Of a stretch of 64,000 bases of DNA, positions 1 through 64,000 are shown piece by piece. Position numbers and translations under genes: made by a program. The notes below the pieces were generated by a model. It worked only from the letters and a program-made list of their open reading frames with translations. It ran no database searches and had not been told where the DNA came from. Within the stretch, counting starts at the first letter, position 1. Every line of letters begins with the position of its first letter. This DNA comes from Eledone cirrhosa (Eukaryota): positions 15,624,001 to 15,688,000 of the forward strand of contig OZ024758.1 of NCBI GenBank assembly GCA_964016885.1. The letters run 5' to 3'.

Positions 1-60
1 TTTACTAAAAATTATTTACTATTTCATTACTAGGTGGGATGTGGATATGATTTACTTCCA

Positions 61-290
61 TAAGCATACATACATACATACATACATACATATACACACA
101 TAAATACATACATACATATACACACATACATTCACACATACGTACATACATACATACATACATACATATACACACATCCATACATACATACATACATACA
201 TACATACACACACATTCATACATACATACATACATACATACATACATACATACATACACATTCATACATACATACATATACACACATTCA

Positions 291-322
<32 letters not shown>

Positions 323-426
323 CACACATAAATACATACATACATATACACACATTCATACATACATACATACATATACACACATAAATACATACATACA
401 TATACACACATACATTCACACATACG

Positions 427-458
<32 letters not shown>

Positions 459-1049
459 CACACATCCATACATACATACATACATACATACATACACACA
501 CATTCATACATACACACACACATACATACATACATATACACACATTCATACATACATACATACATACATACATATACACACGTTCATACATACATACATA
601 CATACATACATACATACATACATACATACACACATAAATACATACATACATATACACACATACATTCACACATACGTACATACATACATACATACATACA
701 CATTCATACATACATACATATACACACATTCATACATACACACACACACATACATACATACATACATATACACACATTCATACATACATATATACATACA
801 TACATGATGATGGCTGCCCCCTCGTTATCGAGTATGGCCATTGCACGAGGAGAAAAAAAAATACATACATACATACATACATACATACATACATACATAC
901 ACACATTCATACATACATACATACATATACATTCATACATATGTACATTCATACATACATACATACACACACACACACATAGATACATATACACACATAC
1001 ATACATACATACATATACACATACACACATTCATACATATACACACATT

Positions 1050-1081
<32 letters not shown>

Positions 1082-1095
1082 CACATACATACATG
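61..1095. repeat. (ATAC)n / (AC)n compound microsatellite
   Basis: Direct reading; accounts for all the MYVC-type ORFs here. Confidence 0.97.
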
Positions 1096-1237
1096 AATAA
1101 ATACATAAATAATTCCTTTTCTTAATATATTGTGTGCAATCTGTGAGAGAATTGGCAGTTATTTCTAGCAGGTTGTGTATCCACATAGATGCTACTCATC
1201 AGTTTGTGTAATCTATTTAATATTTAATGATGTGAAG

Positions 1238-1460
1238 GGCACTGGATTAACAGCAGAATTGGTAGAGCATCTGACAACATGCTTAGCAACATGTAGTTAC
1301 AGCCCTTTATGCTCCAAGTTCAAATCCCACCAAAGATAGCTTTGCCTTTCATCCCCTTACAAGGTCGATAAAATAAAGTACCAGTAATGCACTGAGATCG
1401 ATTTAATTGACTAACCCCTCTCTCCCAAAATTGTTGGCCCTGTGCCTAAATCAGAAACCA
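1238..1460 (+). mobile_element. tRNA-derived SINE family A (Deu/Nin-like core), older copy
   Basis: tRNA-like head, core gcctttcatcc..gtcgataaaataaagtaccag; flanking direct repeat tatttaatgatgtg. Confidence 0.75.
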
Positions 1461-1562
1461 TTATTTAATGATGTGGAACTTTGAAATATATTCTCTATTA
1501 CTGTAATAAGTGTTCCAGCTGACAGGCTGAAACCATGCTGGGGCACCGCCATTATATATATA

Positions 1563-1747
1563 TTGGCAGTATCGGTAGAGGGTTGGACTCCATGCTTTGC
1601 ATCATAGAGTTACGTGCCTTTTCGGTCTGAGTTCAAATCCCGCCGAGGTTAACATTCATTGCCTTTCATCCTTACCGGGTCGATAAAATAAAGTACCAGT
1701 AATACACTGGGATAATTGCTGGCCCTGTGCAAGAAATAGAAACAATT
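1563..1747 (+). mobile_element. SINE family A; other copies near 14780, 23830, 23972(-), 27165(-), 45093, 59031, 60852(-), 62097
   Basis: A box tggcagtatcggtag, B box gagttcaaatccc, shared core, end gaaacaatt. Confidence 0.85.
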
Positions 1748-1760
1748 ATATATATATATA

Positions 1761-2105
1761 TCATCATCATCATCATTTCATTTTACGTCCGCTTTTTCCC
1801 TGCTTGCAAGGGTGGGACGGGAACTGATTCTGGCTTGATTTCTACAGCTGGATGCCCTTCCTAACACCAACCTCATTTACAGTGAGTGCTGGGTGCTTTT
1901 TTGCCGTGGCACCTCCACAATCACTTTGCAGTGGAATGATAGGGACCCCAGTCCCTATCATCTCATTTCTACAGCTGAGTAAACTGGAGCAATGTGAAAT
2001 AAAGTGTCTTGCTCAAGGAAACAACACATTACCCGGTCTGAGAATTGAACTCACAACCTTTCGATTGCAAAGCCAATGCTCTAACCACTAAGCCATGTGC
2101 CTCCA
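1761..2105 (-). mobile_element. SINE family B (tRNA head, CORE-like segment, RTE-type tail)
   Basis: Near-identical to copies at 2941-3280(-), 14915-15260(-), 17429-17767(-), 18122-18470(+), 35685-36027(-). Confidence 0.9.
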
Positions 2106-2321
2106 TATATTTTACTTAACCATTCTCATTGTTTATACTGGATAAAGCAGTTTAACTCTCTATCTCAATGTTCTCTTTAGGTCTGGACTTATGCAAAGCT
2201 TTACAATGAATTTGAACGATTTCACCGAGAAGATATATATAGAGCAGCAATCAAAGGTAAACAGTTTAATAAAACACACAGGGATATATATATGTATCAT
2301 GATCATCATCATCATCATAGG

Positions 2322-2488
2322 CAGGGCCGTCTTAACGCATGGGCACGCTGGGCAGTTGCCCGGAGGCCCCACCAGGATAGGGGGCCCATTTATATTTTTA
2401 TTCCTGTGAGTGGTTGTGTAGGTAGGGGCCCCAGTGCTCTGCTTTGCCCGGGGGTGGGGGGGCCTATAATGCTGTTAAGACGGCCCTG
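2322..2488. mobile_element. hAT-type MITE
   Basis: 15-bp TIR cagggccgtcttaac/gttaagacggccctg; 8-bp TSD atcatagg at 2314-2321 and 2489-2496. Confidence 0.9.
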
Positions 2489-2649
2489 ATCATAGGTCTG
2501 TTTTTGCCTGCTTGCAAGGGTTGGATGGGTCCTATTCAGCACAGCATATCTCCACTCACTTGTCACGGTCCTTCGTCATCTCCTCCGTGAGCTTCAGTGA
2601 TCTGAGGTCTGCTCTCACCACCTCCGCCCGTGTTTTTCGTGGTCGACCT

Positions 2650-2700
<51 letters not shown>

Positions 2701-3455
2701 AAAAGTGTCAGGACTCCGACGGCTGAGCTCCAGCTGTTTCGACAGCTAGATCCTAGATCGAAACTAAACTAGTAGTATTAGGACAGCAGGGACCTAGCTG
2801 AACTTATCAAGGAGTACAGTCCATATATGGGCATGCAATCAAAACAGAGTAGACGTATTGAAGCAAACAATCCTAAAAATTGTTATGGTCCACCTGGTTT
2901 CTTACCACACTTTCTTTGTTACATATATATATATATATATCATCATCATCATTTCATTTTACGTCCGCTTTTCCCTGCTTGCAAGGGTGGGACGGGAACT
3001 GATTCTGGATTTATTTCTACAGCTGGATGCCCTTCCTAACACCAACCTCATTTACAGGGAGTGCTGGGTGCTTTTTTGCCGTGGCACCTCCACGACCACT
3101 TTGCAGTGGAATGATATGGACCCCAGTCCCTATCATCTCATTTCTGCAGCTGAGTAAACTGGAGCAATGTGAAATAAAGTGTCTTGCTCAAGGAAACAAC
3201 ATATCACCCGGTCTGAGAATTGAACTCACAACCTTTCAATTGCAAGGCCAATGCTCTAACCACTAAGCCATGTGCCTCCATATATATATAGTGTGGACTG
3301 GGAGGTTTTTACCGTGTTACCTACACGGCCACATTACAGCGTGGACTGTGTGTTTTTTTTGTTGTGAGACCTACACGACCTCATTTGTTTCGGACTGGAT
3401 GTTGTGGTACCAACATAACTTCACATTTAAGGGGGTGGTGTGGATGGGGTGGGGG

Positions 3456-3507
<52 letters not shown>

Positions 3508-3517
3508 TCATCGTGTA

Positions 3518-3554
<37 letters not shown>

Positions 3555-3564
3555 TCATCATGTA

Positions 3565-3599
<35 letters not shown>

Positions 3600-3745
3600 A
3601 ATGGAAAATGAAAAATCAGTGATGCATCGGAACTCAATTTATTGTGTGTTACAATTGTTTCCCTGGATAACAGCTTGAGGTGTGATCCATGTGCGGATCT
3701 ACCTGACTCTAGTCTCGCAGGTTCCTCGGACACGTCTATTGATTT

Positions 3746-3776
<31 letters not shown>

Positions 3777-3976
3777 CATCATCATCATTGTTTAATGTCT
3801 ATTTTTCCGTGCTTTCATGGGTTAGACAGGTCGCCGTAATCAGCCATAATTCTCTCACCTCTTTCTGTTCAAACTGGCCTTAACCGGTCGCTCATACTTA
3901 TGTTAAGGTGTTATTCTCCAAAAAAAGAAAAAAGAAAAAAATAACATCAAAATCTTGTAGATTCGATATTATATAT

Positions 3977-4312
3977 GGAGGCACATGGCCTAGTGGTTAG
4001 AGCATTGGTCTTGCAATCGAAAGGTTGTGAGTTCAATTCTCAGACCGAGTGATGTGTTGTTTCCTTGAGCAAGACACTTTATTTCACATTGCTCCAGTTT
4101 ACTCAGCTGTAGAAATGAGATGATAGGGACTGGGGTCCCTATCATTCCACTGCAAAGTGGTCGTGGAGGTGCCACGGCAAAAAAGCACCCAGCACTCACT
4201 GTAAATGAGGTTGGTGTTAGGAAGGGCATCCAGCTGTAGAAATCAAGCCAGAATCAGTTCCCGTCCCACCCTTGCAAGCAGGGAGAAGTGGACGTAAAAT
4301 GAAATGATGATG
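3977..4312 (+). mobile_element. SINE family B, full length
   Basis: A box tggcctagtggttag, B box gagttcaattc, ccttgagcaagacacttt, tail cccacccttgcaagcaggg..gacgtaaaatg(atg)n. Confidence 0.9.
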
Positions 4313-4624
4313 AAAAATGAAATGATGAAAGCCTTTACCATGAAAATACAATAATATCTATAGAGTAATGTAAATGGTAAAGGGTTAAGTGGAACATACA
4401 CAGCATCAATCTCACCAGTAACAAAGGTTCTGAGATGGCTATGGGTATGGCCCTGTCCTGCAGACCTACCAAATATAAAAAACCCAGTCTAGATAAAAAG
4501 AATCAAAGATTTTTAGGTGAATAAAACAATGGTTTCAAATGACAGGACTTATCAAATGAAGAGTTTTATCAAAGAAAATAGTCTCCATTATCTCTGACAC
4601 ATAATTTGCCACCATTTTATCTCA

Positions 4625-5712
4625 TGTACACATATGTAGTCACATATACACATATACATACATATGTAGTCACACACACACACATATACATACATATGTA
4701 GTCACACACACACACACATATACATACATATGTAGTCACACACACACACACATATACATACATATGTAGTCACACACACACACACATATACATACATATG
4801 TAGTCACACACACACATATACATACATATGTAGTCACATATACACATGTACATACATATGTAGTCACACACACACACATATACATATGTAGTCACACACA
4901 CACACATATACATACATATACATACATATACATACATATGTAGTCACACATACACATATGTAGTCACACACACACATATACATACATATGTAGTCACACA
5001 CACACACATATACATACATATGTAGTCACATATACACATATACATACATATGTAGTCACACACACACATATACATACATATGTAGTCACACATACACACA
5101 TATACATACATATGTAGTCGCACACACACACATATACATACATATGTAGTCACACACACATATACATACATATGTAGTCACACACACACACATATACATA
5201 CATATGTAGTTACATATACACATATACATACAAATGTAGTCACACACACACACATATACATACATACACACATACATATACATACATATGTAGTCACACA
5301 CACACACATATACATACATATGTAGTCACACACACATACATATACATACATATGTAGTCACACACACACACATACATATGTAGTCACACACACACACACA
5401 TATACATATATATGTAGTCACACACACACACATATACATGCATATGTAGTCACACACATATACATACATACATATGTAGTCACACACACACACATATACA
5501 TACATACATATGTAGTCACACATACATATACATACATACATATGTAGTCACACACACACATTCATACATATGTAGTCACACACACACATACATACATACA
5601 TAGTCACATAAACACATGCACATACATACATATGTAGTCACACACACACACATATACAAGTATATGTAGTCTCACACACACACACACACACACACATATA
5701 CATGCATATGTA
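4625..5712. repeat. Compound minisatellite catatgtagt(ca)n-tatacata
   Basis: Direct reading. Confidence 0.95.
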
Positions 5713-5987
5713 GTTGCAACCCTGTCCAAACCTTTGGCTCAAATAATTTATATAAATGTTTTGATGAAGGACCTTGACAAGTAGAGAGATGCACTGTTGA
5801 ATAGGACCCGTCCCACCCTTGCAAGCAGGGAAAAGCGGACGTAAAATGATGATGATGATGGTTTAATGATCCAGCCACCATAGTGTTTTTTCTCACCCCT
5901 GATAATCAAAGACAGATCATACATGTGAAGAAGTTTCTTTCATGTGGTTACGTAGTTCCCAGCACTGTATTTTTACCTATAGAGGGC

Positions 5988-6631
5988 CTAATAATAATAA
6001 TAATAATGAAATATTGTGTACAGTGCTCAGGTGCACTACAACTCATCAAAAAGTGTATGTATAGTACATAGGGTAATGTACAAACATCAGGAAAATGAAC
6101 AGTGCATGAGTCATGATACACACGTGTGTGCATGTGTATGGAAGGGGTACATCAGGTGTAGTTTTGGCGTATTTCGGGAAGCATGAGTGTCTTAAAGGAT
6201 GCAGCGTCTCGACAGCTAACAACTGACGCAGGCAGTTTGTTCCATGCTTCAGCAACTCTGAGCGTGAAAAAATGTCTACGAAAGTCATGGGAGCTGTGCT
6301 GTTTTCTGATTTTGTAGGCATGTCCACGTGTGTTAGACACATGGAGATCAAAAAGGTGCTCAGGGTTGAAATTGGCGAGATGGTTAATAACTTTGTGGGT
6401 ATTTACCAAGTCCATTGCCAGACGTTGGAGCTTCAATGAATCCATGCCCAGGGAAGCAAGGCATTCAGAGTATGGTAGGTGTCTGATGGAGGGTATGCGC
6501 TTGGTTGCACGTCTCTGAACAGTTTCCAGGAGGTCAATGTTCTGAGCAAGATAGGGGTTCCAGACTGATGATGGTCGTACCATAGCTGTATACAGTTTTA
6601 AATAGATGGCTGGAGAGCGGCTAACAAACAA
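5988..6631 (-). mobile_element. CR1-like LINE 3' fragment
   Basis: ORF2 C-terminal motifs VWNPY..LETVQRRATK, TRGH..K, FFTLRVAEAWNKLP; (att)n tail. Confidence 0.88.
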
Positions 6632-7136
6632 TCTATCTCTATATAAATGGTTTCACCCAGGCATGCCAAACATGCAGCCCGCGGGTTGCATGCAGCCCTT
6701 TACAAGTACACCTGCGGCCCTTTACAAGTACACCTGCGGCCCACACAAAGGTTTTTACAGAGCGAGCATGTTTTATCTTTGTAATATAAAATATGGAGAA
6801 AAAATTAGTTGTAATGTGAGCAATTAGTTGTCATGTGTGGCCCTCATATAACACATATGTGACCCATGTGGCCCTCAGACATGGTGGTGGTGGTCGTGAT
6901 GGCGATGGTAGCGGTGGTGGTGGTGGTGGTGATGATGATGATGATAGTGCTGATGGTGGTATTGTTGAAGATGATGGTGATGACGATGGCAGTAGTTCCA
7001 TTTTGCCTTTCATCCTTACAGGGTCGATAAAATAAAGTAGCAGTAATGCACTGGGTAATTGCTGGCCTTGTGCCAAAAGTAGAAGCAATTATTTCTAATT
7101 AGAATTTCTAATCAAACATTTTATTCTTCCTACCAG

Positions 7137-7306
7137 GAGCAGAATTTCTACGGAAGCATATCAAGGACCCAGATACAAAAAGATGTGCTTTCTCAATGAC
7201 AGCAGAGGGCAAACATATTAAAATTCAAAGAACCATCTTTACTGAATGTTTCTATGTCTTGGGAATGTCTGAAATATATCGTGCTAGTAATATTGAAGTG
7301 TATAAG
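7137..7306 (+). CDS. RENBP: N-acylglucosamine 2-epimerase exon (first visible)
   Basis: ccag|...|gttagt; AEFLRKH..KIQRTIFTECFY resembles RENBP GEFL..KVQRTIFSECFY. Confidence 0.92.
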
Positions 7307-7394
7307 GTTAGTAAATTTCCACATTTTTGGGGTGAGAACTCTTCAACTCATCTATATTTCATGTCCACAGACCAGCAATCTCCAGTAATTCCTG

Positions 7395-7805
7395 TTAGAA
7401 ATACCAAATTATTAACCATCTTGCCAACAACAACCCTGAGTACCTTTTTGATTTCCATGTGTCTAACACACGTGGGCATGCCTACAAAGTCAGAAAACGG
7501 CACAGCTCCCATGACTTTCGGAAACATTTTTTCAAGCTCAGAGTTGCTGAAGCATGGAACAAACTACCTGCATCAGTTGTTAACTGTCGAGACACTGCAT
7601 CCTTTAAAACCTCCATGCTTCCTGAGATTCGCCAACACTACACCTGATGTTCCCCCTCCATTCACACACACACACATGTATATCATGACTCATACACTAT
7701 TCACTTCCCTGACATTTGTATATTATTCTATGTACTATACATGCACCTTTGATGAGTTGTAGTGCACCTGAGCACTGTACACAATAATTTCATTATTATT
7801 ATTAT
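7395..7805 (+). mobile_element. CR1-like LINE 3' fragment, inverted relative to 5988-6410
   Basis: SNTRGHAYKVRK..FFKLRVAEAWNKLP; same 3' UTR and (att)n tail. Confidence 0.88.
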
Positions 7806-8142
7806 ATTTTGTTTTACAGGTTTAACCCTTTCATAACCATATTTTTACTGGTTTAATCCTTTAGCATTTAAACCAGCCATATCTGGCCAGAATTCTCTCA
7901 CCTCTTTCTGTTTAAACCAGCTGTAACTGGCCACTTATACTTATGTTAAGGTATTGTTCTCAAAATAAATATCAAAATCTCATAGATTCGATATTATGTG
8001 AGGTAAAGCCTTTACCGTGAAAAGGTATAATAGTAAATATATCACCTTGACCGACCAGTCTGTCGGGTGCCCCTGGTCACAGAACGTGCTGTTTTAGGCA
8101 TACGATGACGCCATCCCACTGGCTGGGCAGGCAGGCCGTAAG

Positions 8143-8430
8143 TCTAAAGTCTGTCTTAAGCCAGAAGGCTCATTTGGCCGGTACCCATCCAGGTTTCATG
8201 GCGTGAAGCGACTGAGAGTACAAGACTCCACCCTGGACAGGACGCCAGTCCATCGCAGGGCTAAACTTCCAGCTATTGCTGGTACTCATTTTCAGCTGAG
8301 TAAACTGGAGCAACGTGAAATAAAGTGTCTTGCTCAAGGAAACAACACATCACCCGGTCTGAGAATTGAACTCACAACCTTTCGATATTGCAAGCCTACT
8401 GCTCTAACCACTAAGCCATGTGCCTTCACA
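8143..8430 (-). mobile_element. SINE family C (tRNA head, V-domain-like core); also 14530-14778(-), 19471-19757(+)
   Basis: Same head as family B; core gactggcgtcctgtccaggg, tail cagacttta. Confidence 0.7.
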
Positions 8431-9484
8431 GTAAATATATAGAGTAATGTAAATGCTAAAGGGTTGAAGGATTAACTCTTTAGCATTCAAACCGGCCGTA
8501 TCAGGACAGAATTCTCTCACCTCTTTCTGTTCAAACTGGTTGTAACCAGCTGCTCATACTGATGTTAAGGTATAACAGCTGTAACCGGCCACTTATACAG
8601 ATGTTAAGGGATTCTTCTCAAAATAAATATTGAAATCTCATAGATTCAATATGAAAATACAAAAATAAATATAGAGTAATGTAAATGCTAAAGGATTAAC
8701 CCTTTAATTACCATATTTCTACTGGTTTAACCCTTTCATTTCCACATTTCTACTGGTACCTGTAGCAGGTAGAAAACTGACCTAACCAGAGCAGTATCTA
8801 ATGAAGAAGCTGGTTAAGTCACTGACCACTCAACCATAAAGCAGGTTGTACTGGGTTATAGCAGGCAGAAGCCTGACCTGAATACACCAGGATCTAGTGG
8901 GGAAGTTTGTTTAGTCATTGACCACTCAACCAGGTTGAACTAGTAACAGGCAGAAGACTGACCTTAAGAGACCAGAGTCTGGTGGGGGAGCAGGTTTAGT
9001 TACTGACCACTCGACCATGAAGCAGGTTATATTGGGTTACATGGTACCAGTATCAAGCAGAAAGCAGACCTGACCTAAAACTATATCAAAATTAGTATTA
9101 ACCCTTTAACATTTAAACTGGCCATATCTGGCCAGAATTCTCACCTTTTTCTGTTCGAACTGGCTGTAACCGGCTGCTCATACTGATATTAAGGTATTGT
9201 TCTCAAAATAAATAATATCAAAATCTCATAGATTCAAAATTATGTGAGATAATTATGTAAGGTAAAACCTTTACTGTGAAAATAAAATAGTAAATATAGA
9301 GTAATGTAAATGCTAAAGGGTTAAGCATGTCAACACACCAAGAAAGTATAGTGCAGAATGAGAAGTTCTCACAGTAGACGCTACCACCCCTGCAGGGGTC
9401 ATTGAGAAGGTCCAGGGAATGCTGCTTCCTAAGGGGGTGATAATGGGGCAGTAGAGATGATATAATAGTATATTAAGTATCAAA

Positions 9485-9526
<42 letters not shown>

Positions 9527-10017
9527 AAATAAAAAAATATATAATATTTATTTATACATAATATATATTATATTATTCATTATATATAAATTAACAACTT
9601 TATTTATTAGTTACAATTTGCATGTAGGCAGGTCTCTCTGGAAATAGGGTTGAGAGTTTGCTGAAGGTATTACGTGGCCAGGGGGGGGCCTAAAAAGTTA
9701 AGAACATCTGGTGTAGATGGCCGAGATGATAAAAGATCAGACAAGCGGCTGATATAAGACTAACTTTAACCCTACCACTGATGTAATATTGTGATTGTCA
9801 CCTTGACATTTAACTCCTAAATAGTTCAGTTTATTCAGCTGAAAATAGTTCATATATATTTCTTTTACTACCAGAAATATGATCTTGTCAAATCTCCACA
9901 GTACCCATCCACCCCCAATTGGTTCTAAGAAAAGGGGGCAACATTAACAATAGATCTCATTTGAAGTAAATGAAAATATCTTGAGTTATCTAATTCACCA
10001 GATTCATTGTGTATATC

Positions 10018-10300
10018 TGGGTTAGGTTTAGAACCCATTAAGATTTGGGTTAGAGGTAGGCTTGATTAGGTTTAAAATTCATTAGGATTTGAGTTAGAGA
10101 TAGGCTTGATTAGGTTTAGAGCTCATTTGGATTTGGGTTAGAGGTAGGCTTGGTTAGGTTTAGAACTCATTAGGATTTGGGTTAGAGGTAGGCTTGGTTA
10201 GGTTTAGAATCCATTAGGATTTAGGTTAGAGGTAGGCTTGGTTAGGTTTAGAACTCATTAGGATTTAGGTTAGAGGTAGGCTTGGTTAGGTTTGGGGTTG
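10018..10300. repeat. 44-bp minisatellite rich in ttagg/tttagg
   Basis: gaggtaggct recurs at 10141 and 10185. Confidence 0.85.
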
Positions 10301-10329
10301 GGATACTTTGGAGTTATATTTCGATTGAT

Positions 10330-10367
<38 letters not shown>

Positions 10368-10470
10368 CACAGTATTTCAGAGACATACACACATACATAT
10401 ATGTATTCATACAAGGATACATACATACAAACATAAATACATACAAATATACATATATACAAACATACAT

Positions 10471-10517
<47 letters not shown>

Positions 10518-11265
10518 CACTTTGCATGTTTGGCATTTGAATGGAGACAAAGTAGGGTTGAAAAGTTCCTTTCTGTTCTACTTGAGACCCAACAACCTCT
10601 CTAGTGTTGGTGCCATCATAAAATGCACCCAGTACACTCTGGAAAGTGATATTGTTAAGGCCATGATAAACTCCACTCAGTAAACACTGTAAGCAGTAGT
10701 GCTGATGCCTCCAAAAAATGCAACTGGTACACTCTGTAAATGGTAGTGCTAGTGTCCTGAGAAAATGCTCCCAGTACACTCTGTACGTTGTAGTGCTAGC
10801 ATCACAATAAAATGCACTCAGTACGCTCTGTAAAGTGATGGACATTAGGCAGGACGTCCAGCCCTTAAAACCATGCCTAAAATTGAATATATGAACAAGA
10901 TGTGATACAATGTGATAAGATGAGGACGATAATGATAATGGTGATGATGATGGTGATGATGGTGGTGGTGGGGGGTGAAGAGGATGATGATGATGGGGGT
11001 GATGATGATGGTTATGTGATGGTGGGGGATGATGGTGATGGTGGGGGTGATGATGATGATGATGATGGTGATGTGATGGGGGGGTGATGGTGGTGGTGGA
11101 GCGGTAATGGCAAGGGACAATAGTGATAATGGTGATGATGATGATAATGGTGATGGTTGTGGTGGTGAGGATGAGGATGGTGGTGATGGTGGGTGATGAT
11201 GATGATGATGATGATGTAAATCAAATATGTATGTTTCTCTTTTTTTTTTTTTTTTTTTTTTTTAG

Positions 11266-11490
11266 TGTGAAGCTTTGGAAATGATGGAAAAAATTCTTTA
11301 CTGGATCTACGAAGATTCTACAGACCTGGGCCGTTCTCTTCTTAAAGGTAGCGCTGAAGTCCAGACCCTTGCAGTGCCAATGATGCTCATGTGTTTAGCA
11401 GACCAATTAATCAATGTTGGCTTGGATTTAGATGGGACTTATAGTAATCTTTCCAAACGTTGCTCTCTTGAAATTCTGAAACATATTCAG
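11266..11490 (+). CDS. RENBP: N-acylglucosamine 2-epimerase exon
   Basis: tttag|...|gtaaaa; EALEMMEKILYW..LAVPMML..ILKHIQ; phase 0/0. Confidence 0.93.
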
Positions 11491-11619
11491 GTAAAAATAG
11501 ATACTCACTAGGACCACCCCGCCCACCACTCCACAAAAAATGCAGAAGACCCAACTTCCCACAGGCACAGGCCAAAGCTGGAGCACATATATAGAGTATG
11601 GCCCCACCCCATCCTCCCA

Positions 11620-12190
11620 CATGTAGGTGTCACAACAAAAAGCATCCAGTCCACACTGTAAAATGGTCATGTAGTTGTCACAACAAAAAGCATCCAGTCC
11701 ACACTGTCAAGTGGTCATGTAGGTGTCACAACAAAAAGCATCCAGTCCACACTGTAAAATGGTCATGTAGGTGTCACAACAAAAAGCATCCAGTCCACAC
11801 TGTAAAATGGTCATGTAGGTGTCACAACAAAAAGCATCCAGTCCACACTGTAAAATGGTCATGTAGGTGTCACAACAAAAAGCATCCAGTCCACACTGTA
11901 AAATGGTCATGTAGGTGTCATGACAAAAAGCATCCAGTCCACACTGTAAAGTGGTCATGTAGGTGTCATGACAAAAAGCATCCAGTCCACACTGTAAAGT
12001 GGTCATGTAGGTGTCATGACAAAAAGCATCCAGTCCACACTGTAAAGTGGTCATGTAGGTGTCATGACAAAAAGCATCCAGTTCACACTGTAAAGTGGTC
12101 ATGTAGGTGTCATGACAAAAAGCACCCAGTCCACACTGTAAGGTCGTCGTGTAGGTGTCACGACAAAAAGCACCCAGTACTCACTGGAAA
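11620..12190 (+). repeat. 48-bp tandem array from a SINE-internal unit, followed by the SINE tail
   Basis: Unit cacaacaaaaagcatccagtccacactgtaaaatggtcatgtaggtgt; runs into gttggcgttaggaagggcatccag. Confidence 0.9.
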
Positions 12191-12924
12191 ATGTAGTTGG
12201 CGTTAGGAAGGGCATCCAGTTGTAGAAACCAAGCCAAAATCAGTTCTGTATGAGCAAGACATGGTCACTGACCTAACATTGCCCACAGCAGGACAACTTG
12301 TTTAAGCCATGCTAGTGTGGAAAATGGACATAAAACGGTGATGATGATGATGTTTCTACTTTAGGCACAAGGCCAGCAATTTTTGGGGAAGGTGGAGACG
12401 TTTGCTTCTGACAGAACCCACTGGAAGAAGTGTTTGAGGACTGGACTCTGCCCCAGTGACCCTCACAGGAATAAGTGAGCGAAGAAGAGGAAGGATGGGA
12501 AAAATCAATTAAATCGACCCCAGTACATTAATGGTGCTTTATTCTATTGCCCGCGTAAAGATGAACGGCAAAGCTATATTTTTCTGGTAATATTAGAACA
12601 TGACCCTCCCCAAATATAACAATACCTATAAACAAATATTGAGTTTGAGATGCGAGTGTATCAGAATTCGTAGGAAAGTAGTGCCAAGAAGCTGTTAAAA
12701 CAGCAAAGTGGGGTTGATGACGGTGTCGGGTAAAATTCACTTCAAAGGATAGAAATCTTGGGCTAGATGTGAGTTAGCTCAAAGAAGTGATAGGCAGAAA
12801 TGAGAAAAAATAAAATGGATGAGAGATCACAAACATTGAAATACACTCATCAGCTTTTCCTGCAGTTTCAACAATTTAACAAAACCTATTTATTTTATTT
12901 TATTTTTTTCATATCTTTTGTTAG

Positions 12925-13006
12925 AGACATGGTTCTGTTGTTTTAGAAAATATATCATTGGAAGGAAAAGAGTTACCTGGAAGTTCAGGTCGATTAATGA
13001 ATCCAG
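12925..13006 (+). CDS. RENBP: N-acylglucosamine 2-epimerase exon (82 nt, not in ORF track)
   Basis: ttag|RHGSVVLENISLEGKELPGSSGRLMNP G|gtaag; resembles RDGQAVLENVSEGGKELPG..NPG. Confidence 0.92.
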
Positions 13007-13634
13007 GTAAGAAAAACATGTTCCTTTATTATTCTGAACTCTTCTTTGTTTCTTCATTCTAAGAATAATTAGAAATTTTATCATTTATGATTTACATAAC
13101 AGTTCTGTTGATTAACCCTTCTGATAGCAACCTACCTGAAATTATCCTTGGTTCTCTGATTCAAATCTACCAATTTAAACTTCTATCACATTTTAAGCAA
13201 GAAGCTTTATGTTAAATTACATTCCAAAATCCAACTTAATGAGGGAGGGGAATGTCAATTAAATCAACCCCAGTTTGTTACTGGTACTTTATTTTATCGA
13301 CCCTGAGTGATGAAAGACAAAGCTAACTTCAGTGGGATTTGAACTCAGAACATAAAGGGCCATAACACTCTACTGATTCTGCCAATTCTAAAATTTCTTG
13401 ATTCCCTAAAAATTACTGATTATTTCAAACTGAGTTAAAAATTACAGGCAGTGTATTTCATTTAAAATATGGTAATGAAATCTGTTAACCATTCTATCTC
13501 TGAGATTTCTTAGTCTTTGTTGCTACATGCTACAAAATAGTCTACCATAATTGCCTAATTCTTCCAAGGTTTCTGGTGTTGTGGGATGTAAATAGCCAAC
13601 TCATTTACAGCACAATCTTCAGAAAGCTATTCAA

Positions 13635-14320
13635 CCAACTGGTGATTCAAAAGAAAAGCTCTGCAGACAAGGATCAACTTACAGCCAGCCAATTGGTGAT
13701 TCAAAAAACAGCTCTGCATACAAGGATCAACTTACAGCCAGCCAATTGGTGATTCAAAAAACAGCTCTGCATACAAGGATCAACTTACAGCCAGCCAACT
13801 GGTGATTCAAAAAACACCTCTGCATACAAGGATCAACTTACAGCCAGCCAACTGGTGATTCAAAAGACAGCTCTGCAGACAAGGATCAACTTACAGCCAG
13901 CCAACTGGTGATTCAAAAAACACCTCTGCATACAAGGATCAACTTACAGCCAGCCAATTGGTGATTCAAAAGACAGCTCTGCATACAAGGATCAACTTAC
14001 AGCCAGCCAACTGGTGATTCAAAAAACACCTCTGCATACAAGGATCAACTTACAGCCAGCCAATTGGTGATTCAAAAAAACAGCTCTGCATACAAGGATC
14101 AACTTACAGCCAGCCAACTGGTGATTCAAAAGACAGCTCTGCAGACAAGGATCAACTTACAGCCAGCCAATTGGTGATTCAAAAAACAGCTCTGCATACA
14201 AGGATCAACTTACAGCCAGCCAATTGGTGATTCAAAAAACAGCTCTGCATACAAGGATCAACTTACAGCCAGCCAACTGGTGATTCAAAAGACAGCTCTG
14301 CAGACAAGGATCAACTTACA
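13635..14320. repeat. 53-bp minisatellite, about 13 units
   Basis: Unit caaggatcaacttacagccagccaattggtgattcaaaaaacagctctgcata. Confidence 0.95.
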
Positions 14321-15551
14321 TGAACTTGTGTCAGTGTTCACCCAAGATGGATTGAATTGGCTCTAATCATTGTCCAAAAGATGTGATGTGTAGTGCTTCC
14401 AATCTTACCATTTTGTTACCATATTTCTAATGAAATACACTGCCTATGTGTTAGAATTAATTTTGAAAATAATAAAAAAAGTTGGAGGAATTTAATAAAA
14501 TAACTAAATTTATGTTTAGAACATTCTAAAAGTCTAAAGTCTGTCTTGAGCTCAGAGGCTCTTCAGGCCAGTGCTTATTTTGGTCTCCATGGCGTGAAGC
14601 AACTGAAAGTACAAGACACCTCCCTGGATAGGACGCCAGTCTATTGCAGGGTTAAATCCCAGCTTTTGCTGGTATTCATTTTTTTTCAGCTGAGTATACT
14701 GGAACAAAGTGAAATAAAATGTTTTGCTCAAGAACACAACACAGATCCAGTCCAGGAATCAAACCCATGACATTGTGAATTGGCAGTATCGGTAGAGGGT
14801 TGGACGCCATGCTTTCTAGCATAGTTACGTCCCTTTACGATCTGAGTTCAAATCCCGGCGAGGTTAACTTTGCCTTTCATCCTTACGGGGGTCGATAAAA
14901 TAATGTACCAGTAATCATCATCATCATTTCATTTCATTTTACGTCCGCTTTTCCCTGCTTGCAAGGGTGGGACGGGAACTGATTCTGGCTTGATTTCTAC
15001 AGCTGGATGCTCTTCCTAACACCAACCTCATTTACAGTGAGTGCTGGGTGCTTTTTTTGCCGTGGCACCTCCACGACCACTTTGCAGTGGAATGATAGGG
15101 ACCCCAGTCCCTATCATCTCATTTCTACAGCTGAGTAAACTGGAGCAATGTGAAATAAAATGTCTTGCTCAAGGAAACAACACATCACCCGGTCTGAGAA
15201 TTGAACTCACAACCTTTCGATTGCAAAGCCAATGCTCTAACCACTAAGCCATGTGCCTCTATGTACTGGGTAATTGCTGGCCTTGTGCCTAAAGTAGAAA
15301 CAATTATGATGATAAGCCCAATACTCTTACCACTAGGCCTTCAAATATATTCCAGCATAAATATTCAGATTTTTTTTCTTTTTTTTTTTTTCTTCCATAT
15401 ATGGTAGCTGGAAATCATTCGGCTATTCTAAAAAGAATATTAGTCTCCTGGTATTTTCATATCAAAAATGTTTTTTTTCCATGGCAAACATTTGTTCTCA
15501 CTCCCCAAAAAATGTTTTTTTCATTTATTGTGACTTAATTTCTTTCTTCAG

Positions 15552-15859
15552 GCCATGCAATTGAAGCAGGGTGGTTTCTTCTGAGATACGCAGAACAAAC
15601 TAACGACTCCTCCCTCAAGGAAACAGCTTTAACTAAATTGATTGAACAACCATTCCAAACTGGATGGGACAAACAAAATGGTGGACTTTTCTATTTTTTA
15701 GATGCAGATGGCCACTCTCCTATGCAACTGGAATGGAACATGAAACTCTGGTGGCCTCTTTGTGAAAGCATGATAGCTTTCTTAATGGCTTATAAACAAA
15801 CAAGAAAAGACAACTATTGGAATACTTTTGTAACAATTTTTGATTATACAATAACACAT
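15552..15859 (+). CDS. RENBP: N-acylglucosamine 2-epimerase exon with catalytic His (GHAIEAGWFLL)
   Basis: ttcag|...|gtgagt; GWDKQNGGLFYFLDADG..QLEWNMKLWWP. Confidence 0.95.
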
Positions 15860-16525
15860 GTGAGTAGATTGTCACTTCAAATGAGTTAACACTCCAGCTA
15901 CTTCTGGTATTTACTAATCTCACCTAGAAAGCTCTCCTCAGAGAGAGTCTGGGCAACGTTGTTTGTGAAAGACCAGCAATCACCCATGCAAACCAGTCTC
16001 CCCTCTCCATGCCACCAATGTTGTCCAAGGAAAAGGCTAAGTAAGGCTGATACAGTTTGGCATCAGTGACATCGCAACTCACTTCTACAGCTGAGTGTAC
16101 TGGAGCAACATGAAATAAAGTGTCTTGCTCAAGAACACAACACATGAATCAGACCATCGATATTACTATTGTACTTCAAACATCCTAACCATTAGTAGGG
16201 GCGGTGGAAGCATTTCTGAATTGGCAGGAGGGGGGGGGGTCAAATTTGTTCAATTTAGTTGTAGTGATTAGTTTAGCTGTTATTATCAAATATCAACCAA
16301 GTTATAAAAAAAACTTTGATATGTGATAAACATAACATGCACATAAATTGTAGGGTATATACAAATAGATGTGTTTTGGTAGTTTGGGGAGATCATAGCA
16401 CCCCTAGTTCCATCACCCCTAATTAGTTCATGATCAAGGATTATTACAGTTATTTTCTCCATGTAGGGGCTTTACATTTTCAAATTTCCGACACTCCTAG
16501 CACTTCAATAATTCATAATGTATTT

Positions 16526-17037
16526 TTAACCCGTTAGCATTTACTATTGTATTTTCACGGTAAAGGCTTTACTTCACATAACATTTATATTACTCTATAT
16601 ATACTATTGTATTTTCATGGTAAAGGCTTTACTTCACATAATATCTCACAACATTTATATTACTCTATATATACTATTGTATTTTCACGGTAAAGGCTTT
16701 ACTTCACATAATATCTCACATTTATATTACTCTATATATACTATTGTATTTTCACGGTAAAGGCTTTACTTCACATAACATTTATATTACTCTATATATA
16801 CTATTGTATTTTCACGGTAAAGGCTTTACTTCACATAACATTTATATTACTCTATATATACTATTGTATAGGCCTCATGGTAAAGGCCTCACATAATATC
16901 AAATCTAGGAGATTTTGACATTTATTTTGACAACAATACCTTAACATCACTATGAGTAGCCAGTTATGGCTGGTTTGAACAGAAAAAGGTGAGAGAATTC
17001 TAGCTGGATATGGCCGGTTTAAATGCTAAAGGATTAA
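16526..17037. mobile_element. TTAA-MITE with an internal ~60-bp tandem expansion
   Basis: ttaacccgttagcattt..aaatgctaaaggattaa ends; lines 16741 and 16801 are identical. Confidence 0.8.
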
Positions 17038-18474
17038 GAGAAATTTGAAATCTTTGAAGCATATTATGGAAATAAATTTGTAAGCCAATCTATAAATATA
17101 TATTAAATACTTTGCTTCTAAAGCTTGGAATGCTTCATTTAGTTTGTTATTTAAATTGTTTTTATGAACAAGCTAAGAGAGTCACAGAGAGGGAGGAAGT
17201 GTGAGTGAACGAGCGTCTCTCTCTCTCAGAACTACATATGGCTAAATTCTGTCAACATTGCACCTCCATTACACTTAAACAATGAAATGAATAGCCTGAT
17301 ATGTCATCCTGTTTACCTTAATATGACAAATGATATATCAGACTCTACATACTTCTAATACAAAGCTATATTAACCACCACTTTCATGTTTTTGTAATAC
17401 AATATATATATATATATATATATATATCTCATCATCATCATCATTTTATGTCTGCTTTTTCCCTGCTTGCAAGGGTGGGACAAGGACTGATTCTGGCTTG
17501 ATTTCTACAGCTGGATGCCCTTCCTAACACCAACCTCATTTACAGTGAGTGCTGGGTGCTTTTTTGCCGTGGCACCTCCACGACCACTTTGCAGTGGAAT
17601 GATAGGGACCCCAGTCCCTATCATCTCATTTCTACAGCTGAGTAAACTGGAGCAATGTGAAATAAAGTGTCTTGTTCAAGGAAACAACACATCAGCCGAT
17701 CTGAGAATTGAACTCACAACCTTTCGATTGCAAGGCCAATGCTCTAACCACTAAGCCATGTGCCTCTATATATATATATATAAACACACACAGTAAAAAA
17801 TGTACCTATGTGCATTTTTACTGTGCAATATTTGAAACAACTAGTCAGCCATTAAATATATATGTATTCATAAATCTTTGTTGTTCTCTCCAGCATTTTA
17901 AATATGATGCGTGAGAGAGACAAAGATCATTGTTTTTATGTTGAATTTTCCATGCTGCCATGAGTTAGCACAAGATTTTTTGATACAATGTTTTACAGGC
18001 CAATGCTCTACCTGACATGACACAAACTTTTATTCACTTCTAATGAAACACAGAGATACAGTGTACTCATTCTAAATCAGAAACACAAACACATACATAT
18101 ATCCATATATATATATATTTTGAGGCACATGGCGTAGTGGTTAGAGCATTGGCCTTGCATCAGACTGGGTGATGTGTTGTTTCCTTGAGAAAGACACTTT
18201 ATTTCACATTGCTCCAGTTTACTCAGCTGTAGAAATGAGATGATAGGACTGGGGTCCCTATCATTCCACTGCAAAGTGGTCGTGGAGGTGCCACGGCAAA
18301 AATGCACCCAGCCCACACTGTAAAGTGAACGTGGAGGTGCCACAGAAAAAAAAACACCCAGAGGTTGGTGTTAGGAAGGGCATCCAGCTGTAGAAATCAA
18401 GCCCGAATCAGTTCCCGTCCCACCCTTGCAAGCAGTGAAAAGCGGACGTAAAATGAAAGGATGATGAAATGATA

Positions 18475-18875
18475 TCAGACCTGCCAACCTCTAAAAACCC
18501 AGACTTGGAATACCATGAAAACAAGTGCCCTAAAACGGGGAGAAATGAGGCAAAATGGGGAGATTTTACATAATTGTTTCTACTTTAGGCACAAGGCCAG
18601 CAATTACCCAGTGCATTACTGGTACTTTATTTTATCGACCCCGTAAGGATGAAAGGCAAAGTCAACCTCGGCGGGATTTGAACTCAGATCGTAAAGGGAC
18701 GTAACTATGCTGGAAAGCATGGCGTCCGACCCTCTACCGATACTGCCAATCCACCAGATTTTACATAATGAAAGCTATACTCATTTTCACAAGAGAAGAC
18801 ATCTCTCACCCACCCCACAGTGGGTGAGAGATCTCCGCTACCGGTAGGACAGCCGAGGAAGAGTTGACAGGTCTG
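18475..18875. mobile_element. MITE (TIR cagacctgccaac) containing a SINE A insertion at 18572-18755(-)
   Basis: cagacctgccaac/gttgacaggtctg; SINE flanked by agattttacata duplication. Confidence 0.6.
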
Positions 18876-18910
18876 ATATATATTTATACATTAATCTTTT
18901 ATATTTTCAG

Positions 18911-18998
18911 TTTTGTGATGAAGAATATAATGAATGGTTTGGTTACCTTACACAGGAAGGTCATGTCAGTTTAGATTTCAAAGGAGGAATTTTTAAAG
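18911..18998 (+). CDS. RENBP: N-acylglucosamine 2-epimerase exon
   Basis: ttcag|[30 protein letters not shown]|gtaaac. Confidence 0.94.
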
Positions 18999-19759
18999 GT
19001 AAACATTTCTACTTTGTGATGTCTCTATTGAACAGGACACAATTATATAACAGCCGTAGACAGCTTGCCAAAGGGTTGGGAGGATGCTCAGTTGTGTCAA
19101 AGACATGACAATCTCTCAGTACTGGATTTACCATTGTGCTTAGATGTGCTTCGGGCTACATTTGTCCTAAATCCAGCACTGCAACCACCCCTGTAGAACG
19201 TGAGACTGTATATAAGCAAGACATCAGATCTCTTACCTGTCTGGGAGATAGACCAAGTAAATACTGAAGCAGTGGCTACCTATGTAGAAGGCTGGGAGGA
19301 CTATTCAGCTGCGTCAAAGACATGACAACTACTCTGGAGTTGACACCACAATAAAATACATTCGGTAGAGGGCAGGATTGTATATCAGACTTCAGTGTTT
19401 TAAGCTTCTCATTGACAAACACTTCACAGCATTGAGTAGGTGTATTTTATCATACCACTGATGTTAGAAATGGAGGCGCATAGCTTAGTGGTAAGGGTAT
19501 TGGACTTACAATCATAATGTTGTAGGTTCGATTCCTGGACTAGGTTGTGTGTTGTGTTCTTGAGCAAAACACTTCATTTTACAATGCCCCAGTATACTCA
19601 GCTGAAAATGAATACCAGCAACAATAGCTGGGGGTTTAACCTTCTGATGGACTGATGTCCTGATCAGGGTGGAGTCTTGTACTCTCAGTTGCTTCACGCC
19701 TAGGAAACCGGGATAAGCACTGACCTGATGAGCCTCCAGGTTCGAGACAGACTTTAGTA

Positions 19760-20100
19760 CCTTGCGATTGACTGGCGTCCTATCCAGGGGGAAGTTTTGT
19801 ACTCTCAGTCACTTCACACCACGAAACTGGGATAAACACAGGTCTGATGAGTGTCCAGGTTCGAGACAGGCTTTAACCTTGCAATTGACTGGCATCCTAT
19901 CCAGGGGGAAGTTTTGTACTCTCAGTCACTTCACACCACGAAACTGGGATAAACAGGTCTGATGAGTGTCCAGGTTCGAGACAGACTTTAACCTTGCAAT
20001 TGACTGGCGTCCTATCCAGGGGGAAGTTTTGTACTCTCAGTCACTTCACACCATGAAACTGGGATAAACACAGGTCTGATGAGTGTCCAGGTTCGAGAAA
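19760..20100 (+). repeat. Three tandem ~117-bp copies of the SINE C core/tail
   Basis: attgactggc..ccaggttcgagacag repeated. Confidence 0.85.
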
Positions 20101-20502
20101 ATAGAAGTAAAAATCTACAACAGAGGAATTGAATTAACTCATAGACTGTCTAGAACAGCATTTTGCGATCTTTTTAACCCTCGTGGAACCCTAGAAATAG
20201 TTTTGCACCCTCAATTGCTTCACGCCACAAAACCGGGATAAGTACCGGCTTAACAAGCCTTCTAGCTCCACCGATACTAAAGATGTTGCCTGCTAGGAGT
20301 AAAGAGTGTCCCTTATCGATGAAGTAAACCCTCTTGTCGAGTATGTAAAACAGGTGAAACTAGTTGAGTTGTTCTTCAATCCATTCTTACGTTAAATGAT
20401 GATGATGATACTCCTGTGGTTCAACCATGCAGTTTGTTTGCTCAGCAATGCTAAATGAATGTTTATTAAATAAACACATGTAAATTTATTTATATATATA
20501 TA

Positions 20503-21699
20503 CTAGCCGAATTACCCGCGCCTTGCTGCGTTTCACACATTTTTTTTGTAAGAAAATGATAATTGATTTTAAATCAGTGATATAGTTTATGAAGAAAAAC
20601 TCTGCATTTCAATATTACTCAATGTAAAATGTAATGCATGAAAAATTGGGAAACATTATTTTTTGTGATATATCAAATCAAAATTACATTATTAAATCTT
20701 ATTCTTATTTTGTTTCTTGTAAATAATTTTTTTCAAAATATCAATTCAAAACTTTTGTGAATAGGCATCATATCTTGTCATTTACCTATAGTTTAACCCT
20801 TTACCATTCACATTACTCTATATATACTATTATATTTTCATGGTAAAGGCTTTACCTCGCATAATTATCTCACATAATATCGAATCTATGAGATTTTGAA
20901 AGTATTTATTTTGAGAACAATACCTTAACATCAGTTTCAGTGACCAGTTACAGCCAGTTTCAACAGAAAGAGGTAGAAAATTCTGGCCAGTTTAAATGCT
21001 AACGGGTTAAATTTTGTATAAATCAAAGGGAAAAAAATTTTCAGCGGGGGTTTGTGCCGCCAAGGAACCCTAATAGGGGGGTTTAACCCTCATTAGGGTG
21101 TTTTAATATTATTGAAATTTGCTGAAATTTTGTGAATAGGCATCATTTCTTGTCATTTACCTATGGTTTAAATTTCATATAAATCTAAGGGAAAAAAATT
21201 TCAGCGGGGGTTTTCAGCAGGGAGGGATGTTGTGCCCCCGGGAAACCCTTTGATTAAAATGAAATATACTTATCCAAGTACCCGGGGCAATGTAGTTTCA
21301 GAATATATATAGTTATGGGGCTCTATCTCCAAAACCATAGGAGGAGTTTGTGAAATCTTGTTCCATTTATTGGCCAAAATTTTCACAATAGAGGGTTTAA
21401 CCCCCATTAGGGTGTCTTAATATTATTGAAATTTGGTGAAATTTTGTGAATAGGCATCATATCTTGTCATTTACCTATGGTTTAAATTTCATATAAATCG
21501 AAGGGAAAAAATTTTCAGCGGTGGTTTGAGCCCCCGAGGAACATTTTCATTAAAATGAAATATACGTAAGAAATCAAATGGGCCTGAGAGCCACACGTGT
21601 GTCAAGTTCCATCAAGATCGGTTTGGTAGTTTTTTGAGTTTTAAGTTCACAAACAAACAAACACACAAACAGACAGAAATTGCCATTTATGTATATAGA
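20503..21699 (-). mobile_element. Non-autonomous Helitron
   Basis: Minus strand begins TCTATATAC and ends with a GC-rich hairpin plus CTAG, between A and T; internal direct repeats; deleted relative at 63192-63427. Confidence 0.78.
20797..21006. mobile_element. ~210-bp TTAA-flanked MITE (piggyBac-like ends); many copies, e.g. near 7855, 9100, 26365, 36995, 42345, 43345, 46465
   Basis: TTAA-CCCTTTA(G/C)CATT...AATGCTAA(A)GGG-TTAA; paralogous empty sites near 21167 and 21482 carry one TTAA. Confidence 0.88.
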
Positions 21700-24504
21700 T
21701 AGATAAAAACAGTTTGATTTTGTACAACACATGCATGCATGTCTAACAAAACCACTGGTAATGCATTAATTACGAAAGTTAAACTGGAAATTTAAATATG
21801 TTCAACTCCTACATCATGTGTCAATTGTTCTTTTCATTCATTTACATCAGCACCTACTTATCATTTTATGTTCATTTTTCCATGGGTTGAACAAATCTTC
21901 TCCACCACAGCATATCTCTACAAGTCACAGTGCTTCTTCATCTCCTCTTTGAGATTCGGTGCTTTTGAGATCAGCTCTCATCACCTCTGCCCAGGTTTTT
22001 CCTTGGTCTTTCTCTACTGCAACTACATACCACTGAGATTTCCTGGGTTTCTACTGCAACTACATACCACTGAGATTTCCTGGGTTTCCTTTACCCAACG
22101 GTTTTCATCCACACATCTCGACACCACACTACAGCTGATTCAGCTTATCCAGGCTTCATCATTCACCCACATAAACGTTCCGTGATAGTTGACATGAGTG
22201 AGAGTGAACATTTCAGATGAAGTGTTGGTGTTAGGCAGGGTTGCATCTTATTTCCAATGCTGTTCAATATTCTTCTCTGGTGGAGATTGTGAGCAGAGCA
22301 GTAGATGGCTTCCACAAAGGCTTGTGGACACAGGGACGACTGGTGAACACTCAGATGCTCGTGTCAACACATGGTCCATCTAAAGGCAAGGCTGGAAAGA
22401 GAAAAGAAGAAATTTGGTATGGAAATAAGTACTGAGAAGAGCAATGAACTTAGAAGAGCTGAGCAAGATTGATGAAAAGGAAATAGAGAAAGTGAAACAA
22501 TTTAACCTTTAGCATGTTAGAAATTTTTATGAATCGCTTCCTTTGAAATTGTATTATATATTAAGGGGAGACTACTTTATCTGCAACTTAACCACCTGGA
22601 GGTTCCAGGTGCATTAAGAACTTAGGATGTACTATCTCAGAAAAAGGCAAGTCAACAAAGTGAAGACAAGAACTGGGATATCTTTGAACAGACTGGACAA
22701 CAAACCAACGAACTGGTTTCGGAACAAGAGGAGGAAAAAACTGTTCTACCAAGTGCATTTTATCATGGCAGTGGTACTAGAGATGTTGTCATATCTTTAA
22801 CACAACTGAAGGGTCCTCCAAACCCTTTGTTTAGCAAGCTTTCTATGGCTGGATGTCCTTCCTACTGCCAACCACTTTACAGCATGTACTGGGTGCATTT
22901 ACCGTGTAGATCCTCAACACTAAGGAGATTGTTATGTTCTGCCACAATTGAAGGGCCCTCTCAACCCTTTTGTTTGGCAAGCTTTCTATGGCTGGATGCA
23001 CAAGATCGCAAGCTGATGTAGTAGGACACCCCAGGGATTTGGGAGTGGTGAACACTGTAAAACAAGGACGTATGCCAGGTATCAGGGGGTGAGGGAGACT
23101 GGTGAGCACTGTAATACATGGACGTGTGCCAGGCAGTAGGGGAAGAGCGACCCTGGGTATTTGAGATAGGCAAGCACTGTAATACATGGATGTGTGCCAA
23201 GTAGCAGGAGAAGAGGGCAGCCAAGATGGAGCTGGATATGTGACATCTGTGCATAGACCGACATGAGTTCCTGAGAGGCATCCACAGACCCTTGGGATCT
23301 ATAATGCTAATGATGATGATGATCCATTGAAGAATTCTTTTCTTCATTTCTCTCCAGCCTTCACATAGCCTCTGCATGCACTGCCTATGTCTCGCTATTA
23401 TGCAACATCACACATCGCATACAAACATCATACAGCCAACCTTTTGTTCATAGAGAGAAACCTTTTGTTGTCAACAGAGGTAGTAGCTCCCTGAATTTTT
23501 TCCCATCCTGTTAGTATTCTAGCTACTAGACTCACAGAGCAACCTCTGCCACTGCTTATTAGGTGATCTAGGCAGCAGAGCTATCAACCACTTCTACAGG
23601 TCCTTCCTGGGACTGAAAGAAGTTTATTTCACTGAGATTCTTACTTCCAACTATACCTGTACATCTGCCACATACAAAGTCTACATTTTCTGTTAGTCTA
23701 CCAACTATCCCACTACACTACTTTTTAACATTTACACTATGTACATACCCAACGTTCTCAACTATTATAATAGTTAAATAGTACAAATAAATATTTATAA
23801 TAGTTGACTATTGTTATAGACAATTATTTGATCTGAGTTCAAATCCCGCCGAGGTTGACTTTGCCTTTCATCCTTACGGGGTCAATAGAATAAAGTACCA
23901 GTAATACACTGGATAATTGCTGGCCTTGTGCCAAAAGTAGAAACAATTATTTATAATAACTATTAGTAATAGTTGTTTCAACTTTAGGCACAAGGCCAGC
24001 AATTACCCAGTGCATTACTGGTACTTTATTCTATCGACCCCGTAAGGATGAAAGGCAAAGTCAACCTCGGCAGGATTTGAACTAAGATCGTAAAGGGACG
24101 TAACTATTAGTAATAGTAATTGACAATAAACACACCCAGTACTCACTGTAAGGTGGTTGGTGATAGGAAGGGCATCCAGCCATAAAAAGCTTGCTAAAAA
24201 AAAAAAAAGGGTTTGAAGGACCCTGCAGCTGTGTCAAAGACATGACAACTTCTCTAGTACTGCTGCCATGATAAAATGCACTTGGTAAAAGGTGGGACCG
24301 TATGATAGTGAAATGCAGAATCCTGGCCTATCTGGGAGGTCAGTAGCCCCACATCAGTACTGACTCGGTTGATGAAGACCCTTGATGAACACCCATTCAA
24401 ACCTTGCAGGAAAAGTGGATATTAAATGATGATAACTCATGTTGAACAACTACATTTCAAATTATCCCAATATTTCTTAAGTCAGCTAGAAGTTTTTTTT
24501 TATT

Positions 24505-24548
<44 letters not shown>

Positions 24549-24552
<4 letters not shown>

Positions 24553-24888
24553 CACATGGCTTAGTGGTTAGAGCATTGGCCTTGCAATCGAAAGGTTGTG
24601 AGTTCAATTCTCAGACCGGGTGATGTGTTGTTTCCTTGAGCAAGACACTTTATTTCACATTGCTCCAGTTTACTCAGCTGTAGAAATGAGATGATAGGGA
24701 CTGGGGTCCCTATCATTCCACTGCAAAGTGGTCGTGGAGGTGCCACGGCAAAAAAAAGGCACCCAGCACTCACTGTAAATGAGGTTGGTGTTAGGAAGGG
24801 CATCCAGCTGTAGAAATCAAGCCAGAATCAGTTCCCGTCCCACCCTTGCAAGCAGGGAAAAGCGGACGTAAAATGAAATGATGATGAT
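24549..24888 (+). mobile_element. SINE family B, full length
   Basis: Same structure as 3977-4312. Confidence 0.9.
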
Positions 24889-25002
24889 ATATATATATGT
24901 CATCATCATCATCACCGTTTTATCTCCGTTCTTCCCCGCTAGCATGGGTTAGATGGGTTGTCCTGTTGTGGGCAGTGTCTGATCGGCTGACAATGCCTTG
25001 CT

Positions 25003-25040
<38 letters not shown>

Positions 25041-25537
25041 GTTGAACAAATAAAACAAAACACACAGGGATGTAAAAATACAGTCATTAGAATCATATAT
25101 ATATATATCATCATCATCGTTTAACGTCCCTCTTTCACACTAGCATGGGTTAGACGGGTTTGTCCCATTTAGAGGCAAGTTGGGTCGGGTGACAATGTCT
25201 CGCTCATATAGGACTGTTTCTGACTGGATTTCTATTCCTAACGATCGACTTTCGTCAAATCGAACCGAGGAAACAGTGTTTCCATTGGTCTTTCCAATTG
25301 CTAATACTATCTATCAGTCGCAACTCCAGGTAGAAGGAGCAACGTGAAATAAAGTATCTTGCTCAAGGACATAACGCATCGCCCAGTCCAGGAATCGAAC
25401 TCACAACCTCACGATTGCGAATCCAGTTCTCTAACCACTCAGCCACACGCCTTCACTGGATTTCTATATACACACAAATACAACCCTAAACTACCAAAAC
25501 AGTATATTTCAATTTTCCTTTTATATCTATTCCTCAG

Positions 25538-25617
25538 GATGTTTCCATACTCCACGGTGTTTAATGATGTGTGAAGAAATGCTGCAAGAACTCTTCAACG
25601 AAATAAGCAGAAACTAA
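25538..25617 (+). CDS. RENBP: N-acylglucosamine 2-epimerase last exon
   Basis: ctcag|GCFHTPRCLMMCEEMLQELFNEISRN*; second catalytic His; the six exons join in frame (953 nt). Confidence 0.93.
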
Positions 25618-25646
25618 ACCTCCCTCAAAACAATTATACTTTTCAC

Positions 25647-25652
25647 AATAAA
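25647..25652 (+). terminator. Candidate polyadenylation signal of RENBP
   Basis: AATAAA 30 nt after the stop codon. Confidence 0.45.
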
Positions 25653-25696
25653 CAAATTTATCTGAGCATGCCATTATTGTATTATTTATTGTCTGG

Positions 25697-26116
25697 GAGG
25701 TGAACTGGCAAAATCGGTAGACCATCGGACAACATGCTTTGTGGCATATAGTTATGGCCCTTTACGTCCCGAGCTCAAATCCTGTTGAGGTTAGCTTAGC
25801 CTTTCATCCTTACGGGGGTCGATAAAATAAAGTACCAGTAATGTACTGGAGTCAATTTAATTGACTTCCCCCCCTCCCCCAAAATTGTTCGCCTTGTGCC
25901 TAAATCAAAAAACATTATTTATTGTCTGGGTGGTGGATTGGCAGTATCGGTAGAGAGTCGGACGCCATGCTTTCCAGCATAGTTACGTCCCTTTACAATC
26001 TGAGTTCAAATCCCGCCGAGGTTGACTTTGCCTTTCATCCTTACGGGGTCGATAAAATAAAGTACCAGTAATGTACTGGGGTAATTGCTGGCCTTGTGCC
26101 TAAAGTAGAAACAATT
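25697..26116 (+). mobile_element. Two tandem SINE A copies
   Basis: attatttattgtctggg at 25681, 25914 and 26114. Confidence 0.85.
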
Positions 26117-26610
26117 ATTTATTGTCTGGGTAAGATCTGGAATATGTTAATAGGATATATTTTTTCCTGTGACAAAATACAGGTTTTGAATAGGAACCTT
26201 TTACAGAACCAAAGGCAGTTTTGGGTGATTTAGTATCAAAAAGGGTATTACTTTGACAATCACTGAGAAAATCATAGTTAACATATGGCTTTTGAAAAAC
26301 AATAATAATAATAATGATGATGATGATGATGATAATGACAGGAAGAAAATGTATGATACGATTTAACCCTTTAGTATTTACATTACTCTATATTTACTAT
26401 TATATTTTCGAGATAAAGGCTTTACCTTACATAATATCTCACATAATATCGAATCTATGAGATTTTGATATTATTTACTTTAAGAACAATACCTTAATAT
26501 AAACAAAAGCAACCGGTTACAGCCAGTTTAAACAGAAAGAGGTGAGAGAATTCTGACCAGATACAGCCAGTTTAAATGCTAAAGGGTTAATTAAAAAAAA
26601 CAAAAACATA

Positions 26611-26779
26611 CCGTATCTCTTGGCATCGAAGACGCTACTTTTTTTCCTAAAATAAGTCCCAAAAATCTACCATGCATCCTGGAGGCCAAAGGTTGTTTAT
26701 TAATTTTTTTCTAATTTTTGGTTGTCAAAATTAGGGTCCGTCCTCAAGGACGAAGCGTCTTCGGCGCCAGGAAATACGG
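26611..26779. mobile_element. Tc2/pogo-like MITE; second copy at ~39343-39510
   Basis: TIR ccgtat(c/t)tc..ggc..cgaagacgct, TA on the left. Confidence 0.7.
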
Positions 26780-27539
26780 AAAATAATTTTATTTCAAAAC
26801 ATCTTTTTACTATCACTTGCTCTCCCTCATTGCAGTTTATGCTGTTTCTTCAACTTCCTTACCAACAATAATAATGTAGCTGCCTATCATTCTCTTACTC
26901 TCTCTCTCTCTCTCTCTCCTATCATTCTGGCTTTTAACTTTTACTCTTCTATCTATCACTCAGCTCTGGCTCTTTTCCCACCCTGTTGTGTGGGAAAGAA
27001 AGGAACAATGAGGCAAGAAAAAAGAGACTCTAGTTTTGTTGGAGACAAGACAACCTGTATGGTGTTGGTGGATAAATAAATGGAGACAAGAAGACAACAT
27101 AGAATAGAGAGGACGTTTAATATTGCCAGGAATAAGACAACTGCTGTAGTGCCAGTGCCATAATAATTGTTTCTACTTTAGGCACAATGCCAGCAAATAT
27201 CCAGTGCATTACTGGTACTTTATTTTATCGACCCCGTAAGGATGAAAGGCAAAGTCAACCTCGGCGGGATTTGAACTCAGATCGTAAAGGGACGTAACTA
27301 TGCTGGAAAGCATGGCGTCCGACCGTCTACCGATACTGCCAATAATATTTACCTATCAAGCACTGTTAATAGGAAAAGCATCCAGCTATGGAGATTATGT
27401 TAAAATGGAATGTGTAAGACATACTCCCCGATCTGTTTAGAAGGGAAGTAACTTTCAATAAGAACTGACGAAAGTCTAGAAGGGAGGTAACTTTGAATAA
27501 AAATCGACGAGAACTGTGATAACCCATTTTATCTACTCT

Positions 27540-28075
27540 AGCCTGGAAAGTCGCTGTAAAAACCTATTCTAACATGGAAAGTCTGTAAAACATACGTTAG
27601 CATGGAAAGTCACTGTAAAACCTATTCTAACATGGACAGTTGCTGTAAAACCTACACTGGTGTAGAAAGTCACTGTAAAACCTACGCTAACATAGACAGT
27701 TGCTGTAAAACCTACACTGGTGTAGAAAGTCGCTGTAAAACCTATTCTAACATACAGAGTTGCTGTAAAACCTACACTGGTGTAGAAAGTCGCTGTAAAA
27801 CCTATTCTAACATACAGAGTTGCTATAAAACCTACACTGGTGTAGAAAGTCGCTGTAAAACCTATTCTAACATACAGAGTTGCTGTAAAACCTACACTGG
27901 TGTAGAAAGTCGCTGTAAAACCTATTCTAACATACAGAGTTGCTGTAAAACCTACACTGGTGTAGAAAGTCGCTGTAAAACCTATTCTAACATACAGAGT
28001 TGCTGTAAAACCTACACTGGTGTAGAAAGTTGCTGTAAAACCTAAGCTAGTGTGGAAAGTCGCTGTAAAATGATG
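27540..28075. repeat. 60-bp (2x30) minisatellite ending in a SINE/RTE-type tail
   Basis: Lines 27721-27961 nearly identical; ends gctagtgtggaaagtcgctgtaaaatgatgatg. Confidence 0.92.
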
Positions 28076-28104
28076 ATGGTGGTTGTGATGATCATAATCT
28101 ATTA

Positions 28105-28411
28105 CACTGGTCAACAAAATTTTGCTCTTTTTTCTGCTGACCAAAGTTTGAGACCAGTTCTTGAGTAATTTGGGACTGCTGAGTTTAAAAATGACAATAC
28201 TTCTTTTCTATCACGTCAAGTTTTCACTTGGTCAACAAGGAGGGTATTCAAAATATCCATGTTTCCTGTGTTTATGGAATAGCTGAATGAAAGACAAACA
28301 TGAAAACCTGATGTCTTAGCAGGAAATGGGTGCCATATTTGAAATCAGCACCTCAAAATTTGTTAAAAACAACAACAAAACCTAAATCAGCAAAACATGT
28401 GTTGACCAGTG
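28105..28411. mobile_element. TA-flanked MITE just downstream of the PM20D1-like stop
   Basis: TA-cactggtcaaca...tgttgaccagtg-TA. Confidence 0.75.
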
Positions 28412-28449
28412 TAATAATTAAAAATAAAAAAACAAAAAACAGTCATTTG

Positions 28450-28676
28450 TTATAGCTCAACATGAATAGCAGTACAATTCAATTTACCACGATCTGAGTT
28501 CCAAATTATATGATGATAAAAATTGATAACTTTCTCATATTTCGAAATTGTTATTTTTTCATTAGCACCATGTATTGTTTTCACCTCGTCTAGAGTCAGT
28601 AAAACAGGACTGAACCTGTAGATATTTTTTGTCAGATCTCTATAGTAATAAGAGTCTGTTTTGGCAGCCATTATTC
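28450..28676 (-). CDS. PM20D1: PM20D1-like last exon
   Basis: ctag|..TDSYYYRDLTKNIYRFSP..IHGANEKI..HVEL*. Confidence 0.92.
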
Positions 28677-29655
28677 CTAGAGAAAAAGAGATACTTACGC
28701 ATTAGAAGATGGCATTAAAAATAATGACAAAGAATACAATCGCAAATACAAGCGGCCAAAATGGGGTTCCTCTGAAGGGTCTTTGGAGTAACACTTCTTG
28801 ATAACACTTCTTGTATGTAGCTTGGAGATCAGAGAGTCATTCCAGGAAGAGCCCCTACTTCTCTGAATTGAGAAATCACAGCATCAAACCAATACTATGG
28901 ACATGGGGTTAGAATGTCTCAGGAAAGAATCGCTGGACAGATTTTACGGGTGAAACCAACCGGTAGGAGACCCAGGGGTAGACCCTGGGCAAGATGGTTG
29001 GATAACATCCATGAGCTTGGTTGGTCATGCTTGGGGATCCAGCTGGATCAGTTGGAAACAGTTGTTTCTGACAGGACCTGTTAGAAGGAGTATTTGAGGA
29101 CTCTGTCCTCATGACGCTCTCAGGAATAAGTGGACAAAGAAGAAGAAGGTACTATGTATGATTAATTGAATTAATTCTATCTTATTACTAGAAGTTCAAG
29201 GAAGTGAGTGGAAGCTAATGCAAAAGGGAGGGCTATTTAAACTGAAGGGAAAGGTATATGATGCATGTGTGATAAGTGTCATGATTTAACCCTTTAACAT
29301 TTACATTACTTTATATATACTATTGTATTTTCACAGTAAAGGCTTTATCTTACATAATTATCTCACATAATATCGAATCTATGAGATTTTGAGAACAATA
29401 CCTTACAGTCGGTATGAGGGTCAGTTATGGCTGGTTTGAAAAGAAAAAGGCAAAAGAATTCTGGCCAGATACAGCCAGTTTAAATGCTTCTTGTTATTGT
29501 TGTAAAGGAGAAAATTCAAGTATAGTCTTTACATTGAATTAAAGTCTTTGACACAACAATAATGAAATCAACTAAAATTTATTTTGAATGAAATGACAAA
29601 ACTTCTTTCCATGTTTTAAGAATAACAGCTCATAAACATTATTTTGGGAGTTTAC

Positions 29656-29821
29656 CTGGTATAACAATCGCTTTGGGAAATATTTCGTAGATGGTGTTTT
29701 TCACCGTCTTGTAACCAAAGCTCATATCATCGTGAGAAGATTTTTGAGAAGGCTTTACGTAAAATTCAACATCCATCTTCACCCTATCATCGTCAATGAA
29801 ATCTTTATCATAAAGAAGTAC
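29656..29821 (-). CDS. PM20D1: PM20D1-like exon
   Basis: gcag|VLLYDKDFIDDDRV..FGYKTVKNTIYEIFP..P G|gtaaac. Confidence 0.9.
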
Positions 29822-30182
29822 CTGCAAATATTTTTTTTTTAAATGTATAATTATTTATTTATTTATTTAAATTTTATGCTGGATTTTCCATGCTTGCATA
29901 GGTGGGGGCTAAACCTGAAGTTTGGCTGTGTCTCATAAGCATTAAGTAACTGAGAATACAAAACTCTGTTCTTGAATGGACTATGAGTCCCTTAGCTGCC
30001 ACTGATACGCATTTTTCAATGCATTTTTCAATGCACACGTGATGAAGCTTCTAACTCTAGGTTAATTTTCAATAAATACATATATCTGTTCATCATCATC
30101 ATAACCGTTTTACGTCCATTCTTCCACGCTAACATGGGTTAGCTTTTAACTCAAGGTTAATAAAAATTAAAAAAAACATGTA

Positions 30183-30590
30183 CATTGAAGCTTCTAATTC
30201 TATGTTAATTAATTAAAAAAACAAAATCACTTGCATTGAAGCTTCTAATTCTAGGTTAATTAATTTAAAAAACAAAATCCCTTGCATTGAAGCTTCTAAT
30301 TCTAGGTTAATTAATTAAAAAAACAAAATCACTTGCATTGAAGCTTCTAATTCTAGGTTAATTAATTAAAAAAACAAAAACACTTGCATTGAAGCTTCTA
30401 ATTCAAGGTTAATTAATTAAAAAAACAAAAACACTTGCATTGAAGCTTCTAATTCTAGGTTAATTAATTAAAAAAACAAAAACACTTGCATTGAAGCTTC
30501 TAATTCTAAGTTAATTAATTAAAAAAACAAAAACACTTGCATTGAAGCTTCTAATTCAAGGTTAATTAATTAAAAAAACATGTGCATTAA
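30183..30590. repeat. 51-bp AT-rich minisatellite
   Basis: tctaggtta at 30301 and 30352. Confidence 0.92.
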
Positions 30591-30736
30591 AGTTTCTTAC
30601 ACTAGAGTAATTTTCAATAAATATATCTGCTCAACATTTCTAAAAATAGATCATTGAAACATGATATTTTTTCCCAAATGCAAATCAAATAGATTATCTA
30701 GGAAAGTCTTTATGAAAGATGAAATGTAATAATTAC

Positions 30737-30808
30737 ATCTTGAAGTGTCTCTGCAGGATGGATGTTATAATTAATAACAGCTTCAGCCCGTACAGGAAGA
30801 ATATTATC
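30737..30808 (-). CDS. PM20D1: PM20D1-like exon (72 nt)
   Basis: ttcag|DNILPVRAEAVINYNIHPAETLQD|gtaatt; compare FNVIP..VNFRIHPGQT. Confidence 0.88.
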
Positions 30809-30939
30809 CTGAAATCAGAGTGAAAGTAAATTTAAGCCATATAAGGAAATATTTTAAAAAGTAAAAGGGGAAAAAAAACAATAACAAAAACACAAATCAT
30901 CATCATATCACCCCCTCCTCCCTCCACCAATACAGTATT

Positions 30940-32307
30940 TTGGGGGCATTTTAAGCCTGGCAGAGCCCATCACTCTCTAGGCCTGAGTTGTATGGTGTTT
31001 CTTGGGCATTTTAAGCCTGGCAGAAACCATCACTCTCTAGGCCTGAGTTGTATGGTGTTTCTTGGGCATTTTAAGCCTGGCAGAGACCATCACTCTCTAG
31101 GCCTGAGTTGTATGGTGTTTCTTGGGCATTTTAAGCCTGGCAGAGACCATCACTCTCTAGGCCTGAGTTGTATGGTGTTTCTTGGGCATTTTAAGCCTGG
31201 CAGAAACCATCACTCTCTAGGCCTGAGTTGTATGGTGTTTCTTGGGCATTTTAAGCCTGGCAGAGACCATCACTCTCTAGGCCTGAGTTGTATGGTGTTT
31301 CTTGGGCATTTTAAGCCTGGCAGAAACCATCACTCTCTAGGCCTGAGTTGTATGGTGTTTCTTGGGCATTTTAAGCCTGGCAGAGACCATCACTCTCTAG
31401 GCCTGAGTTGTATGGTGTTTCTTGGGCATTTTAAGCCTGGCAGAGACCATCACTCTCTAGGCCTGAGTTGTATGGTGTTTCTTGGGCATTTTAAGCCTGG
31501 CAGAAACCATCACTCTCTAGGCCTGAGTTGTATGGTGTTTCTTGGGCATTTTAAGCCTGGCAGAGACCATCACTCTCTAGGCCTGAGTTGTATGGTGTTT
31601 CTTGGGCATTTTAAGCCTGGCAGAGACCATCACTCTCTAGGCCTGAGTTGTATGGTGCTTCTTGGGCATTTTAAGCCTGGCAGAGCCCATCACTCTCTAG
31701 GCCTGAGTTCTATGGTGTTTCTTGGGCATTTTAAGCCTGGCAGAGCCCATCACTCTCTAGGCCTGAGTTCTATGGTGTTTCTTGGGCATTTTAAGCCTGG
31801 AACAGCCCATCACTCTCTAGGCCTGAGTTCTATGGTGTTTCTTGGGCATTTTAAGCCTGGCAGAGCCCATCACTATCAGGCCTGAGTTGTATGGTGTTTC
31901 TTGGGCATTTTAAGCCTGGTAGAGCCCATCACTCTCTAGTCCTGAGTTCTATGGCGTTTCTTGGGCATTTTAAGCCTGGCAGAGCCTATCCCTCTCTAGG
32001 CCTGAGTTGTATGGTGTTTCTTGGGTTTTTTAAGCCTGGCAGAGCCCATCACTCTCTAGGCCTGAGTTGTATGGTGTTTCTTGGGCATTTTAAGCCTGGC
32101 AGAGCCTATCCCTCTCTAGGCCTGAGTTGTATGGTGTTTCTTGGGCATTTTAAGCATGGCAGAGCCCATCACTCTCTAGGCCTGAGTTCTATGGTGTTTC
32201 TTGGGCATTTTAAGCCTGGAACAGCCCATCACTCTCTAGGCCTGAGTTCTATGGTGTTTCTTGGGCATTTTAAGCCTGGCAGAGCCCATCACTCTCCAGG
32301 TCTGAGT
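30940..32307. repeat. 60-bp minisatellite, about 23 units
   Basis: Consecutive 60-nt lines are nearly identical. Confidence 0.97.
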
Positions 32308-32699
32308 ACAGCAGATTTCTTCCAGAGAAAGATAGAAAGTGAGAGAGAAGAAATGAGAAAGAGATATAGAGGAAGAATAGACCCCAGTACTAGACTGGTA
32401 CTTTTGTTATCAACCTCAAAAGGATGAAAGGTAGAATTGACCTGGGTGGGATTTGAACTGAAAGAGGCGGAACGAATACCATAAAGCATTCTATCCGACA
32501 TTCTGACTGTCAATTCATCACCTTGGGATACACATGGTTAAAAAAAGTGAGATCATCACTGCTGAATCATCTGGGTGTACTGGGTATATTTTATTGTGGT
32601 ACCAGTACTACCATGTTACATAGTGTGGCTGTGTGCATTTCATTATGACATTAACATTCTCACTTTACAGAGTATAGAGGGTCCATTCTATCGTGCTAT

Positions 32700-33210
32700 T
32701 AGCATTATGATTTTACAGGGTGTACTGGGTGTATTTAATCATGACATCAGTACTACTACTTTACAGAGTGTACTGGGTGTATTTAATCATGACATCAGTA
32801 CTACCTCTTTACAGGGTGTACTGGGTGTATTTAACCATGACATAAACACTACCACTTTACAGGGTGTACTGGGTGTATTTAATCATGACATCAGTACTAC
32901 TACTTTACAGAGTGTACTGGGTGTATTTAACCACGACATCAGTACTACCACTTTACAGAGTGTACTGGGTGTATTTAACCACGACATCAGTACTACCACT
33001 TTACAGAGTGTACTGGGTGTATTTAACCATGACATCAGTACTACTACTTTACAGAGTGTAATGGGTGTATCTAATCATGACATCAGTACTACCACTTTAC
33101 AGAGTGTACTGGGTGTATTTAACCATGACATCAACACTACCACTCTACAGAGTGTACTGGGTGTATTTAACCATGACATCAACACTACCACTCTACAGAG
33201 TGTACTGCAT
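32700..33210 (-). repeat. 48-bp array from the SINE-internal unit
   Basis: ttacagagtgtactgggtgtattt..; 16-codon periodicity. Confidence 0.88.
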
Positions 33211-33264
33211 GCATTCTATTGTGGAACAATATTCTTTAAAACAAAAAAATGTCCAAATATCCAC

Positions 33265-33343
33265 CTTGGAACCAGCAGTAAATCTGGTCACAGAACTCAC
33301 AGTCCTGATAAAAGCATTTGTTGATGGTTTCTGACTCAGATAC
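33265..33343 (-). CDS. PM20D1: PM20D1-like exon (79 nt, AAG acceptor)
   Basis: ttaag|G YLSQKPSTNAFIRTVSSVTRFTAGSK|gtggat; compare NPLTNAIIRTTTALTIFKAGVK. Confidence 0.87.
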
Positions 33344-33351
33344 CTTAAATG

Positions 33352-33843
33352 CAAATAAAATGTAGATAGATTAAAAAGGAGAAAGTTATTATTTCATATA
33401 TTACTATGATTTGTAAATCTGCCATCACCCACACAAATAAAATGTAGATAGATTAAAAAGGAGAAAGTTATTATTTCATATATTACTATGATTTGTAAAT
33501 CTGCCATCACCCACACAAATAAAATGTAGATAGATTAAAAAGGAGAAAGTTATTATTTCATATATTACTATGATTTGTAAATCTGCCATCACCCACACAA
33601 ATAAAATGTAGATAGATTAAAAAGGAGAAAGTTATTATTTCATATATTACTATGATTTGTAAATCTGCCATCACCCACACAAATAAAATGTAGATAGATT
33701 AAAAAGGAGAAAGTTATTATTTCATATATTACTATGATTTGTAAATCTGCCATCACCCACACAAATAAAATGTAGATAGATTAAAAAGGAGAAAGTTATT
33801 ATTTCATATATTACTAGGATTTGTAAATCTGCCATCACCCACA
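33352..33843. repeat. 82-bp x6 tandem array next to a splice acceptor
   Basis: caaataaaatgtag at 33352, 33434, 33516 and onward. Confidence 0.95.
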
Positions 33844-34123
33844 CAAAAAAAATATTGGAAAATTAGTCAGAAAATTTTGAACATCTGCACCCCACCAAAA
33901 ATGATAGAAATAATTCGCTTATGACTTGACCATGTTTAAGATGTCACTTTAATCCTTTAGCATTTACAATTGAATGCTCTGTTCTCATTCGGGCTAATTC
34001 ACTCTGAGTGAATTAGCCCGATTGAAAACAGAGCATTCAATTACCTCCGAGTCAAAAGCAAAAAAAAAAAAAAAATTTTTTTTCATTCTCATTTTTTCTT
34101 TCTCTGTTTCTTCCTAACTATTA

Positions 34124-34195
34124 TGCAATTATACACCTGATGATGTCACCGGATTCAGACGTAACCTGGCCACTGAAATGTGTATAGTGTTTGCA
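34124..34195 (+). ncRNA. Degenerate minimal type I hammerhead ribozyme motif
   Basis: acac-CUGAUGA-(imperfect stem II)-GAAA-ugugua-UA-gugu; stem I extended by ugcaa/uugca. Confidence 0.5.
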
Positions 34196-34262
34196 GTAAT
34201 AAAATCTAAAGGAATACAACCTGGCCACTCTCCTGTCATTTTACCATATATACACACACACA

Positions 34263-34310
<48 letters not shown>

Positions 34311-34563
34311 TATATAATATATATAAAGCATTGGGCTTGCAATCGAAAGGTTATGAGTTCAATTCTCGGACTGGGTGATGTGTTGTTTCCTTGAGCAAGA
34401 CACTTTATTTCACGTTGCTCCAGTTTACTCAGCTGTAGAAATGACTACCGGCCTGCCCGTCCAGCCAGAGGGATGGCGTTATCTTATGGCTAAAGCAGCA
34501 CGACGTGCTGTGACCAGCGGTGTTGATTGGCGCCCGACAGACTGGTCGGTCAAGGTGATGAAG

Positions 34564-34601
<38 letters not shown>

Positions 34602-34725
34602 AAAGTTCTATTTAAATTGTTGTGATACAACAAGCAAATATTTTTATAACTGGTATAAAGCACTCAAGTATTTGGAGTAAACATACGATATTAACAAATG
34701 GAAACTATATTTATAAAACCATATT

Positions 34726-34790
34726 TATTTCATTATACATATTTCAAGGACACCAAGTTAAATTATGGTGTGCTTTCATCAGACAAAATA
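34726..34790 (-). ncRNA. Minimal type I hammerhead ribozyme motif (mirror copy)
   Basis: Reverse complement of 34872-34936 with one change that creates a U-G pair in stem I. Confidence 0.68.
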
Positions 34791-34871
34791 CAATATAGAT
34801 CAGTTTTATAAATAAATATTGACATACCCTTAAAAAATGCAACCATTACTGTTGGAAGCTCCCGGATAGTG

Positions 34872-34936
34872 TATTTTGTCTGATGAAAGCACACCATAAT
34901 TTAACTTGGTGTCCTTGAAATATGTATAACGAAATA
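34872..34936 (+). ncRNA. Minimal type I hammerhead ribozyme motif
   Basis: Stem I uauuuugu/acgaaaua (8 bp), CUGAUGA 34880-86, stem II aag-c-acacca/uggugu-c-cuu, GAAA 34917-20, near-palindromic stem III, UA site ending 34928. Confidence 0.72.
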
Positions 34937-35411
34937 AATATGGTTTTATAAATATAGTTTCCATTTGTTATATATATATATATATATATATATCTTCTTT
35001 GGCCCCACTCGGTCGCGAATGACCAGGGTTTTGCACCTAGAAAGTTTCCTTCCGAGGCACAAGCCTGGGCAAGGTCTGTTTTGTGGAAGACTAGTAATCG
35101 ACCATGCATACCAGCCTCCCTCTCTACACCACCGATGTTGTCCAAGGGAAAGGCAGTGACTGATACAGCTTGGCACCAGTGACATTGCAACTCATTTCTA
35201 CAGCTGAGTAAACTGGAACAACGTGAAATAAAGTGCCTTGCTCAAGCACATAACGCATCACCCGAGCCCAAATCTCTAACCACTAAGCCATGCGCCTTCA
35301 TATATATATATATATATATCATCGATTAACATCTATCTTACACGCTAGCATGGGTTAGATGGGTTTGTCCCATTTAGAGGCAAGTTGGGTTGGGTGACCG
35401 TGTTTGTGTTT

Positions 35412-35448
<37 letters not shown>

Positions 35449-36107
35449 GGCACGTGACAGTGGTTAGAGAATTGGATTCGCAATCATGAGGTTGTGATTT
35501 TGATTCCTGGACCGGGCGAGCAAGACACTTTATTTCACGTTGCTCCTTCTGCTTGGATTTGCAACTGACAGATAGTATTAGCAATTGGAAAGACCAACAG
35601 AAACATTGTTTCCTTCGTCCAATTTGAAGAGCTCCAACCCACTTGTTAAGCGAATGAGGTCTGGGATCTTGTCGATATATATATATCATCATCATCACCA
35701 TCATCATCATCATTTTACGTCCGCTTTTTTCCCTGCTTGCAAGGGGGGGACGGGAACTGATTCTGGCTTGATTTCTACAGCTGGATGCCCTTCCTAACAC
35801 CAACCTCATTTACAGTGAGTGCTGGGTGCTTTTTTTGCCGTGGCACCTCCACGACCACTTTGCAGTGGAATGATAGGGACTGGGGTCCATATCATTGGAA
35901 TGATATGGACCCCAGTCCCTATCATCTCATTTCTACAGCTGAGTAAACTGGAGCAATGTGAAATAAAGTGTCTTGCTCAAGGAAACAACACATCACCCGA
36001 TCCCAGAATTTAACTCACAACCTTTCAAAAGTATTCTCAGTTTTGTTTAAAAGTAAAATGAACAGTTAATAACTACATCAAGTTAACTTTTATTCCAGAA
36101 AACTTAC

Positions 36108-36169
36108 CTTCCTACAGTGTATTTGAAAAGCCATAAGTTGGAGAATAACATACGATTGGTAAAAGATAG
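36108..36169 (-). CDS. PM20D1: PM20D1-like exon (62 nt)
   Basis: atag|LSFTNRMLFSNLWLFKYTVG R|gtaagt; compare ILSNPWLF. Confidence 0.87.
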
Positions 36170-38033
36170 CTATTTAAAATTAAATTAAAATAAAGTAAAA
36201 AAATTGCATTAAACGCGAGTAAATACTTTCATTATCATATCTTTATAGGGAAAAGAGGAGTCAAATGCTTATTTATACCTTTTAATAACTACAAGTTGAA
36301 ACATCCAAGGACCTTGTTATCACAAACAATTGTAAGAAAATACCTTGGTCAATGTGTTCCGTCTTCCATACTTGCTGTGACAGGCTTCTGACATCCATCA
36401 TATAAATAATTATCCTTTTGAACACTCAATTCGCTATAAACACAAATTTATTGTAGAAAGCTGAATTTCTATACATATAGTTGAATATCTCATATTGAAA
36501 ACATAGCGTAATAGAACAATCCACGAAATGTGGAATATGCCTTGTTGATAAATGTTCAATTCCTCCTAACAGGATTATAGCAGGATTACAGTAGGAGCTA
36601 TCCTGAAGTAGGTCTCTCTTCGTGTGCTAGCCGGTTTTCACAAGGAGGCGACAATGTATTCATACGCCACTTACGATTAGTCTGTTTAACCAAATCACAT
36701 ATGAAATATTGCTATTGCAAGGTATGAAGTAGTTCCACTACATCATCATCATTGTTTAACTTCCATCTTCAACGCTAGCATGAATAGGACTATTTTAAAT
36801 GACACTGCACACGATTTTCAAATAATTTTTGAAAATAGTGCACCTGAGCACTGTACACAATAATTTCATTATTATCATTATTAATATATCCTTGGATTTG
36901 AAGAGATTTGTAAATATATCGAATGTTCTCATTATCAAGCTTTGGTTTGGAACAACTTAACCCGCCATTATCAGGCTTTGGTTTGGAACAACTTAACCGG
37001 CCATATCCAGCCAGAATTCTCTCACCTCTTTCTGTCCAAACCGGCTGTAACCAGCTGCTCATATTGATGTTAAGGTATTGTTCTCAAAATAGATATCAAA
37101 ATCTCATAGATTTGATATTAAGTGAGATAATTATGTGAGGTAAAGCCTTTACTGCGAAAATATAATAGTAAATATAGAGTAATGTAAATGGTAAAGGGTT
37201 AAGGTTATTTACTTCACTAAAGCAGGAGTTGGACAAATGGATCCTTTTTGAGGTCATGTTTTACAGCCAGATCCCATTTTTAGCACTGATCCTTTTAGAA
37301 ACATTTTACTACGTGCAAGAGGTACCTATTCTAAACCAAATGCACACATTTGATGTTCTATAACAGAATGCAAAAAATATTTTTTAACAGTTGCTATATA
37401 ATACATTGCTATATAATACATTGCTATATAGTACTAGTCTGGTACTAGGGTCAATTCTTCCTCTCTCTAAAAGACATCTGCTGTACTCAGGCCTGGAGTG
37501 GGATGGGTTCTGCCAGGTTAAAATGTCCAAGAAACAATATATGTCAATACAGCACCCTTACGACTATCAGGATTTACAAGACCATACCATACCATATAAT
37601 ACTTATGCCTATATTTAAACCCCTTTTTTTTTCATTCCTACATCATCATCATCGCCGCTTAACGTCTATCTTCCATGTTAGCATGGGTTAGACAGGTTTG
37701 TCCCAATTAGAGGCAAATTGGGTCAGGTGACTGTGTCTTGCTCATATAGGAGAGTCTCTGGCTGGTTTTCTACGGCTGGATGCCCATCCTAACGCCAACC
37801 ACATTGACTGTTTGCTGGGTGCTTTTTGCCACGTCTTTTACGCATCCACTTTACAGTGTGGGCTGGGTGTTTTGGGGCTGGTTTTCTACGGCTGGATGCC
37901 CTTCCTAACGCCAACCACATTTACAGTGTGTGCTGGGTACTTTTTGTCATGACACCTATACATCAGAAAATAATATTGAGAATCTAAATCTTTGTCAAAA
38001 AGTAAGCAGCAAATCGAACTATCAAAATCTTAC

Positions 38034-38109
38034 CTTGGGTGCTATCTCTTCAAGAATGGTTTGTTCTAGTCCACTACCTATTATAATAGGTTTGGGATTT
38101 GCTTCAATT
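38034..38109 (-). CDS. PM20D1: PM20D1-like exon (76 nt)
   Basis: atag|IEANPKPIIIGSGLEQTILEEIAPK|gtaaga. Confidence 0.88.
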
Positions 38110-38465
38110 CTATAAAAAAAATATTGTTTAGGTAAATCAACTCTTTACATCTTGCAGCAATTTAGCAGAAAATATTTAAAAATAGGCTTTCCCTGCTTGC
38201 AAGGGTGGGACGGGTCTTATTCAGCATCTCACCACTTGTCACGGTGAGCTTCAGCGATCAGAACAGACCTCAGATCGCTGAAGCTCACCGAGGAGATGAC
38301 GAAGGACCGTGACAAGTGGAGAGATGCTGTACTGAATAGGACCCGTCCTACTCTTGCAAGCAGGGAAAAGCGGACGTAAAATGATGATGATGATGATGAT
38401 GTTTGTTAAGTTCAAATGTTTATAGTGCTGGATAGATTGTTGTGGGGATTCACAATAAAGAGTAA

Positions 38466-39062
38466 GGTGTGTGTGTGTCTCTCTCTCTCTCTCTCTGTGG
38501 TGTGTGCATGCGCATGCGCGCGTGTGTGTGTACATGGTGTATGTGTGAGCATGGTGTGTGTGTGTCTATATGTGTGTATGTGTGTGTGTATACATTCACG
38601 CCTCTGTGTACAGTGTATATGTAAGTGTGCATGACATGTAAATGTGAGCATGGTGTGTACATGTGTGTAGCATGCATGTGTGCATGAGTGCATGTGTGTG
38701 CATGTGTGCGTGCATGTATGTATGTGCATGTGTGCGTATGAATGTGTATGTGTGTATGCATGTACATGTATGTACATGTATGTACATGTATGTACATATG
38801 AATGTGTATGTACATGTATGTGTGTACGTGTGTGTATGAATGTGCATGTTAATGTGTGTGCATGTGTATGTGCATGTGCATGTATGTACAAGTGTGTGCA
38901 TGTATGTACAAGTGTGTGCATGTGTGTATGAATGTGCATGTGCATGTATGTACAAGTGTGTGCATGTATGTACAAGTGTGTGCATGTGTGTATGAATGTG
39001 CATGTGCATGTATGTACAAGTGTGTGCATGTATGTACAAGTGTGTGCATGTGTGTATGTATA
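38466..39062. repeat. (TG/TGCA/TGTA) low-complexity tract
   Basis: Direct reading. Confidence 0.92.
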
Positions 39063-39081
39063 TAAGATGTGAGAGACTTAC

Positions 39082-39201
39082 CTGCTTATAGCATTAGACA
39101 AAATACCAATGGCGCTCTCAGGTGGAGGAAATGAAGAATGACTGTCTGTAGTATTGACATGAAGTCGCACAGTAGCCTCACCCTTCTCGACAACACCAAT
39201 C
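39082..39201 (-). CDS. PM20D1: PM20D1-like exon (120 nt)
   Basis: ttag|IGVVEKG..SHSSFPPPESAIGILSNAIS R|gtaagt. Confidence 0.92.
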
Positions 39202-39621
39202 CTAAGAAAACCAGCCAAAATATTCCAAGATCAGATTAAATATTTAAATATCTGAGATAAAGCCTTTACCACAAAAATACAATAGTAAATATAGAGAAAT
39301 GTAAATGCTAAAGGGTTAAGTTACTATCTTAGAAAGGAAATACCATATCTCCCGGCGTCGAAGACGCTACTTTTTTCCTAGAATAAGTCTCAAAAATATA
39401 CGATGCGTCCTGGAGGTCGAAGGTTGTTTATTATTTTTTTTCAAATTTTTGGTTATCAAAATTAGGGTGCGTCCTCGAGAACGAAGCGTCTTCGATGCTG
39501 GGAAATGCGGCAATAATTTTAGTAAATCCCTTGAAATTCTTCATTAATTAAGACAGAGTGTATTTCATTAGAAATGCAGTCATGAATGAAAGGGTTAAGG
39601 AAGGCCTGCAAACAAACTCAC

Positions 39622-39755
39622 ATGGCAATGGGATCCTTAATACCGCTGAATAACTCGTTGAAGAACACAAGACCTTCATCCAAAACAAACTCCAACATGA
39701 CACCTCGAGTTTTCAGAACCTCAGCTATAACTTTTGCTCCATGAATGCCGGTCCC
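39622..39755 (-). CDS. PM20D1: PM20D1-like exon (134 nt)
   Basis: ttag|GTGIHGAKVIAEVLKTRGVMLEFVLDEG..PIA|gtgagt. Confidence 0.93.
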
Positions 39756-39871
39756 CTAAACAGAATGAGATGATCATGTTTATAATTAGTTTAAAAGAAA
39801 TATCACTAACACAAATATAAAATAGGAGGTTAACCCTTTTCAGACAAACCTAGCCTACACAAGCTCTCATT

Positions 39872-40500
39872 CTATAGTGGTCAAGTAGGTGTCACTATAA
39901 AAAGTACCCAGTCCACACTGTTAAGTGGTCAAGTGAGTGTCACTATAAAAAGTACCCAGTCCACACTGTTAAGTGGTCAAGTGAGTGTCACTATAAAAAG
40001 TACCTAGTCCACACTCTAAAGTGGTCAAGTGAGTGTCACTATAAAAAGTACCCAGTCCACACTCTAAAGTGGTCAAGTAGGTGTCACTATAAAATGTACC
40101 CAGTCCACACTGTTAAGTGGTCAAGTAGGTGTCACTATAAAATGTACCCAGTCCACACTCTAAAGTGGTCAAGTGGGTGTCACTATAAAAAGTATGTAGT
40201 CCACACTGTAAAGTGGTCAAGTAGATGTCACTATAAAAAGTACCCAGTCCACATTGTAAAGTGGTCAAGTGGGTGTCACTATAAAAAGTACCCAGTCCAC
40301 ACTGTAAAGTGGTCAAGTAGATGTCACTATAAAAAGTACCCAGTCCACATTGTAAAGTGGTCAAGTGGGTGTCACTATAAAAAGTACCCAGTCCACACTG
40401 TTAAGTGGTCAAGTGAGTGTCACTATAAAAAGTACCCAGTCCACACTGTTAAGTGGTCAAGTGGGTGTCACTATAAAAAGTACCCAGTCCACACTGTAAA
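39872..40500 (+). repeat. 48-bp array from the SINE-internal unit, followed by the SINE tail
   Basis: Unit cactataaaaagtacccagtccacactgtaaagtggtcaagtgggtgt. Confidence 0.9.
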
Positions 40501-40864
40501 TCTAGTTGGCATTAGGATGAGCATCCAGCCATAGAAAACAAACCAAAATCAGTTCTGTATGAGCAATGCATGGTCATCTGATCTGGCTTGTTTCACAATG
40601 GGGCAACTCGTCTAACCCTTGTTAGTGTGGAAAAATGGATGTTAAACAGTGATGATGATGATGATAATGAAAACCATCTATCTAAATTAAAATCTCCCAA
40701 CAGAATTTTATATAAGAGATAGATGTTAAGATTAGTGAATGCGCATGGCTTAGTAGTTAGAGCGTTGGACTTATGAGGGTGTGAGTTCAATTCCCAAGCC
40801 GGGTGATGCATTGTGCCCTTCAGCAAGACATTTTTTTTCACATTGTTCCAGTTTACTCAGCTGT

Positions 40865-41060
40865 AGATCAACTTTCACAACTTCTGCCCAGATCTTCCTC
40901 GGTCTCCCTCTACTGCAACTTCCGACCACTGGGATTTCTTGGCACTTCTTTACCAAACGATCACCATTCATACACATCACATGTCCATACCAGAACAGTC
41001 CCCTCTCCTGCACACTACATTTGATTCCTCCAAATAACCAGTTTTTCTCACAGCTCATCC
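40865..41060 (-). mobile_element. RTE LINE 3' fragment fused to a SINE piece
   Basis: LFWYGHVMCM..RGRPRKIW. Confidence 0.75.
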
Positions 41061-41137
41061 ATGCATATTAACAATCCTTAAAATTACATGCAAGTTTCTA
41101 CACCATATATTTCTCTCTAAAATGCTTGGTTAGTATA

Positions 41138-42041
41138 CAAGGTGTGTCAGAAAAGTTTCAGGACTGATGTCACAAAAGATTTATTTCAAACCCAAACTTC
41201 ACACTAAGAGTTTTCTCCTTCAAAGTAATCCCCCTGGAGTATGTAACTGTAATCTTAGTTCTCTGCAGCGATCAAACTTTTTTCTTCATAATTTTATATA
41301 CATGCCCTCTGTCTCAGGTCGTCAAGCAATGAGCACAGAGCAACGAACAAACTTGAAGTTTCTGGTACGGTTGGGGAAAACTCCGTCAGAAGCACTGGGA
41401 TTGCTGCAGCAAGTGTATGGAGATGAGATGATGTCATGCTCACGTGTTTTTGAGTGGTGCAAGAGGTTTAAAGAAGGACGCGAGTACATGGAAGATGACT
41501 CCAGGAGCGGAAGGCCCTCAACAACCAGGACTGAGGTCAACGTTGAGCGCGTCAGGCAGATGGTGCATAGCGATCATCGGCTGACTGTTTGACTGATGGC
41601 AAATGAGCTGGGCATGAATCGGGACAGCGTCTGGAAGATTTGGACATGCGGAAAGTCTGTGCGAAGATGGTGCCAAAACTGCTGAACGATGACCAGAAGG
41701 GTCGACGCATGCAAGTGTGCCAGGACATCCTCGAGCGTCTTGAAACCGAACCAGACTTGCTAGGGACAGTCATCACCGGTGATGAGTCATGGATCTTCGA
41801 GTACGACCCGGAGGAGACCCATTTTGAAGACGTGGATGGCATCAAAAAGGCCGTGACGACGGAACTGCGGAGGATCCCGGAAGAATCCTTCCAGGAGTGC
41901 ATGCAAGCGTGGCAGAAAAGGATGGAAAAGTGATTTAGACTCCAGCGGGATTACTTTGAAGGAGAAAACTCTTAGTGTGAAGTTTGGGTTTGAAATAAAT
42001 CTTTTGTGACATCAATCCTGGAACTTTTCTGACACACCTCG
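41138..42041 (+). mobile_element. Internally deleted mariner transposon with ~103-bp inverted ends
   Basis: TA TSD; HTH region EQRTNLKF..RSGRPST, KMVPKLL, VITGDESWIFEYDPE, C-terminal DYFEG; most of the catalytic domain is missing. Confidence 0.92.
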
Positions 42042-42169
42042 TATACTTTACATACTAACACACCACATATTTCTCTCTAAAATGCGTGGTTAGTATATAA
42101 TTTACATACTAACACACCACATATTAAATATTTTATAACTTTCAAACATCAATCGAGATAAATACATAC

Positions 42170-42256
42170 CTCTTTATCGTGTCCGAATGCAATGTAGAAG
42201 GTTCGATTGGGCCTAAATTCAAAGTTCAGAGCATAATCTAACCCCTCCATGATACC
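42170..42256 (-). CDS. PM20D1: PM20D1-like exon (87 nt)
   Basis: ttcag|GIMEGLDYALNFEFRPNRTFYIAFGHDKE|gtatg; compare PRRSFFISLGHDEE. Confidence 0.92.
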
Positions 42257-43736
42257 CTGAATAAAAAAAAAAAGAAGAGACTTATGTTTATGAAAATTAA
42301 TTTTGTTGAAAATAAAGTTTTATTTCAAAAATCTCTTGCCGGTTAACCCTTTAGGATTTAAACTGGCTGTATATGGCCAGAATTCTCTTACCTCTTTCTG
42401 TGTTCAAACCAGCCGTAACTGGCCACTCATACCAATGTTAAGGTATTGTTTTCATAATAAATAATATCAAAATCTCATAGATTTGATATTATGTGAGATA
42501 ATTATGTGATGTAAAGCCTTTACTATGAAAATATAATAGTATATATAGAGTAATGTAAATGGTAAAGGGTTAAACCGGCCATATCTGGCCAGAATTCTCT
42601 CACCTCTTTCTGTTCAAACCGGCCATAACTGGCCACTCATACTGATGTTAAGGCATTGTTCTCAAAATAAATAATATCAAAATCCTATAAATTCGATATT
42701 ATGTAAGATTAGCTTTTATCTTTAAAATGCAATAGTAAATATAGAGTAATGTAAATGCTAAAAGGTTAATGTTAGAACTGCCAAAAATATTTTAAACCTT
42801 TCAAGACCATATTTCTGATGGAATACACTATATTTTAATTAATTGATGAAGAATTTCGAAGGATTCACTAAAATCATTTTATTGCTTCAAAATAGCTTCA
42901 CAATTTCTGTCATTTCCCTTACGACACCACAGGTGGACATAGGGGCATGGTGCAGCTAAGACGAGGTCTTGGTAGCGATCTCTTGCCATTGACAATCATG
43001 GAGAGTCATCATCAGGATATCCAAGGCTGCCTGCACTCTCATGGGCAAAGCGCTAGTGCCATTCATCAACCAGGCACTCGCTACCAACAGCCTGCAAGAC
43101 TGGAACAAATTTTTCAGTTCTGCAATTATTCTTGGGATCCCGATGGCAGGGGAGGATTCGGGCCCCTCCTTGACCTTGAGGCAACATAGCTTCCTTCTGC
43201 CCCCCCCCCCCTCCACTTACCAAGTAGCCTCTTGCTTCTCTCATGCTGTCCACCAGCACCAACACCACTATACATGCAGTCCTTTTTCAAGCAGTTACTT
43301 ATCACTAGTAAACAAACATCTGGGCTATAATTTGCAAGTCATTTAACCCTTTAGCATTTAAACCAGCCATATCCAGCCAGAACTCTCTCACCTCTTTCTG
43401 TTCAAACTGGTCATAACTGGCCACTCATGCCTACATTAAGGCATTGTTCTCAAAATAAATAATATCAAAATCTCATAGATCCGATAGTATGTAAGATCAT
43501 TTTGTAAGATAAAGCCTTTACTATGAAAATAGAAGAATAATATAGAATAATGTAAATGCTAAAGGGTTAAAGGAACAACACTATGACAGGCAACCTAGTT
43601 TGTTTTTTTCAATTCTATTTTGTTTAGTTTTTAATTCTGTTAAAGGTTAAATTTATATTGAAAACTTTTTGAAATAGATACACAGGATAGCTGCACAGAA
43701 ACTGAGGTAATTTTGGGAAGTAGACCATATAATGTT

Positions 43737-44397
43737 ACAACAACAGCAACAGTGACAACAGCAACAATAGTAACAGTGACAGTAACAGCAACAGTGACAG
43801 CAGCAACACTAACAACAACAATAGCAACAGTGACAGTAACAGCAACAGTGACAGCAGCAACACTAACAACAACAATAGCAACAGTGACAGCAACAGCAGC
43901 AACACTAACAACAACAATAGCAACAGTGACAGCAACAGTGACAGCAGCAACAAAAACAACAGCAACAACAGTAATAGCAACAACAGCAACACTAACAACA
44001 ACAATAGCAATAGCAACAGTGACAACAACAATAGTAACAACAACAGCAACAGTGACACAGCAGCAACAACAGTAATAGCAACAACAATAACAGCAACAAT
44101 GACAACAACAACACCAACAACAGCAACAATGACAGCAGCAACAACAGTAATAGCAACAACAGCAACACTAACAACAACAATAGCAATAGCAACAGTGACA
44201 ACAACAACAGCAACAGTGACACAGCAGCAACAACAGTAATAGCAACAACAATAACAGCAACAATGACAACAACAACAGCAACACCAACAACAGCAACAAT
44301 GACAGCAGCAACAACAGTAATAGCAACAACAGCAACACTAACAACAACAACAATAGTAACAACAACAGTAGCAATAGGAGCAGCAACAATAAACAAC
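43737..44397. repeat. (CAA/CAG)n-type degenerate trinucleotide tract
   Basis: Direct reading; intronic. Confidence 0.93.
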
Positions 44398-44559
44398 ATG
44401 ATTCAAATTCAGAAACATTGGAAACATAAAGGCTGAATCAAATGAGATAATCTTATGAAACGTTTATCAAATATCAAAGATGTAATGAGATAATAAAGAA
44501 GAAGACTATTGTATTGTCTTTCAAGTTCTATTAACATCTATCATTAACCTTCTTCAGCC

Positions 44560-45088
44560 CACTTTCCCATGACAGCATTATCTAAAAACAACAGGGTTCT
44601 CTCTATGAACGAAAGGCAGGTTATATGATGCCTGTGTGAGATGCGCAACGCTGCATGGTAGTGAGAGATGGGCAACAACTGCAGATAATGCAAAGGCTGG
44701 AGAGAAATGAAGCAAGCATGCTCCAATGGATGAGCAATGTCAATGTGTGTGAGCGACCAAGCGTGGACAAGTTGAGAGTGAAACTGTGTATAAAGAGGAA
44801 TAAACTGTAGTGTGCAGGAGAGAAGACTGCATTGGTATGACTAATGTGATGTGCATGGATGATGAACACTGAGTGAAGAAGTGCCAAGTAATCCCAGTGG
44901 AAGGAAGACACAGTGGAAGGAAGACACAGTAGAGGAAGACCACGAAAAACATGGACGGAGGTGGTGAGAACTGACCTCAGATCACTGAAACTCACGGAGG
45001 AGATGACGAAGGACGAAGGACTGTGCTGAAGAGGACCTGTCCCACCCTTGCATGCAGGGAAAAGCGGACGTTAAAATGACGATGATGA
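44560..45088 (+). mobile_element. RTE LINE 3' fragment; shorter tails at 2497-2650(-), 38262-38400, 62935-63127
   Basis: RRLHW..RGRPRKTWTEVVRTDL..EMTKD; ends cccacccttgc..gggaaaagcggacgt..(atg)n. Confidence 0.82.
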
Positions 45089-46956
45089 CCAAGGCAGCGA
45101 ATTGGCTGTATTGCTAGAGCGTCCAGATAACATGCTTTGTGGCATACAGTTACATCCCTTCATGTTCTGAGTTCAAATCCTGCCAATGTTAGCTTTGACT
45201 GATTTTCATTCCTACAAGGTCAATAAATTAAATAAAGTACCAGTAATGCACTGGAATCAGTTTAATCAACTTTCCTCTCCCTAAAAAAATAATTGTTGGC
45301 CTTGTAGCTAAATCAGAAATCATTTTCTAAAAACATCCTATCCTAGCATGGGAAAGTGGACACAAAAAAAAAAAAAAAAATACCAATGATGATCCTCTTA
45401 ACCAAATATACACCCCAATCCACTACTCCTACTCTATCCTCCCACTCCCACCAACACCACCCTCTCTCTGTAAAGTTGGTACCACAACATTCAGTCCAAA
45501 TAAATGAGATTGAGATCGGGTAGGTGTCACGACAAAAAAACACACAGTGTAATGTGGCCGTGTAATGTCCACGCTGTAATGTGGCCATGTAGGTAACTCT
45601 GTGAGAACCTCCCAGTCCACACTGTAAATGTTGTTGGTGTTAGGAAGGGCATCCAGCCGTAGAAAACCTGCCAGACAGTCCTATATGAGCGAGACACGGT
45701 CACCCGGCCAACCTTGCCTCAAGTGGGACAACTCCCGTCTAACCCATGCTAGCATGGAAGATGGACGTTAAACGAAGATGATGAGATGATGATGATAAAA
45801 TAAAATGATCAAATAACCTGGCTTTGTTTCTGTTGGTATTGATCTGAAACAGGGGATAATCTTACTGTTCAATCAAGGAGAGAGGGGCAACTGCCAACAA
45901 CAAACCTGTAACAACTGATTTAAACTTTCAGTATTCAACCCAAACATATCCAGCCAGAATTCTCACACTTCTCTCTGTTCAAACCAGCCCTTCATACTTA
46001 CGTTAAGGTATTGTTCTCAAAATGAATAACATTAAAATCTCATAGATTTGATATTATGTGAGATAATTATGTGAGGTAAAGCCTTTACCATGATCATACA
46101 ATAGTATATGTAGAGTAATGTAAATGGTAAAGGGTTAAAGGACATGTGGAACCAAGCAGAATTTTAACACATAATTAGCTACCAAATGTTGGTAGAAGCA
46201 AGAAGCAATCCTAGCACTGTACCATTGCAACACCTCATCCAATTAGTAGTACTAATTAGTCTATTGCTATTGAAACAGCCTGCCATTGAAATATTCTAAT
46301 TATATAAGCTGGATAAGGTGCTGACCAATGGAGTCATGCCATTAGCACTACAATGGCTTCAGAGTACTAAAACTGTAAGTTGAAACCACTAACATTTCCC
46401 CCACTGTTGTTGTTTAGCTCTAGATCTGATCAAAGCTGTTCCATCTATAATTACTCTTCTTTAACTCTTTAACATTTAAACCGGCCATATCCGGCCAGAA
46501 TTCTTTCACCTCTTTCTGTTCAAACTGGCTGTAACTAGCTGCTTATACTGATGTTAAGGTATTGTTCTTAAAGTAAACAATATGAAAATCTCATAGATTC
46601 AATATTGTGAGATAATTATGTGCGGTAAAACCTTTACCATGAACATATAACAGTATATATATAGAGTAATGTAAATGGTAAAGGGTTAAACAAACAAAAC
46701 AAACATCTATCTAGAACTACAACAATTGCTTTGAGGCCAGTACTCACTGTAAATGAGGTTATCATTAGGAAGGGCATCCAGCTGTAGAAACCAAGCCCAA
46801 ATCAGTTCTGTATGAGCAAGACATGGTCAGCTGACCTGGCATTGCTCACAACAGGACAAATCGTCTAACCCATGCTAGCGTGGAAAAATGGACGTTAAAC
46901 AATGATGATGAAGATGATATATATAAAAAACCAAGACAACATTCAACAGTACATAC

Positions 46957-47189
46957 CATTACATTTTGTTTCGCACTGAGAGTACCTCTACCATAAATGT
47001 AGTCACCGTCGACTTTTCCAGAAAAGGGAGGATATTTCCAGTTATCTTTTCTGACAGGCAAAACATCTAAATGTGCTGATAACAAATAGGGTTTTAGGCT
47101 TTTGTTTGTTCCAGAAATTGTATACAACATGCTGTGTTCTCTAAAAATTTCATATCTTATGAAAGGGCTGCTGTGAATCAAAGGAAAAG
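46957..47189 (-). CDS. PM20D1: PM20D1-like exon (233 nt, first one located)
   Basis: ttcag|FPLIHSS..LKPYLLSAHLDVLP..WKYPPFSG..IYGRGTLSAKQNVM|gtatg; the ten exons join in frame (1256 nt). Confidence 0.94.
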
Positions 47190-47559
47190 CTGAAATATAG
47201 AAATGTAAACAAATAACCAAATAATGATTGATCTCGTAAAAAATAGCAGCCAAACCTCCCTCAAAACACACCCAAACAGCTTTAAAAAGGATATATTCAA
47301 CAATGTAGTCTGGGTACACTATTTCCGGGTTAAAAAAGAAAAGATGAGTTTGTCATCTTTGAATCATTTGTCTCCTCAGTGTTAAAGAATAAAAACTAAT
47401 GATAAAATAAAAATATACTTTTTAAAATGAGGACCCCTGAGGGTGTGTGGTCCTAAGCTATAGATTATAGGTAAGTCCAATTTTGTTAATGCCAACCACT
47501 CTACAGAGTGAACTGGGCATATTTGATCATGGCATCAGCACTGCTATTTTATAGAGTAT

Positions 47560-48190
47560 ACTAAGCACATTTTATCGTGACACCAGTATTACCACTTACA
47601 GAGTGTACTGGGTGTATTTTATCATGGCACTAGCACTACCATGTACAGAGTGTACTGGGTGTATTTTATCATGGCACTAACACTACCACTTACAGAGTAC
47701 TGGGTGTATTTTGTCATGGCACTAGCACTACCAGTTTACAGAGTGTACTTGGTATATTATATCATGACACCAACACTACCACTTTACAGAGTACTGGGTG
47801 TATTTTGTCATGGCACTAACATTACCACTTTGCAGAGTGTACTTGGTATATTATATCATGACACCAACACTACCACTTTACAGAGTACTGGGTGTATTTT
47901 GTCATGGCACTAACATTACCACTTTACAGAGTGTACTTGGTATATTATATCATGACACCAACACTACCACTTTACAGAGTACTGGGTGTATTTTGTCATG
48001 GCACTAACATTAACACTTTACAGAGTGTACTTGGTATATTATATCATGACACCAACACTACCACTTTACAGAGTGTACTGGGTGTATTTTGTCATGGCAC
48101 CAGCACTACCACTTACAGATTGTTCTGAGTGTATTTTATTATGGCACCAGAACTACCACTTTACAGAGTGTACTAGGTGCATTTCACCAT
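47560..48190 (-). repeat. 46/48-bp (94-bp dimer) array from the SINE-internal unit
   Basis: actttacagagtgtactgggtgtatttt units. Confidence 0.85.
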
Positions 48191-49337
48191 GACACAAAAC
48201 ACAAAGTGTTTGTTTAGTATTAAGTGCACACAACAAAAACTGGAAGTGTTTATGTTGATATATACTTCGATAAGGCACCGGATATACTTGCAATTAACCC
48301 CTGGTTACGGCTCGCCACCCCTGGTGTAGAAGGCACCCTTGTTGCTTTATTTGTGAATGCTGTTGTTAAGCAGCAAGTCAACCCTAAGCAAAAAGACAAA
48401 CAATTAACCCTTTCACAACCATATTTCTACTGAAACACACTATTTCAATTAGTTAATGAAGAATTTTGAGGGATATGCTAAAATTATTAATTATTTTATT
48501 ACTGAGATAGTAACTTTACTTTGGTTCTTAAATAAAATCATTTTGGAGGATTTTAATTTAAATAGGAACCCTCTTTAAAACATGATTTTGGCAGATCTGG
48601 TAAAGGGTTAAAGGCTCTTGAACAACACTAATACATTGGGAACTACATTGTCCAAGATGGTAGCATGGGACCAATCTATATATAAATTTGAGCGACTTCT
48701 GTCTGTCCGTCACTCAAAGCGTGTATATGTGTGAAAGGTAGGAAGGGAATGGTGAAACAACTATAGCAAAACAGCAGTGTGTGTGTGTAAATGTATGTGT
48801 TTGTGTGAATGTATGTGTTTGTGTGAATGTATGTCTGTGAGTGCGTATTTTTGTAAGGGTGTTTGCGGCGCGTTTATATTTATATACTCATACATATAAA
48901 TGTATGCATATGCACATACACATACGCGTCAACGTGTTGAAAAAAATCCTCGTGTTTCTAAATTTTTTACAGTACATCTTTTTAACACCAAACATTATAT
49001 TAGGTAAGGTGTTAGAGCATTGCTGGGAGCTCGTGAAAGAGGAACTATTAACGAAGGACCTTTACTGTAGACTTGTTACTGAACTGGCCAGCAGTGGAGG
49101 CACTTCCGGTTAAGCGAGTAATAACAAGACCTGAAATTTAGGGGTAGATCGCTCTTCTTTATAAATGTCATGCAATAAACAACAGTTCAACAAATGAACC
49201 GTTTATTGCTATTTTGAGGTAAAACTTTAATTAAAACCTATAAAGGCATCAAATTATCTGAGGATGTTGCGGTGAAACAAAAACGATTAGGAAACTCTGT
49301 AGTAGTGTGTGATTTGAAATGAGTTTCGTCTGCTATT

Positions 49338-49728
49338 TCTAGCGACCAGCATAATAACTCCCCTCAGCTTTAACAACCACATAATGGCTCCCTACAGCTC
49401 TAGCGACCACATAACTCCCTACAGTTCTAGCGACCACATAATAACTCCCTACAGCTCTAGCGATCACATAATAACTCCCTACAGCTCTAGCGATCACACA
49501 ATGGCTCCCTACAGCTCTAGCGACCACACAATGGCTCCCTACAGCTCTAGCGACCACACAATGGCTCCCTACAGCTCTAGCGACCACACAATGGCTCCCT
49601 ACAGTTCTAGCGACCACATAATGGCTCCCGACAGCTCTAGCGACCACATAATGGCTCCCGACAGCTCTAGCGACCACATAATGGCTCCCGACAGCTCTAG
49701 CGACCACATAACTCCCTTCAGCTCTAGC
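49338..49728. repeat. 30-bp minisatellite
   Basis: Unit atggctccctacagctctagcgaccacaca. Confidence 0.95.
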
Positions 49729-49895
49729 TATGACAATGCCGTCTTACTGTATATTACTATATTTCTAACGTGTCGTCCCTTTGTCTTGTTTTGTTTTCTT
49801 AAAGGTAGTTGGGTGATATTTCACATGGTATTTGTAATGTTATTCTGAAAGTATTGTGAGCAATTTGTAATGTTATTTATATATATATATATATA

Positions 49896-50330
49896 TGTAG
49901 TAAGAGTTGCCTCCCCTGCCATGACAATCTCATCACTGCTCTCTAGACAGGAAGTAGGTGGAGTTGCTTCCCTTTGGGATTGACCAGACTCCCTGGTGGT
50001 CACTTCCGGTCAACAGATATAAAAGGAGCGGTTTACCACGAGATCTCTCTCTCGCCTCCTGATTCCTGAAGTGGTAACACCTTCGACCATAGCTTGTGAT
50101 TCCTTCTTGACGACCCTTTCGTTACCAAGCACAATGCAGCTTGCAGCCTGAGATGAGAGCCTAAGATGTTTCTACCAACTTTAGCCATGTATTATGACCA
50201 TCGGGTAACAAACCCTTATATTTAATGCCTTTTGACTTCCATGAAGTAAAAACTTTATTACCACACACACACACCGGTATTTACTGTCTTTTATATTATG
50301 TTGCATGTACACCGATATTTATTTCCTAAA
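49896..50330 (+). repeat. 5' LTR (435 bp)
   Basis: Direct repeat of 57521-57953; about 5 substitutions and one 2-nt indel by eye. Confidence 0.95.
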
Positions 50331-50331
50331 G

Positions 50332-50352
50332 TGGTGACCCCCGACGTGATTT
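50332..50352 (+). promoter_or_regulatory. Primer binding site, tRNA-Trp type
   Basis: tggtgacccccgacgtgattt complements the metazoan tRNA-Trp 3' end (..aaatcacgtcggggtcacca), with one extra C. Confidence 0.82.
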
Positions 50353-50793
50353 AAAAAAAAAAAAAAAAAGAATGGGAAATGGTATACGGTGTATTTAATA
50401 TGATATAAAAAAACAAAGAGAAAAATATAACACCTACAATTATTGACACACAGACAAACCGCAATTGTATAAATGTTTTCACCATTCTGTTTTCTCTCCT
50501 TTTCTGCCTTTCGCTTCTCTCGCTAAAAAAATTTATGAGGATGACAAAATGGAGTCCCTCTTCTCCATCAATAGTGTTTTTGGCGCGAAATAGTCCGCCA
50601 TGTTGGATTTTTTTGTTGAGTTTGTAGGTTCCTCGCACTTAACGTAGATAACAGCATTCAAGTAATCGCTTGTTCGCACATTGTCCCGGATGCATTATTT
50701 TTCCGGTTCAGTGGTCTGACGAAAGAATTTAGTTTTCATTTTCTGTTACCTTAGAGACATTTTTCCCAAACGGTAGATTACTACGGCATACCA

Positions 50794-51588
50794 ATGGCTT
50801 CCCACTCTGTTCTGCCAACGTACACGGGCGACGTAAGGTTATGGTTCTCGCAGTTAGAAGCTTTCTTCAGGGCGAACAGAGTTGACGAGGAACTACAACA
50901 TTCTGTGGTCCTCAGCGCAATTCCGCCGGCAATTCTCCCAGTGGTCAAGGACCTCGTGTTAGAGGCAACGACAGAATCGTCGTACACGTCTCTGAAGGCT
51001 GAAATAATCAGCCGGACAGAACAGTCGTCAGAGCAGAGATTTAGGGCTCGGGTCCACCTGGAGCATATAGGGGATGGCACCCCATCGAACCTCCTTAGGC
51101 GAATGAAGGACCTAACGGAGGGGTCTGCAGCGGAAACTGTCCTGCTGAAGCAGTTGTTCTTTTCGCGCCTGCCGACAAACGTACAGGCAATTTTGGCCCC
51201 CATGAGGCATTCAAGCACGGTTGAGCAGCTTGCCTCATCTGCAGACAAAATTTTCGAGGTGACGAATGCCGGAGACAGCGACCCCCTCGCCGCTGTTCAA
51301 CACCCAGCTCGGGCCACACACGGCCATGCGATCTACGCGGCAGCACCAACAGACAGCTCGACTATCATTGCGATGCAAAGGTCCATTCAGGAGCTCACCA
51401 TGGAGCTCCACAAGATGAAGGCCTTGTGTGGTGGCTGTTCGCGCTCCCGCAGTCGCGGGAGATCGCAAAGTTTCAGACGGCGTTCCAAATCACCAGCTTC
51501 ATCCCTATGCTGGTACCACGAGCGATTCGCTGAGAACGCGAAGCACTGCGCGCAACCTTGCTCCTATCATAAGGCGGGAAACGCATGA
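50794..51588 (+). CDS. gag: Gypsy gag (264 aa, intact)
   Basis: LWFSQLEAFF, GDGTPS.LL, RS-rich region, CWYH..F...A..C..PC. Confidence 0.9.
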   Translation: MASHSVLPTYTGDVRLWFSQLEAFFRANRVDEELQHSVVLSAIPPAILPVVKDLVLEATTESSYTSLKAEIISRTEQSSEQRFRARVHLEHIGDGTPSNLLRRMKDLTEGSAAETVLLKQLFFSRLPTNVQAILAPMRHSSTVEQLASSADKIFEVTNAGDSDPLAAVQHPARATHGHAIYAAAPTDSSTIIAMQRSIQELTMELHKMKALCGGCSRSRSRGRSQSFRRRSKSPASSLCWYHERFAENAKHCAQPCSYHKAGNA

Positions 51589-54500
51589 GGTCCTCTGATG
51601 GGGACAGATGGCCTCAACATCAAGCCACCAAACCGCCATTTCTTCATTAAGGACCTAATATCCGGAAGAGGTTTCCTCGTGGATACAGGAGCCTCCTGTA
51701 GTCTTGCCGGTCCATTGCCTGAAAGATACCCCCATAGAGTCATCTGTTACGCTGCAGGCAGTTAACCACTCGTCTATAAAGACGTACGGGCAAATCTCGC
51801 TCCCTCTTAAATTCCTAAATCTTCGAAGGGATTTTAAGTGGATTTTTACGGTTGCCGATTTGCCATATCCCATCTTAGGAGCGGATTTCCTCCACAACTT
51901 CTCTTTAACTGTGGACGTCCGTGGCCAACGCCTGGTGGATAACATCACCGGCTTTTCAATTCATGGCCAGGAAGCCAATGCCCCAATAGTCAGCTCCGTG
52001 TTCTTTATCGCTGCCGCTGGTGACGCTTACCATGCGTTACTGGGTTCTTTCCCGGAGCTCACGGATGGAAATTTTCGAGTCACTGACCCAACACACTCGA
52101 CCGAGCATTTCGTTTCCACCACCGGTGCCCCAGTGTTTTCGCGTCCACGCCGCTTATCGACGGAAAAATTAAAGGCAGCACGGTCCGAGTTCGACCATAT
52201 GCTGTAGCTGGGCATTATTCGCCCATCTACGAGTCCTTGGGCTTCACCGTGACACATGGTGCCCAAGACTTCCGGCGACTGGAGACCCACGGGGGATTAT
52301 AGGAGGTTAAATGCCATGACCGTCCCGGATAGGTATCCCATTCCCCATCTCCACGATTTTGCATCTTCACTGCAGGGGTGTAAGATTTTTTCTAAGTTAG
52401 ATTTAGTGCGAGCCTACCACCAAATTCCGGTCAGGAAGGAGGATATTCCGAAAACTGCGATTACAACCCCTTTCGGATCATTCGAATTTTTGACCATGCC
52501 TTTCGGACTCAGGAACGCCGCTAACACTTTTCAGCGGTTCATAGACGAGGTCACGCGTGGTCTGGACTTCGTCTATGCTTACATAGACGATATTCTCGTC
52601 GCTAGTTCCTCTCCGGAAGAGCATATGCGCCACATGCTTCTCTTACTTCGGCGACTTCAGGATTACCGCGTTCGCGTGAATCCTGCAAAGTGTGTTTTCG
52701 GTTCCACTTCCCTACATTTTTTAGGCCACCTCATCGACGCCGAAGGTATTAGGCCGCTCCCTCAGCGAGTTCAAGCCATACAGGAGTTACCTCCGCCTAC
52801 TACACTTCACCAGTTGCGTCACTTCTTAGGCCTAATCAATTTCTATAGGCGTTTCATTCCTCATTGTGCTAATTGGCTATCTTCCCTTACTGACATTTTA
52901 AAAAATCGTCGTAAGAAGAATGAAGACATTTCCTTGACACAAGGACAGCTTCAGGACTTCCAGTCTGCCAAGACAGCCCTCGCTAGTTCTTCTTTGCTAG
53001 CCCACCCGGTACCAGAGGCCAAGCTTTCGCTTTGTGTTGATGCATCTGATACCGCTGTGGGAGCAGTCTTACGTTGAAAACCAACAACCTTTGGCATTTT
53101 TCTCGAGGAAGTTGAAACCAGCAGAAATGCGTTATAGCACGTTTGGGCGGGAATTATTAGCCATATATCTGTTGTCGGTGAAACATTTCTCCCATATCCT
53201 TGAGGGGAGAAATTTTACGGTTTTTACCGACCACAAACCGTTGACCTTCATTTTGAGGGCCAAAGCCGACAGATATTCGCCCAGAGAAACAAGGCACCTG
53301 GACTACGTTTCACAATTTACAAACGATATACAGCACATTGCCGGCTCGCACAACATAGTTGCAGACGCATTATCACGTTTGCCAATTAGCTCCATCTCGT
53401 CATCCCAGGATATCGACTTAGGTCGTTTAGCTGCAGACCAACCTGCACTCCAATCGTTGGACACTCTTTCTACTGAATTTGCGACTTGCATATTCAAATA
53501 TCTGCCCTTGTCCACCACCGACAGGCAGATTCTTTGTGATGTATCCACTGATGCACCACGACCACTTGTTCCTGAGACTCACCGTCGAATTGTGTTCCTG
53601 GTTCTGCACAACATTTCTCATCCAGGATCTGCTGCCACAGTTAAACTCATAACAGCCAGATTCTTCTGGCCTAATATGAGGCGCGACATTGCTGCTTGGT
53701 GCCGTTCCTGTATCGCTTGCCAGAAATCGAAGATCCATAGACACATGCGGACTCCACTGGGTACTTTCACCACTCCAGATGCTCGGTTCCAACACATCCA
53801 CATTGACATCGTTGGACCTTGGCCATTCAGCAGTGGATATTCCTACATATTGACGTGTGTCGATCGTTTTTCGCGATGGCCTGAAGCCATCCCTTTACAA
53901 GACATGACTGCTGAGACTGTAGCACGTGCCCTGGTATCAGGGTGGATTACCCGCTTTGGGGTACCAACTACACTCACCACAGACCGCGGTAGACAATTCG
54001 AGTCCCATCTCTTCTCCGAGCTCACCAAAATAATTGGAGCTCAACGGATTCGGACCACAGCCTATCATCCTGCTTCAAATGGAATGGTGGAACGATTCCA
54101 CCGCCAATTAAAGGCCGCTCTTCGCGCCTATCCAGACTCTCAACGTTGGAGCGAGTACCTTCCTATTGTGTTATTAGGAATTCGGTCATCAATAAAGGAG
54201 GACCTTGGGTTCTCCCCGGCCGAATTAATTTACGGTGCTCCTCTAGCGTTGCCTGGGCAAATGCTTGCCCCTGTTGATCTTGCTTTCCTACGTATCCCGT
54301 CTGCGTTCTTATTTACAGGACCTGCCGCCGATGGATACGAGGAAGAAAACTGTAAAACCTGCGGTCCCGAGGGACATTGCCTCGTGGACCCATTTGTTCG
54401 TAAGGAACGATGCTGTGAGACCACTCCTCACACAACCATACTCTGGACCCTACCGTGTGTTAGCACGCACTGACAAACATTTCACTGTAGACGTTAAGGG

Positions 54501-54702
54501 GTCCAGAGAGACAATTTCGGTGGATAGACTGAAAAGGGCACACAATGACGCTCATACACCCGAGCCACAAATACCCCAATCTTTCTCTCTTGTGCATACA
54601 CCTGCTCCTCCTGCCCCACCTTCACCTACATACAAGACTACGACCCGTTCCGGTCGGAGAGTCCACTGGCCCAAAAAGTTCTGCCAAACTATTTTTATGT
54701 GA
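51589..54702 (+). pseudogene. pol: Gypsy pol (protease, RT, RNase H, integrase), disrupted
   Basis: FLVDTGAS, ILGADFL, YIDD, DASD/TDHKPL/ADALSR, HHCC, D-D-E, GPY; stops near 52205 and 52250, frameshifts near 51705, 53075, 54280. Confidence 0.94.
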
Positions 54703-54740
54703 ACTGGCCATTGGAGCCTTATATATATATATATATATAT

Positions 54741-56942
54741 ATAGAAAGATTTGAATGGATACAGTTTAGTTGAAAGGAATTTATTGACACGTGTTTCTAT
54801 AACAGTTACATAACCTAAAACAGCTATCTACAAACTTTTAGTTATGCAGACATTCAATATTTCAATGTTATTATTTACTGTCATTTCATCAGAATAATAT
54901 TACTGAGGACCTATTTAGTTTTTATAGAGAATATTAGGAGGGAGGGGTGAAGTTGTTAGAAGAATAGTTGAAGGAGTGGTTTTTCGGTGGCAGTGAGTAA
55001 TTAGATTCCCATCTGTTGTTTTGACATTTTTTATAGAATATATTATTGGTTATTTTTCTAAATCTATAGAAGGATTAGAGATAGTAAAGATATGCGTGGT
55101 TGGTTTTGTGTTTGCACTTAATTAACATTCAGACTTAAATTTTTCTTTCAAGTGTACGTATCCTTTCACCCACGCATTCACACATAAAAAAGATCAATAC
55201 TAGAAGGTTAAACGAAAACACTAAGAACTTAAGTACAAAGAACACAAAAAAAAACAGTAGACAATACACTACAGAACATAAATAAACCACACCTAAGTTC
55301 GTCCGCAATACTACTCCAGAGAAAACCCAACGTACACAACTGTAACTGCACCTATCCTGACAACTGCCCCCTCGGCAATAACTGCCTGGAAAAAAATATT
55401 ATTTATAAGTGTACCATTAAATCCGGAGGCAACGAGTGGTATTACGTGGGATCAACGGCAACATCGTTTAAATCTCGATTGTATAGGCATTCTTACTCAA
55501 TAAAACACCAGAGCCAAAGAAATGTAACAACTTTAGCAGAAAAAGCTTGAACGCTCAGGGATAGCGACCAAAAGTTTACCCTAAAATGGGAAAAATTAGC
55601 TAAAACCCAAAGCTTTTCCAGGAGCCAAAATTTCTGCAAATTGTGTAATCTTGAGATTTATTACATAATCACACACAAGAAGAAACTGCTGAATAACAGA
55701 ATTGAACGAACATTATTCTGCCGTCACAGAACTAAAACCCTTTTTTCCCACTACAAGCCGAATATTACATAAAAGAGGGACATCCCCCAACTATATAAAC
55801 CTTAATCTAGTTAGAAAAATATAAAAACAATCTCTTCTCAACATATATTAATAACCTTAAATTACCATACTAATAATGAAAAGATATGCTGATGAGAATA
55901 GGTACAAATATGCGATAATGAATGTGTCTAAAAACGTCCATAAGTATGTATATATATGTGAACATGTATATAAATAAGTAAATATATATATGTTTGATGT
56001 GTATAGTTAGATGTAAGTGTATTCATGTATTAAAGTGCTTATATATATATATGTATGTATATGTGTGTATATGTATGTGTATGTATATATGTATGTGTAT
56101 GTATATATGTATGTATATATATATATATATATATGTATATGTATATATATATGTGTATATGGATGTGTATGTGTGTACACATGGACTAGAGTATGTATGT
56201 ATATATGAGTGTGTCTATACGTGTGTATATAAAGATAAGTTGAGTATGAAAATGTATACACATGAGCGCGTATGTATGTATATGAATACATGTGTGTATG
56301 TATATGTGTATGCATGTGTATATATATGTAAGTATGAATATGTGAATTGTGAGTATATGTATTTTGTAGAGGTGTCCAAATATATTTGTGTGTGAATGCG
56401 TGGGTGAAAGGATACGTACACTTGAAAGAAAAATTTAAGTCTGAATGTTAATTAAGTGCAAACACAAAACCAACCACGCATATCTTTACTATCTCTAATC
56501 CTTCTATAGATTTAGAAAAATAACCAATAATATATTCTATAAAAAATGTCAAAACAACAGATGGGAATCTAATTACTCACTGCTATCGAAAAACCACTCC
56601 TTCAACTATTCTTCTAACAACTTCACCCCTCCCTCCTAATATTCTCTATAAAAACTAAATAGGTCCTCAGTAATATTATTCTGATGAAATGACAGTAAAT
56701 AATAACATTGAAATATTGAATGTCTGCATAACTAAAAGTTTGTAGATAGCTGTTTTAGGTTATGTAACTGTTATAGAAACACGTGTCAATAAATTCCTTT
56801 CAACTAAACTGTATCCATTCAAATCTTTCTATTTTTCTCCGGATTACTTTTGGAACTACAACTGGAACCGTCGAGCAAACTCTACGTGAGCTGATAATCT
56901 ACTGTGTGTAATATTTATATTACAACACAACGGAAAATACTG
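54741..56942 (+). mobile_element. 5'-truncated Penelope-like retroelement with inverted pLTR, nested in the Gypsy 3' region
   Basis: 444-bp inverted arms 54741-55184 / 56389-56832, GIY-YIG remnant, hammerhead-like motifs, (TA)n on both sides. Confidence 0.85.
55341..55772 (+). pseudogene. GIY-YIG endonuclease of a Penelope-like element (Naiad-like Cys pattern); not in ORF track
   Basis: CNCTYPDNCPLGNNCLEKNIIYKC..YYVGSTATSFKSRLYRH..W..CKLCNLE..LLN.R.E...CRH; in-frame TGA at 55548-55550. Confidence 0.87.
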
Positions 56943-57507
56943 TATATATATATATATATTTGCTGTTCTTGTTATTTATTGATTTATTGTATTGCAATGT
57001 ACCTCTCATTACCATTTCACTGGATGTATATATATGTTTTTCGTTTCCTTTACAACGAACATTTTAAGCTATATTCTTCTATTTGCCGGTTTATAAATTT
57101 ACCGTTGATAACCGCGCATTTATTAAGAATGCTTATTTCTCTGGTCGCTGGCCTCTTGACCCTTCCAGGTCAACGCATTCACAACAACACAGCTTCATCA
57201 ACAACTAAAACCAGCAGAACAAGCCAGACAATTTATTTCTGCAGCACTGCCTGTGAGAAATTCCCTTCGGAAGTTGGACATTTCATGTTATACCACAGAC
57301 CAGAAACCACCTGCATTCATTATCTGGAACACATTCTTTACTGTACTGCTGTCATGTGACTGCACACATGTTAACTGTATTTTAGATATTTGAACCTTTG
57401 ACCTCTTCTCTTACTTCCATTACTCTGTACCATAGTTTTCATGCCTCTTACATGCTCGCCATCTTACTCCATGCATGCTTCTTTCGATTTTTATATTTTA
57501 AAAATCT

Positions 57508-57520
57508 GGCGGGGGGATAA
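57508..57520 (+). promoter_or_regulatory. Polypurine tract
   Basis: ggcggggggataa directly before the 3' LTR. Confidence 0.8.
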
Positions 57521-57953
57521 TGCAGTAAGAGTTGCCTCCCCTGCCATGACAATCTCATCACTGCTCTCTAGACAGGAAGTAGGTGGAGTTGCTTCCCTTT
57601 GGGATTGACCAGACTCCCTGGTGGTCACTTCCGGTCAACAGATATAAAAGGAGCGGTTTACCACGAGATCTCTCTCTCGCCTCCTGATTCTTGAAGTGGT
57701 AACACCTTCGACCATAGCTTGTGATTCCTTCTTGACGACCCTTTCGTTACAAAGCACAATGCAGCTTGCAGCCTGAGATGAGAGCCTAAGATGTTTCTAC
57801 CAACTTTAGCCATGTATTATGACCATCGGGTAACAAACCCTTATATTTAATGCCTTTTGAATTCCATGAAGTAAAAACTTTATTACCACACACACACACC
57901 GGTATTTACTGTCTTTTATATTGTTGCATGTACACCGATATTTAGTTCCTAAA
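57521..57953 (+). repeat. 3' LTR (433 bp)
   Basis: Direct repeat of 49896-50330. Confidence 0.95.
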
Positions 57954-58697
57954 TATATATATATATATATATATATTATTTGATAAAGATATGAAGCAAA
58001 AGCGGTAAGAAACTCCCAAGAGAGCTGAACAGCAGAAGGCATTCAGAGGAAACCTGCTCAAGCGAATGTTTCCGCCCTTAACATAAATATTTCACATGAA
58101 AATATAGAATCAAAACAAAAGGAAATATAAAGTCAACATTAAGGTCTGTTAATCGGTCACACCAAGACAAAGTGTACCGGAGGACCCCTTTAATATTTTT
58201 TGAGGCAAGCCAACACATTGGCAACGTTACCACAGGTGATAACGGGTTATTAAATACAGTAGAATTTGTTAAATTTGGGTGGGGGGTCGTGTCCTAATAT
58301 TGGTTTCTACTTTAGGCACAAGGCCAGCAATTTGAAGGGGAGGGGAGAGTCGATTAAATCGACCCCAGTGCGTTACTGGTACTTTATTTTATCGACCTCG
58401 TAAGGATGAAAGGCAAAGCTAACTTCGACGGGAGGTGGGGGGCGTTCGTATTGTCCCAATATTATCAAAAAAATATAGTAAAACACATTCAATGTTTGAT
58501 TTGGTTTTCACGTAACAGAAAACTGTTTGGAATTTGTTAGACTGACCATAAATACAATGAAATAGAAATGAAACACTTCCTGGACATGCGAGAAGCACGT
58601 TAGAGTGGCGCCATAAGAGAACAGAAGCATTTGAGGGGGTATATAGTTGTAGATTCTGTTAAAAGGATACTTACATATCTTTATTAAATAATATATA

Positions 58698-60144
58698 TCT
58701 ATATATCTAAAACAAAGAATGTCTGCCTGTCTGTCAGCTCCCTAAAACTCGAGAACCACCCAACCGATTGTTTTCAAACTTTACACATGTAATACTTATG
58801 GTCCTGTGCGTATTTTGAGAAGAAAAAAGATTTCAAATTTCCAATGCCCTAGGGACCGCATTAGGCGATTTGGCGATCTCTATCTTTTTAGATAGATAAA
58901 TAGATAATAATTGTTTCTACTTTAGGCACAAGGCCAGCAATTACTCAGTACATTACTGGTACTTTATAAGATAGATACATAATAATATCTGTCTGTCTAT
59001 GTCTGGTTGTCCTGCATTATGACACTGTGAGGGCGGTGAATTGGCAGTATCGGTAGAGGGTCGGACGCCATGCTTTCCAGCATAGTTACGTCCCTTTACG
59101 ATCTGAGTTCAAATCCCGCCGAGGTTGACTTTGCCTTTCATCCTTACGGGGTCGATAAAATAAAGTACCAGTAATGCACTGGGTAATTGCTGGCCTTGTG
59201 CCTAAAGTAGAAACAATTATGACGCTGTGTGTGTGTTTGTGTATATATAGTGTGTAGGCATACGTCAAGACGGGCAGTCTGGAAAGTGAAAGTAAATTTT
59301 GACACTGAATTTGTTTGTTTTGTTTTTTTTACAAGTCTCAATAGTGAAAGTTACGATACAAGCAATTGTATGGATTTCTTAATATATATATATGCGTGGG
59401 CGTGGGTGTGTATTTGTTTGTTTATTTACAACAGGTCTCTATAGTGATATGGTGTTAATTAGTATTGCGTGTGCGATTTTTTTTTTTTTTTTTTTTTTTT
59501 TTGTGTGTACGGAAATTTTTTTTTTAAATAATGACATTGTGTGTTTTTAAATAATGACATAAATAACTACATAGACGTTTGTTGCATATAAAATATAAAT
59601 TGACGTACCTTATGAAAATCCTTATTACACCGTATAAATAGCTGAAATACAGTTGATCATCTCGCCAAACTTGGTGACCCGACCTTAATTTCTTTGGGGA
59701 CAGAGAGTTGGCGCAACCAACAATTTTGGCGAGATGTACAAACACAAATATATACGTCTAAACCCATGCTTGCGTGGAAGATAGACGTTAAACGATGATG
59801 ATGACACAAACACATATATATATATATACATACAGACACACATATATATACACACCCACACATATATATATATATTAAGAAATCCATACAATTGCGTGTG
59901 TATCGTAACTTTCATTATTGAGACCTGTTGTAAAAAAAAAAAAAAATTCACAGTGTTGTCAAAAATTACTTTCACTTTCCTGACCGCCCGTCTTGACGTA
60001 TGCCGTGTGTGTATATATATATATATATAGTGTGTAACGTTTTTTGAAATATTTACTTCTGCGTTCACAGATCGATTTTTTTAGTTTCAGAAGATCCCGT
60101 TAAGGGTGAAGGCAGCGATTCTTTGCTTAAACTTTAATCTGTTA

Positions 60145-60175
<31 letters not shown>

Positions 60176-60316
60176 TCGTGTGTAAATATTTTTGCATACA
60201 CAATAACAAAATATAAACAAACCTATTTATTTCACGAGGCTCGATAAGGATTAATATATATCAAATATATAAGAAACCTAGAGCAAATCCCGAGCAACGC
60301 CGGGCAATTCTGCTAG
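58698..60316 (+). mobile_element. Non-autonomous Helitron with nested SINE and internal inverted repeat
   Basis: A|TCTATATATC start; cccg-agcaacgc-cggg hairpin then CTAG|T. Pairing of the two ends is inferred. Confidence 0.68.
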
Positions 60317-61129
60317 TCTTAACTATAAGAAAGGAGTGCGGGACTGCGTCCAGAATATTTTTTTTTTATCCTGTTTGTAAAATAAGTTGGATTACTTTGA
60401 ATAAATAATGAATGAATATTACATAATTTATCTACTAAATTTCATAATTCTTTATTAGATATAAATAATTTTGTTGCTTATTTTAAGATTCACTTCTTTA
60501 AAATGTTCAAATGTCAGCACTTCCGGTTAGCGATCGCTTATATAAACATTCATATATTTCCGTCACTAATTTTTTTCTAATGCAGTTTATATATAATATC
60601 GTATTTTTTTAATGTATCATGGATTACGTTACTGATTACAGAAGACAGTCTAACACAGATTCTCTTCAATTTCTGTGGATATTGTCAATTACGATTTCAT
60701 TTGATGTATCATATCTACATGTATATATATTTGCGTATAATATCTATATACACACTACACATGCTAGCAGAAAACCACCCATTTTTCTGCTAGTATACAT
60801 AAATAATATTACAAATTGCTCACAATTCTTTCCGAATAACATTACAAATAACTGTTTCTACTTTTGGCACAAGGCCAGCAATTACCCAGTACATTACTGG
60901 TACTTTATTTTATCGACCCCGTAAGGATGAAAGGCAAAGTTAACCTCGGCGCGATTTGAACTCAGAATGGCAAGGGGCGTAACTCTATGCGTCAGAGCAT
61001 AGTGTCCGACCCTCTACCGATACAAATAACGTTAAAAAAATCATGAGAGGTTTCCCAGTGCTCCTCGCGTTATTGTTATCTTTTGCTCTAGTAGCGGCTC
61101 GCTTGTCCACCCCTTTCGCCTGCCTTTTG

Positions 61130-62090
61130 TTGTATGTAGTTCTAGATATATGTATTACCTGCTTGTGTGTTGTATGTGGTCCTAGATGTATGTATTACCT
61201 GTTTGTGTGTTGTATGTGGTCCTAGATGTATGTATTACCAGATTGTGTGTTGTATGTGGTCCTAGATGTATGTATTACCAGCTTGTGTGTTGTATGTGGT
61301 CCTAGGTGTATGTATTACCTGCTTGTGTGTTGTATGTGGTCCTAGATGTATGTATTACCAGCTTGTGTGTTGTATGTGGTCCTAGATGTATGTATTACCA
61401 GCTTGTGTGTTGTATGTGGTCCTAGATGTGTGTATTACCTGCTTGTGTGTTGTATGTGGTCCTAGATGTATGTATTACCTGCTTGTGTGTTGTATGTGGT
61501 CCTAGGTGTATGTATTACCTGCTTGTGTGTTGTATGTGGTCCTAGATGTATGTATTACCTGCTTGTGTGTTGTATGTGGTCCTAGGTGTATGTATTACCT
61601 GCTTGTGTGTTGTATGTGGTCCTAGGTGTATGTATTACCTGCTTGTGTGTTGTATGTGGTCCTAGATGTGTGTATTACCTGCTTGTGTGTTGTATGTGGT
61701 CCTAGGTGTATGTATTACCTGCTTGTGTGTTGTATGTGGTCCTACATGTGTGTATTACCTGCTTGTGTGTTGTATGTGGTCCTACATGTGTGTATTACCT
61801 GCTTGTGTGTTGTATGTGGTCCTACATGTGTGTATTACCTGCTTGTGTGTTGTATGTGGTCCTACATGTGTGTATTACCTGCTTGTGTGTTGTATGTGGT
61901 CCTACATGTGTGTATTACTTGCTTGTATGTTGTATGTGATCTTAGATGTGTGTATTACCTGCTTGTGTGTTGTATGTGGTCCTACATGTGTGTATTACTT
62001 GCTTGTGTGTAGTATGTGATCTTAGATGTGTGTTGTATGTGATCTTAGATGTATGTATTACCTGCTTGTGGTCCTAGATATGTGTATTAT
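61130..62090. repeat. 40-bp minisatellite
   Basis: Unit tagatgtatgtattacctgcttgtgtgttgtatgtggtcc. Confidence 0.96.
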
Positions 62091-62682
62091 TATATAGGGC
62101 GGTGGATTGGCAGTATCGGTAGAAGGTCGGACGCCATGTTTTGCAGCAAAGAGTTACGACCCTTTGTGGTCTGAGTTCAAATCCCGCCGAGGTCAACTTT
62201 GCCTTTCATCCTTACGGGGTCTATAAAAATAAGGTACCAGTAATACACTGAGATAATTGCTGGCCTTGTGCCAAAAGTAGAAACAATTATATTTTTTTTT
62301 AATATAACTGTGAATAAATAGAAACAATTATATTATACTTTTTATATAACTGTGAATAAAATTATCTTTAAGAAGATACACCAACGTTAATGCTGTGAAA
62401 TAAAGCTGATAAAATCTTTGAAACATGTTGATATGTACGTGTGTGTTTATATAAATATATATATTGAATTTTATTCACAGTTGTATAAATAACGGTACAA
62501 ATGGGAGTGAAAATATAAACACGTATGATATATACAAAGCATATAAATAAATTTACAGTAGAATAACATAAATAAGTTTTAAATATATACATAAATAACA
62601 TTTCATTATAAATTGCTCGCGATTCTTTCAACACAAATATAACCAACCATGGCCGGGAACCTCACAAAAACATATGACCAGA

Positions 62683-62897
62683 CTTCCAGTCTGTGGTTTT
62701 CAAGACGTTTGGGGGAGTCGGGCCGCTGACTGCGAGTTTCCTCTTCATTGGCGGCTCGCCTAATAGAGGTAACAGGCGAATCTCGCGAGGGTGCTTGGTT
62801 GTTCCAGCGCATCGGCGTCGCCATCACCCGAGGCAACGCTGCGAGTGTGCTGGCTTGCCTCAAAAATCATAAGAGAGGTTGCCCAGTACTCTTCACG
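62683..62897 (+). mobile_element. CRE-like non-LTR retrotransposon 3' fragment
   Basis: Inverted homolog of 63525-63745. Confidence 0.8.
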
Positions 62898-63191
62898 GTC
62901 TTGGTGTTTGCTGGGTGAAGAAGAGCCAATAAATCGCAGTAGAAGGAAGACGCAATAGAGGAAGTCCACGAAAAGCATGGGCGGAGGTGGTGAGAGCAGA
63001 CCTTAGATCGCTGAAACTCACCGAGGAGATGACGAAGGACCGTGACAAGTGGAGAGATGCTGGGCTGAATAGGAATCGTCCAACCCTTGCAAGCAGGGAA
63101 AAGCGGACGTATGATGATGATGATGATTGCAACATTAAAGGAATATATCCTTCTGAAAGATTCGCGAGCAATTTATAATGTTATTTAAGTA

Positions 63192-63427
63192 CTAGCCGAA
63201 TTACCTGCGTTTCACACATTTTTTTTTTTTGTAAGAAAATGATGATTGATTATAAATCGAAGGGAAAAAAACTTCAGCAGGGGTTTGATTAAAATGAAAT
63301 ATACTTATCCAAGTACCCTGGGCAATGTAGTTTCAGAATATATATGGTTATGGGGTCTATCTCCAAAACCATAGGAGGAGTTCGTGAACAAACAAACGGA
63401 CAGGAACTACAACTTTATATATATAGA
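63192..63427 (-). mobile_element. Short deleted Helitron related to 20503-21699
   Basis: Shares ctagccgaattacc end and internal blocks. Confidence 0.72.
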
Positions 63428-63479
63428 TTTGTAATGTTATTGAAAGATATATTCTTTTAATATTAAAGAAAATGTAAAG

Positions 63480-64000
63480 GAAGGGGTGAACAACCGAGCC
63501 AACACCAGAGCAAAATACAGCAACGTCGCGAAGAGTACAGGGCAACCTCTCTCATGACTTTTGAGGCAAGCCAGCACACTCGCAGCGTTGCCTCAGGTGA
63601 TGGCGAGGCTGATGCGCTGAAACAGCCAAGCGCCCTCGCGAGATTCGCCAGTTACCTCTATTAGGCGAGCCGCCAGTGAAGAGAGGAACCTCGCAGTCAG
63701 CGGCCCGACTCCCCCAAACGTCTCGAAAGCCACAGGCTGAAAAATGTAGCTAGCCGACAGATCAGAGTATTTGAGGGTGTTATTCCGCTCGGCTGCGGAA
63801 GCTGTGGCTCTCGTCCTAACCGCAGCATCCAGGATGTGGGAAAAAGGAAAAGAGTCACTAACAGTAACGTCCCAGACAAGGCACCTGCCTCTGAACCAGA
63901 GGCACAGGGTAAGGCCGTCAGGTCTTTTGCCGTCACTTCTGGACAACCCAGATGGTTCCAAGACTGAAGGGATATTCGCCCGGGCCAAAGCTCTCTTCAG
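63480..64000 (-). mobile_element. CRE-clade non-LTR retrotransposon, restriction-like endonuclease region and 3' UTR
   Basis: EP.GL.R.DGKRPDG..WDVTV..KY..F.PVAFETFG..FQRISLAI.*GNAASV; runs off the window edge. Confidence 0.85.

What the first reader, a model, noticed from the sequence alone, without database searches (positions are those of the whole stretch)
28450..47189. PM20D1-like gene with an intact frame but a rewritten active site (candidate pseudoenzyme or lipid-binding protein)
Seen: ten GT-AG exons join into an uninterrupted frame of 417 codons plus stop. GRGTL-D-DK reads GRGTL-S-AK (AGT, 46975-77). GHD-E-E reads GHD-K-E (AAA, 42173-75). NF-R-IHP reads NY-N-IHP (30764-66). GHSS reads SHSS and GNTD reads AKTD. 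HxD, DEG and the C-terminal IHG are kept. Known: in M20 peptidases the first three positions are the bridging Zn ligand (human D157), the general base (E191) and a carboxylate-binding Arg. Inference: several targeted losses in an otherwise preserved gene suggest a selected non-catalytic or altered-chemistry paralog. Asp to AGT needs at least two base changes, so sequencing error is unlikely.
Basis: partly seen in the sequence, partly recalled or inferred. Interest (0 to 1): 0.75.

Follow-up and report, generated by a model that had tools for sequence, protein, structure and literature searches.

The report
Octopod's only PM20D1 lost its catalysis
An octopus-like animal keeps an intact, spliced gene for the fat-signal enzyme PM20D1 in which three key active-site residues are replaced, and no normal copy was found in its genome assembly, so the protein likely no longer cuts its substrate and is predicted to work as a binder of fatty molecules instead.

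Summary
Ten AG/GT exons give 417 codons without a stop; an eleventh, 5' exon just beyond the window completes a 506-aa protein. The bridging Asp (D160S), general-base Glu (E194K) and carboxylate-binding Arg (R367N) are replaced, at columns that are 94-99% fixed in homologues. The AKTD change is mostly ordinary variation. A contig of run X4 joins three exons exactly, so the gene is spliced. The protein keeps 59 of 65 strongly conserved columns, including all four terminal metal ligands. Simulated recent neutral decay gave this pattern in 0 of 6000 runs per setting. The 'paralog' reading is not supported. The gene sits at the Octopus PM20D1 locus (next to SHPK), groups with octopod PM20D1, and six genome searches found no canonical copy. 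Best reading: a selected pseudoenzyme at the ancestral locus, likely a metal-assisted fatty-acyl binder; this function is inferred, not shown. Mussels have an independently degenerate copy with the same Glu-to-Lys change. No orthologue sharing the changes was found and dN/dS could not be run. The scan had noted dead M20 domains before, in prokaryotes only.

The parts
47190..64000 (-). First coding intron (17.6 kb, runs past the window end). Coding exon 1 lies just outside the window at L006 1051-787: ATG, hydrophobic signal/anchor segment, N-terminal 88 aa
   Evidence: 35% to O. sinensis residues 1-101, E 4e-9; phase fits the next exon; hydropathy 3.35. The join of exon 1 to exon 2 is inferred from homology and phase, not seen in RNA.
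46957..47189 (-). Exon 2: H128 and D130 kept; bridging Asp replaced by Ser160 (AGT, 46977-46975)
   Evidence: (PF01546, 29.9 bits)
42170..42256 (-). Exon 3: GHD-K-E; general-base Glu replaced by Lys194 (AAA, 42175-42173); ligand E195 kept
39622..39755 (-). Exon 4: LDEG (D221, E222 kept); keeps a residue that Octopus and Argonauta PM20D1 have deleted
39082..39201 (-). Exon 5: start of the lid (dimerisation) domain; G260S next to the kept H261
38034..38109 (-). Exon 6
36108..36169 (-). Exon 7 (SNLWLF)
   Evidence: joined to the next two exons in X4 record 25
33265..33343 (-). Exon 8
30737..30808 (-). Exon 9: N354 kept; carboxylate-binding Arg replaced by Asn367 (AAC, 30766-30764)
   Evidence: (spliced contig and DNA contigs, 0 other letters)
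29656..29821 (-). Exon 10
28450..28676 (-). Exon 11: AKTD (T438, D439 kept), IHG (H467 kept), C-terminal HVEL and stop

Best explanation
This is the PM20D1 gene of an octopod at its ancestral locus, intact and spliced, whose protein has lost the bridging Asp, the general-base Glu and the carboxylate-binding Arg; it is therefore predicted to be a catalytically dead or nearly dead enzyme that selection likely keeps as a secreted or membrane-anchored binder of fatty-acyl ligands. Shown: gene structure, splicing, the substitutions, synteny, accelerated but still constrained evolution, and retention of the terminal metal ligands H128, E195, E222 and H467 plus D130, H261 and N354. Inferred: (1) amide hydrolysis and synthesis are lost, because Lys cannot act as the Glu acid/base and the di-metal bridge is gone; (2) one or two metal ions still bind weakly at the H128/E222 and E195/H467 pairs; (3) a ligand carboxylate, most simply a fatty acid, would take the place of the lost bridging Asp and be clamped by Lys194, while loss of the Arg removes recognition of the amino-acid head group. 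Step 3 is the least certain.
For: Family roles of D113, E147 and R276 (human ACY1 numbering) are listed in PMC13058870 Table 2. General-base mutants there keep 1.7% activity (MsAA E157A); the paper cites no activity for DapE and a 1000-fold loss for ACY1. The columns are nearly fixed in homologues. Of 65 columns at least 90% conserved in 87 non-octopod homologues, 59 are kept; the six departures are V132L, D160S, E194K, G260S, R367N and R472K. At sites with known ancestral state, change is 6 of 65 at the most conserved columns versus 29 of 55 at the least conserved (Fisher p 1.8e-5 for >=90% versus <70% columns). Recent neutral decay reproduced 'frame and splice sites intact, at least 3 active-site hits, at least 2 double-hit codons' in 0 of 6000 runs in each of three settings. 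A spliced contig is present. Synteny: the neighbouring SHPK is 86% identical to O. bimaculoides XP_014783795, whose accession directly precedes the PM20D1 models XP_014783796-802 on a contig of the same length; in O. vulgaris SHPK is CAI9714835/836 and PM20D1 is CAI9714838. Trees place the protein in the octopod PM20D1 clade (100/99) on a long branch. No canonical copy was found in six own-genome searches, one of which did pick up a 32-aa ACY1-like exon.
Against: No biochemical data, no ligand and no structure of this protein: the spliced protein was not folded, only the canonical O. sinensis homologue. No orthologue sharing the substitutions was found (best identity 52%), so dN/dS and the age of the changes are unknown. 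Enrichment of losses in the active site alone is modest (p 0.01-0.03 for 3 of 4 radical changes, 0.04-0.11 for 3 of 6), and the double-hit criterion was chosen after seeing the data. The rate excess is significant in only 6 of 9 relative-rate tests. An intact frame alone does not exclude recent decay (4-12% of simulated runs). RNA support is one low-depth contig from one sample, covering three exons. PMC13058870 notes a report that ACY1 R276 is not essential. The genome search is heuristic: the Pfam query missed ACY1, so an unassembled or withheld canonical copy cannot be excluded.
Confidence: 0.6

Rival explanations
1. A dispensable gene under relaxed selection: catalysis was lost, the protein has no selected new role and is slowly decaying, with ACY1- or FAAH-type enzymes covering the function.
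For: The branch is about three to four times longer than canonical octopod branches (0.73-0.99), and identity to Octopus is 50-52% against 86% for neighbouring SHPK. Changes are spread over all domains. RNA depth is low. An ACY1-like gene with its motifs is on C1. PM20D1-knockout mouse tissues keep FAAH activity for some substrates (PMC7145423 passages).
Against: Two catalytic codons carry double changes, which implies long freedom from constraint, yet frame, 20 splice dinucleotides and 59 of 65 conserved columns are intact. P(no stop) is 0.012 at 80 neutral amino-acid changes.
Confidence: 0.15
2. Altered chemistry: the remaining ligands hold a rebuilt metal site, for example with carbamylated Lys194 as the bridge (as in M38 amidohydrolases), that catalyses a different reaction.
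For: All four terminal ligands plus D130 and the trans-acting H261 are kept. Loss of a bridging carboxylate coincides with gain of a Lys at the adjacent base position. Carboxylated Lys bridges two metals in M38 enzymes (PMC11511702 section 8).
Against: No general base is left; no precedent in the M20 fold among the papers read; geometry could not be modelled; the mussel copy has the same Lys but keeps the Asp and loses other ligands, so the Lys need not be a replacement bridge.
Confidence: 0.12
3. A-to-I RNA editing restores part of the active site (Lys AAA to Glu, Ser260 AGT to Gly), leaving a weak or tissue-switched enzyme.
For: Editing-permitted G-to-A substitutions are proposed for coleoids (PMC6881472 abstract). 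11 of 63 branch-specific changes can be reverted by A-to-G, versus 2-3 for the other transitions, and they include E194K, G260S and R472K.
Against: Editing cannot give back the bridging Asp (AGT gives Gly) or the Arg. The spliced contig shows no edit at I355 or N367. A-to-T (12 of 63) scores as high. No standout duplex partner for the Lys codon (-23 kcal/mol; controls -23 to -28).
Confidence: 0.05
4. A non-catalytic partner of a canonical PM20D1 that is missing from the assembly: it donates its kept trans-acting His and Asn to the partner's active site in a heterodimer.
For: M20A enzymes complement in trans (E157A plus H226A heterodimers regain 13% activity; PMC13058870). The lost residues act in cis; H261 and N354 are kept. 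The tree puts this gene outside Octopus plus Argonauta (p-AU 0.027 against nesting with Octopus), which fits an old duplicate.
Against: No second copy in 264 kb without any N around the locus or genome-wide. The cis metal ligands are also kept. The basal position could simply follow the species tree.
Confidence: 0.08

Closest known systems
PM20D1, N-fatty-acyl-amino acid synthase/hydrolase (MEROPS M20A); Octopus sinensis XP_036369005 and XP_029638959, O. bimaculoides XP_014783796-802, Argonauta hians GAB1597757
   Same: Colinear 505/506 aa with one indel, N-terminal hydrophobic segment, C-terminal H-x-EL, same locus next to SHPK, same clade
   Different: Only 50-52% identical (canonical octopod copies are 71-90% to O. 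sinensis copy a); D160S, E194K, R367N, G260S; single copy where Octopus has a tandem pair
Aminoacylase-1 / DapE / MsAA (M20A enzymes with known mechanism; PDB 1Q7L, 5VO3)
   Same: Fold of the canonical homologue matches DapE (Foldseek E 4e-25); six of eight metal and catalytic residues of PMC13058870 Table 2 are kept
   Different: Bridging Asp and acid/base Glu absent; alpha-carboxylate Arg absent
Degenerate PM20D1-like proteins of Mytilus (XP_076110074, XP_071172185, CAC5391788), the sponge Oscarella (P0032) and the ostracod Cyprideis (N-terminal half of CAG0884080)
   Same: Full-length or near-full PM20D1 fold with the general base lost; all 12 members of the Mytilus cluster have Lys at the Glu position and His for the Arg
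   Different: Independent origin (a common clade with Mytilus is rejected, p-AU 0.0024); they lose terminal ligands that this protein keeps; Mytilus retains a canonical paralogue; databases label the Mytilus proteins PM20D1 or PM20D1-like without comment
Non-catalytic clan MH proteins: transferrin receptor, nicastrin, nicalin, yeast Dug2p (recalled; two searches gave no paper that I read on them)
   Same: Zinc-peptidase fold reused without catalysis for binding or scaffolding
   Different: Those are ancient duplicates with most ligands lost; this one keeps the terminal ligands and appears to replace the only copy in one lineage

Membership tests
PM20D1 gene family (descent) | Colinear homology and grouping with PM20D1 | tested here: met
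   octopod PM20D1 clade, 100/99
PM20D1 gene family (descent) | Syntenic position of octopod PM20D1 | tested here: met
Inferred from accession order, not from genome maps.
PM20D1 gene family (descent) | N-terminal signal/anchor segment | tested here: met
   Hydropathy maximum 3.35 at residues 4-22; cleavage not predicted
Active M20A metallo-amidohydrolase | Bridging Asp (ACY1 D113, PM20D1 D157) | tested here: not met
   Ser160, AGT
Active M20A metallo-amidohydrolase | General acid/base Glu (ACY1 E147, PM20D1 E191) | tested here: not met
   Lys194, AAA; editing state in RNA unknown
Active M20A metallo-amidohydrolase | Terminal ligands His, Glu, Glu, His and the orienting Asp | tested here: met
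   H128, E195, E222 (and D221), H467, D130
Active M20A metallo-amidohydrolase | Trans-acting lid His and Asn (ACY1 H206, N263) | tested here: met
   H261 and N354 kept; the Gly before the His is Ser
Active M20A metallo-amidohydrolase | Alpha-carboxylate-binding Arg (ACY1 R276) | tested here: not met
   Asn367; Arg in 87 of 87 aligned non-octopod homologues
Active M20A metallo-amidohydrolase | Two bound metal ions and amide hydrolase/synthase activity | not testable with these tools
   Needs recombinant protein
Pseudogene | Broken frame or splice sites, no transcript, neutral substitution pattern | tested here: not met
Pseudoenzyme under selection | dN/dS below 1 among orthologues that share the catalytic losses | not testable with these tools
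   No such orthologue and no octopod coding DNA were available; only a protein-level conservation gradient was tested

The most novel reading that the evidence does not exclude
One octopod lineage has given up PM20D1 catalysis altogether and turned its only copy into a metal-assisted fatty-acid carrier or sensor, in which the ligand's carboxylate replaces the lost bridging Asp and Lys194 clamps it. The same Glu-to-Lys change with loss of the Arg arose independently in mussels, which would mark a recurrent route from enzyme to lipid binder and expose a non-catalytic function of PM20D1.
Probability: 0.25. Interest if true: 0.75.

Novelty: new variant of a known kind. Interest (0 to 1): 0.52.

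Why it matters
PM20D1 sets the levels of N-acyl amino acid signalling lipids in mammals (PMC7145423 passages). An animal whose only detectable copy is a predicted natural catalytic null, yet is still spliced and constrained, separates the enzyme's catalytic role from any binding role and makes that question testable. It also suggests that 'PM20D1-like' database labels hide repeated pseudoenzymes (octopod, mussels, a sponge, an ostracod). The paper searches run here (open-access library only, mostly seen as listings) showed no report of a catalytically dead or cephalopod PM20D1.

Tried and rejected
Sequencing or assembly error: rejected for the Ser and Asn codons; the Lys codon was not checked against reads. 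Canonical paralogue in the genome: not found. Of the weak extra hits, C1 is an ACY1-like gene (motifs match the 1Q7L alignments). The C9 hit and the C2 hit carry stops and show no further family pieces. The two hits at E above 1 were not followed up. AKTD and the second Asp as targeted losses: rejected. Common origin with the mussel degenerate copy: rejected. Orthologues with the same changes: none among 4, 150 and 57 hits; this is weak evidence of absence. No RNA holder was listed by record; X4 is taken as RNA only because of its spliced contig. Atlas search of the mussel protein returned only general M20/PM20D1 clusters. The careful mixture-model trees did not finish (searches are quick trees); one search uses LG+G4 on 14 rows. 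A duplex scan for editing partners gave nothing distinctive for the Lys codon; the Ser260 region scored -37.6 kcal/mol against an intronic stretch near 41033, which was not followed up. No complex prediction was run. FAAH was not searched. Long et al. 2016 was not held.
Full report
Observation. The ten exons and the three headline codons are exactly as described. A profile scan of 264 kb around the window found one further coding exon about 0.8 kb past the window end. It starts with ATG and a hydrophobic segment, ends in a GT donor of the right phase, and gives a 506-aa protein colinear with Octopus PM20D1 apart from one residue. No second set of exons lies in the 264 kb, which holds no N.

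How unusual the changes are. Pairwise alignment of all 154 proteins shows Asp in 149 of 150, Glu in 74 of 79 and Arg in 46 of 47 sequences that cover these columns. The residue after the Asp and the GN of GNTD vary, so they carry little weight. For column conservation I used alignment A2: 92 full-length homologues, 5 octopod and 87 others; fragments and the degenerate P0043/P0155, P0032 and P0005 were left out. Of 65 columns at least 90% conserved, this protein keeps 59; canonical octopod copies keep 62-65. The departures are V132L, D160S, E194K, G260S, R367N and R472K. By PMC13058870 (passages and section 2.7 read) and PMC11511702 (passages and first part of section 8 read), D160 is the bridging metal ligand, E194 the acid/base and R367 the alpha-carboxylate binder. 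Mutants of the acid/base Glu keep 1.7% or less of activity in three M20A enzymes. H128, D130, E195, E222, H261, N354 and H467 are kept.

Real and expressed. Four runs from one study hold the region. On 28000-38300, contigs of X1-X3 cover exons 6, 7, 9, 10 and 11 with no differences listed in the coding parts. X4 record 25 joins 30734-30807, 33264-33340 and 36105-36169 with no other letters, which matches my splice model. X4 is not labelled RNA; I infer this from the spliced contig.

Selection. At sites where the outgroup consensus, Argonauta and an Octopus copy agree, the protein has changed 6 of 65, 15 of 70, 13 of 53 and 29 of 55 positions from the most to the least conserved class. Neutral simulation leaves the frame open in 36% of runs at 20 amino-acid changes, 1.2% at 80 and 0 of 1000 at 150. 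A recent-death model stopped at 4-6 conserved-column hits leaves frame and splice sites intact in 4-12% of runs, gives at least three active-site hits in 1.6-7.4%, at least two double-hit codons in 0.07-0.7%, and all together in 0 of 6000 per setting (the double-hit criterion is post hoc, indels not modelled). So constraint on the catalytic residues was likely lost long ago while the fold stayed constrained. If the six kept metal-site residues (H128, D130, E195, D221, E222, H467) were as free as the variable class, keeping all six would have a chance of about 1% (0.47 to the sixth power; my estimate), which argues for a retained metal or ligand site. Evolution is also faster: 50-52% identity to Octopus versus 86% (80-91% by exon) for neighbouring SHPK, and 6 of 9 relative-rate tests are significant.

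Orthologue or paralogue. Octopus and Argonauta carry canonical PM20D1 genes, a tandem pair in Octopus. The window gene lies between an N-acylglucosamine 2-epimerase gene and a RING/NHL gene followed by SHPK. In O. bimaculoides and O. vulgaris, SHPK and PM20D1 have adjacent accessions on contigs of the same length, so this is the syntenic locus. Six searches of the own genome, with the window exon, a bacterial-type homologue, two canonical octopod proteins, a canonical last-exon stretch and PF01546, gave significant hits only here. One search also caught a short exon of an ACY1-like gene at 53% identity, so a canonical copy at over 70% should have shown. Trees put the protein in the octopod clade: sister to Octopus plus Argonauta, unresolved. 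It lacks a one-residue deletion that those share, and nesting with Octopus alone is rejected at p-AU 0.027 (long-branch caveat). This fits either a host outside Octopus plus Argonauta or an old tandem duplicate whose canonical sister was lost.

Mechanism. In canonical M20A enzymes the fatty-acid carboxylate sits between the two metals before attack (PMC13058870, docking and proposed mechanism). Here the bridge and the base are gone, the site has gained positive charge, the terminal ligands remain and the head-group Arg is lost. The simplest functional reading is a trap for an acyl carboxylate without turnover. This is inference; no model of the spliced protein was made. The canonical homologue folds confidently (pLDDT 93.9) and matches DapE. 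Rivals are slow decay, rebuilt chemistry with a carbamylated Lys, partial rescue by A-to-I editing (PMC6881472, abstract only; it cannot restore the Asp or Arg), and partnership with an unassembled canonical copy.

Comparison with what is known. By descent it is PM20D1. By the defining catalytic residues it is not an active M20A enzyme. Degenerate PM20D1-like proteins also occur in Mytilus (12 of 12 cluster members with Lys at the base and His for the Arg), Oscarella and Cyprideis, and the Mytilus one arose independently. Dead clan MH folds such as transferrin receptor, nicastrin and Dug2p are recalled, not checked here. Earlier notes of this scan describe dead M20 domains in prokaryotes only; nothing was noted near this locus or on look-alike DNA. 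Supplementary files were not consulted; cephalopod expression tables there could bear on tissue and editing.

Verdict. A real, spliced, constrained pseudoenzyme-like PM20D1 that appears to be the sole copy in this assembly: a new variant of a known kind, interest about 0.5, limited by single-species evidence and an untested function.

Noticed in passing
window 50755-54470 (+), inside the first coding intron: Gypsy-type LTR retrotransposon with gag-like (DUF7041), RT, RNase H and integrase pieces in several frames; a repeat present near 50000-50300 and 57500-58000 may be its LTRs.
   Followed up: partly
window about 11266-19322 (+): N-acylglucosamine 2-epimerase (RENBP-like) exons, tail to tail with the PM20D1 gene; one exon hits PF07221, the others are assigned by eye.
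   Followed up: partly
L007 6194-7795 (-) and L009 7214-7906 (-): RING and NHL-repeat ORFs, probably one TRIM-NHL gene with two very large exons.
   Followed up: partly
L010 8547-9308 (+) to L014: Sedoheptulokinase gene, four exons, 80-91% identical to O. bimaculoides.
   Followed up: yes
L017 2850-3248 (-), L018 3882-6715 (-): PX-domain exon and kinase-like exons, likely PXK (kinase part by eye).
   Followed up: no
L034-L040 (G000:C1 about 342.79-342.82 Mb, +): ACY1-like gene with NSHMDVVP, DMK, LDEG, GHGS, TDSR and LLHDHNE motifs; the DEE exon was not located.
   Followed up: partly
G000 contig sizes: C1 443 Mb and C2 416 Mb against C9 57 Mb and C19 40 Mb. The PM20D1-SHPK block is on the 40-Mb C19 here but on 200-226-Mb contigs in Octopus, which suggests different chromosome fusions.
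   Followed up: no
P0244 (O. vulgaris CAI9714838), P0005 (Cyprideis CAG0884080): Gene models that fuse two tandem PM20D1 copies; in Cyprideis the first copy is degenerate and the second canonical.
   Followed up: partly
window 43750-44400, 47495-48195, 49338-49728, 61128-62033: Long intronic micro- and minisatellites: a TTG-type repeat and arrays of 48, 30 and 40 bp.
   Followed up: no
window 41555-41950 and L015 3398-3745: Mariner/Tc1-like transposase remnants (L015 hits HTH families; the window piece is assigned by eye).
   Followed up: no
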